Below are positions 1-64,000 of a DNA stretch of 64,000 nt, piece after piece. Both the position numbers and the translations under genes were made by a program. The stretch lies in IMG/VR virus record IMGVR_UViG_3300025009_000896, positions 19,189 to 83,188 of that record. One strand, written 5' to 3'. The notes beneath the pieces were generated by a model. That model saw only the letters and a list, made by a program, of their open reading frames with translations, was not told the origin of the DNA and made no database searches. The stretch is from a virus. Positions within the stretch are counted from its first letter, which is position 1. Every line of letters begins with the position of its first letter.

Positions 1-175
1 GTGACTTTCAATACAAGCCTCAAACCTTGCCCATTTAGCCTTATTAGCATCTCTTAGGGCTGCTAAGGCTAGCAGACTGAGGAAGGTAAGAAGGATAACA
101 GTAAATACCCTCTTTTCAAATCTGTTGTTTTCAGGTGCGGTCATTGTCTTGTCTATTAGTGAGTGATTAGATTAA

Positions 176-532
176 TTATAATTGGTTAATTAATTCAAAC
201 ATATGTCCCTCCCGCCTGTAATGGTCTAGGTCGCTTTTATGACATACGGCGGTCAGCCCGGTTGAGGTAAATCTAATGGTATATAATTTTTCAAGGTTAT
301 ACCTACCTGTAAATTTATGCCCAACAGTGCCACCGTAGCCCCCTACGCGAACGCTAGCGGACTTAATAACAAAATGACAGTCTGATAAATAAATGAGGTC
401 GCGGAACCCGTCGTTATTGGTTTTTACTCCCTCTTTTTTAGCCTGAGACAATAGCCATACCCGCTGCTTTTCACTTATATTGGCTACCTCGTTGCCCTTC
501 AAAAATGCGGCTAAAATCTCTTGTGTGTTCAT
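176..532 (-). CDS. hypothetical protein
   Basis: ORF track; start moved to MNTQEIL, which follows an AT-rich leader. Confidence 0.55.
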   Translation of the reverse strand: MNTQEILAAFLKGNEVANISEKQRVWLLSQAKKEGVKTNNDGFRDLIYLSDCHFVIKSASVRVGGYGGTVGHKFTGRYNLEKLYTIRFTSTGLTAVCHKSDLDHYRREGHMFELINQL

Positions 533-629
533 AGCTATTAGATTAATATGACAAAGTAAAACAATAGATGAACACAAAACAAGTAAAAAGCGATAAAAAT
601 GCAGAATTTTTGACGAATATATGTTTTTC

Positions 630-1136
630 TTATGTCAATGACATAAGTTTGTACATGAACGGCAATGTTTCAATGATGTTTAAATAGGCAAATTCACCAA
701 AATATTTCTTTGCAGCATCGTTATAAGCTAATGCGGCGGCCTCCTCTGTGCTAAACGTGCCCAAATTCATTCTTTTATTATTATATTGTATTTTGGCCTC
801 GTATTTATTACCCGAAGCCCCTACACCTTTATATTTATATCCCTGATTAGGCTTACGATTCCGCCCGTTTTCGGCGTGGGTTGCGGTTCTTAAATTATAT
901 CTTTGGTTATTAAGCCCATTATGGTCTATGTGGTCAATCATTATGCCCTTATTTACCCCTAATATGACTCTGTGCATCCTTAGCGGCTCCGGGTGCCCGG
1001 GTATGTGTCCATGTGAAACCGCATAATAACAATGTTTTTCATGCACACAATACCATCTAAACTGTGACAAATACTCATAATCTGCATCATCAACTAATGC
1101 AACCCTGTCTGACTTTCTTAACTTAATTTCTTTCAT
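630..1136 (-). CDS. HNH endonuclease with C-terminal AP2 domain
   Basis: LRMHRVIL...IDHIDHNGLNNQRYNLR HNH motif; AP2-like YKGV...LGTFSTEEAAALAYNDAAKKYFGEFAYLN; start moved to MKEIKL. Confidence 0.9.
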   Translation of the reverse strand: MKEIKLRKSDRVALVDDADYEYLSQFRWYCVHEKHCYYAVSHGHIPGHPEPLRMHRVILGVNKGIMIDHIDHNGLNNQRYNLRTATHAENGRNRKPNQGYKYKGVGASGNKYEAKIQYNNKRMNLGTFSTEEAAALAYNDAAKKYFGEFAYLNIIETLPFMYKLMSLT

Positions 1137-1152
1137 TTCGCATAAATGTAAA

Positions 1153-1242
1153 AGCCCCAAGTGATGCGAGGCACTTAGGGCTATCTGGTTAACCTAATAT
1201 CTTAACTGTTTAGTGTCCTCGCATTAACACGGCGTAAAGATA
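1153..1242 (-). promoter_or_regulatory. promoter variant (TATCTTTA) and structured 5' leader with terminator-like hairpin
   Basis: Minus strand: hairpin AGCCCTAAGTG-CCTCGCAT-CACTTGGGGCT followed by T run; its loop is complementary to ATGCGAGG near the transcript 5' end. Confidence 0.6.
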
Positions 1243-1285
1243 GTAAATTGTAATATATCAAAACCAGAGAACGTAAACTATTATA

Positions 1286-1783
1286 TCAAAGGGATATATT
1301 AAACTCACTTATGAACTTTGCATGTATAGCATCATAGTCATTAAATAGCTCATTAATGATATCTAAGCCTGCATCCGATACTCTATAATATATATGTGTA
1401 TTAGCTGTTCTGTGGTGCTCTATTAGTCCCCTATCGAGTAGCTTATTAAAATAGTATCTCATTCTCTGGTCATTGTAATACTTAACAAACCTTAATACAG
1501 CAGTGAACGTAAAATCAGCCTTAACAAGTAAGCTATATAGGTATATACCATTCAATACCAATAGATCAGTCCCAGATAACCCGTATTTCTTGCGTGAAGG
1601 CCTTAACTGCCTGAATAGATTATGATATATTAATTGTGTCCTTAGTCGTTCTTTGTCTAAGCTAATGTGTATAGTTAAGTGCGGGGAGGCTGTACTCACT
1701 TGTATCTTCCGTCTCTGTTTATGCCGCAAATATAACCAAAACTTCTGACTTTGAACCCTGAACAACAACCCAGAACAAACCAC
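1286..1783 (-). CDS. winged-helix (MarR-like) DNA-binding protein; true start probably downstream of the annotated one
   Basis: KYGLSGTDLLVL...NKLLDRGLIEH...YYRVSDAGLDII winged-helix pattern. Confidence 0.6.
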   Translation of the reverse strand: MVCSGLLFRVQSQKFWLYLRHKQRRKIQVSTASPHLTIHISLDKERLRTQLIYHNLFRQLRPSRKKYGLSGTDLLVLNGIYLYSLLVKADFTFTAVLRFVKYYNDQRMRYYFNKLLDRGLIEHHRTANTHIYYRVSDAGLDIINELFNDYDAIHAKFISEFNISL

Positions 1784-2146
1784 GTTCTATTAACCTATTC
1801 GTACTATATACTATATATATGATAACAGCTATTTATTAACATGCTGATATACAATATAATATACATTACAACTATTCCCTATAATATTCACTATGATAAC
1901 CACGAATAAGACCACTACAATACAGGATCACACTATTAAGCCCTATATAACAGACTATATATGTCATTGCTTTTAATACTGGTGTGCAGTCATTGTATTG
2001 CTTTTCAGTGAGTTAAAAGAAAAACAATCCTTTGTTAAGGGGGTGGGGGGTTCTGATTTGGGTTTGGTCTGGGAGAGATGGCCCCCATAATGTATCGGTG
2101 ACCCCTCGTATAACTATACGTTCTATAAAAATAAACCCCAAAAGAC

Positions 2147-2177
2147 TTGCATAATTCAAATCTATTAACTACCTTTG
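2147..2177 (+). promoter_or_regulatory. Bacteroidota sigma-ABfr promoter
   Basis: TTG at 2147, TACCTTTG at 2170-2177. Confidence 0.7.
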
Positions 2178-2207
2178 CACAATACAATGTACACTTGTCG
2201 AAGACCG

Positions 2208-2438
2208 ATGAACAAAAAAACAGACATTTACATAGCAATAGACCTTTTTAAGTGGGAGGTGTATGCTACTTTAACCAAGGAAGACTTAGCGGGGTATGTG
2301 GGAGTCCATAGGAACACCATAAGGCTAACCGACAACAAGGCGATATTGGGTAAGTACCTTGTATTCAAGGGGAATATACTACTTAAGAACAACAATATGG
2401 TACGTGATTTTGAAAAGAACATCAGAAGGGACAGATGA
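2208..2438 (+). CDS. small HTH-like protein
   Basis: TKEDLAGYVGVHRNTI resembles an HTH. Confidence 0.5.
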   Translation: MNKKTDIYIAIDLFKWEVYATLTKEDLAGYVGVHRNTIRLTDNKAILGKYLVFKGNILLKNNNMVRDFEKNIRRDR

Positions 2439-2947
2439 AAACCACCAAAGACAATATAGCTGAGATAGGGCTTTACTACGACATCTACCCTGACGGGAGG
2501 CTTTATTCTAAGAGAAGTCATAGATGGCTAAGACCGGCTATGAGTGGAGATGGGGGGCTAAACTACTCGATAACACTTGAGAAGAGAGCCATTCGGGTAC
2601 CAGTGGCTCGACTAGTGGCGTTAAAGTATGTTCCCTCTGTTGCGGGAAAGAGATATGTGGGGTTTAAAGATAAGAATAAGTATAACCACTGTGTAGATAA
2701 CCTAGTATGGGAAAGTAATGAAGAGAAGTTTCATAGAGGGTATTATAGTAGGTTTAAGGGAGAATTTGATTTTATGTCCTCTGGTTTGAGGAGTAGGCTT
2801 GAAGGAGATGGCAGAGAGAGGTCGGTGTGCGTAGGTGGCGTTACCTACGAGACAGTAAAGGCAGCTTGTTTATCACTTAAGATAAGTAGAAGAGCATTTA
2901 ACAGAAAGCATAATTCACATAAAACCAAAAACAATGAAAAGCGATGA
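2435..2947 (+). CDS. NUMOD4/HNH-like homing endonuclease derivative, catalytic residues degenerate
   Basis: YDIYPDGRLYS...VARLVALKYVP...KNKYNHCVDNLVW; C-terminal YETVKAACLSL. Confidence 0.65.
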   Translation: MKTTKDNIAEIGLYYDIYPDGRLYSKRSHRWLRPAMSGDGGLNYSITLEKRAIRVPVARLVALKYVPSVAGKRYVGFKDKNKYNHCVDNLVWESNEEKFHRGYYSRFKGEFDFMSSGLRSRLEGDGRERSVCVGGVTYETVKAACLSLKISRRAFNRKHNSHKTKNNEKR

Positions 2948-3182
2948 CATCTATGAAGTGGTTACGGCATTAACGGGTAAGATAGCGCCAGTGGGCGAAA
3001 GTTCGGCTGATGAAATACGACTTGAAAATGCAAATAAGTTTATCGAGGTATTAGATATGATGTACATAACAATAGACGAGATTGCGAGAAGGCACAAAGA
3101 TTCTCCTTATGCTTCAGAAAAGAGAATAGGGAAGCTATGCGCTGCAAAGATTAATAGTTTAAGTTCTATGGATAACCAATAA
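2934..3182 (+). CDS. hypothetical protein
   Basis: ORF overlapping upstream gene in a co-directional run. Confidence 0.6.
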   Translation: MKSDDIYEVVTALTGKIAPVGESSADEIRLENANKFIEVLDMMYITIDEIARRHKDSPYASEKRIGKLCAAKINSLSSMDNQ

Positions 3183-3190
3183 CAGATAAG

Positions 3191-3523
3191 ATGAAAAAGA
3201 ACGTAAAGAACCTACCGGAGTTTAAGGCTCTGATTGAACGGTACAAGACAATACCGCTCGAAGAAATTAAAGGGGCGTTTAAATCTAACCGTATAACTTT
3301 TGATGTGAAGGCGAAATTAACGGGATTTGGCAAAACCACCTCATGTAGTTTATGTTTACCAATAACTAATCTATGGACATGTTATGGGTGTATTTATACC
3401 GGACCTACTGGATGCACAAGGCATAAAACTTATGGGGGCATATCATCTGCACGTGACCCCGAATCCCTTTTGGCGGCCTATCGTGCCCGTGCTGCATACA
3501 TGGAAACACTAATTAAGTTATAG
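3191..3523 (+). CDS. Cys-containing hypothetical protein
   Basis: CSLC...CYGC motifs. Confidence 0.6.
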   Translation: MKKNVKNLPEFKALIERYKTIPLEEIKGAFKSNRITFDVKAKLTGFGKTTSCSLCLPITNLWTCYGCIYTGPTGCTRHKTYGGISSARDPESLLAAYRARAAYMETLIKL

Positions 3524-3583
3524 GTGATATATATACTACACCGGAGATAATAGGTTAGGTTCGTTGGACTTAATATAAAAGAC

Positions 3584-4276
3584 ATGAAAAAAGAGAAACC
3601 AATTTTATTCAGCACCGAAATGGTACGTGCTATCATCGAAGGGCGGAAGAGCCAGACGAGAAGAGTAGTAAAACCACAAAGGGAAGCAGCATCTTTTAAG
3701 ATAGCCGTAATGCCTGATGGAACTAAAATGCCATTTGGTATTGACGAAGAAGAGGCTATGCTTGATTACATCAAATGTCCTTACGGCCAGCCCGGAGATA
3801 TGCTTTGGGTGAAAGAGATGTTTTATGCCTATGGTATGTGGGTTAAAAACGGGCGCACCAAGTCCGGCAAACAAAAGTGGGTATTTATTGACACGACTGC
3901 TGCCGGTGAATATCGCTATTTTGATAACCCTCCCGCCGAAGTCTTACCCAACTCAGATAGAGAGACTATGGGATGGTTTAAGCGGAACTCTCTGTTTATG
4001 CCATATAAAGCCTGCCGGATAAAGCTGAAGGTAACGGATCGCAGGGTGGAGAGGTTGAATGACACCTCAGAAGAGGATGCGATTGCGGAGGGAGTGATTG
4101 GAGTACAGAGAGCCGGAGGATATGGGTATGGGTTAAGCAAAGATTGGGACTATAAATTCCCCATGCATGAACCAACTCGAATTATGGCTTATAAACGGCT
4201 TTGGGAATCCATCAACGGCAAGGGATCGTGGGAAAAGAATGAGCGGGTGTGGGTTATCTCCTTTGAGAGATTATAG
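3584..4276 (+). CDS. ASCH/PUA-domain phage protein
   Basis: KPILFSTEMVRAIIEGRKSQTRRVVK...CPYGQPGDMLWVKE...RVERL...W...VWVISF. Confidence 0.85.
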   Translation: MKKEKPILFSTEMVRAIIEGRKSQTRRVVKPQREAASFKIAVMPDGTKMPFGIDEEEAMLDYIKCPYGQPGDMLWVKEMFYAYGMWVKNGRTKSGKQKWVFIDTTAAGEYRYFDNPPAEVLPNSDRETMGWFKRNSLFMPYKACRIKLKVTDRRVERLNDTSEEDAIAEGVIGVQRAGGYGYGLSKDWDYKFPMHEPTRIMAYKRLWESINGKGSWEKNERVWVISFERL

Positions 4277-4393
4277 ATTAAGTCCGATGGATTAGCCCCA
4301 ATCCCCTTAACGGGGAGATAATGGCTAAAACGGCACAATAGGGACATAAAAAACGGCAATTTAAGACTAATGTATAACTAAAACCAAAAAGAA

Positions 4394-4648
4394 ATGCAAA
4401 ATGTAGTAGTAATCCACGAAAAAGACCACGAAGACAATGATATTACCATTATAGGCGTGGCAAGTAGTTCAATAGAGGCGGAAAGGATGATTGATGAGTA
4501 TTATGGCGGTAAGTTTAAGGTTATCGCATTTAGAGATGTGCGTGACAGCAATATCGAATGGCAAAAGACATTAGCAGTAGACAATCACAGGGGTGGCACC
4601 TATTATGTTACGGTGTGGTTAGAATGGTTTGAGATAGACGTAATTTAA
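4394..4648 (+). CDS. hypothetical protein
   Basis: ORF with A-rich leader. Confidence 0.55.
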   Translation: MQNVVVIHEKDHEDNDITIIGVASSSIEAERMIDEYYGGKFKVIAFRDVRDSNIEWQKTLAVDNHRGGTYYVTVWLEWFEIDVI

Positions 4649-4667
4649 ACAACTAATACAAGAACGA

Positions 4668-4934
4668 ATGAAAACAAGACCAATTAAAGAACTGCTGATC
4701 CTGTTAAGGGATTATTTTCCAAAGTCACACGCAGATGGTCGGGATGCCCTTTGTTTTGCGATTCATGACCTATGGAAAGACCATAAAATTATTTCGTATA
4801 ACGAAGCGAAAAAACTTGACAGGCATATTCATGCACATAGGCCTAATCCTAATTCTAAGGCGGCATATTTTTTCCCTCTGGGTGAGCTCACCCCACGTAT
4901 GAAGTTTCTCAACAAGTTAATATCTGAACTATGA
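4668..4934 (+). CDS. hypothetical protein
   Basis: ORF in operon-like run. Confidence 0.55.
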   Translation: MKTRPIKELLILLRDYFPKSHADGRDALCFAIHDLWKDHKIISYNEAKKLDRHIHAHRPNPNSKAAYFFPLGELTPRMKFLNKLISEL

Positions 4935-5185
4935 AAGACCTCGCAGAATCATTTGACGGACGTGGGGAAACCAAGGGGTTTCACTTTAATCTACTACACA
5001 AAAGCGGTAGGGGATACCTATATGAGGTAAGAACTACACCTACGTCTCATCACTACGAAGTGTTCGAGAGAAGAGAGAACGAGAGGTACGGGTGTGTAAC
5101 CTATCCTTCAAGTAAAGTATTCGGTAGGTATGCTTGGACATATAAAACGATCGAAAGGGCAATGGCAGAGTTTGGTAAATTATAG
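4931..5185 (+). CDS. hypothetical phage protein
   Basis: ATGA overlap with upstream gene; YEVFERR...YPSS.FG.AWTY motif. Confidence 0.6.
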   Translation: MKDLAESFDGRGETKGFHFNLLHKSGRGYLYEVRTTPTSHHYEVFERRENERYGCVTYPSSKVFGRYAWTYKTIERAMAEFGKL

Positions 5186-5216
5186 ATTAGGTTCACTGGA
5201 TTTTAAATATGAGGCT

Positions 5217-5504
5217 ATGAAAATACAGCCACTTATGCCCAGGGAAAGCCGAGAGTTCGGGTTACTCGGAGAGCGAATAAAACTTGCAAGGCTACGGCGC
5301 AAGTATAGTGCAGAACAGGTGTCCGAAAGAGCGGGGATATCCTTAGACGCGTTATCATCCGTAGAGTCGGGCGATGTTGATGTCAGCATTGGCGTTTACT
5401 TCTCTGTTCTAAGATCATTAGGGTTAGGGGGGGCTATTTATAAGATCGCCGAGGACGACACATTAGGCAGAAAACTACAGGATATAGAATTATTAGGGCG
5501 ATAA
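5217..5504 (+). CDS. XRE-family helix-turn-helix protein
   Basis: LGERIKLARLRRKYSAEQVSERAGIS...VESGD...Y..VL..LGL...DDTLGRKLQD. Confidence 0.85.
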   Translation: MKIQPLMPRESREFGLLGERIKLARLRRKYSAEQVSERAGISLDALSSVESGDVDVSIGVYFSVLRSLGLGGAIYKIAEDDTLGRKLQDIELLGR

Positions 5505-5779
5505 TGCCCCTCTCCCTACTGCCATAGCGGTAATATTAGCTGAAAAGCACTTATATTCCATGAAAAACGCTTATAAGCAGCTATAATCATTATAAATGTC
5601 CCAATCTTGGTAGCCACGGTACTTAAATAGGAACATTTTTAATGATAAAGGTGATGGCAACACGTTAAAACCGCAAGACCCGGTACACATCTTGATGTAT
5701 CGGGTCTCGAAACTCCTTCTTCCGATTATGGAAAGATGAGCACCGCAAAGGTAATAAAAAATAAGCAGCAGCGTCTTAT

Positions 5780-6157
5780 TTAATCTAATTTACCTGTTTG
5801 CCTCCACTCGGCTATGTTACGATCATCATTAATAAAGTCGAGCCTGAAGGTATCTATTGTCTTCCCTCCAACCATTACATAACAAGTGGCCGGGGCCGAA
5901 ATAAGAAGAGGCTTAACGTCGTCCTCCTCTCCGTGGAGTATAACCCACGAATACCAGAAATTTTGTGTTGTATCGGTATTTGTTAGCACACTCACCACGT
6001 AATCGGGCTTAAGTTGTGATACCACATCGTCAAAAGACTGCATGGGGTGTGTTACATCATTAAGTTTGCCCTCTCTGTGAGAGATTCGTTCTGCTACAAA
6101 TAGGTCTGTCTTATAGAACCCATCATTTTCTTGTGAAACTACTTTAAGTGTCATCAT
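5780..6157 (-). CDS. hypothetical protein
   Basis: ORF downstream of a TACCTTTA promoter-like site at about 6206-6213. Confidence 0.55.
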   Translation of the reverse strand: MMTLKVVSQENDGFYKTDLFVAERISHREGKLNDVTHPMQSFDDVVSQLKPDYVVSVLTNTDTTQNFWYSWVILHGEEDDVKPLLISAPATCYVMVGGKTIDTFRLDFINDDRNIAEWRQTGKLD

Positions 6158-6281
6158 TTTTCTTCTTTTTTAAGTTATTACTACTACTTACTGCTGCTTA
6201 TTGATGTAAAGGTAATAAAAAATCCCAAATACTATCGTACTCAGGATTAGTCGGGGTGCCGCCGAGTTCTTTACTCGACCC

Positions 6282-6548
6282 CTATTTTTGTTTAGGTTCT
6301 ATGGTTTGATGATGAAAGCCCGAAGCCCTTTCTGCCGGTTCAAACCTTCTCTTTAACGCTAACCAAATGTTCTCATCGTAGCCTATGTCTACCACATCCC
6401 CTGCGAAGTTTACCCTTATGTAGTCCTCTAACATTGGGTAGGCATATCTTATACTTGGGTCTTGGGGGTCAAAGAGAAATTCAGATTCATACTCGTGTAC
6501 TTTTTTTGATTTACCTTTAGTGTAGCCGAGGGTTATCTTACCAATCAT
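6282..6548 (-). CDS. hypothetical protein
   Basis: ORF in minus-strand run. Confidence 0.55.
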   Translation of the reverse strand: MIGKITLGYTKGKSKKVHEYESEFLFDPQDPSIRYAYPMLEDYIRVNFAGDVVDIGYDENIWLALKRRFEPAERASGFHHQTIEPKQK

Positions 6549-6570
6549 AAGGATGTTTTCTCAAAGATAG

Positions 6571-6852
6571 CTATAATTTAAGTTCTGTGGACTTAACCAT
6601 CGGAGAAGTGTTTAGGTATGTGAAACAGAAATCCCGCTTTATACGCTTAACAGAACGGTGAAAGTGCTGGGATAACTTCTTAACGGCTATATTATACCAT
6701 TCGTCGTGCTGCTCCTGAGTACACTGATAACGCTGATAGAAGTCACTTGCGTCCGTCCATGGGTTATCCTCAAAAGCCTTTTCAATGGTGATGCCGTGAT
6801 AGGGAACCATCCACCAATTGATTATATCCGCCTCTGTTAATTCTTTTTTCAT
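6571..6852 (-). CDS. hypothetical protein
   Basis: ORF in minus-strand run. Confidence 0.6.
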   Translation of the reverse strand: MKKELTEADIINWWMVPYHGITIEKAFEDNPWTDASDFYQRYQCTQEQHDEWYNIAVKKLSQHFHRSVKRIKRDFCFTYLNTSPMVKSTELKL

Positions 6853-6855
6853 AGT

Positions 6856-7068
6856 TTACGTTCCGTGGTTTATGGAATCCATACTTTCTATTACTCTGTG
6901 ATGCTCTGAGTTTACGTTCACCGGTTTGACGGGCATCTTCTTGCCCTCATCGGTGTCTATCAGCTTTAAGGCACGGATGATGTCATCAATATCAACCTCT
7001 TCAAAGTCGGCATTAGCGCAAGCCTGCCGTATTTGTTTTTCAGTCCACATCCCTGTTCTTGCTTTCAA
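6856..7068 (-). CDS. hypothetical protein
   Basis: ORF in minus-strand run; likely start at MWTEK. Confidence 0.5.
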   Translation of the reverse strand: MKARTGMWTEKQIRQACANADFEEVDIDDIIRALKLIDTDEGKKMPVKPVNVNSEHHRVIESMDSINHGT

Positions 7069-7138
7069 ATCTTATTCCTAATACCATTCCTATTACAAAG
7101 ATGGCGGCTACGCAGATAATGATTCCTAATGTGCTCAT
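7040..7138 (-). CDS. small single-pass membrane peptide (32 aa)
   Basis: MSTLGIIICVAAIFVIGMVLGIRFESKNRDVD just downstream of a minus-strand promoter. Confidence 0.5.
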   Translation of the reverse strand: MSTLGIIICVAAIFVIGMVLGIRFESKNRDVD

Positions 7139-7163
7139 AATTTATGTTATTTGGTTTATAAAG

Positions 7164-7222
7164 CAAAGATATGCAATGTATTTGACAATTCCAAAAAAAG
7201 TTAATTATTTTGTTTATCTTTG
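7164..7222. promoter_or_regulatory. divergent Bacteroidota-type promoter pair
   Basis: Minus: TTTGGAATTGTC...TATCTTTG (-7 box at 7164-7171); plus: TATCTTTG at 7215-7222. Confidence 0.7.
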
Positions 7223-7255
7223 TACCTGAATCAACCAACAGAAACTTTTTATAAT

Positions 7256-7522
7256 ATGAAAATTCTTCCTACACTACTCTTGGTCGAAGACCACAAAGAA
7301 GCAGAGACAAAAACAGAATCAGGAATCTTTATCCCCGTAACAACCAAAACTAATCAGATGAAGGGTAAGGTTATGTTCTGTGGAAAAGGCACTTCAGAAT
7401 TGGAGATGATCTACGAAGTCGGGGACATGGTTATTTATAAACCCAACTCCGGCAGAGAGGTAGAAGTAGAAGACAAGAAACTAAGGCTCTTGGACATCAG
7501 AGAGATTCTCTTCGGGCTTTAA
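7256..7522 (+). CDS. groS: GroES-like co-chaperonin
   Basis: LLV...ETKTESGIFIP...KGKVMFCGKG...VGDMVIYKPNSGREVEVEDKKLRLLDIREIL. Confidence 0.85.
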   Translation: MKILPTLLLVEDHKEAETKTESGIFIPVTTKTNQMKGKVMFCGKGTSELEMIYEVGDMVIYKPNSGREVEVEDKKLRLLDIREILFGL

Positions 7523-7759
7523 ACTCAAACCAACCAACCGACCCTCCAATTCTACCATCTCTCGTAGTATGCGCTGAGTAAGGTAGAATTGCGATTGAAG
7601 CTCCTTGTCAGGGTATGCACCTTCGGCAAGGAGTTTCTGTTGTTCGGCGGGCAAGGCGGTAAGCACCTTACTTTTTAGTAACTTACTGTTCCGTAACACT
7701 TCCAATCTCTTTACTATGACCTTCTTAGCCCTGCGCTTCGCTGCTCTGTCCATTATCAC
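7481..7759 (-). CDS. hypothetical protein
   Basis: ORF converging on and overlapping the groES-like gene. Confidence 0.45.
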   Translation of the reverse strand: MIMDRAAKRRAKKVIVKRLEVLRNSKLLKSKVLTALPAEQQKLLAEGAYPDKELQSQFYLTQRILREMVELEGRLVGLSLKPEENLSDVQEP

Positions 7760-7910
7760 CTATTCTGCAATTAACACACAAATCTTTGCCCGGCAACAAT
7801 TTCCACATCCACACAAAAAACATTATCCCAGCATGGGCGTCCATTGCAACATTTTGCGTTCCGCATTTATCGCAAATAATTGTCACCAACCCGTCTTCTG
7901 TTTTTATCAT
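7725..7910 (-). CDS. small zinc-finger-like protein
   Basis: CDKC...W...DLCVNC. Confidence 0.55.
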   Translation of the reverse strand: MIKTEDGLVTIICDKCGTQNVAMDAHAGIMFFVWMWKLLPGKDLCVNCRIGDNGQSSEAQG

Positions 7911-8902
7911 ATCGTATAGTTAAACTCCTTTAAGTAATCGTTAATACTCCTTGTCGTCAATCTCTCGTTTCGCTCTCTGACCTCTTTTACGGCAGACATA
8001 TTGACCTTGATGTAATGATTAGCAAGGTTATACTGCAACAACGGAAGGCCGTGAGCGTGAAAGTTATGTTCTATGTATTGTTTAAGTTCTTTGGTTTCCT
8101 CATATGGAAACATTGTATAAAGCATAAACAGCTTATTCCACCACTTCATCTCTAACCTGCCCATCCTGTCTATCGGCCTACCAAAGACGTGCCCTGTTTC
8201 AAAGTCGGGCAAGATAAGGCTGTCACCCCCATACAGGTAGTTTTTGATAGACAGATAAGGCTCTAGGGCTCCCCAAATAGAGTGTCCTCTGAATCTTATG
8301 CCCTCTTTAGTGTCAAATCCACCTAACTTAAGATACCATTCTCTTGTAGTGAAGTAGAAGGCTCCGTGAAGGTTAGAGATAGGGGTTATGTCCGTTGGTT
8401 TGGTATTTCTCCACTTGCTCTCTATAATGTCAAAATAAGCTGGCTTTTGACGTAGTGTGCTGTTGAGCGGCAAGCTGTCCTTATCCATCTTAAACACAAG
8501 GTCAGCACCATAACGCCTTACATTAGCAGGGTCGTCAACCTCTAAGTTTTCGGGGCTCAAACCAACGCAAGTAGAACACAAGATTGAATTAGGATATTCA
8601 GATGCGTACTTAACCACATAATCGAACCAATGTCCGTTCTTTACCATTACATCTGAAGCCGTCAAGACTAAGATATCCCCCGTTGCGTGTTCCGCAGCCC
8701 TGTCAAACGAATACCCTACACCCCTGTTGTGATTGTTGGTGATGAGTTTTATCCTTGGGTCTTTGTCTAACACCGGAGGATGGTAGGAGCCGTCATCAAC
8801 GACTATGAACTCTACGTCATCGTTATGATACTCCCTAAGCCTCTTGAGTGTTATACCAAGATACTCGTGGTCGTTGTAGAATGGGAGGAGAACGCTTATC
8901 AT
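7907..8902 (-). CDS. GT-A fold glycosyltransferase (GT2 / ppGalNAc-T-like)
   Basis: MISVLLPFYND...IVVDDGS...NRGVG; LGGFD...WGALEPYLSIKNYLYGG...GHVF. Confidence 0.85.
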   Translation of the reverse strand: MISVLLPFYNDHEYLGITLKRLREYHNDDVEFIVVDDGSYHPPVLDKDPRIKLITNNHNRGVGYSFDRAAEHATGDILVLTASDVMVKNGHWFDYVVKYASEYPNSILCSTCVGLSPENLEVDDPANVRRYGADLVFKMDKDSLPLNSTLRQKPAYFDIIESKWRNTKPTDITPISNLHGAFYFTTREWYLKLGGFDTKEGIRFRGHSIWGALEPYLSIKNYLYGGDSLILPDFETGHVFGRPIDRMGRLEMKWWNKLFMLYTMFPYEETKELKQYIEHNFHAHGLPLLQYNLANHYIKVNMSAVKEVRERNERLTTRSINDYLKEFNYTI

Positions 8903-8936
8903 ATCTGGAAATTATGTGTAATACCAATTGCGATTT

Positions 8937-9974
8937 TTAGTGATTAGTAAATTCCCTTAGAAAAGACTCTTTTTGCTCAACAGACCAAGTACAACTATAA
9001 TTAGTAAGAAGTTTTAATATTTCATCCAATGGCCTTGTCTTAAGGAAGCGCATCTGATATTCGTTTGGGAATTTTTCCCAATGGAGTGTTTTAAATTGGT
9101 TGTCGGACTGAATCAAACCATATAAGAAGTCTAAGGTTTTATTATTAAAGTTCCTTAAGTTTTCAGAGATAAATTTATTAACTTCGTCATAGTTTAATAT
9201 CCTTGTTTCCATACCAATTAGACACTCTCCCAACAAAATTAGCTGCTCGCTTGATATGTTTTTATTATGCTTTGGCAAAGCAAAAAGATAATAGTAATTA
9301 GGTGTTCTCCTTTTAATGCTACTGAGCAACATTTCAAAAACATCGTCTTGTAAAATACAAGGGCTTCTCATTATCAGATCATGTGGCATATTGGTTTTCC
9401 CCGCCCCATATTCAATCCAATATTGCCCTATTCCGAAAATACATCCATTTGTATTATAGTTGGGTTCTCTGACGTACTGTATTACCTCCTCTTTTGTATA
9501 ATCAAAAGGCATTTTAAACGATTCTATAAACAACACGTCCTTTGTACAATCAGACATTATAATTTTGAGTAAATTAACTACAACCTCTTTTTTTGAATAA
9601 AAGTTTACTGCTAAGTGTACGGCAAGGCTACCGTCGTTTCGGTTACAATACCATCCGTTAGCCTCTTTTTCAATATTAAAGATATTTAATAATATCCTTT
9701 CAATAAAAAGAAACTGATTTTGCTGCTTACTTTTAAAGTATCCTTGGCCGTCATCTTCTGATCGTTTTATTTTAGCAAACTCAGCTCTTAAGTAATCAAG
9801 TAGTCCTATTGCTATTTTTGAGTTGTCTACCTGTTTTTTTAGAATAGACATTTCCTTATATTGTTCCGAGTTTATGTTTAGAGCGTCTATTAGCTCTCTT
9901 TCTAATGATCCAATTTTTTCTGCAATTTGCTTAGACGCAAATTCGTTTAAATCAATTTCTAATAAATTATCCAT
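8937..9974 (-). CDS. hypothetical protein, AT-rich
   Basis: 345-aa ORF with no motif recognised. Confidence 0.65.
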   Translation of the reverse strand: MDNLLEIDLNEFASKQIAEKIGSLERELIDALNINSEQYKEMSILKKQVDNSKIAIGLLDYLRAEFAKIKRSEDDGQGYFKSKQQNQFLFIERILLNIFNIEKEANGWYCNRNDGSLAVHLAVNFYSKKEVVVNLLKIIMSDCTKDVLFIESFKMPFDYTKEEVIQYVREPNYNTNGCIFGIGQYWIEYGAGKTNMPHDLIMRSPCILQDDVFEMLLSSIKRRTPNYYYLFALPKHNKNISSEQLILLGECLIGMETRILNYDEVNKFISENLRNFNNKTLDFLYGLIQSDNQFKTLHWEKFPNEYQMRFLKTRPLDEILKLLTNYSCTWSVEQKESFLREFTNH

Positions 9975-9985
9975 AACTTTATTTA

Positions 9986-10732
9986 TTAAATTACCATTGC
10001 TATAAACCTTCTCTGCACTGCGTAGTACAGCTTGCCGTTATCAAAGTGGGCGTTGTAGCCCTGCCGCTCTAAGGGAATAGGCTTCGTCCCCGGAAGGAAC
10101 AATACCTCATCGCCCTCTTCTAAGTCTTCAAAGTCTGTCCAAGTCTTGTTCTCGTACTCAATATTACAGGAGCCACAGTATTTTATATGTCCTCTGGTTT
10201 CGTCTATCTTCGCCTCGGATAGCACATCCAAGGAACCTAAACTCTTCTGTTTAACTTTCTCTATTATGCAGTACCCGTTAAGACAGATAACATCCTCTAC
10301 CCACTTACTATCGAACTTACTTACCCACCTCCTTCTTTTTGCCACGAACATATCGTCATATGGTATAAGCCTATAAACTGATTCCTCTGTTCTTATCTCT
10401 GCACAGTTGGTAGCAGCCATAGGGTTAAACCATACTAAGTCATCTTCTTTTATCTCTATGGTTGACCTCCATGACGGGGAGAACGAATCATTCCTTTTGA
10501 AATAAAACTTCTCAGGCACCTTGACTACCCTACCGTACACGTCTGCCACGTCTGCTATGTGGTTATCCTTACCCTCGGCATACTGTATGTCTTTGTTAAA
10601 GCCTACGATGATGCCCGATACCGTCTTCTGCTCTTCTTTAGCCTGCGGTATCTCTACCAACACAAGGTTGTGATAAGGCATCTTAATGTTGGCAAGTTCT
10701 GCCTCGGTTAGGTTAGTCTTGTTGATTTCCAT
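9986..10732 (-). CDS. tandem GroES-like domain protein
   Basis: NLVLVE...KTVSGII...YGRVVKVP...IKEDDLVWF; second repeat with LEEGDEVLF. Confidence 0.7.
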   Translation of the reverse strand: MEINKTNLTEAELANIKMPYHNLVLVEIPQAKEEQKTVSGIIVGFNKDIQYAEGKDNHIADVADVYGRVVKVPEKFYFKRNDSFSPSWRSTIEIKEDDLVWFNPMAATNCAEIRTEESVYRLIPYDDMFVAKRRRWVSKFDSKWVEDVICLNGYCIIEKVKQKSLGSLDVLSEAKIDETRGHIKYCGSCNIEYENKTWTDFEDLEEGDEVLFLPGTKPIPLERQGYNAHFDNGKLYYAVQRRFIAMVI

Positions 10733-11081
10733 GAGGGAACCCCTTTAAGTTATCAGAGGCACGATACTTGATCTTTTTATCTATCGTAGCCTTCTCTATC
10801 ATTTTTTCTAAGTCAGTGCCCTTGCAGTTCCAAAACAGAATAGCAGTTCCCGTTAGCCCCATGAAGCTCTCTTCCGTTAACCACATAGATGCAGTAGCTT
10901 CTCGTCCCGAAGATTTTATGTTTTCAACCGCAAGTATATATCCTTCATCGTTTTCTAATGTAGATATGCTAACAATTCTATTGTCGGAAAACACCGCCTG
11001 TACAAAATCGGTTATAGCAATCTCCCTCTCGTTAGGAGAACCCGTTGCTACCGTTACGTGTCCATAGTTATTCTGCTCCAT
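10713..11081 (-). CDS. hypothetical protein
   Basis: ORF; start moved to MEQNNY. Confidence 0.55.
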   Translation of the reverse strand: MEQNNYGHVTVATGSPNEREIAITDFVQAVFSDNRIVSISTLENDEGYILAVENIKSSGREATASMWLTEESFMGLTGTAILFWNCKGTDLEKMIEKATIDKKIKYRASDNLKGFPHGNQQD

Positions 11082-11313
11082 ACAATACCTCCACGTCTTT
11101 TTCGTCTGACACCCACAGGCTATAACCCTTCTCAAAGCTCACCAAGTACCCCTTGCCGTCCTCTATTATCTCCACCACCTTGTCGGCTGTATTCACCGGC
11201 AGGTGGACGGTCATGCCCACAGCATAGGTTACGGTTATCTCAGTAGGGAACCTGTTGTCCTTATTGTACCCTGTTGTTTTTCTCTGATAGCTTATGGCCT
11301 CTATTTTTCTCAT
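11068..11313 (-). CDS. hypothetical protein
   Basis: ORF with overlapping start/stop coupling. Confidence 0.55.
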   Translation of the reverse strand: MRKIEAISYQRKTTGYNKDNRFPTEITVTYAVGMTVHLPVNTADKVVEIIEDGKGYLVSFEKGYSLWVSDEKDVEVLYGAE

Positions 11314-11564
11314 TTAGGTTCGTTGGATTTGATGTTTAACCAATATTGATAAACGCCCTCAATGTCCCTTTCAGTCCCATCATCATCAAAAAACATGATC
11401 TTCCCAGCATCATTTGGGGCACAACCCTCACAACCTATTTCATCTTGCCACATAAACCACTCGATAAACTCCATGACGTGAGCAGTAATAGCATCGGCAG
11501 ACCATTCTGCGCCATCAGTAGTTTCTTCGTGTGCTTTGATAAGTTGCAGTATCTTTTCTCTCAT
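11310..11564 (-). CDS. hypothetical protein
   Basis: ORF; start moved to MREKIL. Confidence 0.5.
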   Translation of the reverse strand: MREKILQLIKAHEETTDGAEWSADAITAHVMEFIEWFMWQDEIGCEGCAPNDAGKIMFFDDDGTERDIEGVYQYWLNIKSNEPK

Positions 11565-11577
11565 AACTATCTGAATA

Positions 11578-11991
11578 TCAAAACGGTAATTCACTGTTGT
11601 CATCCTCGGGTGGGTCTAATAGCCTCGTATCGCTGATGACCGCATCAATCTTCCCGTCCTTAGCCGGAGTCTTGGCGGGCGCATCTGCCACTTCCTTGGC
11701 CACGTCATAAGCCTTAAGCTCGGTGAAGTGCATAGTCTTATCCTTGCCCTTGAACTCATGCCCGGCCAAAGAGAATTTGACGGTCAGTTTATCTCCGGGA
11801 CGAACCGAATCCAGCAAACTTATCTTATCATTAACAAGAATAAACTCTGGTGTCTCTAACCATGATGATGTTCCTGCATCTTCTCTTATTGCTAACCTAA
11901 AAGATATCTTCTTAAAGGTTGACGTTGTACTCTCGAACTTATTTCCTATCTCTAAGAGATGTCCTGTTACTTCTAATTTGTTGTTACTCAT
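11578..11991 (-). CDS. DUF3127 OB-fold single-stranded DNA-binding protein
   Basis: LEVTGHL...FKK..F...PEF....DK..LLD....GD...V.F.L.G.E...FTELKAY; acidic tail ending DDNSELPF. Confidence 0.85.
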   Translation of the reverse strand: MSNNKLEVTGHLLEIGNKFESTTSTFKKISFRLAIREDAGTSSWLETPEFILVNDKISLLDSVRPGDKLTVKFSLAGHEFKGKDKTMHFTELKAYDVAKEVADAPAKTPAKDGKIDAVISDTRLLDPPEDDNSELPF

Positions 11992-12012
11992 TATTTATGT
12001 TTGTTGGTTTTA

Positions 12013-12483
12013 TTATATGATTGTTTTCTTGTAGTCTGCAAGATTAACAATGTTCATTCTGCTAATAATGTCGTTCTTTGCTGCACGGTATGCTTGATTA
12101 GCCTCATTGCGTTTTGACTCAATAGACTTAAGTTCGGACATGAGTAAGGCATTTTCTTCCTTCTGCAACATATATGACTTGATATCGTAATCTGATACCT
12201 GAATCTGCTCTCCATTTTTTTCAGCAATAAACCTGCCGTCTTTTCTTATACCGATGATTTTTAGTGGTAAGTATTCCCTACCATATTCTGCGGGGATGGG
12301 GACAACAACAAATGGGATAAACCCCGTATTCGTCTTTTTATAGTCATCAATAAACTTCTTTACAGCAGTAAACGACGAACTCTCCTTCGTATTTTCATCA
12401 GTAACAATACACTGAAATTTCTCATGGGTAGTATCGAACTCTATGTCAAACCCCCGGTAGTTTTCTATTAAAATTTTACTCAT
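12013..12483 (-). CDS. hypothetical protein
   Basis: 156-aa ORF. Confidence 0.6.
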   Translation of the reverse strand: MSKILIENYRGFDIEFDTTHEKFQCIVTDENTKESSSFTAVKKFIDDYKKTNTGFIPFVVVPIPAEYGREYLPLKIIGIRKDGRFIAEKNGEQIQVSDYDIKSYMLQKEENALLMSELKSIESKRNEANQAYRAAKNDIISRMNIVNLADYKKTII

Positions 12484-12579
12484 AATTTTATTTTTTACTC
12501 CTTTTGTTATCTAATAGCACGCCTATCCAAATCACAAGCAGCACTGTTGCCAAAAGTAATAAGTATTCTAACGTGTCGC

Positions 12580-12864
12580 TCATAGCCCACAGATTTTGCG
12601 GTCTTCGTTGTTCATGTACTCCACTCCATCAAGTAACTCCCCGCGCCACTCTTTCTTAAATGGGAACCACAGCCTTTGCATAGCATCCCAAAGGTCGTTG
12701 CCGCTAACCCACTCACAAAATACCATATCCTGCACCCGCCCCTTCTCGTCATAATATGTTACACAATCGCATGAGTGGCTATGGTGACAATAAAGAACGT
12801 GTGTTTCCGTACTCGCATAAGACCCTTCGGATTGGTAGGTGGTTTTTACTGTTGTGTGGCTCAT
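12580..12864 (-). CDS. hypothetical protein
   Basis: ORF just downstream of a promoter. Confidence 0.55.
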   Translation of the reverse strand: MSHTTVKTTYQSEGSYASTETHVLYCHHSHSCDCVTYYDEKGRVQDMVFCEWVSGNDLWDAMQRLWFPFKKEWRGELLDGVEYMNNEDRKICGL

Positions 12865-12881
12865 AGTTTCTGTTTATTCAG

Positions 12882-12913
12882 CAAAGATATATATTCAATT
12901 CGAGATTTGCAAA
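12882..12913 (-). promoter_or_regulatory. Bacteroidota promoter
   Basis: TTTG-N20-TATCTTTG on the minus strand. Confidence 0.75.
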
Positions 12914-12920
12914 TTTATTT

Positions 12921-13325
12921 TTAAGCTCCTTGGAGGTTAGGGTTTGCAAAGCCCCTATATGCGTTTCCCTTTCCCAACGCAGACCTAAATTCCTTTATGG
13001 TACGGTCTTGTATATTTAATAATTGAGTTATATCAAACGTTTCCACATCTTCATTTTTTATTCTCATTACCTTAAGCCCACACTTTTTAACAAACCCGTC
13101 CCTACTACGATCATATCGCTGTGCTAATTGGTGACATCCACCATCAATCTCTATATTTAACATTTTTAGCGGCAAAACAAAGTCTAAAATGTAAAAGCCC
13201 AATATCATTTGGCATTTATAATCTACCCCAATAGTTTTTAGTTTCCCCTCAAACAATCCCTCGGAGGGGGTCTTCTTCGTTATTAGTCTTCTCTTATGTT
13301 GTTTTAATTGTTTCGCAGTTTGCAT
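12921..13325 (-). CDS. DUF559 / Vsr-like endonuclease
   Basis: TPSE...Q..LGFYILDF....LNIEIDGGCH...YDRSRD...GLKVMRIKNEDV. Confidence 0.85.
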   Translation of the reverse strand: MQTAKQLKQHKRRLITKKTPSEGLFEGKLKTIGVDYKCQMILGFYILDFVLPLKMLNIEIDGGCHQLAQRYDRSRDGFVKKCGLKVMRIKNEDVETFDITQLLNIQDRTIKEFRSALGKGNAYRGFANPNLQGA

Positions 13326-13492
13326 ATTTTATCATTTTGCGCCCGCCCCCGGCAAGCAATTCTCTCGTGTTTTTGGTGTTTAATGTAAAAAACTCAAAAA
13401 GCAGAAGCATTTTATTTACTTTTATTTCTTTTAATTTACTTTCATTTACTTTAATTGCATAGATATATGTATGCGTTCGCATCAAATGCCCA

Positions 13493-13858
13493 CTAATTGT
13501 CATTTAGCTGTTTTTTACGCTCTCTTTCCCACCTTTCCAGTGCAGCCTTCCTTGCCGCCTCAGATTTTTCTTTTCTTAGATCAAGTCTTTTCAGCACTGA
13601 TTCACTATAAAAAATATCATCATCACATTTAAAAAGGCCGTAGTTCCGTATAATGCCACCTATGCGGTCGCATGATTCCTTGAAATCAACGGACATAAGT
13701 TTAACAAACTTTAATGGGAGATACCCGCCTTCCTCATAAAGCATTTCTATTAAACACCAATAAATTCCAAGGCCCACCATGCCCTCGTTAATAAACAAGT
13801 CCCTCATTTTTGGATCACTACGCGCATTGTAGTCGTGGGAAAAATACTCTTTACTCAT
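13493..13858 (-). CDS. DUF4373 (Lin1244/Lin1753-like) N-terminal domain protein, putative replication initiator
   Basis: YFSHDYNARSDPKM...G.GIYWCLIEMLYEEGGYL...FYSESVLKRL...KSEAARKAALERW. Confidence 0.85.
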   Translation of the reverse strand: MSKEYFSHDYNARSDPKMRDLFINEGMVGLGIYWCLIEMLYEEGGYLPLKFVKLMSVDFKESCDRIGGIIRNYGLFKCDDDIFYSESVLKRLDLRKEKSEAARKAALERWERERKKQLNDN

Positions 13859-13870
13859 AACGTAAATATT

Positions 13871-14004
13871 AAAGCCCCCATAAAAGAGAACCATCGGGTG
13901 CTCAACAGACAAGATATGCCGTCTCCGATGGTAAACTCCTCTATGAGGGCTAATGATATTTCAGTTAATTTCAGCATATCTCTTTGTTGAGCACTTCAAA
14001 GATA
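13871..14004 (-). promoter_or_regulatory. promoter plus structured 5' leader
   Basis: TATCTTTG at 13997-14004; 5' segment (13974-13994) complementary to the loop (13898-13919) of a long hairpin at 13873-13951. Confidence 0.65.
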
Positions 14005-14160
14005 GTAATAATTATTTATATACGTTTTGTCAGGTTTAACCTGACTGTAAATCCCTAGAGCATACCTATGAAAATGTTATCTTTGTCTTCGAGGGCCACC
14101 GGCCAACCTACCTGAAGAATGGAATAGACTTGTTGACGTAGTGTTGGGGTGGCCCTTATT

Positions 14161-14940
14161 TTAACTTCTAAACAGCTTATTGCCATTAATTCTGAGGTTG
14201 ATAACCTCGAACTCTCCTGCATCATTAACCTCTACTCGGGCACATCCGTGATTCCAGTTATTTATGCGGGCATACTCGGGATGTTCCTCTCCTAAGTGAC
14301 CTACCGACCATGTACTTATCAATTTTCCGTCAAGGGCGGTTTCATTGTGTTGTGAGGTACGATGAAGGTGACCACAGATAGCAGTCTTCTTTGTTTTAAG
14401 AAAAAGGGAGCGTGCGGGATTGACTGACACCCCCGCAAGGTGAACCTCGTGGCCGTGAAGAACGGGGAGGTGGCCTATATAGATAATACGTTGATCTTTT
14501 ATGACTTCAATCTTACGTTCTCCACACTTTAATAGCGTTTCAAGCTCAAACTCTTCTATGCCCAAAAGCACTGGGGCATTGCGTATTAAGAGGCGCTCCA
14601 ATCTCTCCTCGTGGTTGCCCAATTTGTAGAATGTTGGGGCTATTAGGCTACATATACTAAGGAACTGGCCGAAAGCGTCTATCTCCTCCTTCGTGTTCCT
14701 CTTACGGGGATCAGGGTTGAACTTACTTAATTGATAACAGTCCATACCGTCGCCGTTGATTAAAATGGCATCAATATTTTTCGCAATGCCATAGTTAAGC
14801 GTTTCCGTTATTGACCTTATGTTATGGTACGGAAAGTGGAGGTCTGATATTATGAGCCAATTCTTGTACTGTTTGGGTACGTTGTAATGCTCAAATGACT
14901 CCTCGAAACTTTCGGGGAGATTAAATGGGTTGTCTAACAT
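14161..14940 (-). CDS. calcineurin-like metallophosphoesterase
   Basis: ISDLHFPYH, INGDGMD, LGNHE, LHGHE, CGHLHR motifs; start moved to MLDNPF. Confidence 0.9.
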   Translation of the reverse strand: MLDNPFNLPESFEESFEHYNVPKQYKNWLIISDLHFPYHNIRSITETLNYGIAKNIDAILINGDGMDCYQLSKFNPDPRKRNTKEEIDAFGQFLSICSLIAPTFYKLGNHEERLERLLIRNAPVLLGIEEFELETLLKCGERKIEVIKDQRIIYIGHLPVLHGHEVHLAGVSVNPARSLFLKTKKTAICGHLHRTSQHNETALDGKLISTWSVGHLGEEHPEYARINNWNHGCARVEVNDAGEFEVINLRINGNKLFRS

Positions 14941-15148
14941 ACTTCTTATTTTTAAGTGATTGTAATCTTTTTGATCCCTGTACGCCACGATAGTATCTAA
15001 CCCTCATGCGAGCACATTCAATATCGTGGAATAATTCGGGGTGTTCTTTTGCTAAAACTCGTGCTATTGTTCTATTACCGGCATCGGGAAACCTATCGAG
15101 GGTATCCCATATTACCTGTTGCAACATTTTTTTATATCCGGCGTTCAT
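14921..15148 (-). CDS. small basic protein overlapping the phosphoesterase start
   Basis: RTIARVL...ARMRVRYYRG. Confidence 0.6.
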   Translation of the reverse strand: MNAGYKKMLQQVIWDTLDRFPDAGNRTIARVLAKEHPELFHDIECARMRVRYYRGVQGSKRLQSLKNKKYVRQPI

Positions 15149-15399
15149 TATTTTCTCTTGCCGCCATGTGTCCTATCATCAATCTCGGCATCAACTGCCT
15201 TCCATGACAATTCCAGAGAACTTAATCTCTTATCTCTGAAATCTTTTTCTTCTCTTCGTCTCTTTTCATAGCCTTCTTCGTGGGCTTTATGATACAGGTC
15301 TCTTAGTATCTTTTCTATTGCCTCTTCTGATATTGGCACCTTGGCAAGTTTGTGGGCTATTGTAGGGCACAAACCGATCTGCGATATAAACTTTTTCAT
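15148..15399 (-). CDS. hypothetical protein
   Basis: ORF downstream of a promoter. Confidence 0.55.
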   Translation of the reverse strand: MKKFISQIGLCPTIAHKLAKVPISEEAIEKILRDLYHKAHEEGYEKRRREEKDFRDKRLSSLELSWKAVDAEIDDRTHGGKRK

Positions 15400-15421
15400 A
15401 TGGGTTTGATTGATTTGATTG

Positions 15422-15510
15422 CAAAGATAAACAAAGCCAACGAATTAAACAAGTAAAAGATAAAAAAAGTGAAATTTATTTTGAAATCTCGAAATAAAGA
15501 ATTACCTTTG
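15422..15510. promoter_or_regulatory. divergent promoter pair
   Basis: Minus TATCTTTG at 15422-15429; plus TTTG (15480) then TACCTTTG at 15503-15510. Confidence 0.7.
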
Positions 15511-15528
15511 TGTGGTAAAATTGAAAGC

Positions 15529-15813
15529 ATGATTACATGGGATAACATAAAAGTAGGAAACATATATAGGGTGAAACAAGATGTGTTTGCTACTACTCCG
15601 TGGGTTCATCTATTAAAAATAAGGATAACGGGAGTAGATTCAGACAAGAAACTTGTAACGTTTGAGCGATACACAACTGGCTCCATAGACCCCGGACTAC
15701 AACATGTCTATTGTGATGATGTTGTTGGTATCAATAAACTCTTTACGGAAGACATGCGAACACACATTAAATATATAAACAAGCGGAGAACAACACAATT
15801 TAAGATAAGATGA
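15529..15813 (+). CDS. hypothetical protein
   Basis: Start moved to MITWDN, downstream of the promoter. Confidence 0.55.
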   Translation: MITWDNIKVGNIYRVKQDVFATTPWVHLLKIRITGVDSDKKLVTFERYTTGSIDPGLQHVYCDDVVGINKLFTEDMRTHIKYINKRRTTQFKIR

Positions 15814-16097
15814 GCGAAGAAAAGAAAGATGCCAAGTTTTTTGTTTATAAGTTTTGGCCTAAGTTAATAGAGCGACTGACGGTAGCAAAGGTAGCAATGG
15901 AGAACGGGATGGACATAAGTGATAAAGACCTATCACTAATAAAAGCACAACACAAACTATACTATAATGGAGAAGTAGAGTTTGATGACAGTTTAAGTTC
16001 TGTGGATTCTGCCATTTCGACCACTCAGGGCGAATTATTCAACAATGTTGTCATGTCCGAGTGCGACGGCACAGGAGTTGTTAAGAACGATGCATAA
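15810..16097 (+). CDS. hypothetical protein
   Basis: ATGA overlap. Confidence 0.55.
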   Translation: MSEEKKDAKFFVYKFWPKLIERLTVAKVAMENGMDISDKDLSLIKAQHKLYYNGEVEFDDSLSSVDSAISTTQGELFNNVVMSECDGTGVVKNDA

Positions 16098-16116
16098 CCA
16101 AATAACTTAAAAAACA

Positions 16117-16374
16117 ATGGCAAGAAAATTTTATTTCTCCGATTCGTTTTTCGATGATTTCATAGACATCTTTACTCTTAGCCCCGATTTAAAGGTTTAT
16201 AACTCCAATGAGTATGAACTAAGGATCAAAGAGGGTGTAGTAGCTCGAAGAATCGCAGAAAAGGAGGAGTACATTAAGCGATTAGAGTTGCAAAGAGACA
16301 TAGAGGCAAAAGGCTATGACAATCGTATTGCTGCCGTAAAAGACGAGATAGCACAACTAAAAAAGAAACTTTGA
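16117..16374 (+). CDS. coiled-coil hypothetical protein
   Basis: ORF followed by a terminator. Confidence 0.6.
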   Translation: MARKFYFSDSFFDDFIDIFTLSPDLKVYNSNEYELRIKEGVVARRIAEKEEYIKRLELQRDIEAKGYDNRIAAVKDEIAQLKKKL

Positions 16375-16400
16375 GTTGACATTTTACCGACCGACAGGAG

Positions 16401-16428
16401 AAGGGGAGAATAGTCTCCCCTTTTTGTT
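16401..16428 (+). terminator. intrinsic terminator
   Basis: AAGGGGAGA-ATAG-TCTCCCCTT followed by T tract. Confidence 0.8.
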
Positions 16429-16437
16429 TAACTTAAA

Positions 16438-16469
16438 TTTGGAATTGTCAAAACTAAATGCTACCTTTG
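16438..16469 (+). promoter_or_regulatory. Bacteroidota promoter for the glycosylation cluster
   Basis: TTTGGAATTGTC...TACCTTTG with 20-nt spacer. Confidence 0.75.
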
Positions 16470-16475
16470 CTAACC

Positions 16476-16787
16476 ATGGAACATAAAGTAACAGCCAAAA
16501 CCGAAAAGTGTCCTGAATGTGGGGTGTCTTGGGACGCCGGTAGCATCGTAGAGACGTTCAGACAACAAAGGGATAACGGAGAGAAGTGGTTAGGGGGGTG
16601 GTCTGACGAGAGAATTGAGGAGTATGTTAAGATGGCATACGCCCCTCCGTACAGATGGAGTAGGCTAATAGGCATAGAAGACCCTAAAATCTACGATGGC
16701 ATAAGTTGGTGGAAGTGCCCTGAGTGTAAAACCATGTGGGATAGGTGGACGGGGAAGGTATGTAAACCCAAGAAGCGCAAGAAATGA
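16476..16787 (+). CDS. zinc-ribbon phage protein
   Basis: CPEC...IGIE...YDGISWWKCPEC. Confidence 0.7.
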   Translation: MEHKVTAKTEKCPECGVSWDAGSIVETFRQQRDNGEKWLGGWSDERIEEYVKMAYAPPYRWSRLIGIEDPKIYDGISWWKCPECKTMWDRWTGKVCKPKKRKK

Positions 16788-17560
16788 TAAGTATAGTAAT
16801 GGCTGCCCACAATAGACGACAGCAGTTAATAAACACCTTAAATTCTATTGCTTATTACTACTCCGATCCTATTGAGGTTATCGTAATGGACAGCACTGAT
16901 GATCCCAATGAGACTATTGACGACCTTGCGTATGGATACCTATTTCCAGTGAACATAATCAAAAAGAACGTAGAGTGGGTCAACCCATGCGTAGCCTACA
17001 ACATAGGCTTTGATAAGGCTAAGGGAGACATAATAATAATCCAAAATGCTGAGAGTCTTCATGTAGGTAATATTCTTAAGTATGCAAAAGACAATGTTAG
17101 TGATGGGTTATACATAACCTTCGGAGCATACTCACTTGACCGCTCACTTGGAGAGGTAGACTTTGTAAAACAGAAGGATAGTTTACGTTCTATGGTTTTG
17201 GGGGCTAAGGATACCTACCTTAACGTTCACTCAGGGTGGTACAACCACTCTAAATACAGACCCGTTAAATACCACTTTTGCGCAGCCATCACAAGGCACG
17301 ACCTTGAAAGGATCAATGGGTTTGACGAGAGATACGGAATGGGCGTTGCCCACGACGACTGCGAGATACTTGTAAGACTTGAAAATGCGGGGATAAAAAC
17401 CACCATAGTTGACGACCCCTTTGTCATACATCAGTGGCACAAGAGAACCAATGCTAAAAGGAGAGACCCACTGTGGCAAAAGAACTTTCAGCTATATAAC
17501 GAATGTACTATGAAAGAGGGGCTGACCAAGGCTCCTGAAAACGTTTACTATGTCAGGTGA
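16784..17560 (+). CDS. glycosyltransferase family 2 with GT7-like C-terminus
   Basis: MISIVMAAHNR...AYNIG...AKGDIIII...INGFDERY...DD.E...RL...HQWH. Confidence 0.9.
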   Translation: MISIVMAAHNRRQQLINTLNSIAYYYSDPIEVIVMDSTDDPNETIDDLAYGYLFPVNIIKKNVEWVNPCVAYNIGFDKAKGDIIIIQNAESLHVGNILKYAKDNVSDGLYITFGAYSLDRSLGEVDFVKQKDSLRSMVLGAKDTYLNVHSGWYNHSKYRPVKYHFCAAITRHDLERINGFDERYGMGVAHDDCEILVRLENAGIKTTIVDDPFVIHQWHKRTNAKRRDPLWQKNFQLYNECTMKEGLTKAPENVYYVR

Positions 17561-18239
17561 AAATATAAATATGTTATTGTGGGTTACGAGTAAGTGTAAC
17601 CTGAAATGTCGGTTTTGTGTTGTTAAGTACATACAGAAGCTACTCCCCGATTACGAGATGGGTATGGATGAGGTTAGAAACTTTATTCAGTCGTCTCTGA
17701 ATCGCAACATACACTATCTGTGTATAACCTTTGCGGGCGGTGAGCCTGCAATGTGGCCATATCTGAAAAACGCAACCATGCTGATACTACAGAGCGGGAT
17801 AACCGACAGAATAGAGTTAGTGAGCAACGGCACAATACCTGAAAGGATATTAGCGATAAAGTCGGTGTTGTCTGCCTATGCGATAAGCACTACTCAATGC
17901 CCCCCTGAAAACATTGATAAGTTTGTGGGCACCAAGGTTGTCCTTAACAGTATGCCACATAAGCCACTACCATTAAGTCCCGTAGAAGATACACTCCCTG
18001 CGGATTGTTGCTCTAAGGTAGACCTGTTAGGTACTGAATCCAACCAACTTAACTACATAAACGGCAAGGTATATTATTGCTGTAATGCCCTATTGCAAAG
18101 TGAGCGTGTTGGTCTTACTGAAGACTTGGTATGTGATTTTAATGATGACTTTATTACTAAGTTTGCAGACAAAGCCTATGATAAAACTATATGTAAATAC
18201 TGTTTATGTAACTCGAAAGTATGGGAGAAACTAACATAA
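17550..18239 (+). CDS. radical SAM protein
   Basis: CNLKCRFC (CxxxCxxC), FAGGEP, SNGT, C-terminal Cys cluster. Confidence 0.9.
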   Translation: MSGENINMLLWVTSKCNLKCRFCVVKYIQKLLPDYEMGMDEVRNFIQSSLNRNIHYLCITFAGGEPAMWPYLKNATMLILQSGITDRIELVSNGTIPERILAIKSVLSAYAISTTQCPPENIDKFVGTKVVLNSMPHKPLPLSPVEDTLPADCCSKVDLLGTESNQLNYINGKVYYCCNALLQSERVGLTEDLVCDFNDDFITKFADKAYDKTICKYCLCNSKVWEKLT

Positions 18240-19384
18240 AAGAAGCCTTTACACACATCTATGATACGAATGTGTGGGGATCAGACGAAAGCGCATCAGG
18301 AACAGGATCAGAAATGGGAAGCACAAGAGACATAAGAGAAAATCTGCCAATACTATTTGAAAAGTATAACATCAAAAGTCTATTAGACATTGGCTGTGGA
18401 GACTTTAATTGGATGAGAACTATCGTAGGTGGCCTTGATAGCTACTTGGGGATAGATATTGTCTGCGGAATAGTACAGAGAGATAGGTCTCTATACGAGA
18501 GCGATAAGGTTAAGTTTATGTGCAAAAACCTTAACGACATCAGCGAAGAAGTGTATCAGGACTTTGATGCGGTAATTATAAGGGATGTTTTTGTTCACCT
18601 TCCCCTTGCCGACGTTGCGGCTATGATTGACAAGCTAAGGTTAGGAAACATTCAGTATTTATTTTCGTCTACGTTCCTTGGTTGGGGCACGAATGTAGAC
18701 ATCAGCGCAGGACGATGGAGGCCGATTAACTTACTTAAAGAACCATTTAACCTACCACATCCGATAGAGACTATCAACGGATACTCGGAGCCATACTCGA
18801 TTACCGAAGGCGTTACGTTGACAGATAAGGCACTGCTTATGTGGAGGATGCCAAGGGTCTCAACCAACAAACATAATGTATTCTCCAACTATCATGCTCA
18901 TAGGCAGATAAGAATGATAAGACCGATCTCTGCGACTGACGTGGGCACTGGTGATGGTTATTGGGGTAAGGCTTTGAGCCTTTTGTGTCCTGAGTGTGCC
19001 GTTACGGGGGTAGAACTATCATCTAAGTGGTACGACCACTCTGCCCCTTTGGGTGTTTACTCTACAATGATAAACGATACGATGGTCAATGCCATAAATC
19101 AGGTTAGCGGAGACCTTATTATCTTCGGAGACGTGTTAGAACACGTACCGAAAGAAGATGCTATGGCTACCCTGTCTTTAGCTACGTCTCGATTTAGGTA
19201 TGTGATTATTAACACTCCGGTAGGGTTTGTGGCACAAGAGCACGAAGATACGGAGGAGATACACAGATGTGGGCTGACCCGTGAGGATATGAATGAGTTT
19301 GACGTTATGGAGTATCAGGAGTCTGATGGTAAAATTGAATATAAGGTGTTTAACTGCTTAATACGTGGCACTTATGGGGGTTAG
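18221..19384 (+). CDS. double class I SAM-dependent methyltransferase
   Basis: WG..ESASGTGS...LLDIGCGDFNWM in domain 1; DVGTGDGYWG...FGDVLEHV in domain 2. Confidence 0.85.
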   Translation: MGETNIKEAFTHIYDTNVWGSDESASGTGSEMGSTRDIRENLPILFEKYNIKSLLDIGCGDFNWMRTIVGGLDSYLGIDIVCGIVQRDRSLYESDKVKFMCKNLNDISEEVYQDFDAVIIRDVFVHLPLADVAAMIDKLRLGNIQYLFSSTFLGWGTNVDISAGRWRPINLLKEPFNLPHPIETINGYSEPYSITEGVTLTDKALLMWRMPRVSTNKHNVFSNYHAHRQIRMIRPISATDVGTGDGYWGKALSLLCPECAVTGVELSSKWYDHSAPLGVYSTMINDTMVNAINQVSGDLIIFGDVLEHVPKEDAMATLSLATSRFRYVIINTPVGFVAQEHEDTEEIHRCGLTREDMNEFDVMEYQESDGKIEYKVFNCLIRGTYGG

Positions 19385-20129
19385 TCTAATCCTATCTTCA
19401 TTCAGACGGGCGCACTTGCTTGAGCGTAGCCTGTTCTCCATTGTCAGACAGAACGTGACCGACCTTGAAGTGGTAGTGGTTAATGACGGCATTGAGGACA
19501 GCACGGAGTCCGTTGTCAATCAGTATAGAGACAAGTTAGACATTAAATACCTCTTTAGTGGACACAGAAACGCCGATGGCGATAAGTGGAGGGTGTCGGG
19601 GTTTGCTCTGAACATAGGCGTAAAACACTGCAAGTACGATAAGATAATACTGTCCTGTGCTGAAATTTACCACCTTAATAATGCAATATCGTATTTGACT
19701 GAGGCGTTGGCCGATCCCAAGGCGTTAGCTACCACCAAGATAATTTACTTTGATGCCGATGGTAGCTTCTTCTCTAATATCAAAACCACAGAACATAAAC
19801 AATTATTTAAGATAGACAACGAGGCTAAGGACTGTAGACTTATGCCCTTCTTTATGGGTATGTGGAAGAATCAGTTTGTAGATATAGGTGGTTATGACGA
19901 AGACTTCACCGGATACGCTGCTGACGACAACGATCTTATCTTAAGACTTCAGGCTAATGGCTGTCATTACATATTTACCGATGCCGAGGTAGTTCACCTG
20001 TATCACGGCAAGAGATGTGACAGTCAGATACATTGGGAAGACCCTGCATGGGCATACAACAGAAAGTTATTTTTAGAGAGAAAAGATATAATCATTAGAA
20101 ACCAAAACAGAGAGTGGGGCAAGATATGA
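19374..20129 (+). CDS. glycosyltransferase family 2 with GT7-like C-terminus
   Basis: EVVVVNDG...ALNIGVK...IGGYDEDFTGYAADDNDL..RL...HLYH. Confidence 0.9.
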   Translation: MGVSLILSSFRRAHLLERSLFSIVRQNVTDLEVVVVNDGIEDSTESVVNQYRDKLDIKYLFSGHRNADGDKWRVSGFALNIGVKHCKYDKIILSCAEIYHLNNAISYLTEALADPKALATTKIIYFDADGSFFSNIKTTEHKQLFKIDNEAKDCRLMPFFMGMWKNQFVDIGGYDEDFTGYAADDNDLILRLQANGCHYIFTDAEVVHLYHGKRCDSQIHWEDPAWAYNRKLFLERKDIIIRNQNREWGKI

Positions 20130-20965
20130 AGAACATACCCAATATTTGCCATCTGATGTGGGACAAGTCCCCGATGGCGTACCTACAAGTATTAACTGTG
20201 ATATCATTTCATCGGCTAAACCCCGATTGGAGGATTATAATATGGATACCCAAACAGGATGTGTCCGACCTTGGGAGTAATACCTACGTTCCTGATTATA
20301 CCGGCCCCGATTACTTTGGTATGATTACGTCTATGGATTACGTGGAGATCATAGAGGTAGACTTAAACGACTACGGCATAAGGACTGATGTTCATTTTAT
20401 TCTCTGCTCCGACCAACTCCGACTGCGGATGTTATATTCAATGGGCGGTGTCTATACAGACTTTGACGTTATATGGATAAGACCTATGGAGTCATTAGCG
20501 GGCATGGACTGTATTGGCAACCCCGAAGATTTTGAGGCATCTATCTGCTATCACGAAGATACACGGGGATGGAGTAACATAGCTATTCTCATAGCAGAAA
20601 AAGAAAGTTTGTATATTCTCGAATTGATAGAGGCACAGAAAAAGATCAAGCCCCCGTATAGCCATCAGATATATGGTACAGACCTGATTGATAGCCTATA
20701 CCCTACCTTTGAAAAGGTAGAGGCTAAGTATCCTCGCATCCTTGGAGTGAGGTATAAAACCTTCTATCCATACGACATAAACAACCTTCGTATGTTGTAT
20801 AAAGAGGATAAACTCGACATGATACTTAATGATAACGTACTATGTCTGCATTGGTTCAACGGTCATGCCCGAAGTAAGAAGTACATCAACGATGAGGACT
20901 ATAACAGACCGTGCAGCATAACCTCGGTTCTTAACTATCTGAAACTTAACAAAGGACAGCTATGA
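20126..20965 (+). CDS. GT32-like glycosyltransferase (DXD sugar-binding)
   Basis: IPNICHLMW...SDQLRL..LY..GGVYTDFDV...HWF. Confidence 0.85.
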   Translation: MKNIPNICHLMWDKSPMAYLQVLTVISFHRLNPDWRIIIWIPKQDVSDLGSNTYVPDYTGPDYFGMITSMDYVEIIEVDLNDYGIRTDVHFILCSDQLRLRMLYSMGGVYTDFDVIWIRPMESLAGMDCIGNPEDFEASICYHEDTRGWSNIAILIAEKESLYILELIEAQKKIKPPYSHQIYGTDLIDSLYPTFEKVEAKYPRILGVRYKTFYPYDINNLRMLYKEDKLDMILNDNVLCLHWFNGHARSKKYINDEDYNRPCSITSVLNYLKLNKGQL

Positions 20966-22095
20966 AAGTAATTTCCATTTTAGGCACGAGACCAGAAATA
21001 ATTAGAACGAGTCGTATCCTCCCCAAGTTGGATGCGCTTTGCGACCACACTATAATACATACGGCACAAAATTTTACTCATAATACCAAGGATTTGTTTT
21101 TTGAAGAACTTGGACTACGACAGCCTGATATTACGTTTTATACGAGCATGAATGATGGTAATACGCATACAGAGTTTGGATTGGGCCAACAGCTTGCGGA
21201 TATGTTCCCTCAGGTTGAAAAGGCGTTTAAGGATATCAAGCCTGACAGGGTGTTTATCTTGGGGGACACCAATTCTGCCCTATGTGCTATTATGGCAGAG
21301 AGAATGGGCATTCCCGTGGGACATATGGAGTCGTCAAATAGAAGCTATAATAATAAAATTCCCGAAGAGGTTAATAGAAGACTACTCGATCACATTTGTT
21401 CTCGCAACTTATTTTATACTCCGACCAATAGGCATACCCTACTTATGGAGGGACACGATCCCCGCAAAATATTTCAATGTGGGAACCCAACATTAGAGGT
21501 GCTGACCTACTACAAAGACAAAATTAATCAGAGCAGAATATTGTGGGATTTGGGATTAATGCCACACGAATGGCCGGGGGTGGTAGACCCCCCAATACCT
21601 TATTTTCTTGTTGATATACACCGTTCAGAGAACGTAAGTAATATTGATAAATTAGATGGCATATTGGAGGGCATAAACCTTATTGCTGAACACTTTGGGT
21701 ATCCGGTAATATGTAGCGTTCACCCTAAGACAAGAGATAAATTAAAGACTTGCCGCACGGTTGTGCATGAGAAGGTTAAGCTATTAGATGCCTTTGGTTT
21801 TTTTGACTTTGTTAAGTTAGAGAAACATGCAAGGGTTGGACTTACAGACTCTGGACTATGTAGCGAAGAATATAACCTACTTAGAGTTCCCTGTGTGATA
21901 GTTCGTAATGAGACCGAGCGTCCCGAGGTAGTAGAGGCGGGTGGTGCCATTATATCGGGGATAGATCCAAATAACATTATTAGGTGTACGGAAATAATGG
22001 ATAGACTACAGCATCGTACTTGGGAAACGCCGCAAGGATATGAGTATCTTGACGTATCGGACCGTGTAGTTAATTATATGTTAAGTGAATGGTAA
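20962..22095 (+). CDS. wecB: UDP-N-acetylglucosamine 2-epimerase (non-hydrolysing)
   Basis: ILGTRPEIIR...LGDTNS...PEEVNR...HRSEN...TDSG...ETERPE. Confidence 0.92.
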   Translation: MKVISILGTRPEIIRTSRILPKLDALCDHTIIHTAQNFTHNTKDLFFEELGLRQPDITFYTSMNDGNTHTEFGLGQQLADMFPQVEKAFKDIKPDRVFILGDTNSALCAIMAERMGIPVGHMESSNRSYNNKIPEEVNRRLLDHICSRNLFYTPTNRHTLLMEGHDPRKIFQCGNPTLEVLTYYKDKINQSRILWDLGLMPHEWPGVVDPPIPYFLVDIHRSENVSNIDKLDGILEGINLIAEHFGYPVICSVHPKTRDKLKTCRTVVHEKVKLLDAFGFFDFVKLEKHARVGLTDSGLCSEEYNLLRVPCVIVRNETERPEVVEAGGAIISGIDPNNIIRCTEIMDRLQHRTWETPQGYEYLDVSDRVVNYMLSEW

Positions 22096-22786
22096 TATGA
22101 GTGGAAAACGAAGAATATGGCTTTCTGCCGTAGCTGTTTTATCTGACTACGAAAAAACGCCGTCATTACGGATGTTGGCTAAAAAGTATGATGTCTCTGT
22201 TGTGACAATTAAGAAGTGTATCTTGGAGGCGGGGGGTGAATTAAACTTTAAGAAGGGCAGTAAGGATAACTACAGGCGAACACGAGGATGCTTTAGCCGT
22301 GGGCAGGTACCGTGGAATAAGGGCATGAATATGGGAGATAGCTTTAGTCAACGTCAGCGCGAGATAATGCTATCTAAGGTAAGGGATGGTACCTTTATAC
22401 ACCCCTTATCTTCTGAAGACGCACGAGCTAAGGGTAGCATGAGCAAACTTGGGGCAAATAATCCCATGTTTGGTATGGTGGGAGAGCTAAGCCCAGCGTG
22501 GTTCGGTGGACTAATGGGTATTCCATACCCTAAAGAGTTTAGTCGAGGGCTTAAAAAACAAATAAGGGAGCGGGATGGTTATGCGTGTGCAATATGTGGA
22601 GACTATGGCAATGAGGTGCATCATGTTGATTACGACAAAAACAACAACACATACAACAATCTTATAACGCTTTGCAAGCACTGCCATCCTATAACAAACA
22701 GAAACAGGGAGGATTGGACTAAGTATTTTGGGGAACATAAACATATTAGAGGGGATATGGCCTTATTAACAGGGGGAGGCCAATGA
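22085..22786 (+). CDS. HNH endonuclease with NUMOD3-like repeats, inserted in the glycosylation cluster
   Basis: PWNKG, NNPMFG; IRERDGYACAICG...VHHVDYDKNNN...NLITLCKHCH. Confidence 0.88.
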   Translation: MNGNMSGKRRIWLSAVAVLSDYEKTPSLRMLAKKYDVSVVTIKKCILEAGGELNFKKGSKDNYRRTRGCFSRGQVPWNKGMNMGDSFSQRQREIMLSKVRDGTFIHPLSSEDARAKGSMSKLGANNPMFGMVGELSPAWFGGLMGIPYPKEFSRGLKKQIRERDGYACAICGDYGNEVHHVDYDKNNNTYNNLITLCKHCHPITNRNREDWTKYFGEHKHIRGDMALLTGGGQ

Positions 22787-23439
22787 TAAGCCTTGGCATA
22801 GCAACCCTCAAAGAGAGGGAGATGGGATTCAAAAAGGTATTGGAGTCTGTTTACCCACAGGTAGATGTTGTATATGCAGTCCTCAATAATTATTTGGAGG
22901 TACCTGATTGGTTAAGTTCTATGGATCGTGTGCAACCCATAGTCATGCAGAACCAACTTGGCGATGCCGGAAAGTTCATGTATGCGGGGATGTGTGAGGG
23001 AGACTATATATCGTGGGACGATGACCTGCTGATGCCCGAAGGAGCAGTGAGATACCTGCTGTCAGGCGTAAAGAAGTACAGAGGGCTTGTGGGATTCCAC
23101 GGCAGAAAGTATCTTCATCCTGTTATTAGCTTCAAGCAGTGGGCGGATAATTACCGATGTCTTAATACTGTTAGCGATGATGTTCACGTAAATTTGATAG
23201 GTAGCGGGTGTTGCGCGTATAACACCGAAACCATGGAACTTAAACTATCAGACTTTAAATTGCCTAATATGGCCGACCTTTATTTAAGTCGTGCCGCTGC
23301 TGTTCAGGGTGTACCCATGGTTGTTCTAAAGCACAGACAAGGTTACCTGCAATACCTTAAGCCACAAGGAGAAACAATATGGCAGGCTACGAGGGATTTC
23401 ACTGAGCATACAAATATTTTGCAGTCTTACGTGAAATAA
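22783..23439 (+). CDS. GT-A fold glycosyltransferase
   Basis: V..QVD.....LN.Y...P...LGDAGKF...WDDDL..P...GSG...NMADL. Confidence 0.8.
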   Translation: MISLGIATLKEREMGFKKVLESVYPQVDVVYAVLNNYLEVPDWLSSMDRVQPIVMQNQLGDAGKFMYAGMCEGDYISWDDDLLMPEGAVRYLLSGVKKYRGLVGFHGRKYLHPVISFKQWADNYRCLNTVSDDVHVNLIGSGCCAYNTETMELKLSDFKLPNMADLYLSRAAAVQGVPMVVLKHRQGYLQYLKPQGETIWQATRDFTEHTNILQSYVK

Positions 23440-23440
23440 A

Positions 23441-23472
23441 TTTGTTTTTCTCGTTTAATAGTTTTACATTTG
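23441..23472 (+). promoter_or_regulatory. Bacteroidota promoter
   Basis: TTTG-N20-TACATTTG. Confidence 0.65.
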
Positions 23473-23488
23473 GTGAAAATTAAGACAT

Positions 23489-23791
23489 ATGAAAACAGCA
23501 TATCTTTGTATTGTTCTATGTATTATTGCCTCGGGAGTATTCATAACCTGTATGCCAACCGAGGAGATGCACCCTATGGACTGCTATGCAGTGACACTAA
23601 TTGTAGACTCTAATACTGGGGATGTCATAAAGGTTACGGGGTCACAGGAGTTTTTCACTGATCCGTTGACGATTGATGCTTGGATAAGTTCTGACGGAGC
23701 CGTTGACAGAGACACGGTTAATCATGTGGTATTTATTGAGTTTAGGCAGTGTATAGAACCGGATAGAAAACTAAACGCACAAGAGAAATGA
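23489..23791 (+). CDS. putative exported protein or lipoprotein
   Basis: MKTAYLCIVLCIIASGVFITC: hydrophobic N-terminus ending in Cys. Confidence 0.55.
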   Translation: MKTAYLCIVLCIIASGVFITCMPTEEMHPMDCYAVTLIVDSNTGDVIKVTGSQEFFTDPLTIDAWISSDGAVDRDTVNHVVFIEFRQCIEPDRKLNAQEK

Positions 23792-23982
23792 AGCCGATAG
23801 AATTTAACAACAACAGCAAGATGCTAAAGGAGGCACTTATACCGATGGGGTGGACAGATTTAGATGAAGATGACGATGAAGTAATCCTTGATGAAAATTG
23901 TCCTAATTGTGGCAGAGAATATGACGAAATTGATTATGAATATCAGATTTGCCACATATGTGACCACATTAATAACCCATAA
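23788..23982 (+). CDS. small zinc-ribbon protein
   Basis: CPNC...CHIC. Confidence 0.55.
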   Translation: MKPIEFNNNSKMLKEALIPMGWTDLDEDDDEVILDENCPNCGREYDEIDYEYQICHICDHINNP

Positions 23983-23993
23983 ACAGAAACGAG

Positions 23994-24635
23994 ATGAACG
24001 CAGAAAGAAAACAGATCCACATTAAACCCGGAATGTACGCTTTACTTTTCTATGAACTCAAGGAGATGGCAAAGAATTATGGCTATAATCTTGTATTACA
24101 TGGCAGTCTTAACCGAGATATGGATTTAATCGCAATTCCGTGGACTGACGAACCGAGGGATGAGCAAGAAATGATTAAGGAGTTTCAGGCTTATTTAACC
24201 GGGCATACAATGATAACACTTGACGGAAGCGTTCACTATACAATATTGCCGGGCAATAGACATTCTTATGTGATTGATCTGAACAGGGGCAGTACAAAGG
24301 GTGAGTGGATAAGGTATAGTGAGCCAGAGGATGACGAACAGTATTATCTGGACATATCAGTCGTTCAACCTGCCAAACCGGAGGTAGCTGATGCGATGCC
24401 GACAGAGGAAGAGATAGAGGTATGGGCCGAGAATTGTGCAGGCAATTCAGTGCAAGATAATGACCTGCGTATTCTGATAAAAGGAGCATTGATCTTGGGG
24501 TGTGATTGGTTTCGCAACCGCGTTAAAGGGGGAAGCATCCCTGACAGTTCACATAAATGTTGTGTTTGTCACGAGAATTATGTGGATAGTGATAATGGTT
24601 TTGATACTTGCCATGACTGCTTAAGTAGAATTTAA
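23994..24635 (+). CDS. hypothetical protein with nucleotidyltransferase-like motif
   Basis: GYNLVLHGSLNRDMDLIAIPW resembles the GS..RD.D minimal NTase signature. Confidence 0.55.
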   Translation: MNAERKQIHIKPGMYALLFYELKEMAKNYGYNLVLHGSLNRDMDLIAIPWTDEPRDEQEMIKEFQAYLTGHTMITLDGSVHYTILPGNRHSYVIDLNRGSTKGEWIRYSEPEDDEQYYLDISVVQPAKPEVADAMPTEEEIEVWAENCAGNSVQDNDLRILIKGALILGCDWFRNRVKGGSIPDSSHKCCVCHENYVDSDNGFDTCHDCLSRI

Positions 24636-24682
24636 AAGGAGACGGGGAATGAACGTTAAAATCCAACGAACTTAAACAATAG

Positions 24683-25369
24683 ATGAACTTCTGTATTATA
24701 ACAGCTAATCATAAACGACCGAAGGTATTTGCCCTGTGGTGTGAGTCAATGAGTAGACTACGAGAAGAGGTAGGCCATTTCCCGATAGTGGTAGTGTCAG
24801 ATTTGTGCGATGCCGGAATGTGTAAAGAACATAACATCTATCACATAGTTATGGGTAACAGGCCCGTAAGCGCAAAGTTTAACAAGGCTTGTAGGTTTTC
24901 ACAGACATTAGGTGTAGATTATGTTATGACAGTAGGGAGCGATGACATAATAAGCACAGAGACAATGAAGTTGTTTTTAAGTTCTATGGATAAGGGCTAT
25001 GACATGATAACTCTTGATGACATCTATTTCTACGGTGCTTATGCTGAGTATAATGGGGTGCTTGTTCACTTTAAGGGCAAGAAAGAGTTGGGGTTATGCC
25101 GAACGGTTCATAAGTCTATATTGGACAAAATAGGGTGGATGCCGTGGCGTAAACAGAGGAGTTCGGGATTGGATATGTTAGCTCGTATGGCTTATGAGCC
25201 TCATATACGAAATCCATATAACATAAACAATGCCAAGGTATTTGACGTTAAGACCGAGTTCAATATAAACAGATTCAGTTATTGGCTGAGAACCTGTGAA
25301 AGGGTAGATGCCAATATATTCTATAACATTCTGAGTGAAAGAGAAAAAGAGTTACTTAATAATATATGA
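24683..25369 (+). CDS. GT-A fold glycosyltransferase
   Basis: NRPVSAKFN...DYVMTVGSDDII. Confidence 0.7.
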   Translation: MNFCIITANHKRPKVFALWCESMSRLREEVGHFPIVVVSDLCDAGMCKEHNIYHIVMGNRPVSAKFNKACRFSQTLGVDYVMTVGSDDIISTETMKLFLSSMDKGYDMITLDDIYFYGAYAEYNGVLVHFKGKKELGLCRTVHKSILDKIGWMPWRKQRSSGLDMLARMAYEPHIRNPYNINNAKVFDVKTEFNINRFSYWLRTCERVDANIFYNILSEREKELLNNI

Positions 25370-25603
25370 AATGGCAGGAAAGTATTGGATGCAGACAAAA
25401 AGATGTATCAAGTGCCTAAAAAAGGCAACCGTACATGGAGGACACGTAACCTCTAAAGAGTATAAGACAATCATTGCAGGATGGTGCGAGGAACACTCTG
25501 ACACTCCATCTCCCGACTTGCTTAATAGGGTGGGGTGTTTTGGGCATTTCGATGAGAGGTACGGAATAGAGCCTTATTGGGCTAATCTTACAACCGAATA
25601 GAC

Positions 25604-25858
25604 ATGACAGCAGAAGAAATGCTAAGGCAGATAGTTGGCGAAACTAAATCGGGGTTCAAAAGGGATTTTGTTTGGTTTTCAGAAGCCATTGTTGCTATGG
25701 AGGCTTATGCCACACGGGGGGAAGAGAGAGATGCAACAAAAGAATTACTTGCCGATATTATAAGTTGGGAAAAGGATTTGTCGGAATATCTGAGTCTTGA
25801 AACAATTCTCAAACAGCGATACATTATTCGTAAACGCATTAAAGGAGAGTCGATATGA
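25604..25858 (+). CDS. hypothetical protein
   Basis: ORF in run; AMEAYA motif. Confidence 0.5.
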   Translation: MTAEEMLRQIVGETKSGFKRDFVWFSEAIVAMEAYATRGEERDATKELLADIISWEKDLSEYLSLETILKQRYIIRKRIKGESI

Positions 25859-26038
25859 ACGCTAAAGAGTGGCTCTTAATAAAACAATACATAGACTTGA
25901 AAATAGTTTATGAAATTGAAGATCGCATAGAGGACGAATCCGGCTATCATGGCAATGCTATAGATGAAAGAAAGTCCGTGGAAAAAGCCGAGAAAGATAT
26001 TGACGAACATTTAGCGACTAATCCATAGAACCTAAACT

Positions 26039-26431
26039 ATGAAATACTTAACCCTAAAATCAGACGATAACTTAGATAAGATATCAGAAGTCTTAGATGA
26101 GACAATAGATACTACCACTAACTATCTTTTAAGAAGAATAGGAGAGGTAGACGGCTTCTTCCCTGATAGAAACTATGCCGGAGAGTTTGTCATTGACATC
26201 TTGGACTCCATGAGTATAGACGTAAAGGCCTTTGTTCACTCGATAGTTAAATCCGAAGCCTATAACTACTTCTGCCGACTGAGGTTTTGGGGCGAGGAAT
26301 ACGACTGTCCTATTTGTGGATGCCCGATGGAGTTTTGGGACTATGCTACTGATGAAGAGGGACATGACATAGGCAAAGAGTTTAAGTGTATAAACTGTGG
26401 ACAAAAAGAAATACGAGATGAGGAAAGTTGA
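26039..26431 (+). CDS. zinc-ribbon hypothetical protein
   Basis: CPICG...CINCG. Confidence 0.55.
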   Translation: MKYLTLKSDDNLDKISEVLDETIDTTTNYLLRRIGEVDGFFPDRNYAGEFVIDILDSMSIDVKAFVHSIVKSEAYNYFCRLRFWGEEYDCPICGCPMEFWDYATDEEGHDIGKEFKCINCGQKEIRDEES

Positions 26432-26828
26432 AGAGTTTTACGAACTGTGGCTAATTAATGAAAATTTTAATCTTTTAAGCCCCGAAGACTCCATGCACTT
26501 TGCTGATAGTTACCATAAGTGGATGCTTGAACAGGCAAAGGAGGCATTTAGCATGGATGAGTTTGAAGACTTTTGGAGGATATACCACCAGCGGTCAGGC
26601 AGACCTAAGACAGATAGGGACGCTGCACTAAAGTATTGGAAACGGCTTACTAAGGCCGAAAGGCTTAAGGCTATATCACAGATAGGGGCATATTGCTCAT
26701 CCATAGAAGATAAACGATTCATAAAAAAGGCTCGTACCTATTTAGAGGATAAAAACTTTAACGATGAGTTCGCCCCCCAACAGAGTTTTAGCATAGGCAG
26801 AAACGTATCAATAGATAATCTTAAATAG
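26418..26828 (+). CDS. protein resembling the C-terminal domain of phage replication proteins
   Basis: FEDFWRIY...K.DR.AA.KYWKRL...ARTYL..K.FNDE. Confidence 0.65.
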   Translation: MRKVEEFYELWLINENFNLLSPEDSMHFADSYHKWMLEQAKEAFSMDEFEDFWRIYHQRSGRPKTDRDAALKYWKRLTKAERLKAISQIGAYCSSIEDKRFIKKARTYLEDKNFNDEFAPQQSFSIGRNVSIDNLK

Positions 26829-26835
26829 ACACAAT

Positions 26836-27171
26836 ATGAAATTTAAAGTAAGTAGGACGAGCACGTATGATGGCCAGCCATGCGATGAGGCATATCAGTC
26901 ATACATAGAGTATTGGCACATAAGATCATGCACGGAGTCCGAGTTTAATGAACGCTTCTCTGCAAGAGAGGGGATGTGGATGGCGAAGGGCAAAAATCAT
27001 CATATTACAAAAGAGGGGTACATTAGTAGACAAGAGGAAGACAGAAGGGTTTGGTGCGTTGACTTGAATGGCCTCGATGATGTTTTGGCATTCGCTGAAA
27101 AGTATGGAAGCATAATTATTGGTACGGGCGTTATTCCAGAGGTAGAGATTTATGACGACTACCGGGAATAA
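26836..27171 (+). CDS. hypothetical phage protein
   Basis: C-terminal EVEIYDDYRE motif. Confidence 0.6.
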   Translation: MKFKVSRTSTYDGQPCDEAYQSYIEYWHIRSCTESEFNERFSAREGMWMAKGKNHHITKEGYISRQEEDRRVWCVDLNGLDDVLAFAEKYGSIIIGTGVIPEVEIYDDYRE

Positions 27172-28498
27172 ACTACCGCCATCAGCTATCGAGGCCGAAG
27201 AGGCAGTCCTCGGTGCTTGCTTCATTGAGGAGGATGCTTCAAGGGTAGCCGTAGGCATACTCAAACCTGATATGTTCTTTGTTCCCAATAACCAACACAT
27301 ATTCGCGTCTATCTATGAGATGAGCCATAAGGGTAAACCGGTGGACATAATCACAGTAACATCCGACCTAAGACAAAAGGGAATATTAGAAGAAGTAGGA
27401 GGGGCTATTTATGTTACTGAGTTAAGTTCTATGGTTGTCACTACCCACAACGTAGAGTCCTACTGTTTTATCATCAGGGAAAAATCAATTTTACGGCAGC
27501 ATATCGCATTTGCTGCCAATCTTACAGAAAAGGCATACACAGATAACGTACTAAGTGTTAACGAGTTTGCGGAAAACGAGGTCTTTAAGATATCATCACA
27601 GGCTCAAACCAAGGAACCTAAACGAGTAGACTCCTGTGTAGATGACTTGCTTGTTAGTGTGTCTAAGGTTGTTAATAACCCCGGCATATTGGTAGGCATA
27701 CCTTCGGGACTAAGTAGCATAGACAGAATAACGGGAGGGTTTCAAAACAGTGATCTTATCATAGTAGCTGGACGCCCAAGTCAAGGAAAATCAGCCTGTA
27801 TGCTTACATTAGCAACCGGAGCGGCTAGGCTAGGCACGCCTGTTGCGATATTTTCCTTAGAGATGTCAACGGAGCAGTTAACGGCAAGAATGGTGTCAGG
27901 CGTTTCGGGATACACTAATATGGAGATTCGCAATGGCAAGGTCAATATGGATACATTGGTCACCCAATCAGAGATAATAGCCAAACTGCCTGTTTACATA
28001 GACGATACTGCCCAAATAAGCATAGCCGAGCTAAGAAGCAAAACCAAAAAACTTATCCTAACAAAAGGGGTAAAGATGATTTTTGTGGACTACCTACAAC
28101 TTATGCGGGGATTGGGTGACTCCCGTGAGCAGGAGGTAGCCTCGATATCCAGAGGACTTAAAGCATTAGCAAAGGAAATGAATATCCCCGTTATTGCTCT
28201 GGCTCAGTTAAACAGAGAGGTAGAGTCTACTTCTGACAAGCGGCCTCAGTTATCCCACCTTCGGGGTAGCGGTGAGATAGAACAGGATGCCGATATAGTT
28301 GCCTTTATCTACCGCCCCAAGTCTTATCGAATAGACTCTATGAAGATCAACGGCGAGGAAATGAACACTAATTCTCTGATTTTATTTGACATACAGAAGC
28401 ATCGTAACGGCGCCTTATATCCCGTGTGTCTGTATCATAACGAATCACTCACTCAGATAGTTGACGACCGAGAGAGTATTGGGATACCATTGTTTTAA
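27152..28498 (+). CDS. dnaB: replicative DNA helicase DnaB
   Basis: PPSAIEAEEAVLG; AGRPSQGKS Walker A; FSLEM; VDYLQLM; LAQLNR; GEIEQDAD; KHRNG. Confidence 0.97.
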   Translation: MTTTGNKLPPSAIEAEEAVLGACFIEEDASRVAVGILKPDMFFVPNNQHIFASIYEMSHKGKPVDIITVTSDLRQKGILEEVGGAIYVTELSSMVVTTHNVESYCFIIREKSILRQHIAFAANLTEKAYTDNVLSVNEFAENEVFKISSQAQTKEPKRVDSCVDDLLVSVSKVVNNPGILVGIPSGLSSIDRITGGFQNSDLIIVAGRPSQGKSACMLTLATGAARLGTPVAIFSLEMSTEQLTARMVSGVSGYTNMEIRNGKVNMDTLVTQSEIIAKLPVYIDDTAQISIAELRSKTKKLILTKGVKMIFVDYLQLMRGLGDSREQEVASISRGLKALAKEMNIPVIALAQLNREVESTSDKRPQLSHLRGSGEIEQDADIVAFIYRPKSYRIDSMKINGEEMNTNSLILFDIQKHRNGALYPVCLYHNESLTQIVDDRESIGIPLF

Positions 28499-28502
28499 GA
28501 AT

Positions 28503-29420
28503 ATGATAGAAATAAACAAAATACACGAGGGAGATTGCACCGATGGGTTATCTAAATTACCCGATAAGTCTGTTAATTGTTGCGTAACGTCACCGCCTTA
28601 TTACGGGCTAAGGGACTATGGCGTTGAGGGTCAGATGGGATTAGAGGCTACGCCAGAACAATATGTGGATAATATGGTTAAATTGTTTACTGAAGTTAAG
28701 CGTGCGTTAAGGGATGATGGCACATTGTGGCTTAACCTTGGGGATAGTTACGCGGGAAGCGGAGGTGCGGGGTATCAATTTGGAGACCCTAAAAAACCAA
28801 AAATAAGTCACTTTGATAACCCAAATAAGAAAATTAATGGGTATAAGTCTAAGGATTTAATAGGCATACCGTGGATGGTAGCCTTTGCCCTGCGCACTGA
28901 CGGGTGGTATCTAAGACAAGACATAATATGGCACAAGCCTAACCCGATGCCAGAGAGCGTGACCGACAGGTGTACTAAGTCGCATGAGTATATTTTTTTG
29001 ATGAGCAAGTCTCCGAAGTATTATTACGACAATGAGGCAATAGCAGAAGATACGGTAACGCAAGATAGTGGAGTCAGGGATAGGGATAATTCTCGGCTAA
29101 ACAACACGCCGGGGAGGACACGTATGGGTGGGTTAACAACGAATGATTATGAAAGGCGTAATAAGCGCTCCGTTTGGACAGTTAATACTATGCCTTACTC
29201 AGAAGCCCACTTTGCCACCTTCCCCGAAAAACTAATAGTTGACATGATTAAGGCAGGTTGCCCCGAAGGGGGGACTGTTTTAGACCCGTTTATGGGGGCG
29301 GGTACGACAGCCGTTGTCGCCCGTAAGCTAAACCGCAACTATGTAGGATTTGAACTTAACCCTAAGTATATTGAGATAGCCGAGAAAAGGCTGTATGACG
29401 AGTTGGGGATGTATCTATAA
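28503..29420 (+). CDS. DNA amino-methyltransferase (N4C/N6A, beta class)
   Basis: TSPPY motif IV precedes VLDPFMGAGTT motif I; HFATFP. Confidence 0.93.
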   Translation: MIEINKIHEGDCTDGLSKLPDKSVNCCVTSPPYYGLRDYGVEGQMGLEATPEQYVDNMVKLFTEVKRALRDDGTLWLNLGDSYAGSGGAGYQFGDPKKPKISHFDNPNKKINGYKSKDLIGIPWMVAFALRTDGWYLRQDIIWHKPNPMPESVTDRCTKSHEYIFLMSKSPKYYYDNEAIAEDTVTQDSGVRDRDNSRLNNTPGRTRMGGLTTNDYERRNKRSVWTVNTMPYSEAHFATFPEKLIVDMIKAGCPEGGTVLDPFMGAGTTAVVARKLNRNYVGFELNPKYIEIAEKRLYDELGMYL

Positions 29421-29441
29421 ATACCATTGTTTTAGAATGAT

Positions 29442-29530
29442 TATCTTTGAGGTGATATGTGCAGATGTCTAACAAAGTTTTATCCATAGGGAGTAGGGGC
29501 TGCACCTCCGAAACCTGTGGATTTTTAATT
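29442..29530 (+). promoter_or_regulatory. promoter plus structured 5' leader
   Basis: TATCTTTG at 29442-29449; GTGCAG (29459) complementary to CTGCAC (29500) inside hairpin ATCCATAGG...CCTGTGGAT plus T run. Confidence 0.55.
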
Positions 29531-29538
29531 TATGTATT

Positions 29539-30345
29539 ATGGAAAGAGTTAGTGGTATTTACAGAATTTGCTCAAAAGTTCACCCCGACAGGTTTTATTA
29601 TGGCAGTGCCGTGTGTTTCTCTGAAAGATGGAGGCTTCATCTATTAAAACTCAGGAAGTATAAACATGAAAATGCCAAACTTCAAAATCACTACAACAAG
29701 TATGGCTCAGATGATTTATTTTTTGAGGTGGTTGTAGAGTGTGACGTTGATTCCTTGCTTGCAATAGAAAATACTTATCTTAACCCCCTCCCGTTTTTCA
29801 ATATATGTCCAACGGCGGGGAGCAGTTTGGGTGTTAAGCGTACTGATGAGTATAAGGATAAGATGCGAAGGTCTAAAAAGAATCCCTCCCAAGAGCTAAG
29901 GGATAAAATAGGGATGTCCCTAAGGGGGAACATACCGTGGAATAAGGGTAAAAAATTATCAGAAGAGCATGTTAGGAAACTGAGCGAGTCTCATATGGGA
30001 TACGTGCCCACGGATGAGCATCGTAAAAATCTCAGCAAGGCGAATATGGGGCGAAAAATGACTGATGAACAGCGGGAGCGGGTGAGATTGCGGATGATTG
30101 GAAACACAAACGCGGCGGGGCGGATTATATCTGACGAGACCCGAGAAAAACTGAGTAAAGCCCTTCGTGGGAAAAAGAGATCAGAGGCCGAGGCTAATAG
30201 ACTAAGAACAATAGGGATAGGTCGGCACCCAAACGAAGAAACGAGAAGAAAAATAAGTGAAGCGTCAAAGGAGATGTGGCGAAGGCGTAGGGAGGCGAAA
30301 CTGTTAATGTTAGAGGAATCCCAAAACCATAGTTCTGAGGATTAA
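29539..30345 (+). CDS. GIY-YIG homing endonuclease with NUMOD3 repeats
   Basis: SGIYRI...FYYGSA...RW..H...LQNHYNKYG; repeated SEEH.RKLSES / SDETREKLS. Confidence 0.92.
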   Translation: MERVSGIYRICSKVHPDRFYYGSAVCFSERWRLHLLKLRKYKHENAKLQNHYNKYGSDDLFFEVVVECDVDSLLAIENTYLNPLPFFNICPTAGSSLGVKRTDEYKDKMRRSKKNPSQELRDKIGMSLRGNIPWNKGKKLSEEHVRKLSESHMGYVPTDEHRKNLSKANMGRKMTDEQRERVRLRMIGNTNAAGRIISDETREKLSKALRGKKRSEAEANRLRTIGIGRHPNEETRRKISEASKEMWRRRREAKLLMLEESQNHSSED

Positions 30346-30393
30346 TTACCTTTGACCTGTATTAACCAATTAAACGCCGGTAAGGTCAAAAAA

Positions 30394-30867
30394 ATGTTGC
30401 TGAAAACCACGATTACAAAGTGCGAACATTCGTTTCGCTACGGAGACATCCCCGCCACAGGCAAGGAGTTTCTTCTTAACACAAACCGTATAAATGCGGT
30501 AAGGGCCAGCGGAGCGGCAGGCTCGTCATTTTATTTTTCTGAGAATTTATTTAGTAATAGGGAGAGTCCTACATATATGGTATCCTCAAACTCCACTCCT
30601 GCGGCCATCGCTACGGTTGCAGACCTTACGTTTGAGAACAACCTTATGGACATGACCCTTTGCACTGACAACCTGACTACGGGTGCACACATCGCCGAAA
30701 AAGTCAACGTCGAGAGTATTGCACTTGCTTGGGCACATGAGGAAGACAGTGATTATTCTTGGCTTGTATTTTTCCTCGGAGCGTTTTCGAGGAAACTCGT
30801 TCTTGTTGCTGCTCCACTCGAAGCGATCAAGGATTCCGCTGATACTGGTACAACCACCACGTGGTGA
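30394..30867 (+). CDS. hypothetical protein, possibly structural, with Thr-run C-terminus
   Basis: Own promoter TACCTTTG at 30347-30354 and own terminator; ends DTGTTTTW. Confidence 0.6.
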   Translation: MLLKTTITKCEHSFRYGDIPATGKEFLLNTNRINAVRASGAAGSSFYFSENLFSNRESPTYMVSSNSTPAAIATVADLTFENNLMDMTLCTDNLTTGAHIAEKVNVESIALAWAHEEDSDYSWLVFFLGAFSRKLVLVAAPLEAIKDSADTGTTTTW

Positions 30868-30912
30868 GATAGTTAGCAAGTTTCTTTTTGTTTTCATAGT
30901 TTTAGTTTTTTT

Positions 30913-30942
30913 AAGGAGGGAGCGGTTCCCTCCTTTTTTATT
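30913..30942 (+). terminator. intrinsic terminator
   Basis: AAGGAGGGA-GCGGT-TCCCTCCTT followed by T tract. Confidence 0.8.
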
Positions 30943-30971
30943 ACCTTTGCTGAAACCAACGGACATAATCT

Positions 30972-31658
30972 ATGCAATTAAAGGATATAGATGTTTCAAG
31001 ACTATCATTCGACATATTTGATAGCGACTTCACAACGACTATAAAAGAAAAGATACCTGAGTTCAACGAATACGAAGGAGTGATACCTGAGTTAGACGTA
31101 TTCAGGTTTGTTGTTATAATGTGGGATATGAAGTCTCCTATGTTACGTGAGGTTGATGACTATTATGCACGTATGTATGCTACCGCATCAATGGTGGGGT
31201 TCCCAAGGACTAAAAACAACTTCAGCAAGGAGGCAGACGAGATAATCATAGGTAAGAATGAGAGCGTGAACAGGATGATAGTAGCCTATACTGCGTACAT
31301 GGGCGTACCCGAGTATCAGTACCTAATGGCTTATCAGGCGCTGTTCGCAAGTGAATACGCTAAAGTTTTGAGGGGCAAGGGCGGCAAGGACAGCGACAAG
31401 ATATTAGAGAACGCAAGCGGGAAGGTCACTAAGTTCACGAGGGCTATCTTCGGGTCGGGAGACTACGATGAGTACTCTTTGAGGAGACAGGCGTTGTATC
31501 AGAAGATTGAGAAAGACAAATTAAGATTAAGACCCGAGCAGATCATCAGGGACTTAACGGATAACGGAGATTTGCCTGAAGACTTTAACCCCTACGGTGA
31601 CTACTCTATCGATATAAATAAGGATATTAAGTTCGTTGGTGATGGCAAAGAAGGTTGA
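30972..31658 (+). CDS. putative terminase small subunit or packaging-associated protein
   Basis: Directly upstream of and overlapping TerL; positional inference only. Confidence 0.45.
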   Translation: MQLKDIDVSRLSFDIFDSDFTTTIKEKIPEFNEYEGVIPELDVFRFVVIMWDMKSPMLREVDDYYARMYATASMVGFPRTKNNFSKEADEIIIGKNESVNRMIVAYTAYMGVPEYQYLMAYQALFASEYAKVLRGKGGKDSDKILENASGKVTKFTRAIFGSGDYDEYSLRRQALYQKIEKDKLRLRPEQIIRDLTDNGDLPEDFNPYGDYSIDINKDIKFVGDGKEG

Positions 31659-33978
31659 TTACACCGAACTTTACGTTCCGGCTGACACTGTTTTTGCAAT
31701 TAATAACCTCGATCCAGATCGAAAGACTATCGTTTTGTCTCTGCCCAAACCACCGAACGTAAACACTATTGATAATTTTGGCCTACACCCTGACGAACAG
31801 TATTTCAAACGGTGGAAGACACCTAAGAAGCTATTAACTATTGAAAAAGAGGTCTTAAGAGAACTTCAGGATATTCAAAAGGGCAACAGACAGGAGACTG
31901 TAACGGGGTATAAAATAATTGACAAGTTCTGGGATAAGGTAGAAGAAGAAAGGGACGACTTAGAGGCAGAGATAGACTTCATTAAGAAGCTGTGGTGGCA
32001 TAGGATGAACGGCTATTGGTTCTACAACGACGGCAAACCAACGTACATAACCGGAAGGCACTTCATGTTCCTGAACTTCTTTTATCAACCCGATATAACT
32101 ACTAACGACGGGTACCCTGAGTACAGAGACAGACACCGGAGGGAGTTTCTATTCAGAGAGTATCTGAGGCACGCTACCGAGACGTTTGCCAAGAGAGATG
32201 AAAGAGGGTGGGCTGTGCCTAATGCTGATGGTAGTTATGATATGATTGATGTGGGGTCGAGAGTAAGCTATGGAGACATACATCCTAAGTCCCGAAGGAA
32301 CGGTTCTACAATGATGGCATTGTGTGATATGATTGAAAGTTCGGAAAGGAGTTTTGGTATCTACTCTACTATAATTTCAAAAGACGGTGAGGCCACCGAG
32401 GAGCACTACAACCTTAAGCTACTTCCTTCGTGGGTAATGAGGCCGTATTTTCTTAAACCCGTGTGGCAGGGATCGTCCCAACCAACGCAGATAAAATATT
32501 TTCCTCCTAAAAACTACTACGGCAACGAAGCCCTGATGAGTGTCATTGACTACACCGTATCGGCCTCGGAGACTAAAAAAGATGGGTCTAAGTTTAATGG
32601 AGAACTCGTATGCGATGAGGAGGGCAAGGTTTCTGGATTAGGAGTCAACGTCTTACAGAGGTGGGACGTAAATAAGAACGCACTTGCCCTTGGTGACGGT
32701 ACTAAGATATTAGGATACTCTACTCACATCTCAACGGTAGAAGACATCAATGCTGCGGGTATGGCCTTCTTGGATATGCTTGAACTCTCTGACTTTTATC
32801 AAAGGGGAGAGAGTGGGCAGACTACATCAGGTCTTATGGCTCACCTGTATCCTTCTTATGACGGTCAGGAAAACTTCATAGATCGGTATGGTATGTCAGT
32901 CATTGACACCCCCACAGACCGACAGTGCCGCTTATCTCATTCAGCAATCTTCGCTACGCTTAAAAAGGGAGCCAAGCAATATCAACAGGAAAAGAGAGAT
33001 GACTTCTTAAAGAAGGGCACCCCTGCTGCTATGCAGTCTTATAGGGCTTATGTTAAGAAGTACCCGTGGAAGACAAGCGAACTCTATATGTCAACAGTCT
33101 CAGACATGGGCTTTGACTATGAGATACTTGACACCCGAATCATGGAGTTGAGGAAGATGAAGTCCTTGGGTAAGATGCCATATAAGGTCGGGAACTTCTA
33201 CCGTGAGGGAGACCCGTTAGAGGGTAGGGTATATTGGAAGACAGAACCCGAAGGGAAGTTTGAGTTATCCATGGAACTTAAGCCTGAAGAAGCAAATCTT
33301 AAACGTAAAACTTTGGTTTGGGATGGCACTAAGATGTCTATGGTGCCAGCTTGGGAGCCTGTTTATAAAACGAGGTTTACCGCAGGGGCTGATCCATTTC
33401 GTTTCAGGAACAGCAAAGACATCACCACTAATAAGCAATCTGATGGCGGAATAGCAGTATTATGGCACGATTTTTCTAAGCCCAATAAGTCAGAGAATAG
33501 GAAGTTTGTATTGTCATATAGGTATAGACCTCATACATTAGAAGAATACTGTGAGGACTGCATAAAAGTGTGTGAGTATTTTGGGGCTATGTGTTATCCC
33601 GAAAACAACCTCACAGGAGTATATGAGCACTTCATTAAGAGGATGAGGGGCGGATATCTTAAGTACGATCAAGACTCGATCACGGGTCGAGCAAAGGATA
33701 CCCCCGGATATTACGCATCTCCGGGAACAATAAACGACGGGATGTCCCAAATTAAAGATTACATAGTCTTCAATGGAGCAGAAGAAAATCACTTAAGTTT
33801 TTTGGAAGAGGTGCGTGGCATGAGAAGTGTAGATGATTTAACTAATAACGATAGGTTTGCAGCGCACATGGCCAGCTTACTCGGCGCCCTCAGCAGCTAC
33901 GGCAAGGCATCGGATTTTATGAATACTCAAACAATAGACCTCGGGAAAGTCTCTTGGTTACAAAAAAGATCATTTTAA
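31642..33978 (+). CDS. terL: terminase large subunit (crAss-like)
   Basis: GYWFYNDGKPTYITGRH.M.L; KSRRNGST Walker A variant; CDEEGK Walker B; nuclease AGADPF...SDG...YPENN...ND...A. Confidence 0.9.
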   Translation: MAKKVDYTELYVPADTVFAINNLDPDRKTIVLSLPKPPNVNTIDNFGLHPDEQYFKRWKTPKKLLTIEKEVLRELQDIQKGNRQETVTGYKIIDKFWDKVEEERDDLEAEIDFIKKLWWHRMNGYWFYNDGKPTYITGRHFMFLNFFYQPDITTNDGYPEYRDRHRREFLFREYLRHATETFAKRDERGWAVPNADGSYDMIDVGSRVSYGDIHPKSRRNGSTMMALCDMIESSERSFGIYSTIISKDGEATEEHYNLKLLPSWVMRPYFLKPVWQGSSQPTQIKYFPPKNYYGNEALMSVIDYTVSASETKKDGSKFNGELVCDEEGKVSGLGVNVLQRWDVNKNALALGDGTKILGYSTHISTVEDINAAGMAFLDMLELSDFYQRGESGQTTSGLMAHLYPSYDGQENFIDRYGMSVIDTPTDRQCRLSHSAIFATLKKGAKQYQQEKRDDFLKKGTPAAMQSYRAYVKKYPWKTSELYMSTVSDMGFDYEILDTRIMELRKMKSLGKMPYKVGNFYREGDPLEGRVYWKTEPEGKFELSMELKPEEANLKRKTLVWDGTKMSMVPAWEPVYKTRFTAGADPFRFRNSKDITTNKQSDGGIAVLWHDFSKPNKSENRKFVLSYRYRPHTLEEYCEDCIKVCEYFGAMCYPENNLTGVYEHFIKRMRGGYLKYDQDSITGRAKDTPGYYASPGTINDGMSQIKDYIVFNGAEENHLSFLEEVRGMRSVDDLTNNDRFAAHMASLLGALSSYGKASDFMNTQTIDLGKVSWLQKRSF

Positions 33979-33989
33979 TTTTTTATTAT

Positions 33990-33997
33990 TATCTTTG
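33990..33997 (+). promoter_or_regulatory. promoter -7 box for tRNA unit 1
   Basis: TATCTTTG; no clear -33 TTTG. Confidence 0.6.
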
Positions 33998-34001
33998 TGA
34001 C

Positions 34002-34052
34002 ATGAGAATGAATCAACATATAGAGCAGCCGATAAACTTACTTGGTGGGTGA
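34002..34052 (+). CDS. leader peptide 1 (MRMNQHIEQPINLLGG)
   Basis: Short ORF between promoter and terminator; core QHIEQPI matches downstream tRNAs Pro, Ile(UAU), His, Glu, Gln. Confidence 0.75.
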   Translation: MRMNQHIEQPINLLGG

Positions 34053-34072
34053 GGTAACTCTATATTGTATAT

Positions 34073-34103
34073 AGCCCTCCCCACAAGGAGGGTTTTTTGT
34101 TTT
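34073..34103 (+). terminator. attenuator terminator 1
   Basis: AGCCCTCC-CCACAA-GGAGGGTT followed by TTTTGTTTT. Confidence 0.85.
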
Positions 34104-34104
34104 A

Positions 34105-34189
34105 CGGAGTGTAGGTCTGTAGCTGGTAGCAGTCCTGCCTTGGAAGCAGGTGGAGCAATCCCTCGTCGGTTCGATCCCGGCCACTCCGA
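34105..34189 (+). tRNA. tRNA-Pro(UGG) with enlarged variable region
   Basis: Acceptor CGGAGTG/CACTCCG; anticodon arm CCTGC-CTTGGAA-GCAGG; GGTTCGATCCC T arm. Confidence 0.85.
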
Positions 34190-34194
34190 CTTAT

Positions 34195-34265
34195 TGAGGC
34201 TTCGTTTAACGGTAGGACGCACGGCTTATACCCATGTAATCAGAGTCCAATTCTCTGAGCCTCAA
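34195..34265 (+). tRNA. tRNA-Ile(UAU)
   Basis: Acceptor TGAGGCT/AGCCTCA; anticodon arm CACGG-CTTATAC-CCATG. Confidence 0.8.
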
Positions 34266-34267
34266 CT

Positions 34268-34340
34268 GTGTCAGATGCTCGTATGGACAGAGTGACGGAT
34301 TGTGACTCCGTTAGAAGCCAGTTCAAATCTGGTCTGACAC
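34268..34340 (+). tRNA. tRNA-His(GUG)
   Basis: 8-bp acceptor including G-1 (GTGTCAGA/TCTGACAC); ACGGA-TTGTGAC-TCCGT. Confidence 0.88.
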
Positions 34341-34345
34341 CCTAT

Positions 34346-34416
34346 GTTCGGTTCGTCTATCGGTAGGACGGCGGGTTTTCATCCCGTAAAGGCGAGTTCG
34401 ATTCTCGCACCGAATA
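34346..34416 (+). tRNA. tRNA-Glu(UUC)
   Basis: GTTCGGT/ACCGAAT; GCGGG-TTTTCAT-CCCGT; GTTCGATTC. Confidence 0.9.
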
Positions 34417-34421
34417 CATAT

Positions 34422-34492
34422 TGCCCTGTCGTATAGAGGTGGTACACATGGCTTTGAACCATGCGGAGAAGGGTCAGTACCTTCCGGGGCAT
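34422..34492 (+). tRNA. tRNA-Gln(UUG), atypical T loop
   Basis: TGCCCTG/CGGGGCA; CATGG-CTTTGAA-CCATG; T arm GAAGG-GTCAGTA-CCTTC. Confidence 0.8.
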
Positions 34493-34501
34493 CAAAATAA
34501 A

Positions 34502-34532
34502 TTTGCATATTAAATTAAAAGTATTATCTTTG
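34502..34532 (+). promoter_or_regulatory. promoter for tRNA unit 2
   Basis: TTTG-N19-TATCTTTG. Confidence 0.85.
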
Positions 34533-34551
34533 CAGTAATTAAGGCATAAGG

Positions 34552-34626
34552 ATGCAAATGGTAAGAAAAAATATGGTGAATATTGACCGCACAGGCGCAA
34601 CCGTGCGAAAGGGTATCCCCATATAG
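34552..34626 (+). CDS. leader peptide 2 (MQMVRKNMVNIDRTGATVRKGIPI)
   Basis: 22 of 24 residues belong to the 10 amino acids served by the downstream tRNAs. Confidence 0.8.
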   Translation: MQMVRKNMVNIDRTGATVRKGIPI

Positions 34627-34651
34627 TTCTTTGAAAGGATTATTAAGGCGG

Positions 34652-34683
34652 ATGCCCTCACAAAATGGGGGCATTTTTATTTT
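34652..34683 (+). terminator. attenuator terminator 2
   Basis: ATGCCCTCA-CAAAA-TGGGGGCAT followed by TTTTATTTT. Confidence 0.85.
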
Positions 34684-34753
34684 GGCTTATAGTTTAATGG
34701 TAGAACGCCTCGCTGATACCGAGGTAATTCAAGTCCGATTCTTGGTGAGCCAA
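34683..34753 (+). tRNA. tRNA-Ile(GAU)
   Basis: TGGCTTA/TGAGCCA; CCTCG-CTGATAC-CGAGG. Confidence 0.85.
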
Positions 34754-34759
34754 CAACAT

Positions 34760-34830
34760 TGTGGGGTAGAGTAACGGTAACTCGTGGGGCCCATAACCCC
34801 AAGCTGAGGGTTCAACTCCCCCTCCCGCAA
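34760..34830 (+). tRNA. tRNA-Met(CAU), initiator-like
   Basis: TGTGGGG/TCCCGCA; TGGGG-CCCATAA-CCCCA with consecutive G-C pairs. Confidence 0.85.
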
Positions 34831-34836
34831 CTAATT

Positions 34837-34910
34837 GGGAATGTAGCTCGTATGGAAGTAGCTACGGCCTGTTAAGCCGAAGGTAGAAGGTTCGAGTCCT
34901 TCCGTTCCCG
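34837..34910 (+). tRNA. tRNA-Asn(GUU)
   Basis: GGGAATG/CGTTCCC; ACGGC-CTGTTAA-GCCGA; GGTTCGAGTCC. Confidence 0.88.
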
Positions 34911-34914
34911 CAAT

Positions 34915-34986
34915 GCTCTTATGGTGTAATGAACAGCACAGGGGTCTTCTAATCCCTTAGTTTGGGTTTGATTCCTAATAGGAGCA
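34915..34986 (+). tRNA. tRNA-Arg(UCU)
   Basis: GCTCTTA/TAGGAGC; anticodon loop CTTCTAA. Confidence 0.78.
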
Positions 34987-34991
34987 CAAAT

Positions 34992-35066
34992 GCCTTCGTC
35001 GGCCCCTTGGTGGGGAACCAGACTGTCACTCTGGTAAAACAGACGGATCGTAACCGTTCGGGGGCG
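34992..35066 (+). tRNA. tRNA-Asp(GUC)
   Basis: GCCTTCG/CGGGGGC; CCAGA-CTGTCAC-TCTGG. Confidence 0.82.
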
Positions 35067-35069
35067 CAA

Positions 35070-35144
35070 GGGCTGTTCGTATAGTGGCTATTACTTCTGT
35101 TTTGCAAGCAGGAAACGAGATTTCGATTATCTCACAGTCCACCA
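35070..35144 (+). tRNA. tRNA-Ala(UGC)
   Basis: GGGCTGT/ACAGTCC with G3:U70 identity pair; TCTGT-TTTGCAA-GCAGG; encoded CCA. Confidence 0.88.
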
Positions 35145-35146
35145 AT

Positions 35147-35218
35147 GCGGGATAGGTGTTGACACATACACAGGAGTCTTCCAAACTTCAGTAGACGGAG
35201 GGTTACCGTCATCCCGCT
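35147..35218 (+). tRNA. tRNA-Gly(UCC), atypical D and T loops
   Basis: GCGGGAT/ATCCCGC with U73; GGAGT-CTTCCAA-ACTTC; T arm GACGG-AGGGTTA-CCGTC. Confidence 0.75.
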
Positions 35219-35222
35219 CTAA

Positions 35223-35293
35223 GTGATCGTAGCAAATCGGTTATGCCCCGCCCTTTTAAGGCGGTGAGATTGGTTCGACTCCAATCGGTCACA
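35223..35293 (+). tRNA. tRNA-Lys(UUU)
   Basis: GTGATCG/CGGTCAC; CCGCC-CTTTTAA-GGCGG; GGTTCGACTCC. Confidence 0.9.
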
Positions 35294-35298
35294 CAAAT

Positions 35299-35371
35299 GC
35301 GCTCATAGCATAATGGAAAGTGTGCAAGGCTACGAACCTTGGCGGTTGGAGTTCGACTCTTCATGGGCGTA
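35299..35371 (+). tRNA. tRNA-Arg(ACG)
   Basis: GCGCTCA/TGGGCGT; CAAGG-CTACGAA-CCTTG. Confidence 0.88.
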
Positions 35372-35376
35372 CTAAT

Positions 35377-35448
35377 GCTCCATAAGCATTGATGGCGATG
35401 CGCTAGTCTTGTAAACTTGAAAGCAGGGTTCGATTCCTTGATGGAGCT
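35377..35448 (+). tRNA. tRNA-Thr(UGU)
   Basis: GCTCCAT/ATGGAGC; CTAGT-CTTGTAA-ACTTG; GGTTCGATTCC. Confidence 0.88.
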
Positions 35449-35468
35449 CAGGTGGAATTTACAAACTA

Positions 35469-35500
35469 TTTGGAGGTTACAAATCTTTTGTATATCTTTG
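35469..35500 (+). promoter_or_regulatory. promoter of the inserted HNH gene
   Basis: TTTG-N20-TATCTTTG. Confidence 0.75.
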
Positions 35501-35504
35501 TGTT

Positions 35505-35924
35505 ATGGAAAAGAAAAAAGAATGTCCTAAATGTGGAATTAAAAAAACAATAGATTATTTTACTAAGTCTAAATCGCGCAAGGATGGGTTTGGGTCTTTT
35601 TGCCTAGAGTGTGGAAGAAAATACGGGCGGCTTCATTATAAAAATAATAAAGCTGAATATATTAAAAGAATATCCTCTAACAAAGAAAGGGTTCGTGATC
35701 TTTATATAACTCTTAAAAAGTCATATGTATGCAGTAAGTGCGGGGACAATAGATGGTATGTGTTAGATTTTCATCACGAAGGAAATAAGGAATCTGACAT
35801 AGCCCATATGGCATCGGAGGGATATTCAATAGATTCCATTAAAAAAGAGATAGAAAAATGTATAGTGTTATGTTCTAATTGCCACAGAGAATTACATTAC
35901 AAACAAAATGGGGGCATAGTTTAA
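35505..35924 (+). CDS. HNH homing endonuclease inside the tRNA array
   Basis: CPKC...CLEC zinc finger; CSKCG...LDFHH...EIEKCIVLCSNCHRELH; 3' end overlaps tRNA-Val. Confidence 0.9.
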   Translation: MEKKKECPKCGIKKTIDYFTKSKSRKDGFGSFCLECGRKYGRLHYKNNKAEYIKRISSNKERVRDLYITLKKSYVCSKCGDNRWYVLDFHHEGNKESDIAHMASEGYSIDSIKKEIEKCIVLCSNCHRELHYKQNGGIV

Positions 35925-35979
35925 TTGGCAAAACGTTTGTGTTACATACAAGTCATGACGTTCGAGTCGTCTGCCCCTA
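35910..35979 (+). tRNA. tRNA-Val(UAC)
   Basis: GGGGGCA/TGCCCCT; TTTGT-GTTACAT-ACAAG; GTTCGAGTC. Confidence 0.8.
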
Positions 35980-36016
35980 CTAATATTGTTCGATTCCAGT
36001 AGAGACTACAAGTTTA

Positions 36017-36048
36017 TTTGCATATATTAAAAACAATGATTACCTTTG
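36017..36048 (+). promoter_or_regulatory. promoter for tRNA unit 3
   Basis: TTTG-N20-TACCTTTG. Confidence 0.85.
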
Positions 36049-36055
36049 CCTTGAA

Positions 36056-36115
36056 ATGAGAAATTGTTGGTCATATAGTTCGTTTTTACTCTTGCTCTCA
36101 AAGCGAGGTAGATGA
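36056..36115 (+). CDS. leader peptide 3 (MRNCWSYSSFLLLLSKRGR)
   Basis: Core CWSYSSFLLLLS; downstream tRNAs are Leu, Leu, Ser, Tyr, Ser. Confidence 0.8.
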   Translation: MRNCWSYSSFLLLLSKRGR

Positions 36116-36137
36116 CCTATATATCCATATAGCATAG

Positions 36138-36168
36138 ACCTCGCCCATAAAGCGGGGTTTTTTATTTT
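36138..36168 (+). terminator. attenuator terminator 3
   Basis: ACCTCGC-CCATAAA-GCGGGGT followed by TTTTTATTTT. Confidence 0.85.
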
Positions 36169-36244
36169 GCTCCGGTAGCCCAATTGGTAGAATGGCAACG
36201 GGTTTAAGCCCCGTTCAGTGTCGGTTCGAATCCGACTCGGAGTA
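36169..36244 (+). tRNA. tRNA-Leu(UAA), short variable loop
   Basis: GCTCCGG/TCGGAGT; ACGGG-TTTAAGC-CCCGT; GGTTCGAATCC. Confidence 0.88.
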
Positions 36245-36249
36245 CAAAT

Positions 36250-36325
36250 GCCGCAGTAGCAGAATTGGCACGTGCGTTAGTCTTAGAAACTAATAGTTAT
36301 GTGAGTTCGAATCTCACCTGCGGTA
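36250..36325 (+). tRNA. tRNA-Leu(UAG), short variable loop
   Basis: GCCGCAG/CTGCGGT; TTAGT-CTTAGAA-ACTAA; GTTCGAATC. Confidence 0.88.
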
Positions 36326-36329
36326 CTAA

Positions 36330-36421
36330 GGATGGGTGAACCCCAGTTGGCCTAAGGGGGACGGTCTTGAAAACCGTAGGTCGCTCAAAACGGCGTGGGG
36401 GTTCGAGTCCCTCCCCATCCG
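36330..36421 (+). tRNA. tRNA-Ser(UGA)
   Basis: GGATGGG/CCCATCC with G73; ACGGT-CTTGAAA-ACCGT; long variable arm. Confidence 0.9.
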
Positions 36422-36427
36422 CAATAT

Positions 36428-36496
36428 GGGAGTAATTCTTTGGAGAAGACGGGTCTGTAACACCCCAAATAGAAAGTTCGATGCTTCCTACTCCCA
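36428..36496 (+). tRNA. tRNA-Tyr(GUA), compact or degenerate
   Basis: GGGAGTA/TACTCCC; CGGGT-CTGTAAC-ACCCC; short D and variable regions. Confidence 0.65.
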
Positions 36497-36501
36497 CTAA
36501 T

Positions 36502-36586
36502 GGAGGGCTGCTGTAATGGTATCAGAGCGGTTCGCTAAACCGTCCGTCAGCAATGGCGTGGCAGGGTTCGACTCCCCCGTCCTCCG
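36502..36586 (+). tRNA. tRNA-Ser(GCU)
   Basis: GGAGGGC/GTCCTCC with G73; GCGGT-TCGCTAA-ACCGT; long variable arm. Confidence 0.85.
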
Positions 36587-36635
36587 CACTGATTTCTCAC
36601 ATTCACTATCTTTGTGGATATAAAAATATCCGCAA

Positions 36636-38993
36636 GTGATTAGACTCGAAAAGTATATCGGCGGGATAAGCCCAAGTAGAGACATAGCCCCCGAGAAAAA
36701 GACAGAAGTATATTGTAGAAAAAATGCCGAGTTTCTGTATGGTCTTTGGTGCGGATCGGCCACAGCTTGGGGCTATGACTCCCTCTCGTTTTTTAATGAG
36801 ATGCGGCAGTATAGCAATGGGGCTCAGGATACAAATCAATATAAAAGTTTTTTAACCAACTCGGGGGCAAATAACTCTGAGACTTTTAGTCTGTATGATA
36901 ATGATGCAGGCATAACGCAACGAGCAAAACGCGACGGATATTATAACCTGCTATGGCAGAATCTTTCTCCTGCGCCGAAGATTCTCAATGCATTACACGG
37001 GGCTTTGGGTTCTTATGATTACGATCTTTACTGCGATACCATAGATGCCAATTCGAGGGGATTGGTAGAGTTTGAAAAGTTTAAGAAGTTTCACGAGGCT
37101 CGTGATATAAAGTGGCAAACGGAATATAAAACTAAGGCAGGTATCCCCGTCGACGAAGACGCTAACTTTCCTAAGACACTTGAGGAATTAGAAGCCTTCT
37201 CCGCAAGGGAAGGGTTTAAACTGAATATAGCCCGTGCTATGCAGAAGGTGCTAAGGCATGGGTTTAATGTCAGCGATTGGGACGGGTCTATCAGGAAGAA
37301 GCTGTTAGACGACCTTATTACTTTAGGCTACTGCGCCGCAGAAGACTTGTATGACGACGAAGATAGGCTGTTTAAAACACAATGGCTTGACCCCGCAAGG
37401 ACTGTGATGCAATTTTCCCACGAGAAAGATTATTCGGATGCAGAATATGGTGGGCACTTCTCAGAGTGGACAATCTCTAATGTAAGGCGTAAAAGACCTG
37501 ATCTTACTGAAGATGAGTTGTATGCTTTGGCTAAAAACAATAAGGGCAATTTTAACAACCCAACAATACAGTGGGGGGAGAGAACGAGTATGCTTGACAT
37601 AACAAGTAACTCTTACCTTTATGATGACTTCAAGGTAGCAGTGTTTAAGGCTTATTGGATAGATACCGACACTTACAAGAGCCTCTACTATAACAACAAC
37701 TCCGGTCGGGAGATGGTCAAAGAGGTGGGGTATGATGAGAAGATAACCCCCTTAACCAAAAACCAAATAGCTAAAGGCAAAAAGCAAGAGGTAAAACAGA
37801 CTAAAATCAGGGTTGTTTATCAGTGTTCATGGGTAGTGGGGTCTGAGATATGTTGGGATCATGGTAAGCTATTGATGGGTGCAAGGCCGCAGCCGTCTAA
37901 GCCTAAGATACCTATCCACGTTGAGCAGTTGCTACAACCTTCTATTGTCTACAGGCTTAAGCCTATCTTAGACTCAATAGCCTTGACGTGGCTACAGCAT
38001 CAGAACTCTATGGCTAAGATGATAGAGAAGGGCTATGCCGTGAATATGAGCATGTTGATGAATGTAACGATGAATGGGAAGGATGCATTAGACCCTGCTG
38101 GTGTTTTAAATATGTGGAAGCAGACGGGGATTCTACCTTATATGTATGGTGGGGCTAATGGGCAATACCCGGGTGGGGCCGCTATTCCCGTCACTCCTAT
38201 TGACGGAGGATTAGGGAATAGAATACAGGAGACCGCTATGGCCTTAGAGACTAACTTCAAGCTAATTGAGGAGATAGTGGGGATAAACCCTGTTGCAATG
38301 GGGTCTACTCCTACTAAAGACTCACAGGTAGGTACTACCGAGATGGCGATGCAGGCCACATCCAACGTGCTTAAACCTATAGTAGAGGGTATGTTCGAGA
38401 TCAAGCAGAGTCTTGGTTCAAGTTTAATGTTAAGAACACAGATAGGTCTTAGGGTAGATAAAGACATAAGAGATGCCTATGCAGGTATTATCTCTCCTTC
38501 TGATATTAAGTCGTTGGTTTTGGCAGAACACAATAGTGTTCAGTATGGCATTAGCCTTAAGGCCAAGCCTGATGATAAACGTAAAGCTACGCTGCTTAAC
38601 TTCATTACTCTTGAAGTAGAGAAGGGCACATTGGGTTCACCGGAAGGAATGTACTTTGCCGAAAGATTAGAATCGGGTGCAGACATGATAGAACTCCGTC
38701 AGGAGATAGCCTATGCAATAGAAAAAGGACAGCAGCGTAAGATGCAAGAGTCGTTGGCTACTATCCAAGAGCAGAATAAGGGTATGCTTGAAAACGAACA
38801 GCTTAAGGGGCAGAACGAACAGGCTAAGATCAATGCCGAGGGACAGGTGAAGATGGCTGAAGAAGCCCTAAGAGGGGATATAAAGCATAAGTTACAGAGA
38901 CAACAGAATAATGCAGAATTAATGAGCAGACTCTTTGATGATGTGGCTGCTGAAAAAGAAATAAAGAATGACAACACCAGAAGACAGGCTTAA
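36636..38993 (+). CDS. portal protein (crAss-like)
   Basis: 785 aa between TerL and capsid; R.Y..G.Q...YK; IEEIVGIN...GSTP; Q-rich coiled-coil C-terminus; promoter TATCTTTG at 36607. Confidence 0.8.
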   Translation: MIRLEKYIGGISPSRDIAPEKKTEVYCRKNAEFLYGLWCGSATAWGYDSLSFFNEMRQYSNGAQDTNQYKSFLTNSGANNSETFSLYDNDAGITQRAKRDGYYNLLWQNLSPAPKILNALHGALGSYDYDLYCDTIDANSRGLVEFEKFKKFHEARDIKWQTEYKTKAGIPVDEDANFPKTLEELEAFSAREGFKLNIARAMQKVLRHGFNVSDWDGSIRKKLLDDLITLGYCAAEDLYDDEDRLFKTQWLDPARTVMQFSHEKDYSDAEYGGHFSEWTISNVRRKRPDLTEDELYALAKNNKGNFNNPTIQWGERTSMLDITSNSYLYDDFKVAVFKAYWIDTDTYKSLYYNNNSGREMVKEVGYDEKITPLTKNQIAKGKKQEVKQTKIRVVYQCSWVVGSEICWDHGKLLMGARPQPSKPKIPIHVEQLLQPSIVYRLKPILDSIALTWLQHQNSMAKMIEKGYAVNMSMLMNVTMNGKDALDPAGVLNMWKQTGILPYMYGGANGQYPGGAAIPVTPIDGGLGNRIQETAMALETNFKLIEEIVGINPVAMGSTPTKDSQVGTTEMAMQATSNVLKPIVEGMFEIKQSLGSSLMLRTQIGLRVDKDIRDAYAGIISPSDIKSLVLAEHNSVQYGISLKAKPDDKRKATLLNFITLEVEKGTLGSPEGMYFAERLESGADMIELRQEIAYAIEKGQQRKMQESLATIQEQNKGMLENEQLKGQNEQAKINAEGQVKMAEEALRGDIKHKLQRQQNNAELMSRLFDDVAAEKEIKNDNTRRQA

Positions 38994-39189
38994 GTGGGCG
39001 TTTAATATACTCGCTAAGGGTGGTTTAGATTCCGTGGATTTGTATGCAGAGTTAGGCAAGACCGAGGCTTTGGTGGGCGGTATGGGTCTTATGTCTCCAC
39101 CTCCGATGGCTCCGTCAGTCAATTCCGGTATTTCCGAACAACCACCTGTTACGAAGAATCCACAGAACTTAAACAATTTAATGCAGTAA
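38968..39189 (+). CDS. small hypothetical protein
   Basis: ORF overlapping the portal stop. Confidence 0.45.
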   Translation: MTTPEDRLKWAFNILAKGGLDSVDLYAELGKTEALVGGMGLMSPPPMAPSVNSGISEQPPVTKNPQNLNNLMQ

Positions 39190-39192
39190 GCC

Positions 39193-40203
39193 ATGCCGGG
39201 AATACGAATAGGGATTGGGGTTGATAGGAGTAGGCCCATTGGGGTTTCGTGGAATGCGTACTGGACTACACGAACCCCGACAGCGTTAATCTTAACGGCA
39301 TTGTCTCCGACCTCAATCAGGGCAGCATGGACAAATGCGGGAACGGGCTTTGATGGTCATAGTATTGAGTTAAGCACAGACGGGGTAGCATTTACCGAGG
39401 AAGATACCGTGCTTATAGGAACCAATACTCTTGACATTACAGGGCTTGACTCAGGAACTCTTTACTATGTTAGGGTGCGGGCTTACAAGGAGACCGAATA
39501 CAGTCCTTATTGTGATATTGTATCTGAAGAGACAATATCTCTGCCTAGTCAGATAGCTAACTTATATGCGTGGTATGATCCGTCACAACTAACGGGGTAT
39601 AATGATGATGGGGCCGTAGCTCCGCTTTCCGACTTTGGTGGTAGTAATAGACATCTTGCGCAGACAACGGCTGGTTTAAAGGGTATTTACAAGACCAATG
39701 TGTTAAATGGAAAGCCATCAGTGCGCACTGATGGCTCAGATGATTATTGGCAGTTGTATGGAACTTTCCCATCTCAACCTTTTACAGCCTTTTTGGCAGT
39801 GAAAAGGTTGGCGGGGGTTGACTATAAATCAGCATTGGGGACAGGTGGTAGTACAGGGATTATAGCCTTTGCCAATGACACTGAGATAAGAATAGGCAAT
39901 GGAACTGCATTGGCTAAGACAGGACTTGCCTCGCTATTAAACCGTGCAATTATTGTTAGTGCCGTAAATAACGGGGCTAATAGTGTGTTGGCTATCAATG
40001 GGGGCGAGCCTTCATCTGGAAATTCAGGTACTAGTAATGGAGATAGAATTTGCGTAGGTGACCTAGCTTCATCCGGGTCAACCAAGATTAATGCTGATTA
40101 TTTTGATGCTATAATATATACGGGGGCGTTTGACGCAACAGCAAGACGTAGGGTTGAAAAATACTTATCATGGAAATATGCTATTGAGTTAGAGCCTATA
40201 TGA
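39193..40203 (+). CDS. FN3 plus LamG/concanavalin-like virion decoration or fibre protein
   Basis: TGLDSGTLYYVRVRAY (FN3); LYAWYDPS...LNGKPSVRTDGSDD...VEKYLSWKY (LamG-like). Confidence 0.8.
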   Translation: MPGIRIGIGVDRSRPIGVSWNAYWTTRTPTALILTALSPTSIRAAWTNAGTGFDGHSIELSTDGVAFTEEDTVLIGTNTLDITGLDSGTLYYVRVRAYKETEYSPYCDIVSEETISLPSQIANLYAWYDPSQLTGYNDDGAVAPLSDFGGSNRHLAQTTAGLKGIYKTNVLNGKPSVRTDGSDDYWQLYGTFPSQPFTAFLAVKRLAGVDYKSALGTGGSTGIIAFANDTEIRIGNGTALAKTGLASLLNRAIIVSAVNNGANSVLAINGGEPSSGNSGTSNGDRICVGDLASSGSTKINADYFDAIIYTGAFDATARRRVEKYLSWKYAIELEPI

Positions 40204-40260
40204 CCGGCAAGTGTATTCCTCCACAACGAGGCGAGTACTATCTACGTTAGCCCCGACGGA

Positions 40261-41433
40261 ATGGGAGATGGTAGTACAGTAGAAAATAGCACCGAATTAC
40301 AGAATGCAATAGGTTCTTATAATCTATTGCCGGGTGACAGTATATTGATGAGTGGAGGAACATACAGCGGTAACTACTTGATGCCCAAAAATGGAACATC
40401 TGAATTACCTATAACAATAAATGCCATTGATGGGGAAAGTCCAATCATAGACGGACGATTACTTTTGAATGGTAATTATGTAATTTGGAGCAAATGCGAA
40501 TTTAAATATTCAGGTTGGCTAAAGCGTGAAACATTAATAGCCGGGCCATCCCCTTCGGACATTCCCTTAATGAGAGTTACTATCAATGGTCATGATTCTT
40601 ATTTGGATGACTGTATTATTCATGATATGTACGAAGGGCCTGAAGTTTGGACAAATGCGATTAACTCCAAATTAAGAAGGTGTGTAATTTTTAATAATGG
40701 ATGGCAGGGGCCTGATCGTGGTCATGGGCATTCTATTTATACTCAAAATGAAACGGGAACAAAGGTCATTGAGGATTGTATTTGGTTTCAATCATTTAGT
40801 ACTGGGCTCAAAATATATACAGCCGGTGGTCATGCACAGGGCTATATAGCGAGGAGGAATATTGGATTTAACTCTGGCATTCTTGCAACAATAGATGACG
40901 CTCAGTTTAATGAATGGGTACAAGACCCTAACCCCGGAACGGGTTACACTTTTGAGGATGAGCATACATATCATAGCGACCCCACATTTGACCCTGTAAC
41001 AATAGGATTATACAATGGAGTTAACGGGGTTATACTGAGAAATTGTTATTATCCTGATGGAATCGCAATACACGAGGACTGTGATATACTGGAAAACAGC
41101 GGGGGAACTTATACTAAACCCGAAAGTGGAGTATATGTGTATGTAAATGCCGTGACGGCAACAAAGGCTCACGTGGCTGCTTATAATTGGGACTTAGCGG
41201 ATAGTGTAGTGGTGGATTTAAGTGCGGCAATAGGACTGAGTGTTGGCGATACGGTAAAGGTAAAAAATGTGCAGGATTTGTTTGTTGATATTGTCGAGTT
41301 GGTATTGGATGCAGACAAGAAAATAACAGTTGATATGAGGGCAATATCTCATACGGTGGCAGCACCTGTTTTGTGGGATGCTCCGGTAGCGACATTCCCT
41401 CAGTTCGGGTGCTTTATAATTGAATTAGTGTAG
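40261..41433 (+). CDS. right-handed beta-helix (pectin-lyase-like) protein, in frame with the upstream gene across a TGA
   Basis: PGDSILMSGGTY...GTSELPITI...GHGHSIYTQN repeats. Confidence 0.75.
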   Translation: MGDGSTVENSTELQNAIGSYNLLPGDSILMSGGTYSGNYLMPKNGTSELPITINAIDGESPIIDGRLLLNGNYVIWSKCEFKYSGWLKRETLIAGPSPSDIPLMRVTINGHDSYLDDCIIHDMYEGPEVWTNAINSKLRRCVIFNNGWQGPDRGHGHSIYTQNETGTKVIEDCIWFQSFSTGLKIYTAGGHAQGYIARRNIGFNSGILATIDDAQFNEWVQDPNPGTGYTFEDEHTYHSDPTFDPVTIGLYNGVNGVILRNCYYPDGIAIHEDCDILENSGGTYTKPESGVYVYVNAVTATKAHVAAYNWDLADSVVVDLSAAIGLSVGDTVKVKNVQDLFVDIVELVLDADKKITVDMRAISHTVAAPVLWDAPVATFPQFGCFIIELV

Positions 41434-41460
41434 TCGCTGTCAGTAGTTGATAAAAAAAAT

Positions 41461-41844
41461 ATGAAATATCTCACAATCTTACTGCTGTTTCTAACGCTGA
41501 CAACTTCGGCGCAAATCCCTTATGATAAGAAACTTCACGCCGGAGCAGGGGTATTAATGGGTACGTGGGGAACCTTTGCCGGTAACTCTATGCTTTATAA
41601 ACCCGAAAGGGCTGCTTTATTTGGGACGACTTCGGTAGCCGTGGCCGGATTAGGTAAGGAGATTTGGGATGAGGTTGAATACAGAGGGTTTGACGTTAAG
41701 GACTTAGGGGCCACGATGATCGGTGGATTAATCGGAACGGGGCTAAGTTATGCGGGGCTGAAGATATTTTACCATTATAAGCCAAAAGTCTTTATCGCGA
41801 CCGTAAACAACAATGTAACGGTAGGATTTAGGGTCAAGTTTTAG
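41461..41844 (+). CDS. YfiM/DUF2279-like membrane or exported protein
   Basis: Signal peptide; DKKLHAGAG...GKEIWD...FDVKDLGATMIGG. Confidence 0.7.
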   Translation: MKYLTILLLFLTLTTSAQIPYDKKLHAGAGVLMGTWGTFAGNSMLYKPERAALFGTTSVAVAGLGKEIWDEVEYRGFDVKDLGATMIGGLIGTGLSYAGLKIFYHYKPKVFIATVNNNVTVGFRVKF

Positions 41845-41905
41845 AGCTAAAATACCTATGTTATAGGAATGACTAAATTTGCATATTAAACCAACGAAAC
41901 AGAAC

Positions 41906-43000
41906 ATGGAATTAGATGAAATTTTTGCTAAGTCTCCCGAGGAGTTAGCGGCTAAGAACGGTGAAACCATAGAACCTAAAACCGAAGAAACCCCGGAAGC
42001 AGCAGAACAGCCTGAAAAGGTTATTGAAAAGTCCTCAACGGAGGCACAGGCCACATGGCTTGATGAAGTAAATAAGAGTTTGGGAACGCAGTTCAAGGTT
42101 AAGGAAGAAATCTTAACTCATATAGAGAAGGCCAAGAAGACCGACGAGTATGAGGAGAAGATAAAGACCTTCGGAGACTTTGAGAAGCGGGAACAAGATT
42201 ATAAGCAGCGTTTGGAAGACGCTAAGAGTTCTTTGAATCCAATGAAATATTTTTCATCCCCCGATGCTTACAAGGCTGAACAGTTGCGGATGCAGTTTCC
42301 TGACAAGAACCCGATGTTGCTACAAGAGGTGGCTACTTCGGATTTAACTAAGATGGATAACGTGGAGATAATTATCAAGGGAGTCATGCTCGACAATAAA
42401 GACGTTAGTTATGAGGACGCTCGTAATTATGTGTTAACAGAGTATGGCATTGCAGAGGTAGACCCAAGCGAGTGGTCGGCAGCAGCAAAGACTAAGATAA
42501 AGATCAAAGCAGGCGAGCAACGTAAGGCACTTACAGACCTCAAGGCGCAGATAAAGCTCCCCGAGGTAGAGACTGATGAACAAAAAGCAGCGACGGTAGC
42601 AGAACTCAGGAAGCAGAAAGAGACTGCCATTGAGCCCTATGCCGACACGTTTGCCAAGTTCGAGAAGTTCGTAAGCAAGATAGATGATGAGCGCACGTTT
42701 GAGTTTACAGCCCCTGATGAATATAAGGCTGCTCTCAAGGATATGTTTAAGGGTTATTTCCTTGACGGAGGCAACGAGGTCAATCCAGAGAACCTAAAGA
42801 CTATTCAAAAGCTAAGAGATGCCATGCTACTGTATGACAACTTCCCCAAGGTCTACAAAGCCATAGAAGGCGAAGTAGGTCTGAAGTTTAAAGCAGAAGA
42901 AGACAAGAGACTTGGTAATGAGAAGCCTGAAAACAAAACACTGGCCACAGATCAAGGCGCACAGAAACCGGGAGGGATGGAGACGTTTCTTAATCAATAA
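41906..43000 (+). CDS. putative scaffolding / capsid assembly protein
   Basis: E/K-rich coiled coil directly upstream of the capsid gene; positional inference. Confidence 0.6.
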   Translation: MELDEIFAKSPEELAAKNGETIEPKTEETPEAAEQPEKVIEKSSTEAQATWLDEVNKSLGTQFKVKEEILTHIEKAKKTDEYEEKIKTFGDFEKREQDYKQRLEDAKSSLNPMKYFSSPDAYKAEQLRMQFPDKNPMLLQEVATSDLTKMDNVEIIIKGVMLDNKDVSYEDARNYVLTEYGIAEVDPSEWSAAAKTKIKIKAGEQRKALTDLKAQIKLPEVETDEQKAATVAELRKQKETAIEPYADTFAKFEKFVSKIDDERTFEFTAPDEYKAALKDMFKGYFLDGGNEVNPENLKTIQKLRDAMLLYDNFPKVYKAIEGEVGLKFKAEEDKRLGNEKPENKTLATDQGAQKPGGMETFLNQ

Positions 43001-43030
43001 AAATGTCTAACATTCTAATATAAATATAAA

Positions 43031-44461
43031 ATGTCAACTCTTTCAACACAGGCAATTACCAGCAATACTCAGAAATTTGGGTACGATGCTACATGGAGTT
43101 CACTGTACGACTTCGCTCTTAAACCTCAGGTTTGGGGCACACTCATTAAAAAGTACGGCCCGTTAATGGAGATGTTCGAGTTCTTGCAGTTTGCAGGGGC
43201 CACTACTACCGTTAAAAGTCACACACAAGACGTTCAGATAGAAGGTTCTTATGAAAGGAGTATTACTCTTGGTGCTGAGGCTACTGCCGCAGCCGAGGGC
43301 GCAACTTTCACTTTCCAACTCAGTGCCGATGATTATGACACTACTACCTCACGTCCGTATCTTCTTGTAGATGACAAAATACTCATCCCCAAGACCTATG
43401 CAACACTTGATGGCGTAGCTGTTACCTATCCTATATGGTATCAGGTTCAGACAGTAGGTGTTTTTGGCGCAGACTGCACAGCGTTCCCTCTTGACAAAGA
43501 CTATGGGATGTCAGCAAACATTCCTATCAGCACTGTCCTGATGGTATCCGGTGGTAACTACTCTCCCGGTTCAGACGGCCCCGGCTCGAAGAACAGCGGA
43601 TGGTACGAAGACACCTTCTACACAGCCATTAAAAAGTCGGCTTTTGAAATCGAGGGTGGCGTACAGTCAACCGAGAGATACTATGACAACCTCATAGGTG
43701 GCGGACAGGGTATGTTTAGCAAGGCTTCTATCGAGGCTGACCTCAGGCTGAACTCAGACATCAACGACGAGATTCTGCTTGGTCATGTGCCCGATAACAC
43801 TAACCTCACAATGGCTAACAGCAATAGCGTTAGTTCACTTGTTTACGGTACCAAGGGTATCCTTCCTCATCTTGAAGATGACGGTATGAGCCTCATTTAT
43901 AACGGAACCTTCACTATTCCCGACTTCGATCAGATCAAGACAGCGTTCTTGTCACAGGGTGTTACTGATACCCGTGCCAACTTCTTCTGCGGACCAACAC
44001 TCCACAGATATGTTGAGAACTCCGGTCTTGAGTTCCTGAAAGAATACAGCGGTGGAACCGACCTGATGGAGAACTACTCAGAGATGGGTATCGAACTTCC
44101 GGCCATCCGTAAAAATGGTATTCTCACTGTCCTTCACGAACTGAAGAGCTTTGCTAATCCCGTTAAGTACGGTATTTCGTCTTATGACTTCGACACACTT
44201 GGCTTCATTCTTCCCGAGACTAACGTAAACGTTAAGATGGGCGGAGCAGGTGCTAAGATGCAGAACGTTGTTCTTGGCTATAAGAACTACAACGGAGAGA
44301 ACAGAACAAGAATCGTGAAACCCATCCCGGGTGTTAACGGCCATGCCTCTGCTCCTAACGTAGCGGTTAATAGCTATGATGAGTACAAGGTTCAGATGCT
44401 CTCAGAGTTCATGCTGATGTTCTTCAAAGCAAATCAGGCTATCTTAGTTAAGAAAGCCTAA
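43031..44461 (+). CDS. major capsid protein (crAss-like)
   Basis: 476 aa after the scaffold gene; GTKGILPHL motif; strong codon bias; followed by a terminator. Confidence 0.75.
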   Translation: MSTLSTQAITSNTQKFGYDATWSSLYDFALKPQVWGTLIKKYGPLMEMFEFLQFAGATTTVKSHTQDVQIEGSYERSITLGAEATAAAEGATFTFQLSADDYDTTTSRPYLLVDDKILIPKTYATLDGVAVTYPIWYQVQTVGVFGADCTAFPLDKDYGMSANIPISTVLMVSGGNYSPGSDGPGSKNSGWYEDTFYTAIKKSAFEIEGGVQSTERYYDNLIGGGQGMFSKASIEADLRLNSDINDEILLGHVPDNTNLTMANSNSVSSLVYGTKGILPHLEDDGMSLIYNGTFTIPDFDQIKTAFLSQGVTDTRANFFCGPTLHRYVENSGLEFLKEYSGGTDLMENYSEMGIELPAIRKNGILTVLHELKSFANPVKYGISSYDFDTLGFILPETNVNVKMGGAGAKMQNVVLGYKNYNGENRTRIVKPIPGVNGHASAPNVAVNSYDEYKVQMLSEFMLMFFKANQAILVKKA

Positions 44462-44469
44462 GCTAATAA

Positions 44470-44509
44470 TGGGAGGGGATTCTAACCCAATCCTCTCCCT
44501 TTTATTTTT
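44470..44509 (+). terminator. intrinsic terminator
   Basis: GGGAGGGGATT-CTAACCC-AATCCTCTCCC followed by T tract. Confidence 0.75.
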
Positions 44510-44529
44510 AAACCAACACAGACAGAAAT

Positions 44530-45573
44530 ATGTTACTTGTAAATCAGAAACCCTTGCCTACAACGGCCAACGTAGACAGGAACCATGAGATGTACGGCTA
44601 TATAAAAGAGTACGAGGATGGTATGAAGAAGCTCAGGACAGAGTTTCCTCTTGGCACAATCAAATTAAACAGAGTAGGTTACCCTAAGAAAAACAAAGGC
44701 GTAGCTAAACCTATTCCTACCTTCATCTGCCCCCTTGAATGGATGGCAGAAGGTGCAACCGGATCGGCATTGTGGAGTTACTGTAAAGGCACTCCTAAGA
44801 TTATGCCCAATGGCTTGAATGACATACCCGAAAAGCACATCTCTATCAACGGTGCAGACCTTGTATTGGATTGGAAGAAGGATGCAGACTTTGCGTTCTT
44901 TATCTTCTTTAAAACACCACTCGTTAAGAAAGACGGAGTTAGGGGCACAATGGATATGTTCGCTATCAAAGACCCTGAGAGGGAAGCTATGAAGAGGGCT
45001 GACGCCAAGCGTGCTACGCTTGAGCTCACTAAGGCTGTTTACGATGGGCTTGTTGATGAGAACAAACTAAGGATAGTAGCAGCCTCATGGGGTGTTGCCA
45101 ATGCTTATAAAGACTTGCCTGATTTAGTCAGGGAGAAACTTGAAACGACGGTCTTGGCTGCGGAAGCTAAGAAATCCAAAGAACCTAATAACATATCCTT
45201 AAGAGGAATAAAAGAGTTCTTGGAAGATGTCAAAGCTGATAGCGAAATAAGACGTAAAGCCCTTATTCAGTATGCTGTTGACGAAAAGAAAATAGAGTTC
45301 GACAAGTTCTCTATGAAGTTTAAAAACAAAGAGAGGGATGTATTAAGTGTCCCTGCTCAGTATCTCAATGACCGGATAACATATGCAGCATTTTTCTTTG
45401 GACAAAAGAACAGTGAGTGGCAGACGTTTATCAGGGAGGTCATTGACGAAGACTTACTTAACAGACAGGACAAGCGTGGCTTGTATTGGATATATGGTGA
45501 GCTAGGTCTTGACCCTGAAAAAAAGAAAGTCGAGGAAATTAGAGACGAGTTGGTAGCGATGCTCGTCGTTTAG
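44530..45573 (+). CDS. conserved post-capsid protein of unknown function
   Basis: 347 aa after the capsid gene, at a position matching crAss-like synteny. Confidence 0.55.
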   Translation: MLLVNQKPLPTTANVDRNHEMYGYIKEYEDGMKKLRTEFPLGTIKLNRVGYPKKNKGVAKPIPTFICPLEWMAEGATGSALWSYCKGTPKIMPNGLNDIPEKHISINGADLVLDWKKDADFAFFIFFKTPLVKKDGVRGTMDMFAIKDPEREAMKRADAKRATLELTKAVYDGLVDENKLRIVAASWGVANAYKDLPDLVREKLETTVLAAEAKKSKEPNNISLRGIKEFLEDVKADSEIRRKALIQYAVDEKKIEFDKFSMKFKNKERDVLSVPAQYLNDRITYAAFFFGQKNSEWQTFIREVIDEDLLNRQDKRGLYWIYGELGLDPEKKKVEEIRDELVAMLVV

Positions 45574-45600
45574 GAATTTGTTTCTGTTGGTTTGGTTCCT

Positions 45601-45635
45601 GAGCCTCTCGTCGTGTACGGGGGGCTCTTTGTTTT
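45601..45635 (+). terminator. intrinsic terminator
   Basis: GAGCCTCTCGT-CGTGT-ACGGGGGGCTC followed by TTTGTTTT. Confidence 0.75.
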
Positions 45636-45677
45636 GTCTCCAATTTAATCTATATTTGGGACAAGATTGAAAATAAA

Positions 45678-45709
45678 TTTGGAATTGTCGTTTGGTTAAC
45701 TTACCTTTG
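45678..45709 (+). promoter_or_regulatory. Bacteroidota promoter
   Basis: TTTGGAATTGTC...TACCTTTG with 20-nt spacer. Confidence 0.75.
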
Positions 45710-45740
45710 TCAATACCCATATTATAGAAAGTACTATTAA

Positions 45741-46091
45741 GTGTCGTATCAAAAAGACTTACTGAACCCTAAGTGGATAGCGAAACGCAATAAGATATTA
45801 AAGCGAGACGGGCATCGGTGCATTAAGTGCGGTGCTGAGAAACATCTTCAGGTACACCACACGTTTTATTATAAAAACAAAATTGCTCCTTGGCTATATC
45901 CTGAAGATAGTTTGTGGACGCTTTGTAGGGTGTGTCATAAGCAAATCCACATGGTTTATGGCATAATAATTAAGCCAAACCCCTTATCGAACAAGCCAAG
46001 TAAGAAAAAGAAGGAGCGAAAAAAGAAGACAAGACCATTGGCTAAGATACAAACATCAGAGCCAGTATATCGTCCCCGAAAAGTAGTCTAA
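45741..46091 (+). CDS. HNH endonuclease
   Basis: LLNPKW..KR..IL.RDGHRC.KCG...LQVHH..Y....PW.Y....L.TLC..CH...H. Confidence 0.88.
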   Translation: MSYQKDLLNPKWIAKRNKILKRDGHRCIKCGAEKHLQVHHTFYYKNKIAPWLYPEDSLWTLCRVCHKQIHMVYGIIIKPNPLSNKPSKKKKERKKKTRPLAKIQTSEPVYRPRKVV

Positions 46092-46176
46092 TATAGTTTG
46101 TGCCGTTTAATCGCAGTGGGTTAATGTTGCCAAACCACAATCTTCTGTTTTAGTTATCTTTGTTAAAAAATAAGGG

Positions 46177-46776
46177 ATGGCTGTCTTAACAAATTTCACT
46201 ACTGCGCTTGATACCTTTTACCAGTTATGGTCAACTTTAATAGATGTCAACCAAAAGCAGGCTGAGATAAAGGAGCAGATACTTCGTAAGTTACACTCCA
46301 AATATGATCTATTTTTTGCCTTGGGGCGGGATGGTGAGTATGCCGATGCGCTCGTGTACTATCAGGAGATGTTAGACCTGCTTGAGGTAGATGCTGAAGA
46401 TGTGGCATGGGATGTCACCACGGCTAACCTACAGACGTTCTTTGGGGTAAGCGGGACATCTACATCATCTGCATTTCAGACGGCTGTATTTGCAAATCCA
46501 CTGAACTTAGACGCTACTACCTACAAAGACTTTATATGTGCAAGCGTAACAGGGGCAACAACCATAAACCTAAACAGCAGTTCTAATGGAGATAGTGGCA
46601 TGATAAAGTTCACAATGGATGCCGTAGGGGGATATACTGTTACTTTAGGGACTATGTTTACCGAGAGACTAGGTAGTACGGGGTTGGATGTTACGGCAAA
46701 TGCTATAAACTATGTATCATGGAGAAACGTTGGAGGAGATTTAACCTATACGGTAGATATTGCTACTGCGGTATAA
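46177..46776 (+). CDS. putative structural protein
   Basis: C-terminal fibre-like beta domain (DAVGGYTVTLG...TANAINYVSW); promoter TATCTTTG at 46155. Confidence 0.6.
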   Translation: MAVLTNFTTALDTFYQLWSTLIDVNQKQAEIKEQILRKLHSKYDLFFALGRDGEYADALVYYQEMLDLLEVDAEDVAWDVTTANLQTFFGVSGTSTSSAFQTAVFANPLNLDATTYKDFICASVTGATTINLNSSSNGDSGMIKFTMDAVGGYTVTLGTMFTERLGSTGLDVTANAINYVSWRNVGGDLTYTVDIATAV

Positions 46777-46787
46777 TATTAATTTGT

Positions 46788-47543
46788 ATGAGTATGATGG
46801 GATGTTTGGGTGTTTGGGTAACGGATGAGATAACTCCTACGGGGGATTATGTTAGCTTCTCATGTGTGGCAGACCGCACTATTGCCATAAACGTTGTTAA
46901 TACCATCCCCTTCTATGTAGATTGGGACGATGGAATCATAAAACTATATAGCGATATTACCGATACGGCTAAGTTTGTTGGAGCAGGTAACGTTGTGAAA
47001 CTATACGATGGGGCAAGCATAACCGACTTTAACATAGAACAAATAGATACGATATCGGGATTAGATAATATTACTGATTTACGTTCTATGGATTTGGGCA
47101 TAAATGCTGAGACCATTGACTTTATCCCTGCCGCATGGAACCTTGAGACCCTTATATTGAAAATACCCAACGCCACAAGCGTGACAACGGACGCCTCATG
47201 GCCCTTGGTCTTTTTATTTATTGGGAATGCCTCGGCGCTAACAACCATAAACACATCAGCCACGTGGGTGAACCTTGATTGGGTAGAGATAGATGGTGGT
47301 GATGGTGGGGTATTAAGTTCCTTTATAGCACATCCTGAGTGGACCGCCATGTTGTATTTCCATATAACCGATATGGCACTTACCGAAACTGTTGTCAACA
47401 ACATACTTATAGCCCTTGATGCTTCGGGAATGTCAGGGGGAGAAATAGACCTGTCGGGGGGCACAAGTGCAACTCCGTCCGGTGCTGGTGCTGCTGCCGC
47501 ATCTAACTTAACAGGCAGGGGAAATGCCGTAATAACAAACTGA
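46788..47543 (+). CDS. putative virion-associated protein with LRR-like repeats
   Basis: VDWDDG, LRSMDL/LETLIL repeats; C-terminal VVNNILIAL...IDLSGGTSATPS..G.AA...L..RG..V.TN; start moved to MSMMG. Confidence 0.55.
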   Translation: MSMMGCLGVWVTDEITPTGDYVSFSCVADRTIAINVVNTIPFYVDWDDGIIKLYSDITDTAKFVGAGNVVKLYDGASITDFNIEQIDTISGLDNITDLRSMDLGINAETIDFIPAAWNLETLILKIPNATSVTTDASWPLVFLFIGNASALTTINTSATWVNLDWVEIDGGDGGVLSSFIAHPEWTAMLYFHITDMALTETVVNNILIALDASGMSGGEIDLSGGTSATPSGAGAAAASNLTGRGNAVITN

Positions 47544-47544
47544 T

Positions 47545-48486
47545 ATGATAAGCTGCGAAAGTGTATATAATCTAATGCTCGACGTCTTAAGAAAAGACAA
47601 GCGTGGCCGTAGTGTGGATGTGGATGAGTTCAATAGGCTTATCGTCCTTGTCAATCAAAAGATATGGAACAAAGTTGTTAAGGACTTTGAAAGCAATATG
47701 AGTAGCACGTCAGACATGGCTATGTTCAAGATACTTAATGAGCCCATAACCATGACTTCGGGGGTAGGGGTGCTGCCTGCCGATTATTCAAGAATCATTG
47801 GGGAGCCAAGGGCTAATGAGGTTATAGACACCACTACTTATACACGTAGGGTAGACGTGATAAGTTCAATAGAATATACCCAAAGGGCGGTAGACTACCT
47901 GACACAACCCACAACTACTTATCCGGTGTGTGTCATCGGAGGCAACTACGCAAGGGAGATTACCGCTGCTGCAACTTACGGGGGAGGAACGAGCACGTTA
48001 ATAACAGCGCCCCACCATGGACTTACCACGGGAGACGAAGTGGTGATCACGGGCACGGTGAGTTACAACGGCACGTGGGAGGTTACGGTAATAAGCGTTA
48101 ATACCTTCTCTATCGCCACTGCATTTGTGGCCAATGAATATGGGGAGATGTACCTCACAAAAATATACGTGTATCCAACAAGCATAGCCACCCTTTATGT
48201 GGATTATCTAAGGGAGCCGGAAACACCGCTTTTGGATTATTACGTTGACGATACTACATTAGATTACACGTTCTTGCCTGAGGGGGAGAGCGTTGTTGTT
48301 CCCGTTGGGAGCACATACAGAGATGGTACCGCCGGAACAGGATCATCCGTGCAGTCTTCAACGTCTAACTTTGAGTGGGATGCTGATGCACTCCCGAATC
48401 TTATGGGTATCTTATTTCAACTGATAGGTATTCAGCTTACAGATCAGAATGTATATCAAGCAGGAACAATAGAGGAGGCTAAATGA
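47545..48486 (+). CDS. tail ring / head-tail connector protein with inserted ubiquitin-activating-E1 FCCH-like domain
   Basis: EFNRL....Q; LPADY; VDYLREP; insertion ITAPHHGLTTGDEVVITGTVSYNGTWEVTVISVNTFSI. Confidence 0.65.
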   Translation: MISCESVYNLMLDVLRKDKRGRSVDVDEFNRLIVLVNQKIWNKVVKDFESNMSSTSDMAMFKILNEPITMTSGVGVLPADYSRIIGEPRANEVIDTTTYTRRVDVISSIEYTQRAVDYLTQPTTTYPVCVIGGNYAREITAAATYGGGTSTLITAPHHGLTTGDEVVITGTVSYNGTWEVTVISVNTFSIATAFVANEYGEMYLTKIYVYPTSIATLYVDYLREPETPLLDYYVDDTTLDYTFLPEGESVVVPVGSTYRDGTAGTGSSVQSSTSNFEWDADALPNLMGILFQLIGIQLTDQNVYQAGTIEEAK

Positions 48487-49106
48487 CAAAACAAGAATTA
48501 CGCTCTACAATAAAAAACCTTCTCCCTAAACCGGACAAGGCTAACTCATACCATGACGCAGTAGTTGATCGTGCTATTGAGAGAGTTCTAAGTCAAATGA
48601 TAACTGAAACATTTCTTAAGGGCGGAAATTTAGAGCCGTTTATGAAGAGATACGGTGATGCCGTTGCGCTTACTGTGACTGTTGATGCCATTACGGGCAT
48701 AAATTACACCACTCTTCCGGCTGCGTTTATTCCACTGCCAGACAAGGCCTCGGGGGTGAGAAGAATTTATACAGTTCAGATGGGAGGAATGACATTCTAC
48801 CCAATGGACTCAAGGGAAGCAGACATATTAGGGGGTAATACCTACTTCTCTACTGTTTCTAATAAGATAGGTTATGTGGTTTTCCCTACTAAGGTAGAGT
48901 ACTTTGGCATGACTACGGCTATCCGCAATGCCGGAATACGCATGGACATCTGCATACCCTTTAGTGTCTATGCTGATACGGATACTGTAAACATTCCGGG
49001 CAATGCAAGTGCAGAGTTAATTAAGGGAACATTGGAATTGCTTGGCATAGTCCAACCAGAGGACTTAAATGATAACAACACTAACGTAAGGGAAAATGGA
49101 CAGTAA
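48483..49106 (+). CDS. tail ring / connector protein
   Basis: Position and size match the crAss-like tail module. Confidence 0.55.
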   Translation: MTKQELRSTIKNLLPKPDKANSYHDAVVDRAIERVLSQMITETFLKGGNLEPFMKRYGDAVALTVTVDAITGINYTTLPAAFIPLPDKASGVRRIYTVQMGGMTFYPMDSREADILGGNTYFSTVSNKIGYVVFPTKVEYFGMTTAIRNAGIRMDICIPFSVYADTDTVNIPGNASAELIKGTLELLGIVQPEDLNDNNTNVRENGQ

Positions 49107-49809
49107 TTCTTTTGCAAACCTTAATGATATAGTTAATAGGTTTCTATTAAAGTATAAACTTCCTGCGGAGGATGCTATCATATTCACCGAACACGCTTGC
49201 GAATGCTATCGTAAAATAAGGGCAAGGCACTCTGACGCCACTACCACAAGAAAGGCGACGGTTACCTCGTTAGGTATAATAGAGATGCCCGATGACTGTA
49301 TCACGGTCATTGACGTTATGATACCCATAAACGGAGAGTGGTGGTCTTCTACCTTAAGAAAACAGATGGTCAATACCACTACCATAGTAAATGGCGCAGA
49401 GACAAGGGATAGCACAGCCCAAGGTGAGGGTGTTGATATAGACGACCCCAACTACACAACCTACGGGGGGACGGGTGGCGCTAACGACTACTATCACATG
49501 GTAGACTACGATGCACGAAGGATATTTTTGGATGGTGTTACTACTGAGTATGTAGTTCTTATTATGACTACTTCGGGTATTAACTTAGACGGAGACACTT
49601 TAGTCCCTGAAAAGTGCGTGCCGAGCATTGACGCCTATATGTATTGGAAGAAGGCATGGTGGGATGGATCACCTATGAATGAGAAGATGTACAGGGAGAG
49701 AGTATTCAATGACGAAATTCAGGAATTAAGGCTGATTAGTTTTATGCCGAGCGCAAGCCAACTCAGGGATATATTCAATAGCACAACTACACAAGCACCT
49801 AAAAGATAG
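49096..49809 (+). CDS. tail tubular protein (P22 gp4-like)
   Basis: IEMPDDC...VP.....IDAYMYWK; directly upstream of the tail stabilisation gene. Confidence 0.6.
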   Translation: MDSNSFANLNDIVNRFLLKYKLPAEDAIIFTEHACECYRKIRARHSDATTTRKATVTSLGIIEMPDDCITVIDVMIPINGEWWSSTLRKQMVNTTTIVNGAETRDSTAQGEGVDIDDPNYTTYGGTGGANDYYHMVDYDARRIFLDGVTTEYVVLIMTTSGINLDGDTLVPEKCVPSIDAYMYWKKAWWDGSPMNEKMYRERVFNDEIQELRLISFMPSASQLRDIFNSTTTQAPKR

Positions 49810-52800
49810 TGGGAGAAATTAAGCAAAATATAAGTTTTGTTGGTGCGGGACTTGATACCGATAGTAATCTCTCGTATATAACTGCGGGAGACGGGCTTAT
49901 AAGGCGTAACATTCTCATAGGTGAGGATGGCGATAACGGTCGTATTACCAATATGAAGGGTAACGAGGCCGTTACTGTCTCGGTAAACAACGAAGACTAT
50001 GTGGGTTCTTACCATAACCCCGACACCCGTTACACATATTGGTTAGGCCATGACGCACCTACTTCGACTAATACATTAGTTAAATACCACGTTGACACTA
50101 AGGTGGCTACGGTCATCTTTGAGGATACGGCCAATTACTTTGAAATTGACCCCACTCATAAGATGAAGGATTGGGATATGATTGGAGATTTGCTGTTCTT
50201 CAATCCCCAAACCAGTGAACCCAAAATGATAAACGTAGTCATGGCTGAGAACTACACTACTTATAGTGCATGGTCAGACTCGGCTACCTATGTCAATGGC
50301 GATACAAGACGATACTTCGGGGGTGTTTATACCGCTAACACTAACGTAGCGGCAGCCGAGAGCCCCGCTACTAATCCTGAAAAGTGGGATAGGATTGGAG
50401 ACTCTTATGACGACTACAATAACCAATTCGACATAGCGTTTAATGTTATTAAGAAGCCCCCAACTGCACCTACATTCGTATATGGCTCAGATAACGACCC
50501 TGATGCCCTAACAACTACTGAGTCTCCGATCTTAACAAGGGAGATAAATAACCTCAGAGGTAAGATGTTCAGGTTCGCCTCAAGATATATCTATTTTGAT
50601 GACTCTAAGTCGGTATATTCGGCATTATCTTCTGTCACCCGACCAATTGATGACGAGCAGTACGATGGTGAGATATTAGAGGACTTAACTACCAACAACA
50701 AGCTAACCCTGACGGTTGATTTAGGTCATGCCGCATTGGTTCAGTATGTGGAGATAGTCTTTCAGGAGATTGACGGTGATTGGAAGGTAATGACCACGCT
50801 TGATAGGCAAAATCCAGATAACATAGATAATAGTAGTGTTGCCTACGATTTCTACAACGACAAAGCCTACGAAGCGGCAGACAATGACCTTATTGACATC
50901 ATATACGATGCAGTACCCAAGAAGGCCAACTGTCAAGAGATAATTAACAAGAACATACTTTGCTACGGTGGAGTGACCGAGGGGTTTGATAACATAGACA
51001 AGTATGACTTGGATGTGTCTATGTCAGTAGCAGAGTCAGAGGTAGTCGAATCATCTACGCCGCAGACAATAAGGCACGATAACGTCTCCGCAGATTTAGG
51101 CAGCGAGCAGGTTAGGCCAACATCTGACCCATGGGAAAACTATGCCACTATTGATGTGTCAGACTTTGGATCATGGGGGCTTACGGCGGGTGATGTTTAT
51201 AAAATTACCGTTGACGGTCAGACGAACATTGTGACACTTGGCGCTGACGATATTGACACTGTTGCCCACTTATTAGCGGCTATGGCTAATGCTGCCGTCA
51301 GTATGGCTCCTATTGTGTGGGCAAGGTCAGACCTTGAGCAGCTATGGATAGGCGCCTACGAGTTCTATCCAAGCATAACCACTTCCATGTTTTATGAACC
51401 GTCAGCAGCAACGAGCGACATAAGCAAATATAGTACCTTTAAATCCGGTGCAGTACATCCTTTCTGTATATACTATTATGATGAAGCCCTCAGGCGTGGT
51501 GATTCCCAAGTGTCGGAGGACATGAAGGTCTATGTGCCTACGGTGAATGAGTTAGGGGTAAGCACGGTTAATTATAGGGAGAGAATAAGTTGGTCTGTCA
51601 ATCATACACCCCCAAGTTGGGCTAAGTACTGGAGATGGGGATATGCGGGTAATACTTTATGTAGTTGGTTTGTGCAATACGTTATTACCGACGTAGATGA
51701 CGCAGATAGTACGGATGCGTTATTTAACAACAAGACCACACTTGACATTACGCCACTTCAGACCTTAAAAACTACTGAGACAGCGGGGTGGAATAAGTTT
51801 CCTGAGTCTATTATAGACCCCTACGAGTGGCAGAGGGGCGACAGGGTTAGGGTCATAACCGAGGCATCGGGAGTGAGCTTGGGAGCCCCCATTGTTGGCA
51901 TATATGATTATGAAATATTAGAGTATGATGATACGTCTAAGAAAATAGTTATACAGTCCACTAATCTAAAGGCTCTGCAAAATGCGGGTGCGGGAACGCT
52001 TATAGAATTATATAGACCACTTGCAGTGGGAGAAAAGCTGGTTTACTATGAATTTGGATCATTGATGCCCATAGTTGACGAGTATCATTGGGGAACAACA
52101 CAGAATCAAACAGTGTCGGTACCTGCAACGGGAACGTTTAGCGAGGGAGACGTGTATTTGATAACAAGAACACCGTCTCAGCCAATAGATACCACTGTGG
52201 GATACTTTCACGAGAGCGCATGGTATTCGGACTTCTACCTATCTGAAGAGTGGTCGAAGGGTAAAATAGGGTTTGAGAGCACCTTTGGTGAGGTATATTT
52301 GAATATCATCAGATACTCTAACCAATATCTTCAGAATACGAAGGTAAATGGACTCTCTACCTTTGAAGCCTTGTCCTACAAAGAACTCAACGATCTCTAC
52401 GGAGAGATTAAGTTTATGGTTGAGAGTGGCGACACTCTAAAGGTGTATCAAACTATTAAGTCAGCTTCGATACAGATAGGGCGTACCGAGTACACGGACA
52501 CTACGGGCTCTACTCAGGTTGTGGCAAGTGACAAGATATTGGGCTCTATAAGGTATTCGTTTACCAACTATGGTACCGTTTATCCAACGAGCATAACCCA
52601 AAATAACAGATACATCTACGGCTTCGACATCTTCAACGGAGTAGTATGGAGGGATAGTGCTAATGGACTGTTCCCTATTAGTGGGAGGTACGAGGCCGCT
52701 GATGCAGGTGGTGACTATAAGATGCAGACCTACTTCAAGTCTAAGGCTGCGGCATTACTAACGTCAGGCATAAGCAATACCTTAGTTCAGACAGTGTACG

Positions 52801-53462
52801 ATGAGGAGTACAAGATGTTGTACGTGTTATTCTCTGATTCTCTTACTCCGGCTAACAATGATGTGATAGCCTATCACGAGCCGAGCAACAGGTGGATATC
52901 TTTTTATGACTTTGTTATTCCCAATACAGATGATCCCCCTTGTTGGGTGCAGTCAATAGGGATGTCGTTTCTGTCGTTTGCTCCTATCGCTGCCGAGTCA
53001 ACGACTACTGAAGCTGCTACAACCTTAGAAGAAGATAACACATCTTCGGTATGGCGACATAACTCAGACAATGTTGATAGGTGTAGTTTTTATGGTACTA
53101 CTCAGGATTGCGTGGTACAGATTGTGGCCAACGAAAACGGTGGAGAAGTAAAGATATTGGATAGTTTGGAGATACACAGCAATAAGTTGTGGAGTGCTGT
53201 TATAGAGATTCCAGAGAACATAAACTATTACCGAGGAATGTACTCTATAGTACCCAAAACAAGGTTTAGAAAGCGTGAAGGTATCTTAATGTCAGAGTTT
53301 ATGCGCAATGGATTGACCACATCGGGGGCTATCAGAACCTTGGACTATCTTAATGGAGAGGCACTTAGAGGATATGCCGCTAAGATAACTCTTACCAATG
53401 ATGACACCACTAAGGTATCGTTGTTGATGGTGAATGTGAACATGAGTAACAGTAAAGTGTGA
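49809..53462 (+). CDS. tail stabilisation / muzzle protein (P22 gp10-like)
   Basis: GLDTDS...G.ITNMKGN N-terminus; FRFASRYIY.D..KS..S; VPKKA..QEI....L.YG...EGFD; IIRYSN...VNGLSTF. Confidence 0.75.
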   Translation: MGEIKQNISFVGAGLDTDSNLSYITAGDGLIRRNILIGEDGDNGRITNMKGNEAVTVSVNNEDYVGSYHNPDTRYTYWLGHDAPTSTNTLVKYHVDTKVATVIFEDTANYFEIDPTHKMKDWDMIGDLLFFNPQTSEPKMINVVMAENYTTYSAWSDSATYVNGDTRRYFGGVYTANTNVAAAESPATNPEKWDRIGDSYDDYNNQFDIAFNVIKKPPTAPTFVYGSDNDPDALTTTESPILTREINNLRGKMFRFASRYIYFDDSKSVYSALSSVTRPIDDEQYDGEILEDLTTNNKLTLTVDLGHAALVQYVEIVFQEIDGDWKVMTTLDRQNPDNIDNSSVAYDFYNDKAYEAADNDLIDIIYDAVPKKANCQEIINKNILCYGGVTEGFDNIDKYDLDVSMSVAESEVVESSTPQTIRHDNVSADLGSEQVRPTSDPWENYATIDVSDFGSWGLTAGDVYKITVDGQTNIVTLGADDIDTVAHLLAAMANAAVSMAPIVWARSDLEQLWIGAYEFYPSITTSMFYEPSAATSDISKYSTFKSGAVHPFCIYYYDEALRRGDSQVSEDMKVYVPTVNELGVSTVNYRERISWSVNHTPPSWAKYWRWGYAGNTLCSWFVQYVITDVDDADSTDALFNNKTTLDITPLQTLKTTETAGWNKFPESIIDPYEWQRGDRVRVITEASGVSLGAPIVGIYDYEILEYDDTSKKIVIQSTNLKALQNAGAGTLIELYRPLAVGEKLVYYEFGSLMPIVDEYHWGTTQNQTVSVPATGTFSEGDVYLITRTPSQPIDTTVGYFHESAWYSDFYLSEEWSKGKIGFESTFGEVYLNIIRYSNQYLQNTKVNGLSTFEALSYKELNDLYGEIKFMVESGDTLKVYQTIKSASIQIGRTEYTDTTGSTQVVASDKILGSIRYSFTNYGTVYPTSITQNNRYIYGFDIFNGVVWRDSANGLFPISGRYEAADAGGDYKMQTYFKSKAAALLTSGISNTLVQTVYDEEYKMLYVLFSDSLTPANNDVIAYHEPSNRWISFYDFVIPNTDDPPCWVQSIGMSFLSFAPIAAESTTTEAATTLEEDNTSSVWRHNSDNVDRCSFYGTTQDCVVQIVANENGGEVKILDSLEIHSNKLWSAVIEIPENINYYRGMYSIVPKTRFRKREGILMSEFMRNGLTTSGAIRTLDYLNGEALRGYAAKITLTNDDTTKVSLLMVNVNMSNSKV

Positions 53463-53492
53463 ATTAGTTATCTTTGTTAAAATATATAGTAT

Positions 53493-54194
53493 ATGGTACC
53501 ATTATTGGCAGGCGGACTTATATCGGGCGGACTTAATCTTGCGAAGGGAGTTTTTGGGGCAATACAGGGGATAAGCGCATCCAGGAAACTTAAAAACTTA
53601 AAAGCCCCTGCCTATGAGAGACCTGACGAGGCTAATGAACTTCTTGACCTTTACAGGCAGAGGGCATCAGTATCACAACTCCCCGGTCAAGACGCTATGG
53701 AGTCTCGTATGGATGCGGGGGTAGCTTCTTCGGTGGGAGCCGCAGAGAGGGTAGCCCCGAGTTCTGTGTCTGCATTAGGGGCGGTTACAGATGTTTATGG
53801 TAAAAAACAAGATGCGATAAGAGATTTGGCGATAACTTTTGCTGGCTATAAGGCCGACAGACAAGGTGAACTTGGCGGTGCGCTAAAAACCTCAGCCGAC
53901 TATACCGATAAGGAGTTCGAGATGAATAAGTGGATACCATATCAGACAAAGATGAACGAACTCACATCTCAAAAACAGGAGGGGTTCGCTAATCTCTTTG
54001 GTGGGTTAGAGGGCATGGCGTCAACGGCCACTAACCTGATAGGCACTCAGAGTTACTTAGATGTACTGAAGGGATTGGGCAGCGACCCGACGGGAGGCGG
54101 ATTTGGTCAAACAACCAACACTACTGCTGCACAGACATCGGACTTACAGGGTAATGCCAATAACGCAAGAATACCTAACATATTCAATAGATAA
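53493..54194 (+). CDS. putative internal virion / ejection protein
   Basis: Gly/Ala-rich hydrophobic N-terminus (LLAGGLISGGLNLAKGVFGAIQG); follows the tail genes; promoter at 53469. Confidence 0.6.
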   Translation: MVPLLAGGLISGGLNLAKGVFGAIQGISASRKLKNLKAPAYERPDEANELLDLYRQRASVSQLPGQDAMESRMDAGVASSVGAAERVAPSSVSALGAVTDVYGKKQDAIRDLAITFAGYKADRQGELGGALKTSADYTDKEFEMNKWIPYQTKMNELTSQKQEGFANLFGGLEGMASTATNLIGTQSYLDVLKGLGSDPTGGGFGQTTNTTAAQTSDLQGNANNARIPNIFNR

Positions 54195-55522
54195 TGGCAT
54201 CATTTGACATCTTATATACGGGCAAGGATTCTGCGGTTAAGATACCCGACTTCGACAAACTTGAAAGGTCAGAGTCTAAGTTCTATGACAATATTGTTAA
54301 GGGTCAGGAGCTTAAATATTCAGAGGAGAAGGCTAATGAGGCTGACTTCCTAACGGCTATGAAGACTAACCCCGTACTGTTAATTTCAGATGCTAACAGG
54401 CAGAGGCAGGCGGGCGCACTTGAACAATATAACAATGAGTGGGGCTCTAAGTGGGCGAAGCAAGGTAGGCTATCCATGCAAGATAAGATAAAGATGCAGT
54501 CCCAAAAGGAGGCATTGACTATGACTCAGAATACCATGCTTGCTGATGAAAAGAGATGGCAAGCCGAGAAGGAGACGATAGATAAGGATATAAGGGGCTT
54601 TTACGATAAGAAACAGTTTGAAGACGCCACTAAGCAGTTCTACGAAACAGGAAAGTACCCGAGTTCGGGGCTTGTCGCTGTTCCGCAGGAGTTTGTGTCT
54701 CGTTTGCAGAAGATAAAAGGTCATGGTGAATTGAGGACGGTAACGGGCAAGGGTGGATCTACTGTTGATTATGAGTCTAACATGACTCTTGATGAGGCTA
54801 AACAGCTTGTAGTATCCGAGTTAATGAGCAACGAAGGGTCTCTAATGAGAGCTGTTAAGGATTTTAATAATCAACCTGACTCTGAGATAGCCAAATACTT
54901 TGAGGACAGTAATAATAATGGTATTATAGACCCTGCCGAAAAGAAATCTCAACTTGACGAACCAAAGAACCTAAATAATCCTATTCTAAAGTGGGCTCAG
55001 GACTTCTACGGTAATCAGGTAAGGACAGAGAATCCGGGCCCGTCTAAGAGACCTTCGGGATCAGGTAGTGGTAACGGGTTCAGCATAGGTTTCGGTGGTA
55101 AGACAATAAAGTATAATCCCGTTGACCCGATAGACACTACGATAGGAGACAGAAAATACAAGCATTGGAACTATGTAAGGCTAACGGGTGATGAAACTAA
55201 CCCTCAGTATCCTGTATCTTTAAATAAGGCCACGGTGCTTAAGAATACGGGGAGTGGCACGTTAAATAGGAATACTACGATACAAGATGCTACGTTAACT
55301 GGATTTGGGTTAACCCCATCGGGCGATGTAGAAGTAACGTTCTTAGTGCCTACCGATAATTGGACAAAGATAGGCTTAGGCAAGGGGTCTGAATTATCTA
55401 TACCCATTAGTGAAGCGCCTGAGTACGGAGAGATAACCGTTAAATATGAAGGCAAGAACGTTAAGTTAAAAGACTTAGCAGGGACAAAACAGACCCAAAC
55501 CAGCAAACCTAAATTATATTAG
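54194..55522 (+). CDS. putative internal virion / ejection protein
   Basis: 442 aa, helical N-terminal half, position in cargo module. Confidence 0.5.
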   Translation: MASFDILYTGKDSAVKIPDFDKLERSESKFYDNIVKGQELKYSEEKANEADFLTAMKTNPVLLISDANRQRQAGALEQYNNEWGSKWAKQGRLSMQDKIKMQSQKEALTMTQNTMLADEKRWQAEKETIDKDIRGFYDKKQFEDATKQFYETGKYPSSGLVAVPQEFVSRLQKIKGHGELRTVTGKGGSTVDYESNMTLDEAKQLVVSELMSNEGSLMRAVKDFNNQPDSEIAKYFEDSNNNGIIDPAEKKSQLDEPKNLNNPILKWAQDFYGNQVRTENPGPSKRPSGSGSGNGFSIGFGGKTIKYNPVDPIDTTIGDRKYKHWNYVRLTGDETNPQYPVSLNKATVLKNTGSGTLNRNTTIQDATLTGFGLTPSGDVEVTFLVPTDNWTKIGLGKGSELSIPISEAPEYGEITVKYEGKNVKLKDLAGTKQTQTSKPKLY

Positions 55523-55523
55523 G

Positions 55524-58500
55524 ATGGACGACAAATTAAAGACATTATATAACAACCTTAGTGGCTCCTATGACCTTCCTGATTACGAGACATTCGCTCT
55601 TGATATGCAGGATAGTGTTAAGTCAAAGAAACTCTATGACAATCTTGTAGACTCTTATGATCTACCCGACTATGATACGTTCGTGGGGGACATGGGGCTT
55701 AAAAAAAAAGACCAAACTTTTTTGCCTACTCCGGGAAACTTGCAAAAAGATTTTCAGGAGCGGCCAGAAGATTTTTCAGTAGTTCCTTCACCATCACCAT
55801 CCGATAAACGAGATACGTCCGTTGGTGGTGACCTCTTAAGAACTCTAAAATCCACTTCACTTAAAGCATTAGGTGGCATAGCCGGACTTCCTGAGTTAGC
55901 CGATAGAACTATTGATAGGATATTCATGTATCCCATTGCTAAGGCAATGTCTCCTGATGCAACTGATGAGCAGATACAGATAGGTCTTGACACTATGAGC
56001 GAAGGTACGTTTATGGGTTCACAGTTAGAGGCAGTGTCCAATGTAGGAGAAGGTATACAAACCAAGCTAAATAAGGTCGCACAGCGTACCGATGCCCGCA
56101 TGAAGCAAATTGAGGGAGGTATCATTGAGAATTTTAAGAGTGGTAACGTTGGTGAGGGCTTTGAGCAGTTGGCAAGAGGAGTGGTTGGTACTATTCCTTA
56201 TCTTGCAGAGGTAGCAGCTACCGCAGGGGCGGGTACTCCCGCAGTTCTGTCTACCATTGGGGCGACCGCTGCATCACAGCAGTACGGAGACATCAAGGGC
56301 AGAGAAGACCTTAGTGAGGGGAAAAAGATACTGAACAGTTGGATGTATGGAGGGTTTGAGGCCACAGGGGAACTCGTTACCGCAGGTATATTAAATAGAA
56401 CGTTCAGGGCTGTACGTGGGGCAGGTAAAGACGTACCCAAAGAGGTTATTGATAATATGGCTAAGTCCATAGCTAAGAAGTTCGGTTTAGTTGCTAAGGA
56501 GGGAACAGAAGAGGCGGGATCAGAGATGGCTACCCAAATAGGACAGAACCTTACGGCTATGGCTACGGGCGAAGACCCTAACAGAAGGCTCTTTGATGGA
56601 GTATGGGATGCAGGCCTGATTGGATTTATCCCCGGTGCTGGCTTTGGTTCTATACAGGCTGCCGTAGGTGGCCGTGCCGTTGCTACACAGAAAGAGGTAG
56701 ATAAGGTTAATGAGAGCCACGAGAAACAGGCTACTATAATAGAACAGATAGAAACATCTGAGACTCCCGCAGCAAAAGAAGCCTTAGAGGGCGAACTCGC
56801 AAGACTCAAAGACGAAGAGTATGCCGTCATAGATAAAAATATTGAGATAGCACAGGGACTTACCGATGAGGCTAAAATAGAAGCCGGTAAGTTACAAGCG
56901 GCAAGGACTGAGTTGCAGTCTAAGTTAGAGAGTGGGGAGATTGCTGAAGAAGAAATACCCACCATCGAGGAGTCTGTTAAGAGTATTGATAAGCAGATTG
57001 AGGAGATAAGAACTGCCCCCGAAAGTCAGGTAGTTGTAGAACCGGAGGCCGAGGTAGTCCCCGAACCTGTTGCTGAAGCTAAGGCTGAAGAAGAAGCTAA
57101 GGCTGAACCCTTAAAAACTAAAGAAGAGATTACCGCCATTAGTGACAGAATGGGCGAGATAGAAAAGATTGCGGGAGCGGAGGGGTATAGGTTTGAGATA
57201 GAGCAGGATGCCGACCCCGACATGACTACCGTAAATGTCTTTACGGGAACTAATCAGCAGATAGGCGTAGATGAGTTACACGAGGGCATAAAAGAACTGC
57301 ACGATGAATACACTGAACTCGTCCACGAATGGGGAATATCGGCAGAGTTAGAAGAGCCAACTGTTGCAGAAACAGCACAAATTGAGGCTAAGGCCGAGGA
57401 AGCCCCTATGGTGGAAGAAACGGCACAACCCGAAACCACAGAACCTAAACCTAAAGTATCTATTGGTGAAAAGACTCCTGCCACTAAGGCTGAACGTAAA
57501 GTATTAGGCATAAAATCAGAGACAGCCTTTACTACCCCTATTATGCAGGGTGAAACAGAGATAGGCAAAGTTACAGTAGAGGATACCGATGAGGGGTGGA
57601 GGATAAAGTGGATAGACACTGACGGAGCTCGCATAAAAGACCCTACTACAAGGGGTACGGGTAGAGAGGCCATGAGGCTAATTAATGCCGAAGCACAGAA
57701 GGTGGGCAAGGTTGTAATATCCGATGTAGTGGGTAAAACGTCCGATCAGGCTACGAAGGCATGGGATAAACTTGTTGAATCGGGCGATGCAGAAAAGGTT
57801 GGCGAGGGGTATAGGTTTATACCACAAACTACTGAATCTATAGAACCTAAAGTAATATCTCAGAATCTTGGTATAAACTACATAGGAGAGACCGAGGGCT
57901 TAGAAAACTACTCTACTGAGGTAAACGGTGAGACCTATAACTTCACCACTAAGACGGGGGCTACTGAAGGCGAAGTGGCTAAACTCAGGGATGAGATAGT
58001 TAGAAATGCCACAGAGAGACCGAGTAACATAGAGGAAACTATACGAAAGATAGAAGATGCGGCTAAGGCCGAATCCACAGAACCTAAACTACCTGAACCT
58101 CCTATTGAGGAAGCTAAGGTAGAAGAGAAAGAGCCTACACGTAAATATGAGATAGGTAGAAAAGTAGTTGAGGATAGCACTCTCCCTGATGAGGTTAAGT
58201 CAGACCTATTAGAGAGAGGAATAGAATATGTCCCAAGGGGAAGAAAATACACCGATGCAGAAGCTAATGAACTTGTGTCTCTTTACGAAGGAGTAGAAGG
58301 AGGGTTGGATAAGTTAGCTTCAGTGGTTTACAACCTATCCAACGATATCTTGCCGGATACGAGAACTGTTCTTAATGTTTACATAGCTGACAGGTACTCT
58401 AAGCAGTTGAATGACGCCACAACCACAGAAGATAGACTAAAAATAAGGACTAAATTGGCCGATGCTTTTGTTTTTGGTCAGGAGCAGGCTAAGATAGCAG

Positions 58501-61500
58501 GTCAATGGGTAGAGAGCCAAAAAAAGTGGAAGGATATATTAGCAAGAGACCCCGAAGCTGTTATTGTTATTAAGCGTAGGGCACAGTCTAAGGACAACGA
58601 CATTGCATTAGAACCACTTAAAGAAGATGTAAAGACTGCCAAACAGATGCTCGATGAGCTCCTTAACACGGATGAGTTCAAACAAATCATTGAGCAGAAG
58701 GTAGGCGAAGAAATAAACAAGATAGGCACTAAGAAGTTCGGGGCTACGGACAAGAAGAAGATAGATGACTTCTTTGACTCCTTACTTATCAAGACCGACA
58801 AAGCCTTTGATGCTACCGTTGGTATCCCTATTGCCGTTTACAACGGGGCCATGCTGACCATAAAGAAAGCTGTTTTAACGGGGGTGGACTTGGTTAACGC
58901 CATAGCGCAGGCCGTTGATTACATAGATAAGTGGTATAAGGAAAACTATGCCAAGGGCACTATCCCTTCTCCTGATTGGAATAAGGATGACTACTCTGCC
59001 CAAATGAGGGAGGTGCTAAAACCCTTAACCAAGAAGGTAAAGAAAATTAAGTTTAAGATACCCAAGAGTGCAGAGCAATCCATAGTAGATAAGATATATG
59101 CTAAGATGGAGGTTGCATCCAAGCCTCAACTACGGAGACTTATTCAGGGTTACGTTGCTGAATTGGAAGAGAGTGGCGTTGTTACAGAACAGAAGTTTAA
59201 GGACATCTTTGCAAGGGCTATTGGGTTAGATGTTCTCTCGGTAGAGGATGAACAGGTTATAAGGTTAGCCGGACAAAGCATTAATCATGCCCGCAAGAAG
59301 GCCGACAGGCTTATGGAGAAGTTCAGCGAATATCTCCAAGAGGCACAGTCCGAAAAGCCCGACAAGGCTAAGTTAGCCCAAATAGAAAAGGACATTGAAA
59401 TAGCCAAGGCCGAAGCCAAGAAGTCAAGGTTAAGTGCTCAGAGGGCAGCTAAGAAGTTAGATGATATATTAGCAGAAGAATCTACTCTTGGACAGACTGT
59501 TATGAAACTTGTCCAAGCCGGTTTGCTTACCCCGATATCATTGGTGTCTAACATCGTTGGTAACATATCATTCCTTCCGTTCAGGGGGCAGGCCGCAATG
59601 GCTGCCTCAGCTTTAGATGCCTTAGTTTACGGTCTATCCAAAGCCTATACACCTATTATTAAGAGAATAGATGTTACCAAGAACCCAAGGCTCGCAAGAA
59701 TACTCAAAGGGCTACCCGAGCCTAAGAGGGTTTATAACAACTTTGCTTATGCAAGAGGTTATGGTAGGGGTTTTGTTCGTGGTGGCATTGAAGGATTAAG
59801 AGGTTTGGTCGAAGGACAGTCGCCAGAGGACTTACAGAAAAGGGAGATATCCAAAGGACTTGAACCTATAAAAGCATTACTAAGATTCAGGGATACGCTT
59901 AAAGGCAAAGAACAACTTAAGTTTGATAGGTTCTTCTCTGATATGTTAGAGATGTTGCCCGCAGGGTACATGGGTGAGGCAATGTTCCGTGCCCTTAACT
60001 TGGGTGACAAGCCGTTCCGTAGGGCAGCAGAGAACGCAAGGCTATATGAGATAGCATCCCTTAAGGGTCTGTCGGGGAAGCAAAGAGAGCAGTTCTTAAT
60101 GAATCCCGATGCCGAGTCTATGTCTGAAGCAAAAAAGGCGGGGGACATTGCCGTATATCAAGAGGATAGCATAATATCTAATTGGATTAGGAACTTAGAT
60201 ACCTATCTTAAGCGTCAGGGGGCAGACGACAAGGGTAAGGAAATATCTATAATAGTTAAGGCTATGGTTTATCTGCTCAGAACCACGTCGGCACCTTACA
60301 TTAAAACACCTATAAACCTTGCTAACGAAGCTATTGAATATGCTACTCCACTATACTCATTAGGACGTGGCATTGAGAGGGTAACAAAGGGTGACAGGCG
60401 AGGGGCTCTTGACTACTTCGGCAAAACAATAGTGGGATTAGAAATACTTGCTATTGGGTCGTGGCTAATCAGGGAAGCATTACTTACATCTCCCCCCGAT
60501 GATGACGAAAAGGTGCGTCAGGCACAGTTCGAGGGTCGTGGTGCTTACAGATTAAACATCTCTGCATTATGGCGTAGGCTTGGCGGGGGAACGAGTGAGT
60601 GGAAAGACGGAGACCGAAATTGGAGCATACAGAGGTTTGGGGTATTGTCTATGATACTCATGGGTATAGCCAAGGCATATAAAGACACCCCCGTAAAGGA
60701 AATGGATGAACTTGGCATGATACAGAGGAACATAGCGATGATGCCATCTATTATGGCAGGTTCTCTTGACCAAGCCTTCCTGTCGGGGACATCTACTGCA
60801 CTGCAAGCCATCTTAGAGGGTGGCCCGTCAATGGATACATGGTTGGTGAGTTCATCAAGGGCGTTATCGGCAGTTGTTTATCCTAACGTACTTGGTCAGG
60901 TTAGCCAAACATTCTTTGACGACAACTATATTAAGGAGGTTAAAAATATGTATGACGAGGAGAAGGCTCTTGGTCAGCAGATTAAAAATACCTTTAAGGA
61001 TAGAATGTTCATGGGCAAAGACCTACCTAACAAGATCAGCGTGTGGGGCGAACCCGTATTGAGGGTTCCCGAAGGTCGTAACTGGCCGTATATGCTGTTC
61101 GATACCCGCAAGGAGGTTAAGTATCAGAAGTCATCCTTTGGCGTGAAGATGTGGGAGTTCTATGATAGGTATAGGTTTATAGACGAAGACAGGGCTAAGG
61201 TAATATTACCTTCACCTCCGAGTGCAAAGACTGACGTGGGATGGGATAGCAGAAACATGACCTCGCAGGAGGTAGAACAACTGCTTATGAATGTAGGCCG
61301 TAGGCGTAAGTCTTATGTAGAATACTTTATGAACTCAGCCGAGTGGGAGGCAATGTCAGAGGAGGAGAGAATAGATGAACTTCAAATCATCTATCGTGAG
61401 GCCGCATCTCAGGTTAAGGCTCAGATGTTTATGCTTGACATTTTACAGAAGGGCTATCCCGATGCGTGGAAGGTTATCTATGACAATGGACTAATACCCG

Positions 61501-61742
61501 TACCAACTAAGACCGTTAAGATAAAGGCCGGAGAACGGATTATTACACTTGAAGGTGAAGATGCTGCTGAATACTACGATATGGTTCAGAGATACTTTGG
61601 TGAAATGGCTGATGGTAACATAACGTGGGCTAAGGGAGCCAAGTTGTCAGAGGACGAACTGATGTCTCTCACTGAATCACTAAATAGTATGTGGTTAGGT
61701 GCGAAACAGATGGCTAACGGTGACTATTTGGCTAAGGACTAA
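55524..61742 (+). CDS. large polyvalent / ejection protein (2072 aa) with a GNAT-like domain
   Basis: Duplicated N-terminal LY.NL..SYDLPDY.TF..DM; Gly/Ala hydrophobic segment; acidic linker; GNAT-like RGTGREAMRL...SDQATKAWDKL; long helical C-terminus. Confidence 0.7.
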   Translation: MDDKLKTLYNNLSGSYDLPDYETFALDMQDSVKSKKLYDNLVDSYDLPDYDTFVGDMGLKKKDQTFLPTPGNLQKDFQERPEDFSVVPSPSPSDKRDTSVGGDLLRTLKSTSLKALGGIAGLPELADRTIDRIFMYPIAKAMSPDATDEQIQIGLDTMSEGTFMGSQLEAVSNVGEGIQTKLNKVAQRTDARMKQIEGGIIENFKSGNVGEGFEQLARGVVGTIPYLAEVAATAGAGTPAVLSTIGATAASQQYGDIKGREDLSEGKKILNSWMYGGFEATGELVTAGILNRTFRAVRGAGKDVPKEVIDNMAKSIAKKFGLVAKEGTEEAGSEMATQIGQNLTAMATGEDPNRRLFDGVWDAGLIGFIPGAGFGSIQAAVGGRAVATQKEVDKVNESHEKQATIIEQIETSETPAAKEALEGELARLKDEEYAVIDKNIEIAQGLTDEAKIEAGKLQAARTELQSKLESGEIAEEEIPTIEESVKSIDKQIEEIRTAPESQVVVEPEAEVVPEPVAEAKAEEEAKAEPLKTKEEITAISDRMGEIEKIAGAEGYRFEIEQDADPDMTTVNVFTGTNQQIGVDELHEGIKELHDEYTELVHEWGISAELEEPTVAETAQIEAKAEEAPMVEETAQPETTEPKPKVSIGEKTPATKAERKVLGIKSETAFTTPIMQGETEIGKVTVEDTDEGWRIKWIDTDGARIKDPTTRGTGREAMRLINAEAQKVGKVVISDVVGKTSDQATKAWDKLVESGDAEKVGEGYRFIPQTTESIEPKVISQNLGINYIGETEGLENYSTEVNGETYNFTTKTGATEGEVAKLRDEIVRNATERPSNIEETIRKIEDAAKAESTEPKLPEPPIEEAKVEEKEPTRKYEIGRKVVEDSTLPDEVKSDLLERGIEYVPRGRKYTDAEANELVSLYEGVEGGLDKLASVVYNLSNDILPDTRTVLNVYIADRYSKQLNDATTTEDRLKIRTKLADAFVFGQEQAKIAGQWVESQKKWKDILARDPEAVIVIKRRAQSKDNDIALEPLKEDVKTAKQMLDELLNTDEFKQIIEQKVGEEINKIGTKKFGATDKKKIDDFFDSLLIKTDKAFDATVGIPIAVYNGAMLTIKKAVLTGVDLVNAIAQAVDYIDKWYKENYAKGTIPSPDWNKDDYSAQMREVLKPLTKKVKKIKFKIPKSAEQSIVDKIYAKMEVASKPQLRRLIQGYVAELEESGVVTEQKFKDIFARAIGLDVLSVEDEQVIRLAGQSINHARKKADRLMEKFSEYLQEAQSEKPDKAKLAQIEKDIEIAKAEAKKSRLSAQRAAKKLDDILAEESTLGQTVMKLVQAGLLTPISLVSNIVGNISFLPFRGQAAMAASALDALVYGLSKAYTPIIKRIDVTKNPRLARILKGLPEPKRVYNNFAYARGYGRGFVRGGIEGLRGLVEGQSPEDLQKREISKGLEPIKALLRFRDTLKGKEQLKFDRFFSDMLEMLPAGYMGEAMFRALNLGDKPFRRAAENARLYEIASLKGLSGKQREQFLMNPDAESMSEAKKAGDIAVYQEDSIISNWIRNLDTYLKRQGADDKGKEISIIVKAMVYLLRTTSAPYIKTPINLANEAIEYATPLYSLGRGIERVTKGDRRGALDYFGKTIVGLEILAIGSWLIREALLTSPPDDDEKVRQAQFEGRGAYRLNISALWRRLGGGTSEWKDGDRNWSIQRFGVLSMILMGIAKAYKDTPVKEMDELGMIQRNIAMMPSIMAGSLDQAFLSGTSTALQAILEGGPSMDTWLVSSSRALSAVVYPNVLGQVSQTFFDDNYIKEVKNMYDEEKALGQQIKNTFKDRMFMGKDLPNKISVWGEPVLRVPEGRNWPYMLFDTRKEVKYQKSSFGVKMWEFYDRYRFIDEDRAKVILPSPPSAKTDVGWDSRNMTSQEVEQLLMNVGRRRKSYVEYFMNSAEWEAMSEEERIDELQIIYREAASQVKAQMFMLDILQKGYPDAWKVIYDNGLIPVPTKTVKIKAGERIITLEGEDAAEYYDMVQRYFGEMADGNITWAKGAKLSEDELMSLTESLNSMWLGAKQMANGDYLAKD

Positions 61743-61794
61743 TCCAAATAACATAAAATTATAGATTGATTATCTTTGTAAAAACATATTAAAA

Positions 61795-62205
61795 ATGAGT
61801 GAATACAGATCAAGCGGAAGAGTAGCATCATTAATATTGGATGATGTCTATGAAAGAGATATAACGATATTAGACTTCTGTCCGCTTACGGACTCAGTTT
61901 TCAACGACGGCACGGCCAAGAACACTGCCCTCAGGGATCAGATGATGAGGAATGGCTTTTACGTCAAGCCCAACACCGATGGCGACCTCTACGTTATTAC
62001 CGTAAAAGCCTACGAGGATAACAAATTTTCGTTTACGGGACTACAAGCGGTGAACCTTAACGGCAAGGCCGGAGTATGGGAGCCTGTATTGGTTGTTAAG
62101 GTGTTCTCACAGATGGCATCTACCACTACCACTGACAGCGAGGGCGAAGTATGGTTCTCTAACTCTGCATCTGACTTCATAAACATAGGACTCTCAAGAT
62201 CATAG
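61795..62205 (+). CDS. putative structural protein
   Basis: Promoter TATCTTTG at 61771; W.PVLVVKVF motif; STTTTD run. Confidence 0.55.
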   Translation: MSEYRSSGRVASLILDDVYERDITILDFCPLTDSVFNDGTAKNTALRDQMMRNGFYVKPNTDGDLYVITVKAYEDNKFSFTGLQAVNLNGKAGVWEPVLVVKVFSQMASTTTTDSEGEVWFSNSASDFINIGLSRS

Positions 62206-62249
62206 TCTCAATTATTATAACCTATCACGGAGAGGGGCTACCCTTTCTT

Positions 62250-63134
62250 ATGACGTGCCTCAACCAAATACGAGGCACTTCTGTTGTTGATGAGATTATA
62301 GTAGTAGACGACCGTTCAGAGATACCCCTACCTGAAATAGAGGGGGTAAGAGTAATAAGGAATATAACTAACGTAGGTGTAGGGGCATCATTTGATGTAG
62401 GAGTAGAAGCAGCAAGAGGAGATAACATTATCCTTACAGCCTGCGACATGAGGTTTGCGGATAATAATTGGTTAAGTTTGTTGGTTTCGGATATAGAGGC
62501 TAATCCAAAGAGCCTAATCTGTACTTCTTGTGTGGTATTAGGTGAGGCAGATCAACAGATAAGACCCGATAGAAAGAAAAGCTACGGAGCAACTATACTG
62601 TTCTACCACGACCGCAAAACCAACCCTAAAAAGCACCGCAAATTCAGGGGCATAATAGAGGCACAATGGTATCCCAAGCAGAAAGAAACTATTTACCAAA
62701 TACCCTGTATTTTAGGTGCGTGTTATGGCGTTAAGAAGTCATGGTATCAGCACATTGACGGCTTTTGGGGACACCGGAAGTGGGGTACGTTAGAGCCTTA
62801 CATTAGTTTAAAAAGTTGGATGTTTGGCGGTAGCTGTCTGATAGACCCACGTATTGAGACAGGGCACATCTTCAAACGTGCAGGAGCTCACGGAGTTGTG
62901 CAAGACGACCTGTATGTCAATAAGATGATAGTGTCTAAGCTGCTGTTCCCTGATAGCGATAAGATGATAAGGTTTTTGGGCAACAACGCTTCAGTTCAGA
63001 GGGCTACGACGATAGTCAAATCCATAGAACATAACCTATTGTTAAAGAGAGAAGGGTATAGGGAGAAGACTGTTTATCCTATTGAGTCTTTTGTTGAGAG
63101 GTGGGGCATTGACTTCAACGACAGAAATCCATAA
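62250..63134 (+). CDS. GT-A fold glycosyltransferase (ppGalNAc-T-like), paralogue of 7907-8902; true start may be upstream
   Basis: EIIVVDDRS...NVGVG.SFD.G; IDGF...WGTLEPYISLKSWMFGG...GHIF. Confidence 0.85.
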   Translation: MTCLNQIRGTSVVDEIIVVDDRSEIPLPEIEGVRVIRNITNVGVGASFDVGVEAARGDNIILTACDMRFADNNWLSLLVSDIEANPKSLICTSCVVLGEADQQIRPDRKKSYGATILFYHDRKTNPKKHRKFRGIIEAQWYPKQKETIYQIPCILGACYGVKKSWYQHIDGFWGHRKWGTLEPYISLKSWMFGGSCLIDPRIETGHIFKRAGAHGVVQDDLYVNKMIVSKLLFPDSDKMIRFLGNNASVQRATTIVKSIEHNLLLKREGYREKTVYPIESFVERWGIDFNDRNP

Positions 63135-63175
63135 TTTTCTGTTTTGAGTATCTTTGTGAGCATAAAGCAAAGGTA

Positions 63176-63652
63176 ATGCAGTTAACATTAACAAGCCGTC
63201 ATACAAAAATTGTAGAGTTTACACGGGTTGGTATTAACCCCAAGGTGTTTGGGTTATCAAGCACTCATCCTGTTATATTACCATCGTTTGCGAGTGCAAG
63301 AATAGACAATGCCACACCTAACATTATCACGTTAACATATAATGCTCCGCTTGATGAATTATATGACCCTGATACGTCATACTATAGCGTTACGGCTAAC
63401 TATGTTATGGAAACTAACGTCGTTGGGTCAACCGTTGTATTAACGTGTCTGCTTAGCTATGCCTATGGGCAGGTTGTGGCCGTTAGTTATTACCCGCTGC
63501 CCGATGCCCAACGGCTATTGGGCGCTAACGGACTTTATGCGGCTGGTTTTATAGATAAACACGTTGCCAACAATATATTACCCACAACAGTTACCGTAGA
63601 CAGCACAATTATTACCGTAGATAGCGGGACAATAACATCTGATAGAATATGA
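63176..63652 (+). CDS. SwmB / Ig-like domain structural protein
   Basis: PSFASARIDNATPNIITLTYNAPLD...V.GSTVVLT...GQVVAVSY; C-terminal TVDST.ITVDS repeat. Confidence 0.6.
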   Translation: MQLTLTSRHTKIVEFTRVGINPKVFGLSSTHPVILPSFASARIDNATPNIITLTYNAPLDELYDPDTSYYSVTANYVMETNVVGSTVVLTCLLSYAYGQVVAVSYYPLPDAQRLLGANGLYAAGFIDKHVANNILPTTVTVDSTIITVDSGTITSDRI

Positions 63653-64000
63653 AAAAGCTACTGACATTATTAATATTACTACTGGTTGGAGTTACCTCTT
63701 ATGGGCAGCTTGATTCCGTAAACATAGGGACAGCCGCTAATGCGGGTAATGGTGATCCGCTAAGAACAGCAATGATAAAGCTAAATGCAGGGATAAATCA
63801 ACAGAATTATCTTAACCTACACCTGCTATTGCCCGCCGAGGTCGCAATACTTGACGGAGCATTGGTCTCAACCACAGAACTTAACCGATTAGTTGGTGTA
63901 ACATCTGGAATACAGACACAGATAAACCTTAAGGCTAATATAACATCTCCTACATTCCTTACATCTGTAATTCTTCCCGCCACTACTTACTTCCCTGCAT
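63649..64000 (+). CDS. tail-fibre/baseplate-like protein with signal-peptide-like N-terminus, truncated by the window end
   Basis: MKKLLTLLILLLVGVTSYGQ followed by VNIGTAANAGNGDPLRTAMIKLN and ELNRLVGVTSGIQTQINLKA. Confidence 0.65.
   Translation, partial: MKKLLTLLILLLVGVTSYGQLDSVNIGTAANAGNGDPLRTAMIKLNAGINQQNYLNLHLLLPAEVAILDGALVSTTELNRLVGVTSGIQTQINLKANITSPTFLTSVILPATTYFPA

Follow-up and report, generated by a model that had tools for sequence, protein, structure and literature searches.

The window, a 64,000-nucleotide stretch of viral DNA, holds 21 tRNA genes in three units, as identified with ARAGORN, Rfam and inspection of the sequence. Each unit follows the same order: a Bacteroidota-type promoter, a short ORF (16, 24 and 19 codons in units 1, 2 and 3, respectively), a GC hairpin followed by a U tract, and then the tRNAs, the first of which begins 0-1 nt beyond the U tract. 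The features, with the evidence for each in brackets, are:

33990-33997, + strand: -7 promoter element of unit 1, TATCTTTG (sequence)
34002-34052, + strand: leader ORF 1, MRMNQHIEQPINLLGG, stop TGA (ORF, conservation, codon match)
34073-34103, + strand: terminator 1, 8-bp GC-rich hairpin and U tract (dG -13.1)
34105-34493, + strand: unit 1 tRNAs Pro(UGG), Ile(UAU), His(GUG), Glu(UUC), Gln(UUG) (ARAGORN, Rfam)
34525-34532, + strand: -7 promoter element of unit 2, TATCTTTG (sequence)
34552-34626, + strand: leader ORF 2, MQMVRKNMVNIDRTGATVRKGIPI, stop TAG (ORF, conservation, codon match)
34650-34682, + strand: terminator 2, 11-bp hairpin and U tract (dG -15.2)
34683-35449, + strand: first ten tRNAs of unit 2, in the order Ile(GAU), Met(CAU), Asn(GUU), Arg(UCU), Asp(GUC), Ala(UGC), Gly(UCC), Lys(UUU), Arg(ACG), Thr(UGU) (ARAGORN)
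35505-35924, + strand: HNH endonuclease ORF within unit 2 (phrog_2255, E 1.2e-32)
35909-35980, + strand: tRNA-Val(UAC), final member of unit 2 (ARAGORN, Rfam)
36041-36048, + strand: -7 promoter element of unit 3, TACCTTTG (sequence)
36056-36115, + strand: leader ORF 3, MRNCWSYSSFLLLLSKRGR, stop TGA, core CWSYSSFLLLLS (ORF, conservation)
36136-36168, + strand: terminator 3, 9-bp hairpin and U tract (dG -11.8)
36169-36587, + strand: unit 3 tRNAs Leu(UAA), Leu(UAG), Ser(UGA), Tyr(GUA), Ser(GCU) (ARAGORN, Rfam)

ARAGORN found 18 tRNAs in the window at its default settings and all 21 at a lower threshold (-ps90), the additions being Gln (34422-34493), Gly(UCC) (35147-35219) and Tyr (36428-36497). 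Of the 19 matches to the tRNA clan that Rfam gave at E<=1, 16 exceed the RF00005 gathering score; the Asp and Gly tRNAs are missing from the matches listed at that cutoff, and the Tyr tRNA scores 26.8 bits against a threshold of 29. The inventory of the original prediction, 21 genes in three units, is thus borne out by ARAGORN -ps90 and in part by Rfam. The 83,188-base record is 86% complete, and a default ARAGORN run over it located no tRNAs beyond those of the array. The uniform layout proposed for the three units holds for the order of promoter, ORF, hairpin and tRNAs, but unit 2 is broken by the HNH ORF, which has its own -7 element 4 nt ahead of its ATG, lies between tRNA-Val and the remaining ten tRNAs, and overlaps the start of tRNA-Val with its 3' end. 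The arrays of four relatives (L011, L027, L039 and L166) have no HNH ORF at that site, and Val abuts Thr.

The distance from the -7 element to the ATG is 4 nt in unit 1, with the AUG at or adjoining the predicted +1, 7 nt in unit 3, and 19 nt in unit 2, where TTTG lies ~20 nt upstream of the element. Among homologs it is 4-5 nt for leader 1 (6/6) and 4-7 nt for leader 3 (9/9), and it is exactly 4 nt for both leaders of the cultured Tenacibaculum phage Gundel_1 (see below). In the available part of a report on F. johnsoniae, the promoter element ends at G-5 and the transcription start lies 4-5 nt beyond it (PMC6847099); given that geometry, the spacing would put the ATG at about +1. Two longer ORFs of the window phage also show a 4-6 nt spacing, and the phage makes no use of Shine-Dalgarno (SD) motifs, which precede 10 of its 88 ORFs versus a 12.8% background.

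At all three leaders, the leader frame alone is open. Under strict wobble, a cognate codon is present in the unit's own leader for 5/5, 10/11 and 4/5 tRNAs of units 1-3, or 19 of the 21, and liberal wobble raises this to 21/21, whereas wrong-unit leaders match only 4/11, 1/5, 2/5, 0/5, 0/5 and 4/11 (strict). Random windows from the phage's own ORFs (100,000 draws) gave a strict mean of 9.65 (sd 2.0, maximum 18) and a liberal mean of 11.36 (maximum 19), and neither 19/21 nor 21/21 was reached in any draw, which upholds the predicted match between leader codons and downstream tRNAs. The matched core of leader 1 is QHIEQPI (34014-34034). Leader 2 contains a 20-residue run drawn wholly from the ten amino acids of unit 2; none of 200,000 random windows had a run of 20 or more within this set. 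Leaders 1 and 2 separate the two Ile isoacceptors, with ATA at H-I-E of leader 1 and ATT at N-I-D of leader 2, each in 6/6 homologs. For leader 3 the match holds for four of five tRNAs (strict), but its Cys, Trp and Phe codons have no corresponding tRNA in the window's record; in relatives, unit 3 runs on into Trp, Phe and Cys tRNAs, which accounts for these unmatched codons. The leaders are also impure, in that codons 2-4 and the final 4-8 codons name amino acids of other units.

The three leaders recur in seven other distinct arrays, from other samples, with terminases (TerL) 40-62% identical; complete arrays with all three leader types are L011, L027, L039 and L166, and L028, L053, L054 and L029 are partial. 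These relatives, which form a single lineage, keep the leader ORFs along with reading frame and core. Indels are in frame, and lengths of homologous leaders differ by whole codons (16 vs 20, 19 vs 20), while changes are synonymous or stay inside the unit's amino-acid set. The core of leader 1 is kept in 6/6 homologs, with four of its seven codon columns varying, three of those purely synonymously; in leader 3, all amino-acid changes are permutations within {C,W,S,Y,F,L}, and the unit 3 tRNAs of L027 are exactly Leu, Ser, Tyr, Trp, Phe and Cys. At the same time, leader 2 has a Leu codon in 5/6 homologs and Gln at codon 2 in 5/6, lacks the usual ATG in L028 and includes a Ser codon in L027, and position 11 of leader 1 is ATT in L011 and L027, a codon that Ile(UAU) does not read.

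In Gundel_1 the tRNAs are grouped differently, and its two leaders are altered to match. Leader A (MKTKLYSYSCFSSWFKNRAG) stands ahead of Tyr, Trp, Phe, Ser, Cys and Ser, a unit with no Leu tRNA and no Leu run in its leader; leader B (MKTNNLHIQQNNLPVFLEGFLYM) stands ahead of Pro, Gln, Met(CAU), Asn and Leu(UAG), with no Glu tRNA in the unit and no E in the core. All 11 tRNAs are matched by their own leader; the other unit's leader matches 1/5 and 2/6, the null mean is 4.46, and 11 was reached in 0/100,000 draws. Judging by the motifs that it has in common with the homologs, Gundel_1 may be distantly homologous to them. The co-variation of leaders with anticodons that had been anticipated is therefore seen in Gundel_1, but it is imperfect and fails where tRNAs were lost: codons outlast their tRNAs in the window's leader 3 and in L174/L183, where leader 1 is unchanged ahead of a collapsed Pro-Trp-like-Phe-Cys remnant. 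No leader was found in Bacteroides phage DAC19, which has 3 tRNAs, or in TerL relatives with 1-2 tRNAs; the leader-gated design is not universal.

The three leader terminators, placed at 34073-34094, 34650-34676 and 36136-36160 in a scan for hairpins with U tracts, are the longest-stemmed among nine terminator-like sites in 31000-40000. That number of sites is not above shuffles (mean 6.8, sd 2.7), as would be expected if short ORFs and terminators merely happened to precede blocks of tRNAs. Such a coincidence has next to no probability, and it is refuted, as far as sequence statistics can do so, by the codon-match statistics (the leader 2 run, the window and Gundel_1) and by the recurrence of the three leaders in seven further arrays.

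The end of each leader ORF had been proposed to be complementary to the 5' arm of its terminator, and such pairing was found in all three units. With a modelled ribosome sitting on the core, the arm of terminator 1 pairs with GUGAGGUAACUCU, a segment running across the stop codon; that of terminator 2 (GGAUGCCCUCA) pairs with AGGGUAUCC, the leader codons G-I-P; and that of terminator 3 pairs with GCGAGGU, 4-10 nt ahead of the stop codon. The proposed switching of this pairing by ribosome position was likewise reproduced in modelled folds. In MFE structures of window leaders 1 and 3, the terminator is kept both in the ribosome-free state and when a ribosome occupies the stop codon, and it is lost upon a stall on N, Q, H, I or E of leader 1 (0/8 pairs) or on S, Y, S, S, F, L or L of leader 3 (0/9 pairs). 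When nascent RNA was folded, the antiterminator was left by stalls at a set of positions that covers the matched core in 20/20 distinct leaders, and matched residues are enriched at those positions (221/42 vs 45/68 pooled; 35/9 vs 5/7, p 0.026, for the window alone); Gundel_1 shows the same boundary of matched residues at the stall window. Across the leader 3 alignment, the antiterminator is paired in 93.6% of cells, versus 25-58% when slid, and the 1:2 helix in 93.4%, with a CG/UA exchange in this helix by which the stop codon (TGA vs TAA) is linked to a codon of the core. Double changes are seen at few pairs (2/16, 2/29 and 4/18). In equilibrium folds the terminator is never lost in L027, L039, L011 (leader 1) and L166 (leader 3), and in 5/20 leaders half or more of the arm stays paired even when the ribosome sits at the stop codon. 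Among 200 shuffles, 1-40 reached the switch statistic and 3-53 reached the antiterminator dG of leader 1. Folding thus lends moderate support to a trp-type switch, in which a core stall would give the antiterminator and a ribosome at the stop codon the terminator.

Perhaps the hairpins instead set tRNA dosage, either by terminating constitutively and in part or by serving RNA processing, the ORFs being untranslated and the codon match a side effect of constraints such as structure-forming CAUAUAG motifs or U-rich first positions. The cores are indeed highly conserved in nucleotides and lie inside predicted helices, which could explain some of the conservation even if no leader is translated, and the unit 3 amino acids have UNN codons, a set that U-rich periodic sequence would mimic. 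We nevertheless give this account little credence: random draws never matched as well as the window or Gundel_1, the leader frame is the only open one, homolog lengths differ by whole codons, third-position changes in leader 1 are synonymous, the ATG is kept at the predicted +1, and the point where matched codons give way to unmatched ones agrees with the stall window.

The sign of the regulation could also be the opposite, with good leader translation allowing a coupled ribosome to suppress the terminator so that the tRNAs are read, and failing translation shutting them off. According to the part of one report available to us, an intrinsic terminator a few bp past a gene can be suppressed by a ribosome that closely follows RNA polymerase (PMC4824070). 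Here the stop codons lie 20-26 nt ahead of the terminator stems, so that the hairpins are beyond blocking by a terminating ribosome; in the models such a ribosome covers the segment that otherwise sequesters the terminator 5' arm, and the matched codons fall in the window where a stall favours the antiterminator. We consider this opposite sign very unlikely.

Our preferred reading, to which we assign a probability of about three in four, is that these are three ribosome-mediated transcription attenuators, one per tRNA operon, in a phage of a Bacteroidota-type host, and that each tRNA block is probably made only when ribosomes read its codons slowly. Transcription would begin at a sigma-ABfr-type promoter and, in units 1 and 3, with the AUG no more than a few nt from the predicted +1, a ribosome could load once the 5' end emerges. 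The ribosome would then meet a core that lists codons read by the downstream-encoded tRNAs. Fast decoding of all of these would bring it to the stop codon, where it would cover region 2, located at or around the ORF's end, and leave the terminator 5' arm free, so that the terminator forms and transcription stops just before the first tRNA. If any cognate aminoacyl-tRNA were scarce, the ribosome would stall in the core, region 2 would pair with the terminator 5' arm as the antiterminator, and RNA polymerase would enter the tRNA genes. The sequence shows the anatomy, its statistics and its conservation, and modelling shows the switching; leader translation, the sign and size of the response and the cause of the tRNA depletion are inferred. 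Without a ribosome, units 1 and 3 are predicted to terminate through a 1:2 hairpin of core codons with region 2, and unit 2 to read through.

This last prediction bears on a further possibility, that the attenuators report general translation capacity (ribosome availability, stringent conditions, infection stage) or amino-acid starvation rather than specific tRNAs, the roster merely following from the sampling of many codons. If unit 2 reads through as modelled, a lack of ribosomes would be enough to induce it; leader 2 samples ten amino acids that make up about 58% of phage residues, and a stalled ribosome cannot separate a missing from an uncharged tRNA. At the same time, the rosters are unit-specific and mutually exclusive, isoacceptors are told apart by ATA versus ATT, and the rosters re-sort with the tRNAs in Gundel_1, none of which a general sensor needs. 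On balance we regard general sensing as unlikely.

The proposed attenuators resemble the enterobacterial multivalent leaders, thr (Thr and Ile) and ilvGMEDA (Ile, Leu and Val), in having a short leader (its translation predicted here) with codons naming several inputs, an intrinsic terminator and an antiterminator chosen between by ribosome position, and a 1:2 hairpin for the untranslated state (here in units 1 and 3). They differ in that they regulate tRNAs rather than biosynthetic enzymes, list 5 to 10 amino acids once or twice rather than runs of one to three kinds, sit on an mRNA that is predicted to be leaderless, in a phylum that lacks SD sequences, and are phage-borne, three per array. 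The four-region logic is common to the trp operon leader, and the Rfam model Trp_leader (RF00513) matches leader 3 at 36062-36165 over positions 1-100 of 100 (27.7 bits, E 0.0098, below the gathering score of 41), but only one of twelve core codons is Trp and no trp gene lies downstream. The E. coli pheST attenuator, in which a leader peptide senses the cognate aminoacyl-tRNA of phenylalanyl-tRNA synthetase, likewise places a component of the translation apparatus under leader peptide control; it has one amino-acid input and controls protein genes, whereas in the phage units the sensed tRNA would be the gene product itself, giving a direct feedback loop. T-boxes, which control synthetase and amino-acid genes mostly in Firmicutes, also make a terminator/antiterminator choice in answer to tRNA status, but they bind uncharged tRNA directly and require no translation; Rfam gave no T-box match at E<=1 in 33500-37000.

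The trn operon of Anabaena sp. PCC 7120, with 26 tRNA genes, is silent until translational stress, its control being assigned to the transcriptional repressor TrcR in the available parts of two reports (PMC8421152; PMC10272220). As far as those parts go, it too is an accessory tRNA array turned on when translation is impaired, as we propose here, but it is chromosomal or plasmid-borne rather than phage-borne and no codon-matched leader is described for it; 'attenuat' and 'leader peptide' have no occurrences in the text of PMC10272220. We found no published account of codon-matched leader attenuators on phage tRNA arrays, and the predicted element would be a new form of leader-peptide attenuation. 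A role in countering anticodon nucleases or starvation, as suggested in the original prediction, is conceivable. What each leader would sense is charged tRNA, and tRNA loss and amino-acid starvation would be indistinguishable to it. If the mechanism is true, its net effect would be a multi-input negative feedback on tRNA supply, operon by operon.

The window covers bases 19189–83188 of a source record of 83,188 bases, estimated by CheckV to be 86% complete; the best DNA matches come from groundwater metagenomes, perhaps the source sample. The tRNA array lies between the terminase and portal genes. The original prediction had counted 21 tRNA genes in three units, and ARAGORN returns that number when its threshold is lowered, in three blocks with 1–5 nt spacing; default settings give 18, and Rfam gives 19 tRNA-clan matches, 16 of which score above the gathering score. 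The three blocks stood, but unit 2 is not continuous, being split by an HNH endonuclease gene (35505–35924) that has its own promoter, sits between tRNA-Thr and tRNA-Val with a 16-nt overlap with the latter, and is missing from that place in relatives. The flanking genes and the leader ORFs are as follows.

31636–33978, large terminase gene (phrog_6681), one flank of the tRNA array
36636–38993, portal gene (phrog_6547), the other flank of the tRNA array
Leader ORF 1, MRMNQHIEQPINLLGG, 16 codons, single open short frame before unit 1
Leader ORF 2, MQMVRKNMVNIDRTGATVRKGIPI, 24 codons, single open short frame before unit 2
Leader ORF 3, MRNCWSYSSFLLLLSKRGR, 19 codons, single open short frame before unit 3

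The predicted common layout is present in all three units: ahead of each block stand a -7 promoter element, a single short open frame and a hairpin followed by a U tract, and in each the first tRNA begins 0–1 nt past that tract. The three leader hairpins are the three longest-stemmed terminator-like sites within 9 kb, with dG values of -11.8 to -15.2. Since there is no space for a further promoter after the U tract, the blocks can be transcribed only by read-through of the terminator, which is thus an attenuator by position.

Some of the tRNAs (Pro, Asp, Gly, Tyr) may be atypical or decaying. tRNA-Pro(UGG) at 34105–34190 is 86 nt long, compared with 74–76 nt in relatives, and has a low Rfam score (39.5 bits); tRNA-Asp and tRNA-Gly are not listed by Rfam at E≤1, and tRNA-Tyr falls below the gathering score. 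Across 34105–36587 the units sort roughly according to first codon base. The CNN amino acids Pro, His and Gln are in unit 1, along with Ile(AUA) and Glu; amino acids with ANN and GNN codons fall to unit 2, which adds Arg(CGN); and unit 3, once the Trp, Phe and Cys tRNAs of relatives are counted in, serves every UNN amino acid as well as Leu(CUN) and Ser(AGY). Combined, the cores of the three leaders cover all 20 amino acids.

The correspondence between leader codons and downstream tRNAs, also claimed originally, is borne out by counting. For each tRNA we asked if any readable codon occurs in its own leader, under strict wobble or under a liberal rule in which U34 reads four-codon boxes. Strict wobble gave matches for 5/5, 10/11 and 4/5 tRNAs in units 1, 2 and 3 (19/21 in total), and liberal wobble for 21/21, while matches against the wrong units ranged from 0/5 to 4/11. 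Length-matched random windows of the phage’s own ORFs yielded a mean of 9.65 matches (sd 2.0, max 18), and none of 100,000 such draws reached 19. A second measure, the longest run of residues within the unit’s amino-acid set, was compared with 200,000 random windows; the figure for leader 1 is conservative because Met was included in the set.

Longest within-set runs in the leaders and number of random windows (of 200,000) doing as well
Leader 1, set of unit 1 tRNAs plus Met: run of 7, 87 windows
Leader 2, set of unit 2 tRNAs: run of 20, 0 windows
Leader 3, set of tRNAs present in the window: run of 5, 828 windows
Leader 3, set of the relatives: run of 12, 0 windows

The expression signals indicate a host of Bacteroidota type, since the promoters are of the TTTG / TAnnTTTG kind, Shine-Dalgarno motifs are not enriched (10/88 ORFs, versus 12.8% of random 17-mers) and the regions upstream of phage ORFs are A-rich, all features described for Bacteroidota (PMC6847099). 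A sigma-70 promoter scan was uninformative here (16 found, 17.2 expected). The -7 element lies 4, 19 and 7 nt upstream of the ATG of leaders 1, 2 and 3, respectively; the distance is 4–5 nt in 6/6 homologs of leader 1, 4–7 nt in 9/9 of leader 3, and exactly 4 nt in both leaders of the cultured Tenacibaculum phage Gundel_1 (see below). Given that in F. johnsoniae 4–5 nt separate the start site from the end of the promoter element at G-5 (PMC6847099), this spacing predicts that the mRNAs of leaders 1 and 3 and of the Gundel_1 leaders should begin at or adjoining the AUG, with the AUG at about +1. Two longer ORFs of the phage have similar spacing. In a 103-codon ORF at 16469 (genome position 35657), 6 nt separate a TACCTTTG element from the ATG that follows it, which suggests that near-leaderless mRNAs may be a general feature of this phage.

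The original prediction further held that the end of each leader ORF is complementary to the 5’ arm of the terminator. In our models such a segment (region 2, the candidate antiterminator strand) is located at or near the stop codon in all three leaders, at -1 to +11, -14 to -6 and -10 to -4 relative to the stop, and it overlaps or abuts that codon. We folded the leaders in ViennaRNA with a 28-nt ribosome footprint masked at each A-site position. In equilibrium folds of leaders 1 and 3, the terminator forms without a ribosome and with a ribosome at the stop codon, and is lost on stalls at N, Q, H, I, E (leader 1) or S, Y, S, S, F, L, L (leader 3). Leader 2 forms the antiterminator when free and when a ribosome stalls anywhere from Q to A; with the ribosome at the stop it terminates. 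A hairpin between the core codons (region 1) and region 2, which would end transcription on an untranslated leader, is predicted for leaders 1 and 3; leader 2 folds to the antiterminator when free. The proposed switch appears in these folds; four homologs never lose the terminator at equilibrium, and shuffle controls are moderate (see below).

Folds of the nascent RNA omit the 3’ arm of the terminator and therefore model the kinetic choice better. In these, a stall in the core is predicted to sequester the terminator 5’ arm in 21/21 instances (at least 58% of arm nt), and the span of stall-competent positions covers the matched core in 20/20 distinct leaders, with the 5’ arm free at the stop codon (less than half of its nt paired) in 15 of the 20. 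The competent span is enriched in matched residues, at 221/42 versus 45/68 in pooled counts that are not independent, and at 35/9 versus 5/7 (p 0.026) for the window’s leaders alone. In Gundel_1, the boundary of the competent span coincides exactly with the end of the matched core. For most instances of leaders 2 and 3, at most one of 200 shuffles does as well in antiterminator dG, but for leader 1 the real value is better than only 147–197 of 200, and the switch statistic is reached by 1–40 of 200 shuffles. In alignments, antiterminator pairing holds in 88–94% of cells, versus 25–62% when the pairing is slid (pair counts exclude alignment A2, where MAFFT misregistered the leader 1 terminators). 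Double changes are few. The region 1:region 2 hairpin of leader 3 is paired in 93.4% of cells, with one CG/UA exchange that links a core codon to the TGA/TAA stop.

Relatives were sought in JGI metagenomes and IMG/VR with an alignment of the large terminase (TerL), which has 274 homologs at E≤1e-30; together with an initial IMG/VR scan by TerL alone, which had given 4 loci at 38% identity, none with tRNAs, this yielded 164 loci. Arrays of at least three tRNAs occur in 7/164 loci (L011, L027, L028, L029, L039, L053, L054), and the order of the three units is identical in all seven. Two leader-derived patterns brought in L166 and the pair L174/L183, as well as L167, which is the L039 contig again. 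A 17-letter leader 1 pattern run against IMG/VR hit 22 loci, 18 of which we took as chance, with no array on the pattern’s strand: 15 lacked tRNAs altogether, and the other 3 had just one tRNA-Gly each, on the opposite strand. No RNA dataset is listed as matching this stretch, and the contigs of four runs show only that relatives carrying these leader variants exist in further samples. The promoter, short ORF and terminator layout was not seen in TerL relatives with only Thr/Met tRNAs (L006, L008, L009, L030, L087), and Bacteroides phage DAC19, inspected by eye, has three tRNAs with no leader or terminator.

The leader 1 core QHIEQP is kept in 6/6 homologs, the leader 2 core NM(V/M)NIDR in 6/6, and leader 3 reads WCSYS.. 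or CWSYS.. in 9/9. Homologous leaders differ in length by whole codons, three of the four variable codon columns of the leader 1 core contain synonymous changes only (CAA/CAG in two of them, all four CCN codons in the third), and the amino-acid changes in leader 3 are all reshuffles within {C,W,S,Y,F,L}, such as CW/WC and SSFL/SFSL/SLFS. Judged by sequence comparison, these three patterns are signs of selection on the leader reading frame.

The prediction that leaders co-vary with the anticodons behind them fared less evenly: it holds in Gundel_1, where 11/11 tRNAs are matched, and fails in two places where orphan codons persist. The first is leader 3 of the window, which retains C, W and F codons without matching tRNAs. 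In relatives, unit 3 goes on with Trp, Phe and Cys tRNAs (all three in L027), so the unmatched codons are left over from tRNAs lost by the phage of the window. The second is L174/L183, where leader 1 and its terminator precede a collapsed remnant (Pro, Trp-like, Phe, Cys) that looks as if a deletion had fused unit 1 with the tail of unit 3; the collapsed array stands behind an intact promoter, leader 1 and terminator (L174:4300–5000, minus strand; same sequence as L183).

Other variation concerns individual loci. At L028:1722–1876, leader 2 has TTG in place of ATG, and the extra codons read from the TTG (G, T, T, R, K, N) are all for unit 2 amino acids. A fourth leader before Phe/Cys in L028, L053, L054 and L029 was considered and rejected, as the gap is tRNA-like sequence: its 161–163 nt contain anticodon loops resembling those of Ser(GCU) and Trp(CCA), read by eye and missed by ARAGORN. 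The position of the array varies too. The window has terminase, array and portal in that order (31636–38993); the array is directly upstream of the terminase in four of L011, L027, L028, L039 and L166, and a portal-like ORF follows the L166 array. ORF insertions recur in the arrays, at differing points among phages.

L053:571–1023, ORF carrying cysteine pairs and His motifs, placed between the Gly and Thr tRNAs
L166:5316–5700, inserted ORF between Tyr and Ser(GCU) tRNAs
L028:464–1876, 1.4 kb separating units 1 and 2
L188:5735–6241, HNH gene of Gundel_1, between the leader B terminator and tRNA-Pro

The pattern resembles a traffic of homing endonucleases into tRNA arrays. At 29539–30345, upstream of the window’s terminase, there is a free-standing GIY-YIG / NUMOD3 homing endonuclease gene. 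Intein or homing-endonuclease Pfam domains (PF05204, PF05203, PF14528) occur in several terminase homologs with about 400 extra residues (P0003, P0008, P0028, P0029, P0031, P0056 and P0109); the window’s terminase has none of these domains.

A blastn search for cultured close relatives with the whole array, and with leaders 3 and 2 alone (E≤10), returned only tRNA-level or chance matches, and a tRNA-level match pointed to Gundel_1 (MT732474, our L188), where the tRNAs are grouped differently. Leader A (MKTKLYSYSCFSSWFKNRAG, L188:4880) and its terminator are followed by Tyr, Trp, Phe, Ser(UGA), Cys and Ser(GCU); no Leu tRNA belongs to this unit, and leader A lacks the run of Leu seen in leader 3 of the window. 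Leader B (MKTNNLHIQQNNLPVFLEGFLYM, L188:5530) and its terminator are followed by the HNH insert and then Pro, Gln, Met(CAU), Asn and Leu(UAG); here the H-I-Q-P core has gained Asn and Leu codons, and Glu is gone together with its tRNA. Gundel_1 has no His tRNA. The 11/11 own-leader matches compare with cross-matches of 1/5 and 2/6, and with a null of mean 4.46 (max 10) in which 11 was reached in 0/100,000 draws. The published description of the phage gives only ‘ten tRNA genes’, and ‘attenuat’ and ‘leader’ appear 0 times in its text (PMC8776804). A CAUAUA(G) motif lies in region 1 at 34016–34025 and 36072–36080 of the window and at L188:4897–4905 and 5547–5555, and pairs with a CUAUAU-type region 2 in leaders 1 and 3 and both Gundel_1 leaders. 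This common motif suggests that the leader cassettes are paralogs that diverged through editing of their rosters.

Set against known systems, the leaders follow the logic of trp, his and thr-type attenuation. A short ORF appears to be placed for translation behind the promoter and ahead of the tRNAs, its control codons are cognate to the tRNAs of the operon, a predicted intrinsic terminator stands between it and the first tRNA, and in silico an antiterminator would use the terminator 5’ arm together with the segment covered at the stop codon. Leader 3 even matches Rfam Trp_leader (RF00513) over its full length, although below threshold (27.7 bits at 36062–36165; gathering score 41). Unlike those attenuators, the phage leaders regulate tRNA genes, carry a roster of 5–10 amino acids in place of a run drawn from one to three kinds, are predicted to have leaderless mRNAs, and form a modular element in a phage. 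They are not T-boxes; no T-box covariance model match was found at E≤1 in 33500–37000 with all 4227 Rfam families. The nearest published regulation of a tRNA array that we found is that of the Anabaena trn operon, which is induced by translational stress and whose control is assigned to the repressor TrcR (PMC8421152, PMC10272220). The original prediction knew of no such leaders described for phage tRNA arrays, and our full-text literature search, with subscription journals outside its coverage, likewise turned up no description of tRNA genes being controlled by leader peptides.

We regard the anatomy of the leaders, as read from sequence, and its non-random nature as secure. That they work by attenuation, which is well supported in silico, we consider probable (roughly 75%). 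Far more tentative, and in our estimate rather unlikely in its full extent, is the broader proposal that such leaders are modular translational tRNA gauges widespread in Bacteroidota phages, that is, leaderless mini-mRNAs that would poll their own tRNAs codon by codon and release the block on demand, with the array otherwise silent, so as to replace host tRNAs lost to shut-off or to tRNA-cleaving defence, and whose roster would evolve with the array and record its recent losses. Control of the tRNA blocks by their leaders is directly testable, as a cultured phage-host pair with the same design exists in Gundel_1 and Tenacibaculum sp. AHE14PA; the phage is deposited at DSMZ (PMC8776804).

The tRNA arrays of phages tend to be viewed as constitutive codon-usage helpers or as decoys against tRNA-cleaving defences; a built-in translational sensor of tRNA supply would mean that phages regulate their tRNA output unit by unit. 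Such a sensor would carry leader-peptide attenuation beyond amino-acid metabolism to the tRNA genes themselves, in a direct product-feedback loop that takes as many as eleven inputs, and would provide biosensors for single codons with a compact template found in nature.

Follow-up and report, generated by a model that had tools for sequence, protein, structure and literature searches.

It is still debated for what purpose phages carry tRNA genes and at what point these come into use; the ideas put forward are a match to codon usage, the replenishing of a host pool that has been degraded, and escape from defences that cut tRNAs. The 64,000-nt stretch of DNA analysed here (the window), from an uncultured phage whose host is probably a member of the Bacteroidota, bears on this question: its tRNA genes lie in three units, and each unit opens with a short open reading frame (ORF) followed by a terminator. 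Could the first of these, unit 1, be an operon of five tRNA genes under ribosome-mediated (leader-peptide) transcription attenuation? We regard this as likely. The parts of the system, their geometry, the alternative folds, their conservation and the covariation between leaders and tRNAs were all established by computation, and are presented below together with the competing explanations. To our knowledge, leader-peptide attenuation has been little studied in Bacteroidota, and no published description of leader-peptide attenuation of tRNA genes was found in the literature searched, whose coverage left out most subscription journals.

Leader, promoter and tRNA genes of unit 1

Leader ORF 1 precedes five tRNA genes (Table 1). 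The preliminary description of this DNA had read seven consecutive codons of the ORF as covering exactly the five downstream specificities, and this is indeed what was found, the tRNAs for Pro, Ile(UAU), His, Glu and Gln being identified by ARAGORN and Rfam. As for tRNA-Gln, default ARAGORN missed it in the window and called it Gln(ttg) at a relaxed threshold; its homologues in the related loci L022, L037 and L038 are Gln(ttg) for default ARAGORN. When 15-codon ORFs were drawn from the window phage's own codon usage, a run of at least seven codons from {E,H,I,P,Q} appeared in 44 of 300000 simulations (~1.5e-4), and leader 1 alone has such a run among the 574 ATG ORFs of 10-40 codons in the six frames of the window. 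Polling relies on one or two codons per amino acid, a point against the attenuator reading, since the his and phe leaders use codon runs, a stronger design. A recoded genetic code was also considered and rejected: the TerL and portal frames are uninterrupted with table 11, and there is no suppressor among the 21 tRNAs.

The box TATCTTTG, of the Bacteroidota TAnnTTTG type, occurs 19 times in the window vs. 3.2 +/- 1.5 times in shuffles. The copy before leader 1 ends 4 nt upstream of the ATG at 34002, and the spacing is 4-5 nt in all five homologues. The available text of PMC9723704 places the Bacteroidota -7 box at -12 to -5. Judging from this motif, transcription is predicted to start at or adjoining the A of the ATG, which would make the mRNA leaderless. 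As in a classical attenuator, leader 1 is a short ORF located 5' of the genes to be regulated, with its start codon near the predicted transcription start. Leaderless mRNAs are rare, though, in the two Bacteroidota with mapped starts for which figures appear in the accessible parts of PMC7366714 and PMC9723704 (5' UTRs shorter than 10 nt account for about 3.7% in one, leaderless transcripts 5.5% in the other), and this rarity counts against the attenuator reading of leader 1.

Table 1. Coordinates of the features of the three tRNA units in the window.
Feature	Position	Strand	Details
Promoter -7 box	33990-33997	+	TATCTTTG; Bacteroidota TAnnTTTG type
Leader ORF 1	34002-34052	+	16 codons + TGA (34050-34052), ATG at 34002; product MRMNQHIEQPINLLGG
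Regulatory codons	34014-34034	+	CAA CAT ATA GAG CAG CCG ATA (Q H I E Q P I), codons 5-11
Region 1	34015-34025	+	AACATATAGAG; last base of CAA + His-Ile-Glu codons; pairs with 34057-34069 in the ribosome-free MFE
Antiterminator hairpin (regions 2:3)	34045-34084	+	outer stem 34045-34054/34076-34084; inner stem 34060-34065/34069-34074
Intrinsic terminator	34073-34103	+	stem-loop 34073-34094, U tract 34093-34103; terminator scan
tRNA-Pro(UGG)	34105-34190	+	86 nt, enlarged variable region; ARAGORN, Rfam
tRNA-Ile(UAU)	34195-34266	+	ARAGORN, Rfam
tRNA-His(GUG)	34268-34342	+	ARAGORN, Rfam
tRNA-Glu(UUC)	34346-34417	+	ARAGORN, Rfam
tRNA-Gln(UUG)	34422-34493	+	Rfam 43.9 bits; ARAGORN -ps90; alignment to relatives' Gln tRNAs
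Unit 2	34525-34676	+	promoter box 34525-34532; leader ORF 34552-34626 (MQMVRKNMVNIDRTGATVRKGIPI); terminator 34650-34676
Unit 2 genes	3' of 34676	+	Ile(GAU), Met, Asn, Arg, Asp, Ala, Gly, Lys, Arg, Thr, then HNH gene, then Val
Unit 3	36056-36160	+	leader ORF 36056-36115 (MRNCWSYSSFLLLLSKRGR); terminator 36136-36160; then Leu, Leu, Ser, Tyr, Ser

Alternative folds and the position of the ribosome

An antiterminator had been proposed in which GTGGGTGAGG (34045-34054) pairs with CCTCCCCAC (34076-34084) around an inner CTATAT/ATATAG hairpin. These coordinates proved exact, with one bulged T in the outer stem and the inner hairpin (34060-34074) enclosed as described. The structure extends across the leader-1 stop codon and sequesters the 5' arm of the intrinsic terminator, which itself lies between the ORF and the first gene and ends 1 nt before tRNA-Pro. 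Each folded alone, the antiterminator reaches -14.8 kcal/mol vs. about -12.7 kcal/mol for the terminator; the duplex formed by region 1 has an energy of -8.8 kcal/mol.

The competition between these folds was modelled with a 28-nt ribosome mask, in an equilibrium and a nascent-transcript version. At equilibrium, the probability of the terminator is 0.93 without a ribosome and likewise with the A site on codons 2-3, 0.04-0.38 on codons 4-9, 0.67 on codons 10-11 and 0.92-0.93 on codons 12-17; after a shift of the mask edge by 3 nt in both directions, the low-terminator window still covers the Q/H/I/E codons. The antiterminator can thus compete with the terminator, a point on which the preliminary description depended, and in the fold model it wins when the ribosome masks the matched codons. 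In the window, the fold models therefore yield an antiterminator that is exclusive of the terminator and depends on ribosome position. Against dinucleotide shuffles of the upstream part (n=300), the equilibrium switch score is 0.65 vs. 0.00 +/- 0.07, a value reached by 0/300 shuffles, and the nascent-transcript score was reached by 4/300.

We infer that the ORF is translated and that ribosome stalling changes termination, along the following lines. On a leaderless mRNA starting at or near the A of the ATG, a ribosome would translate the 16-codon ORF. Fast decoding of the Gln, His, Ile(ATA), Glu, Gln, Pro and Ile codons would bring it to the end of the ORF or its stop codon, where it would cover 34045-34054; the terminator stem-loop and its U tract would then form, and the polymerase would halt 1 nt before tRNA-Pro. 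Were an aminoacyl-tRNA scarce, the ribosome would linger on the polled codons, hide region 1 and free 34045-34054 to pair with 34076-34084, so that the 5' arm of the terminator would be taken and the polymerase would continue into Pro, Ile(UAU), His, Glu and Gln. According to this model, the tRNAs of unit 1 are probably made only when ribosomes read the matching codons slowly, and since the unit yields the same tRNAs that its polled codons call for, the outcome would be a negative feedback on their supply. The remaining tRNAs would be governed likewise by units 2 and 3. The scarcity in the infected cell could be caused by a mismatch with the host pool, by host shut-off or by tRNA-cutting defences.

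A rival explanation would be that the hairpin and U tract form a constitutive terminator, or a processing or stability element, between transcription units, and that the ORF is non-regulatory, being either untranslated, with a match due to chance or descent, or coding for a micropeptide with some other role. The terminator lies about 95 nt past the TerL stop and could end the TerL transcript. A role restricted to TerL was nevertheless rejected, since TerL and the ORF are separated by a promoter, and the layout recurs in units 2 and 3, where no protein gene lies upstream. The statistics of the codon match also disfavour chance, and the switch passed the shuffle control. Taken with the comparative evidence below, this makes a constitutive element the least probable of the explanations considered, and a very unlikely one.

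Relatives of the array and two cultured phages

Five distinct homologues of the leader 1 region are available (the window, L022, L037, L038 and L058), L058 and L067 being identical across this region. Through codons 5-10, which form the QHIEQP core, none of the 12 first and second codon positions varies among the five, and three of the six third positions do, always synonymously; all four CCN forms of the core Pro codon occur. Beyond the core, the replacements in L022 and L038 are drawn from the same residue set (I, Q, P). Such variation, synonymous in the core and confined to the residue set past it, again argues against a non-regulatory ORF. The four close relatives do not constitute independent tests, because they share a common ancestry.

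Since MAFFT aligned regions 2-4 of the five versions without regard to structure, the helices are described sequence by sequence. In the nascent-transcript model, the 5' arm of the terminator is paired upstream with a probability of 0.65-1.00 when the ribosome stands on the core codons and of 0.03-0.52 when it stands at the last four codons or the stop, in each of the five homologues, so that the switch behaviour is kept despite sequence differences in regions 2-4. In the equilibrium model, two of the five (L022 and L038) keep the terminator at 0.59-0.95 at every ribosome position, their switch being visible in the nascent-transcript model only. When folded with no ribosome, the MFE structures of the window, L022, L038 and L058 contain the 1:2 helix CATATAGAG/CTCTATAT; it is clearly dominant in the nascent-transcript model only in L022 and L038, and L037 and L058 have no dominant 1:2 block without a ribosome.

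Units 2 and 3 show the same correspondence. A 20-codon run in leader 2 covers 10 of the 10 amino acids of its unit (28/300000 simulations), and in leader 3, 12 consecutive codons come from {L,S,Y,W,F,C} (0/300000). Not every codon has its tRNA: leader 3 of the window holds Cys, Trp and Phe codons with no matching tRNA. The unit 3 of L022, L037 and L038 contains Trp together with Phe and/or Cys tRNAs, which fit these W/C/F codons. A second mismatch concerns L058 and L067, where leader 1 precedes a collapsed array composed of Pro and Trp (both at a relaxed threshold only), then Phe and Cys; the retention of the leader before unrelated tRNAs is what a constitutive element would allow.

The related loci came from several searches. 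Concerning TerL, a single protein matched four loci at 38% identity among viral contigs, none with a tRNA, and a 32-sequence TerL alignment added four more from the same contigs, three without tRNA and one with a lone tRNA-Met, hence no array. Among metagenome contigs, this alignment matched 20 loci, 13 of which were scanned for tRNAs: an array was present in L022 only, and three of the 13 have a single ARAGORN Thr call near TerL, with no leader evident. As for pattern scans of viral contigs, the first two brought L037 and L038; later ones gave 33 new loci, where only L058 and L067 are relatives and the other 31 have no tRNA, a further scan gave four new loci, only L074 being a relative, and one more scan matched no locus beyond those already in hand. 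Genome contigs had no match to either the TerL alignment or the leader-1 pattern, and in the phage collection no close DNA relative of the window was found, the matches being tRNA-sized only.

By sequence, the same leader design recurs in Tenacibaculum phage Gundel_1 and Cellulophaga phage Calle_1, which have both been cultured and belong to other families. In Gundel_1, YSYSCFSSWF is the leader in front of Tyr, Trp, Phe, Ser, Cys-like and Ser tRNAs, and has no Leu run just as no Leu tRNA follows; the leader NNL..QQNNLP precedes Pro, Gln, Met, Asn and Leu. The simulated P is at most 5e-6 for Gundel_1 leader A, and both Gundel_1 leaders hold the terminator at 0.81-0.96 in the equilibrium model. 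Leader B contains CAT ATA, yet neither a His nor an Ile(UAU) tRNA is present in the scanned stretch (L077 3701-5900). In Calle_1, YNNFSWYSNCSFSSYN precedes Tyr, Ser, Ser, Asn, Trp, Phe and Cys, and RLLHQEPLEQLRLP precedes Pro, Glu, Gln, His, Gln, Leu and Arg, with a simulated P of 0/200000 for each of the two leaders. The second half of the Cellulophaga phage phi46:3 genome has no annotated tRNA.

Codons cognate to the supply of the operon are thus found in leader 1, in its relatives, in Gundel_1 and in Calle_1, and leader composition follows tRNA grouping across phage lineages, regrouped leaders matching regrouped tRNAs. For instance, Asn codons are always in the leader that precedes tRNA-Asn, in three lineages. 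This regrouping in two other phage families also speaks against a constitutive element with a non-regulatory ORF.

Signals possibly sensed by the leaders and relation to known systems

A stalled ribosome cannot distinguish a missing tRNA from an uncharged one, as established for trp and his attenuation. The same attenuator could consequently report mainly amino-acid starvation or a general translational stress of the host, i.e. charging and not tRNA abundance, and raise all tRNAs together. This would agree with the fact that the three leaders jointly poll all 20 amino acids, and with the induction of a cyanobacterial tRNA array by translational stress, as given in the available text of PMC8421152. 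Each leader, however, is limited to the amino acids of its own unit and is regrouped with its tRNAs in three lineages, and a general stress sensor would not need unit-specific leaders; moreover, extra tRNA gives no relief from amino-acid starvation. A mainly stress-reporting role thus appears improbable, and control by the supply of the encoded tRNAs is the preferred reading of unit 1.

A finer question is whether, with the same attenuator, the ATA codons report on the AUA-reading tRNA and not on general Ile supply. The preliminary description had favoured this match by isoacceptor, and its observations stand in part. Both Ile codons of the seven-codon run are ATA, and leader 2, which precedes Ile(GAU), does use ATT and ATC; its last sense codon, on the other hand, is ATA. 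Among homologues, the core Ile of leader 1 is ATA in 5/5 while neighbouring synonymous sites change, and that of leader 2 is ATT in 4/4, Ile(UAU) lying in unit 1 and Ile(GAU) in unit 2 in all four full arrays. Also, the Pro/Glu/Gln/His unit of Calle_1 lacks Ile(UAU), which lies elsewhere, and its leader lacks Ile codons in the matched run.

Against this, ATA is the commonest Ile codon of the window phage (54% in 31 plus-strand ORFs of at least 200 aa, 12810 codons), and two ATA out of two therefore have a chance of ~0.29. Over the five versions of leader 1, 9/18 Ile codons are ATA, equal to the genome's rate. Four relatives (L022, L037, L038 and L058) have ATT or ATC within or beside the sensing window, as at codon 4 of L022, L037 and L058 and at codons 11-12 of L022. 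Leader 2 ends in ATA in 4/4 homologues, and the CAT ATA of Gundel_1 leader B stands without an Ile(UAU) tRNA in L077 3701-5900. The invariant core ATA is paired in the predicted 1:2 helix, so RNA structure could fix ATA. As to Gln, His and Glu, matching by codon gains nothing over matching by amino acid, since either codon of a box is read by the one anticodon. The isoacceptor part of the earlier claim is hence supported in part only, and resolution by isoacceptor is a possibility that we hold to be doubtful.

Compared with known systems, unit 1 has the organization of the thr, ilvGMEDA, trp and his leaders, i.e. a promoter-near short ORF with regulatory codons followed by an intrinsic terminator. 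It shares with the enterobacterial leaders the exclusive 2:3 and 3:4 pairings, to which a putative 1:2 pairing may be added, and a stop codon placed so as to let a finishing ribosome block region 2. The polling of several amino acids by a single leader has its counterpart in thr, which polls Thr and Ile, and in ilvGMEDA, which polls Ile, Val and Leu. The classical attenuators regulate biosynthesis enzymes or a synthetase; unit 1 differs in that it would control five tRNA genes, not enzymes, so that its output would feed directly back on the sensed quantity, and in being phage-borne and predicted to be leaderless, with a Bacteroidota-type promoter. The pheST attenuator of E. coli, with its leader pheM, is close in that a translation component serving the polled codon is attenuated, but its target is a synthetase, a single amino acid is polled and it is chromosomal. 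T-boxes, with a length of about 200 nt or more, bind uncharged tRNA directly via a specifier codon and need no translation. Unit 1 resembles them in coupling tRNA state to terminator read-through via an antiterminator; a T-box was nonetheless rejected, as no Rfam T-box match at E up to 1 was obtained (cmscan 33000-38000) and the element is too short.

In the same kind of search, leader 1 matched no Rfam leader family, its sole overlap being with the P9 sRNA (20 bits, E 0.63). The gathering thresholds of Trp_leader (RF00513), Phe_leader (RF01859) and Leu_leader (RF00512) were not reached, with 27.7 bits for leader 3 vs. Trp_leader (41 needed) and 28.1 bits for the leader 3 of L022 vs. Phe_leader (55 needed).

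As described in the portions available of PMC8421152 and PMC10272220, the trn operon of Anabaena sp. PCC 7120 is an extra tRNA array that is silent until translation is impaired, and it would on that account follow the same physiological logic as unit 1. Its control is nevertheless different, being exerted at the promoter via direct repeats, with TrcR as the repressor, and the main text of PMC8421152 contains none of the words 'attenuat', 'leader' and 'terminator'. Leaderless polycysteine short ORFs of mycobacteria are Cys-responsive attenuators, according to the accessible part of bioRxiv 10.1101/834739. As proposed for leader 1, these are leaderless short ORFs whose codons sense supply and tune downstream genes; they differ in responding to a single amino acid, in belonging to another phylum and in having protein-coding targets.

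If the attenuator reading is true, this phage would gauge decoding speed codon by codon and produce only the tRNAs in short supply, which would be a new use of classical attenuation, with direct feedback on tRNA supply, and would offer a natural readout of the tRNAs that are limiting during infection. The leaders also record lost tRNA genes, as suggested by the C/W/F codons of leader 3 in the window, whose tRNAs are kept in relatives, and may help to reconstruct the evolution of the arrays. Since the same design occurs in two cultured phage-host pairs (Gundel_1 with Tenacibaculum sp. AHE14PA and Calle_1 with Cellulophaga sp. HaHa_2_95), the idea is already open to bench work. More tentatively, codon-polling leaders might be a general control layer of the tRNA arrays of Bacteroidota phages, in at least three lineages (two of them cultured), forming self-correcting blocks that would be turned on as the pool of just those tRNAs declines in the infected cell, would resolve isoacceptors where these are split (AUA/Ile-UAU vs. 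AUU/AUC/Ile-GAU) and would answer codon mismatch or tRNA-destroying defences.

Array layout and codon content of the leaders

The source record of the window, an 83 kb IMG/VR virus estimated to be 86% complete, carries 21 tRNA genes between the large terminase and portal genes (first table). Default ARAGORN called 18 of them, while Rfam and a lower-stringency ARAGORN run added Gln(ttg), Gly(tcc) and Tyr(gta). They form three units, and upstream of each lie a TAnnTTTG box, a short ORF (leaders 1 to 3) and a hairpin with a U tract. Unit 1 comprises, in order, Pro(UGG), Ile(UAU), His(GUG), Glu(UUC) and Gln(UUG).

A codon-matched leader and a terminator predicted to be switchable stand before these five tRNAs. 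The claim of the preliminary description that seven consecutive codons cover exactly the five downstream specificities was borne out: codons 5-11 of leader 1 (CAA CAT ATA GAG CAG CCG ATA) specify all five and no others. These amino acids account for 22.3% of codons in the phage's long ORFs, a run of at least seven occurred in 44 of 300000 simulated random 15-codon ORFs, and among the 574 ATG-initiated ORFs, 10-40 codons long, that the six window frames contain, leader 1 alone has such a run. As for leader 2, a 20-codon run covers 10/10 amino acids of its unit (simulated 28/300000), and 12 consecutive leader 3 codons belong to {L,S,Y,W,F,C} (0/300000), vs. a run of five (827/300000) for the tRNAs actually in window unit 3 (Leu, Ser, Tyr).

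Leader 3 keeps Cys, Trp and Phe codons; its array ends at Ser(gct), and no tRNA-Cys, tRNA-Trp or tRNA-Phe was found in window unit 3. Homologous three-unit arrays with leaders are present in L022 (metagenome contig), L037 and L038 (IMG/VR contigs). All three carry tRNA-Trp; tRNA-Phe is found in L037, L038 and, as an Rfam tRNA, in L022, where tRNA-Cys can also be read from the sequence. Since relatives carry these tRNAs, leader 3 seems to record genes lost in the window lineage. In L058, an IMG/VR contig to which L067 is identical in this region, an intact leader 1 and terminator precede a collapsed array of Pro, Trp, Phe and Cys, then a TerL-side gene; Pro and Trp are decayed, detected by relaxed-threshold ARAGORN only, with no Rfam match at gathering score. 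This form, seen in two IMG/VR records, looks like a deletion derivative running from within Pro to within Trp. L074, a partial contig, has unit 3 only.

An HNH endonuclease ORF is inserted between window tRNA-Thr and tRNA-Val, its 3' codons overlapping the latter, and a different ORF lies between Tyr and Ser(gct) in L037. The window tRNA-Pro is longer than its homologues in L022, L037 and L038 (74-76 nt).

Coordinates of features in the window and in related records
Record	Feature	Position	Detail
Window	Large terminase (TerL)	31636-33978	phrog_6681
Window	Unit 1 promoter box	33990-97	TATCTTTG
Window	Leader 1 ORF	34002-34052	product MRMNQHIEQPINLLGG
Window	Leader 1 Gln pair	34014-34028	
Window	Third pairing	34015-25 with 34057-69	duplex -8.8
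Window	Antiterminator	34045-54 with 34076-84	one bulged T; inner 6-bp hairpin enclosed
Window	Unit 1 terminator	34073-34094	U tract to 34103
Window	tRNA-Pro(UGG)	34105-34190	86 nt, enlarged variable region
Window	tRNA-Gln(ttg)	34422-34493	
Window	HNH box	35493	TATCTTTG, 4-nt spacing
Window	HNH ORF	35505-35924	phrog_2255, E 1.2e-32
Window	tRNA-Val 5' end	35909	
Window	Unit 3	36056-36587	
Window	Leader 3, Rfam match	36062-36165	Trp_leader 27.7 bits (E 0.014)
Window	Portal box	36607	TATCTTTG
Window	Portal gene	36636-38993	phrog_6547
Window	Further plus-strand TATCTTTG sites	898, 7215, 14078, 23501, 29442, 46155, 53469, 61771, 63149	
L022	Leader 3, Rfam matches	2994-3110	Phe_leader 28.1, Leu_leader 21.9, Trp_leader 20.1 bits
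L022	Trp/Phe/Cys-bearing stretch	3515-3740	Rfam tRNA (Phe) 3593-3665
L037	Inserted ORF	about 5316-5750	
L037	Trp/Phe-bearing stretch	5701-5937	
L038	Extra tRNA-Leu(CAA), unit 3	8098-8171	
L038	Trp/Phe-bearing stretch	8343-8670	
L058	Leader 1 and collapsed array	4396-4975, minus strand	identical in L067
L074	Extra tRNA-Leu(CAA), unit 3	300-373, minus strand	
L077 (Gundel_1)	Tyr-like and Trp tRNAs	4059-4206	
L077 (Gundel_1)	HNH gene	4793-5299	overlaps tRNA-Pro start (5285)

Ribosome position and leader 1 folding

The antiterminator proposed in the preliminary description proved exact and, folded alone, is more stable than the terminator (-14.8 vs. -12.7 kcal/mol). The ribosome-free minimum-energy fold contains a third pairing, whose upstream arm is the final base of the first Gln codon and the His-Ile-Glu codons; leader 1 is therefore predicted to have the classical 1:2 / 2:3 / 3:4 layout. 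The ribosome was modelled as a 28-nt footprint mask moved codon by codon, with equilibrium terminator probability as readout. This probability is 0.93 without ribosome or with the A site at codons 2-3, falls to 0.24, 0.13, 0.05, 0.04, 0.07 and 0.38 at codons 4-9 (N Q H I E Q), is 0.67 at codons 10-11 (P I) and is back at 0.92-0.93 once codon 12 is reached, staying there through the stop. With the mask's 3' boundary set 3 nt earlier or later, the low-terminator window was displaced by a single codon only. In 300 dinucleotide shuffles of all sequence upstream of the terminator, the equilibrium switch score of 0.65 was matched by none (0.00 +/- 0.07) and the nascent-transcript score by four. Units 2 and 3 behave similarly (unit 3: 0.97 without ribosome, 0.00-0.35 at codons 4-13 and 0.94-0.97 thereafter), except that the unit 2 terminator is low (0.16) even without ribosome.

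Among the homologues, regions 2-4 of leader 1 differ in sequence. The nascent-transcript model, which compared a ribosome on the core codons with one on the last four codons and stop, gave more upstream pairing of the terminator 5' arm for the core position in 5/5 (second table). With the equilibrium model, the terminator drop is seen in the window, L058 and L037, and is absent in L022 (0.59-0.91) and L038 (0.91-0.95).

Leader 1 products and upstream pairing of the terminator 5' arm
Genome	Product	Gln order	Core	End
Window	MRMNQHIEQPINLLGG	CAA..CAG	0.87	0.28-0.32
L022	MYRIQHIEQPIIPLTG	CAG..CAA	0.95-1.00	0.18-0.38
L037	MIRIQHIEQPIDLLTG	CAA..CAG	0.65	0.03-0.13
L038	MIRIQHIEQPQQPRADIGSG	CAG..CAA	0.86-0.92	0.47-0.52
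L058	MIRIQHIEQPISLLTG	CAG..CAA	0.85	0.04-0.36

No Rfam leader family or T-box was found at threshold at these leaders, the leader 3 matches tabulated being sub-threshold.

Covariation of leaders and tRNA sets

In the five homologues, 0/12 first and second positions of leader 1 codons 5-10 are variable vs. 3/6 third positions, every change being synonymous; the Pro codon is CCG, CCC, CCT or CCA. The Gln pair always consists of one CAA and one CAG, in either order. Past the core, members of the same set are substituted (I I P in L022, Q Q P in L038). Concerning leader 3, three of the nine codons from the Tyr codon on are variable, all by Leu/Ser swaps. Two TTG codons are present in leader 3 of L038 and L074, which have the extra tRNA-Leu(CAA), and one in the other three genomes.

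As the four close relatives share ancestry, independent support comes from Tenacibaculum phage Gundel_1 (Pachyviridae, NC_062747.1) and Cellulophaga phage Calle_1 (Pervagoviridae, NC_062744.1), both cultured and both belonging to other families, with two and three leader/tRNA units, respectively. In Gundel_1, unit A has the box TATGTTTG, 4 nt, an ORF encoding MKTKLYSYSCFSSWFKNRAG and a terminator before Tyr (identified by 82.9% identity to that of the window), Trp, Phe, Ser, Cys-like and Ser; unit B has TATATTTG, 4 nt, MKTNNLHIQQNNLPVFLEGFLYM and a terminator, then an inserted HNH gene and Pro, Gln, Met, Asn and Leu(UAG). In Calle_1, MKTIMNIATDIRTKGVKLLGRSRVL precedes Lys, Ile, Gly, Met, Asp and Thr, with Val, Arg and Ile(UAU) further on; MKTNMTYNNFSWYSNCSFSSYNVERLYLS precedes Tyr, Ser, Ser, Asn, Trp, Phe and Cys; and MNARLLHQEPLEQLRLPSRVSYHGIDELS precedes Pro, Glu, Gln, His, Gln, Leu(UAA) and Arg(ACG). 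A hairpin with a U tract lies between each Calle_1 leader ORF and its first tRNA.

Own-set runs reach 10, 6, 9, 16 and 14 residues in Gundel A and B and Calle A, C and D, with P values, simulated under two amino-acid backgrounds, of at most 5e-6, about 2e-3, about 1e-2 and, for the last two, 0/200000 each. When leaders and units were cross-matched, the best fit of every leader was its own unit. Each of the three lineages groups its tRNAs differently, and leader composition changes accordingly: tRNA-Asn belongs to unit 2 in the window, to the Pro/Gln/Met/Leu unit in Gundel_1 and to the Tyr/Ser/Trp/Phe/Cys unit in Calle_1, and in all three Asn codons occur in the leader of the Asn-bearing unit. 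The Gundel_1 Tyr/Trp/Phe/Ser/Cys leader lacks the Leu run of window leader 3, and its unit lacks tRNA-Leu. That leaders and tRNA sets covary across such rearrangements is the best evidence for a functional match.

The leader ORFs are unannotated in both GenBank records, as are the Gundel_1 Tyr-like and Trp tRNAs preceding tRNA-Phe, the first one annotated, and an Ala-like stretch (anticodon TGC by eye) on the minus strand of Calle_1 (L079), between the leader A terminator and tRNA-Lys. The paper describing both phages gives tRNA counts only, the words 'attenuat' and 'leader' being absent (PMC8776804).

Isoacceptors, promoters and known systems

The preliminary description further held that the match appears to be by isoacceptor, ATA codons corresponding to Ile(UAU) and ATT/ATC to Ile(GAU). 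In its favour, 5/5 leader 1 versions have ATA and 4/4 leader 2 versions ATT as core Ile codon, synonymous sites neighbouring the core Ile codons drift, and the Calle_1 Pro/Glu/Gln/His leader has no Ile codon in its matched run and no Ile(UAU) in its unit. Against it, ATA makes up 54% of the phage's Ile codons, so that the chance of two ATA out of two is about 0.29, and 9/18 Ile codons over the five leader 1 versions. Codon 4 is AAT, ATT, ATC, ATA and ATT across the homologues, codons 11-12 of L022 are ATT ATT, and leader 2 ends with ATA in 4/4 versions. Gundel_1 leader B has CAT ATA, and no tRNA-His or Ile(UAU) was found in the stretch scanned. Moreover, the invariant core ATA forms part of the predicted 1:2 helix, where it is paired. 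For the amino acids other than Ile, a codon-level match tells little beyond the amino-acid match, since Gln, His and Glu anticodons read both codons of their box, and Pro CCC and CCT of relatives require four-way wobble by U34. The isoacceptor refinement is suggestive only, and less likely than not.

The box TATCTTTG occurs at 19 sites in the window vs. 3.2 +/- 1.5 in shuffles, a six-fold over-representation, including sites before the HNH and portal genes, and probably marks the phage's promoters. Published work gives TAnnTTTG as the -7 consensus for the Bacteroidetes primary sigma factor (PMC7366714) and places it at -12 to -5 in Flavobacterium psychrophilum (PMC9723704). The predicted +1 is therefore the A of ATG 34002, and leader 1 mRNA would be leaderless; the box-to-ATG spacing is 4-5 nt in 5/5 homologues. 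According to the same studies, 5' UTRs below 10 nt concern about 3.7% of Bacteroides mRNAs (PMC7366714) and leaderless transcripts 5.5% of those of F. psychrophilum (PMC9723704); few mRNAs of the phylum therefore start in this way, a caveat for the predicted start. By tblastn, TerL matched 87 phage records, all below 60% identity (Flavobacterium 68, Cellulophaga 15, Tenacibaculum 2, Maribacter 1, other Caudoviricetes 1), which, besides the promoter type, suggests a host in Bacteroidota. Six TerL homologues (P0003, P0008, P0028, P0029, P0031 and P0109) are about 1160-1190 aa long with PF05204, PF05203 and PF14528, which we take to be Hom_end and intein-type domains and which would suggest terminase inteins.

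In logic, leader 1 comes closest to the multivalent thr and ilv leaders, and in target class to the pheST attenuator; the mechanism would be leader-peptide attenuation, as in these systems. A full-text literature search found no published description of leader-peptide control of tRNA genes. The Anabaena trn array shares physiology with the phage units and differs in being repressed at the promoter by TrcR (PMC8421152, PMC10272220). As a whole, computation lends good support to unit 1 being a ribosome-mediated attenuator, a reading we consider likely, and the attenuator idea is now testable in two cultured phage-host pairs, those of Gundel_1 and Calle_1.

What the first reader, a model, noticed from the sequence alone, without database searches (positions are those of the whole stretch)
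34502..35979. Attenuator 2: a 24-codon leader sampling all ten amino acids of an 11-tRNA operon
22 of 24 residues are M, V, R, K, N, I, D, T, G or A, and all ten have a downstream tRNA. The exceptions are Q2, which lies before an alternative ATG at 34558, and P23 in the antiterminator tail. Both Arg families are present: AGA for Arg(UCU), and CGC/CGA for Arg(ACG). AGGGTATCC (34610-34618) pairs with GGATGCCCT (34650-34658) over 9 bp with one G-U and sequesters the terminator 5' arm. Classic attenuators use runs of one to three amino acids, so a ten-input OR gate with mostly one to three codons per input is unusual. It may be tuned to near-complete tRNA loss such as cleavage.
Basis: partly seen in the sequence, partly recalled or inferred. 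Interest (0 to 1): 0.85.

Follow-up and report, generated by a model that had tools for sequence, protein, structure and literature searches.

The report
Leader-peptide attenuator gating phage tRNA genes
In this uncultured phage of Bacteroidota, a tiny test gene spelled in the amino acids of the tRNA genes behind it is wired to a switchable transcription stop, so the phage probably makes those tRNAs only when ribosomes read their codons slowly.

Summary
The sequence features are real. A Bacteroidota-type promoter (34502-34532) precedes a 24-codon ORF (34552-34626), an intrinsic terminator (34650-34676 plus a U-tract) and then tRNA genes from 34683. One caveat: ARAGORN finds 10 tRNAs, not 11. 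The Gly(UCC) copy at 35146-35222 is a divergent tRNA-like sequence that neither ARAGORN nor Rfam recognises.

The attenuator reading is well supported in silico.
- Composition: none of 19,652 24-residue windows of the phage's long ORFs reaches 22/24 residues in the ten-amino-acid set.
- Conservation: 23 related loci keep the ORF, its frame and its stop position, using all three stop codons, always directly upstream of tRNA-Ile(GAU).
- Folding under a ribosome footprint: a ribosome held with its A site at codons 2-16 abolishes the terminator, and one at codon 17 or later restores it. None of 60 shuffles does this.

Two sister modules in the window behave the same way, and the three leader cores partition all 20 amino acids. 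Eight literature searches found no such control of tRNA genes. This scan has noted the same idea on other phage DNA. Nothing is experimental, and the tRNA-cleavage idea is untested.

The parts
34502..34532 (+). Bacteroidota-type promoter, TTTG-N19-TAtcTTTG (-33 and -7 motifs)
   Evidence: The motif occurs 12 times in the window against 1.58 expected; 0 of 100 shuffles reach 12. The full motif is kept in 15 of 16 distinct upstream regions of relatives and the -7 motif in 16 of 16, always 17-20 nt before the start codon. The consensus is as quoted in PMC7366714 (passages).
34552..34626 (+). Leader ORF, 24 codons plus TAG: MQMVRKNMVNIDRTGATVRKGIPI
   Evidence: The frame and stop position are kept in 16 of 16 distinct leader DNAs, with TAG (5), TGA (8) and TAA (3). 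The start is ATG in 15 and TTG in 1.
34571..34584 (+). Region 1 (codons N7-I11), 5' strand of the 1:2 hairpin
   Evidence: RNAalifold consensus, columns 38-51 with 79-91. 99.1% of cells are paired. Most of these columns were fixed by my search pattern.
34588..34607 (+). Small inner hairpin (codons R13-R19)
   Evidence: Columns 55-62 with 68-74. Pair 57:72 is C-G in 9, U-A in 5 and C-A in 4, at two third-codon positions.
34610..34624 (+). Region 2 (codons K20-I24 and the first base of the stop codon). It pairs either with region 1 or with region 3.
   Evidence: The antiterminator, columns 77-86 with 117-126, is 99.4% paired against 37-56% when the partner is slid. Pair 84:119 is U-G in 9, U-A in 7 and C-G in 2.
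34623..34643 (+). Apical hairpin inside the antiterminator loop
   Evidence: Minimum-free-energy fold of the window sequence. Relatives show hairpins here too, but the MAFFT columns are not in register, so they were not counted.
34650..34682 (+). Intrinsic terminator: 5' arm (region 3) 34650-34660, 3' arm (region 4) 34666-34676, then a U-tract that abuts tRNA-Ile
   Evidence: 11 pairs, 5 of them G-C. The core helix is 100% paired in 18 sequences.
34683..35144 (+). tRNA-Ile(GAU), Met(CAU), Asn(GUU), Arg(UCU), Asp(GUC), Ala(UGC)
   Evidence: ARAGORN and Rfam tRNA.
35146..35222 (+). Divergent tRNA-Gly(UCC)-like sequence with an aberrant T-loop
   Evidence: Not called by ARAGORN or Rfam. Aligns with Gly(tcc) genes of L038 and L044.
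35223..35449 (+). tRNA-Lys(UUU), Arg(ACG), Thr(UGU)
35469..35924 (+). Inserted HNH endonuclease gene (ORF 35505-35924) with its own promoter-like motif (35469-35500)
   Evidence: phrog_2255, E 1.2e-32. In L038, Val (5591) follows Thr (5516-5588) with no insert.
35909..35980 (+). tRNA-Val(UAC), last gene of the unit
33989..34492 (+). Sister module 1: -7 motif, leader MRMNQHIEQPINLLGG (34002-34052), terminator 34073-34094, then tRNAs Pro, Ile(UAU), His, Glu, Gln
36017..36587 (+). Sister module 3: promoter, leader MRNCWSYSSFLLLLSKRGR (36056-36115), terminator 36136-36160, then tRNAs Leu, Leu, Ser, a tRNA-like sequence at 36428-36496 (Tyr, anticodon read by eye), Ser

Best explanation
This is a ribosome-mediated (leader-peptide) transcription attenuator that controls a phage tRNA operon.

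Proposed sequence of events:
1. Host sigma-A-type RNA polymerase starts at the TTTG/TAtcTTTG promoter (inferred).
2. The short 5' end is translated at once (inferred).
3. If the ribosome runs through to the stop codon, it covers region 2 (34610-34624). The terminator 34650-34676 then forms, and transcription ends 6 nt before tRNA-Ile.
4. If the ribosome is held anywhere in codons 2-16 because an aminoacyl-tRNA for M, V, R, K, N, I, D, T, G or A is scarce, region 2 is free and region 1 is covered. Region 2 pairs with the terminator's 5' arm, and polymerase reads into the genes for those same tRNAs.
5. Newly made tRNAs speed up leader translation and shut the gate again. This is a negative-feedback OR gate over ten amino acids.

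Shown here: the parts, their conservation, the mutually exclusive pairings, and the match between the predicted sensing window and the operon's own amino acids.

Inferred: that the ORF is translated, that stalls occur at single codons, and that read-through rises on stalling.
For: (1) Anatomy. The parts lie in the order promoter, ORF, terminator, tRNAs. The terminator therefore lies downstream of its own promoter.

(2) Composition.
- 22/24 residues are in the set, and 0 of 19,652 genomic windows match this.
- 18 of 24 codons are readable by the operon's own anticodons, and 12 of 13 in codons 4-16. Such codons make up 0.42 of the phage's ORF codons, giving P=2.4e-4.
The Ile codon in the core of module 1, which carries Ile(UAU), is ATA in all 10 distinct DNAs.

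(3) Same design three times.
- In-set runs are 7, 20 and 12 on the diagonal, and 4 or fewer off it, in the window.
- The own-set run is the longest in 10/10, 11/11 and 7/7 distinct peptides of the three families.
- Module 3 peptides reorder their residues (CWSYSSFLLLLS, LWCSYSLFSLLLL, LWCSYSFSLLLLL) but stay within {L,S,Y,W,C,F}.
- Relatives carry ARAGORN-called Trp, Phe or Cys tRNAs after module 3. I also read Ser(gct)-, Phe- and Cys-like anticodon loops by eye in L038, and Ser-, Trp- and Cys-like ones in L017.

(4) Conservation.
- Two phages found through the portal alone (45-46% portal identity) have the same array with the same three gaps and leaders.
- 21 metagenome loci were found with a leader pattern.
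- In 24 of 24 loci the first tRNA after the leader is Ile(GAU).
- The stop position is kept with all three stop codons. Variable columns by codon position are [2,1,6] in the M2 tail and [0,0,4] in the M1 core.

(5) Structure.
- The antiterminator is 99.4% paired; the 1:2 hairpin plus terminator 98.6%. Slid controls give 37-56%.
- The window RNA folds with z = -3.0.

(6) Footprint-constrained folding.
- In the window, P(terminator) is 0.22 or less for A-site codons 2-16 and 0.89 or more from codon 17.
- 17 of 18 family members have positions where it drops to one third or less.
- All 18 return to 0.89 or more at codons 18 to stop.
- 0 of 60 shuffles reach the real switch in either of two sequences.
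- Modules 1 and 3 lose the terminator exactly over their own-set codons.

(7) Translation start. There is A at -3, -6, -11, -14 and -15 before the ATG. This fits the Shine-Dalgarno-less start context of Bacteroidetes quoted in PMC7366714.
Against: - There are no expression data. No RNA run holds the stretch, so translation, termination and read-through are all inferred.
- The 21 metagenome loci were fished with a pattern that allowed only synonymous variants of codons 8-17. Conservation of that block, and of most of region 1, is therefore by construction. Only two full arrays (L017, L038) were found independently of the leader.
- Covariation is thin. The tool counts no both-sided change in the antiterminator. 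It counts one pair with such changes in the other helices, and 6 of 500 shuffles reach the observed score.
- GGC (G15), ACC (T17) and GGT (G21) are not cognate to the phage's UCC and UGU anticodons under strict wobble.
- The Gly tRNA of this genome may be dead.
- Most inputs are sampled by one to three codons. Classical attenuators suggest that this gives weak stalls.
- L064 shows no switch in the folding model (minimum 0.67), and L058 only a partial one.
- In the window and in L049 the naked RNA already prefers the antiterminator. Without translation the gate would be open.
- L031/L036 keep a module-1 leader in front of a decayed remnant (a Pro-like sequence by eye, then Phe and a second tRNA), so leaders do not track every change.
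- The footprint (-15 to +13) and the transcript start are assumptions, and the folding is at equilibrium, not kinetic.
Confidence: 0.7

Rival explanations
1. A general gauge of translation. The leader and terminator respond to whether ribosomes follow the polymerase at all (host shut-off, ribosome-targeting defence, overall load), not to particular tRNAs. On this view the amino-acid make-up is secondary.
For: In the window and in L049 the untranslated RNA favours the antiterminator, so any loss of translation opens the gate. Single codons per input argue for low specificity.
Against: A general gauge needs no partition of the 20 amino acids among three leaders. It also needs no isoacceptor-level choice such as ATA in module 1 against ATT in module 2. 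In 16 of 18 relatives the untranslated RNA forms the terminator.
Confidence: 0.12
2. Small protein genes. The three ORFs encode functional micropeptides with their own terminators, and the tRNAs are made by constitutive leak-through.
For: The ORF, its frame and its stop are conserved, and variation is mostly at third positions.
Against: Module 3 peptides reorder their residues while keeping composition. The C-terminal tails coincide with the strand that pairs with the terminator. The composition match with downstream tRNAs would be a coincidence in all three modules.
Confidence: 0.05
3. A non-coding leader or small RNA. The promoter-to-terminator unit is an sRNA or a processing signal for the pre-tRNA, and the ORF is incidental.
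For: Units with a promoter and an intrinsic terminator are the hallmark of intergenic sRNAs in Bacteroides (PMC7366714, passage seen). The fold is more stable than shuffles.
Against: All three stop codons are used at one fixed position. The M1 core varies only at third positions. The start codon and the A-rich context are conserved. No Rfam family matches 34493-34682 at E<=1.
Confidence: 0.06
4. Plain operon punctuation. The terminators merely end the preceding tRNA transcripts and the promoters restart transcription, with no regulation.
For: Each unit lies between two tRNA blocks.
Against: The order is promoter then terminator, not terminator then promoter, so the terminator blocks its own promoter. 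Conserved alternative pairings would be unexplained.
Confidence: 0.04

Closest known systems
Multivalent leader-peptide attenuators of enterobacterial amino-acid operons (thr leader for Thr and Ile; ilvGMEDA leader for Ile, Val and Leu). Details recalled, not checked in a call.
   Same: A short translated leader whose regulatory codons lie in or before region 1. Mutually exclusive 1:2, 2:3 and 3:4 pairings. An intrinsic terminator in front of the regulated genes. More than one amino acid is sensed.
   Different: The regulated genes are tRNA genes, not biosynthetic enzymes. Ten amino acids are sampled, mostly by one to three codons, instead of runs of two or three amino acids. The setting is a phage of Bacteroidota, with no Shine-Dalgarno sequence. 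There is no sequence relation: no Rfam leader family matches this unit at E<=1.
trp operon leader (Rfam RF00513 Trp_leader)
   Same: The four-region logic. Sister module 3 gives a sub-threshold match (27.7 bits against a gathering score of 41, E 0.02).
   Different: Module 2 gives no match. The sensed set and the regulated genes differ.
T-box riboswitches
   Same: Transcription attenuation that reports the state of tRNA.
   Different: T-boxes bind one uncharged tRNA directly through a specifier codon, without a ribosome, and they regulate aminoacyl-tRNA synthetase and amino-acid genes (recalled). Here there is an ORF, many codons, and no Rfam T-box match.
The stress-induced long tRNA operon (trn) of Anabaena sp. 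PCC 7120
   Same: An extra tRNA array that is silent by default and switched on when translation is impaired (PMC8421152 and PMC10272220; search listing, start of the abstracts, and term searches).
   Different: Control there is by the DNA-binding repressor TrcR. Neither paper contains 'attenuat' or 'leader peptide' (0 occurrences).

Membership tests
Ribosome-mediated (leader-peptide) transcription attenuators | A short ORF close to the promoter, with conserved start, frame and stop | tested here: met
   The ORF is at 34552-34626. In 16 of 16 distinct DNAs the frame is open to the same stop position, with TAG, TGA and TAA all used. The start is ATG in 15 and TTG in 1. The promoter's -7 motif lies 17-20 nt upstream in 16 of 16.
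Ribosome-mediated (leader-peptide) transcription attenuators | Leader enriched in codons that relate to the regulated genes | tested here: met
   22/24 residues; 0 of 19,652 windows match; rank 1 of 547 short ORFs. 12 of 13 codons in positions 4-16 are cognate to the operon's anticodons.
Ribosome-mediated (leader-peptide) transcription attenuators | An intrinsic terminator between the leader and the regulated genes | tested here: met
   34650-34676, 11 pairs, then a U-tract. 100% paired in 18 sequences.
Ribosome-mediated (leader-peptide) transcription attenuators | An antiterminator that excludes the terminator and is masked by a ribosome at the stop codon | tested here: met
   Columns 77-86 with 117-126 are 99.4% paired. 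P(terminator) is 0.22 or less for A-site codons 2-16 and 0.89 or more from codon 17. 0 of 60 shuffles do this.
Ribosome-mediated (leader-peptide) transcription attenuators | A 1:2 pairing that gives termination when the leader is not translated | tested here: inconclusive
   Present in the RNAalifold consensus, and dominant in 16 of 18 naked RNAs. It is weak in this window (probability 0.18) and in L049.
Ribosome-mediated (leader-peptide) transcription attenuators | Read-through rises when the ribosome stalls at regulatory codons | not testable with these tools
   No RNA data are available. Reporters or toeprinting are needed.
Rfam leader families (Trp_leader, His_leader, Thr_leader, Leu_leader and others) | A match to the covariance model at the gathering score | tested here: not met
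   No match in 34493-34682 at E<=1. Module 3 scores 27.7 bits against 41 for Trp_leader.
T-box riboswitch | A match to the T-box model | tested here: not met
   No Rfam match at E<=1 in 32000-39000.

The most novel reading that the evidence does not exclude
The three attenuators together form a 20-amino-acid monitor of decoding capacity. Each channel samples every amino acid of its own tRNA block by only one to a few codons. It therefore fires only when a host tRNA species is nearly gone, for example after cleavage by an anticodon-nuclease defence or after phage-induced tRNA turnover, and it then replaces exactly that block. On this reading the array is a self-regulating counter-defence and repair circuit rather than a codon-usage supplement.
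Probability: 0.25. Interest if true: 0.9.

Novelty: new variant of a known kind. Interest (0 to 1): 0.8.

Why it matters
Leader-peptide attenuation is a textbook mechanism, but it is known for amino-acid biosynthesis and related operons. Here the same logic seems to close a feedback loop on tRNA supply itself. The ribosome tests each codon family, and the phage transcribes the matching tRNA genes only when decoding is slow.

If this is true, several things follow:
- It explains how phages dose their tRNA arrays.
- It gives a ten-input natural OR gate.
- It shows ribosome-coupled attenuation working in the Shine-Dalgarno-less Bacteroidota.
- It offers a direct handle on the open question of why phages carry tRNAs: codon supplementation, or rescue from tRNA-targeting defences.

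The family is widespread in environmental metagenomes, with 21 loci from one pattern scan. Notes of this scan report the same design in unrelated phages.

Tried and rejected
- Nucleotide search of the phage collection with 34400-36200: no match.
- Single-protein search for portal relatives in viral contigs: none. The alignment-based search worked instead.
- Scan of genome contigs with the leader pattern: 0 matches, so there is no host clue from genomes.
- Module-1 core pattern in viral contigs: 22 stretches. Only 4 were true leaders, from the contigs of L017, L038, L031 and L036. The rest lie in unrelated coding sequence.
- Expression: no RNA holder was listed for the stretch. The best holders are four DNA runs of a groundwater metagenome that may be the source of this DNA. 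I did not lay reads, since contigs cannot show RNA ends.
- My recollection that E. coli tRNA-Phe genes might carry an attenuator was not borne out. pheU and pheV are described as having 3-4 nt leaders (PMC7049720, passages).
- The mention of 'tRNA operon' in PMC3082878 concerns proM supercoiling, not attenuation.
- Literature searches for attenuators of tRNA genes gave no such case. Subscription journals and older scans are not covered, and supplements were closed.
- A tRNA-Arg(tct) called by ARAGORN inside module 3 of L050 looked like an exception. It has a mismatched anticodon stem and a long variable arm, so the call is unreliable.
- I considered a T-box-like direct reading of codons by tRNAs and rejected it: there is no Rfam match, and an ORF with a conserved stop is present.
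- Not used: structure prediction, complex prediction, protein atlas, covariance-model building.
Full report
WHAT IS THERE. The window comes from a single 83,188-bp contig. A groundwater metagenome may be its source.

Between a large terminase gene (31636-33978, phrog_6681) and a portal gene (36636-38993, phrog_6547) lies a tRNA array.
- ARAGORN tRNAs, in the window and in the whole genome alike.
- Rfam adds two more: 34422-34492, and 36428-36496 just below the gathering score. By eye their anticodon loops read Gln and Tyr.

The motif TTTG-N18-22-TAnnTTTG occurs 12 times in the window against 1.58 expected. It is quoted as the consensus of the primary sigma factor of Bacteroidetes in PMC7366714 (passages). 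All 84 cultured phages whose portal matches (22% identity) infect Flavobacterium, Cellulophaga or Maribacter; the 85th record is an uncultured Caudoviricetes sequence. The host is therefore very probably a member of Bacteroidota (inference).

THE OBSERVATION. The finding's unit has these parts.
- A promoter at 34502-34532.
- An ORF at 34552-34626, MQMVRKNMVNIDRTGATVRKGIPI.
- A terminator-like hairpin at 34650-34676 with a U-tract.
- Ten ARAGORN tRNAs from 34683: Ile-GAU, Met, Asn, Arg-UCU, Asp, Ala, Lys, Arg-ACG, Thr and Val.

The eleventh tRNA, Gly-UCC at 35146-35222, is recognised by neither ARAGORN nor Rfam. It aligns with Gly(tcc) genes at the same position in relatives but has an odd T-loop.

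An HNH endonuclease gene with its own promoter-like site separates Thr from Val. In L038, Val follows Thr directly.

CHANCE. The ten amino acids make up 0.595 of residues in 74 long ORFs of the genome.
- No 24-residue window of 19,652 reaches 22/24 (maximum 21) or an in-set run of 20 (maximum 17). The binomial P is 5.7e-4.
- Among 547 short ORFs of the genome, this one ranks first on both measures.
- At codon level, 18 of 24 codons, and 12 of 13 in codons 4-16, can be read by the unit's own anticodons under standard wobble. The background share is 0.42 (P=2.4e-4). The misses are GGC, ACC, GGT, CAA, CCC and ATA.

THE SAME DESIGN THREE TIMES. Two further units in the window have the same order of parts.
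- Module 1: leader MRMNQHIEQPINLLGG before Pro, Ile-UAU, His, Glu and Gln.
- Module 3: leader MRNCWSYSSFLLLLSKRGR before Leu, Leu, Ser, Tyr and Ser.

Runs of own-set residues are 7, 20 and 12. Runs of foreign-set residues are 4 or fewer. C, W and F in leader 3 have no tRNA in this genome. Relatives do carry ARAGORN-called Trp, Phe or Cys genes behind that leader. I also read Ser(gct)-, Phe- and Cys-like anticodon loops by eye in L038, and Ser-, Trp- and Cys-like ones in L017. With those, the three leader cores partition all 20 amino acids, with Ile in two of them.

RELATIVES. A portal alignment found 41 viral loci.
- Two (L017, L038; 45-46% portal identity) hold full arrays, and three hold remnants.
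- Both full arrays have the same three gaps with the same three kinds of leader.

A degenerate pattern for codons 8-17 of leader 2 found the same two viral contigs and 21 metagenome loci.
- In 24 of 24 loci the leader is followed directly by tRNA-Ile(GAU).
- In 19 of 24, ARAGORN places tRNA-Gln directly before it.

Caveat: the pattern admits only synonymous variants, so the invariance of codons 8-17 is by construction.

Outside that block:
- The start is ATG in 15 of 16 distinct DNAs and TTG in 1.
- The stop sits at the same codon in 16 of 16, as TAG (5), TGA (8) or TAA (3).
- Variable columns by codon position in codons 18-24 are [2,1,6].

Leaders 1 and 3 in these loci were not part of any nucleotide pattern.
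- Every locus with enough sequence upstream of tRNA-Pro shows a QHIEQP leader.
- That core varies only at third positions, [0,0,4].
- Its Ile codon is always ATA, the codon of the Ile-UAU gene of that unit. I11 of leader 2 is always ATT.
- Leader 3 reorders its residues among relatives but keeps its composition.
- The promoter is kept in 15 of 16 (full motif) and 16 of 16 (-7 motif), at 17-20 nt from the start codon.

STRUCTURE. On 18 distinct sequences (A2), RNAalifold predicts three elements.
- A long 1:2 hairpin, formed by codons 7-11 with codons 21-24 and the first base of the stop codon.
- An inner hairpin with one compensatory pair: C-G in 9, U-A in 5, C-A in 4.
- The terminator.

These are 98.6% paired. 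With the partner slid by 1-3 columns the figures are 37-56%. True covariation is sparse because the sequences are close; pair 84:119 is U-G in 9, U-A in 7 and C-G in 2.

RIBOSOME SCAN. I forced 29 nt (-15 to +13 around the A-site codon) to be unpaired and computed the probability of the terminator helix.
- Window: 0.22 or less for A-site codons 2-16, 0.89 at codon 17, and about 1 afterwards.
- Naked RNA: the terminator dominates in 16 of 18. The antiterminator dominates in the window (terminator probability 0.24) and in L049 (0.09). Both carry ATC instead of ATT at I22, which weakens 1:2 and strengthens 2:3.
- In 17 of 18 sequences some stall positions bring the terminator to one third or less. 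L064 does not (minimum 0.67), and L058 only partly.
- Shuffling everything upstream of the terminator never reproduces the switch: 0 of 60 in each of two sequences.
- In the window, modules 1 and 3 lose the terminator over N-Q-H-I-E-Q and over W-S-Y-S-S-F-L-L respectively, that is over their own-set codons.

For module 2 the sensing window holds M, V, R, K, N, I, D, T, G and A at least once, and only Q2 is foreign.

MECHANISM. The best reading is classical ribosome-mediated attenuation applied to tRNA genes.
- Fast decoding of the leader leads to termination.
- A stall on any own-set codon leads to antitermination, and the matching tRNAs are made.
- This gives negative feedback.

The parts, their conservation and the predicted switch are shown. 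Translation of the ORF, stalls at single codons, and read-through are inferred. The ORF's context, with A at -3, -6, -11, -14 and -15, fits what PMC7366714 quotes for Bacteroidetes.

Phage ORFs use ATA for 780 of 1,469 Ile codons. This gives a plain reason to need extra decoding capacity.

WHAT SPEAKS AGAINST.
- There are no RNA data.
- The relatives were found with an ascertainment bias.
- Covariation is thin.
- Three non-cognate codons lie in or near the sensing window.
- The Gly gene is doubtful.
- Single-codon inputs are weak.
- One family member shows no predicted switch.
- The remnant array L031/L036 keeps a module-1 leader in front of a Pro-like remnant, Phe and a second tRNA.
- In relatives the in-set run is 13-16, not 20. 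V18 and K20 of this genome are therefore not conserved parts of the signal.

COMPARISON AND NOVELTY. The unit works like the multivalent thr and ilv leaders (recalled), but it is not a member of any Rfam leader family, and it regulates tRNA genes.
- Eight full-text searches found no leader-peptide attenuator of tRNA genes.
- The nearest case in print that I could check is the Anabaena trn operon. It is controlled by the repressor TrcR, and neither paper mentions attenuation.
- Notes of this scan describe the same idea in other phages, and first-reader notes describe it on this genome. Those are unchecked AI notes and not independent evidence.

I class it as a new variant of a known kind. The tRNA-cleavage idea remains an untested, bolder reading.

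Noticed in passing
window 35146-35222: A sequence at the position of tRNA-Gly(UCC). It has an intact acceptor stem and a CTTCCAA anticodon loop, but its T-loop lacks the usual TTCGA motif. ARAGORN and Rfam both miss it. L017 has a similarly uncalled copy.
   Followed up: partly
window 35469-35924: An HNH endonuclease ORF is inserted between tRNA-Thr and tRNA-Val. Its promoter-like -7 motif ends only 4 nt before the ATG, so the mRNA may be leaderless. Its 3' end overlaps tRNA-Val by 16 nt.
   Followed up: partly
window 36056-36115 and 36587-36636; L038 6590-6905; L017 4070-4380: Leader 3 keeps Cys, Trp and Phe codons, although this genome has no Cys, Trp or Phe tRNA anywhere. Relatives carry Trp, Phe and Cys tRNAs at the end of module 3, so this phage seems to have lost them recently.
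   Followed up: partly
L048, L053, L055, L064 (module 1): These relatives have a tRNA with a CAT anticodon where others have Ile(TAT), while the leader keeps ATA. It may be an Ile2-type tRNA (lysidine-modified CAU) that reads ATA.
   Followed up: no
L031 300-760 (same in L036): A decayed array. A module-1 leader and terminator are followed by what looks like a Pro-Trp chimeric remnant, then tRNA-Phe and a second tRNA whose anticodon loop reads Cys by eye, directly before the terminase gene.
   Followed up: partly
window 36062-36165: Sub-threshold Rfam match of module 3 to Trp_leader (27.7 bits against a gathering score of 41, E 0.02).
   Followed up: no
L017 versus window and L038: The array sits between terminase and portal in the window, and directly upstream of the portal in L038. 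In L017 and L031 it sits upstream of a gene that resembles the window's terminase by eye only. The whole three-module cassette seems to have moved as a block.
   Followed up: no
L038 6201-6597; L044 and L051 gap between Lys and Arg(acg); L055 and L064 gap after Pro; L054 gap after Ile: Relatives carry different ORF insertions inside the array (a 132-aa ORF, 0.65-kb gaps, ORFs of about 160 aa). These look like mobile endonuclease-type insertions at varying sites.
   Followed up: no
whole genome G000: ATA is the commonest Ile codon in the phage's long ORFs (780 ATA, 442 ATT, 247 ATC). AGA and AGG dominate Arg. This fits the tRNAs the phage carries.
   Followed up: partly
L050, module 3: ARAGORN calls a tRNA-Arg(tct) after Leu(taa). 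The model has a mismatched anticodon stem and a long variable arm, so it is probably a misread class II tRNA.
   Followed up: partly
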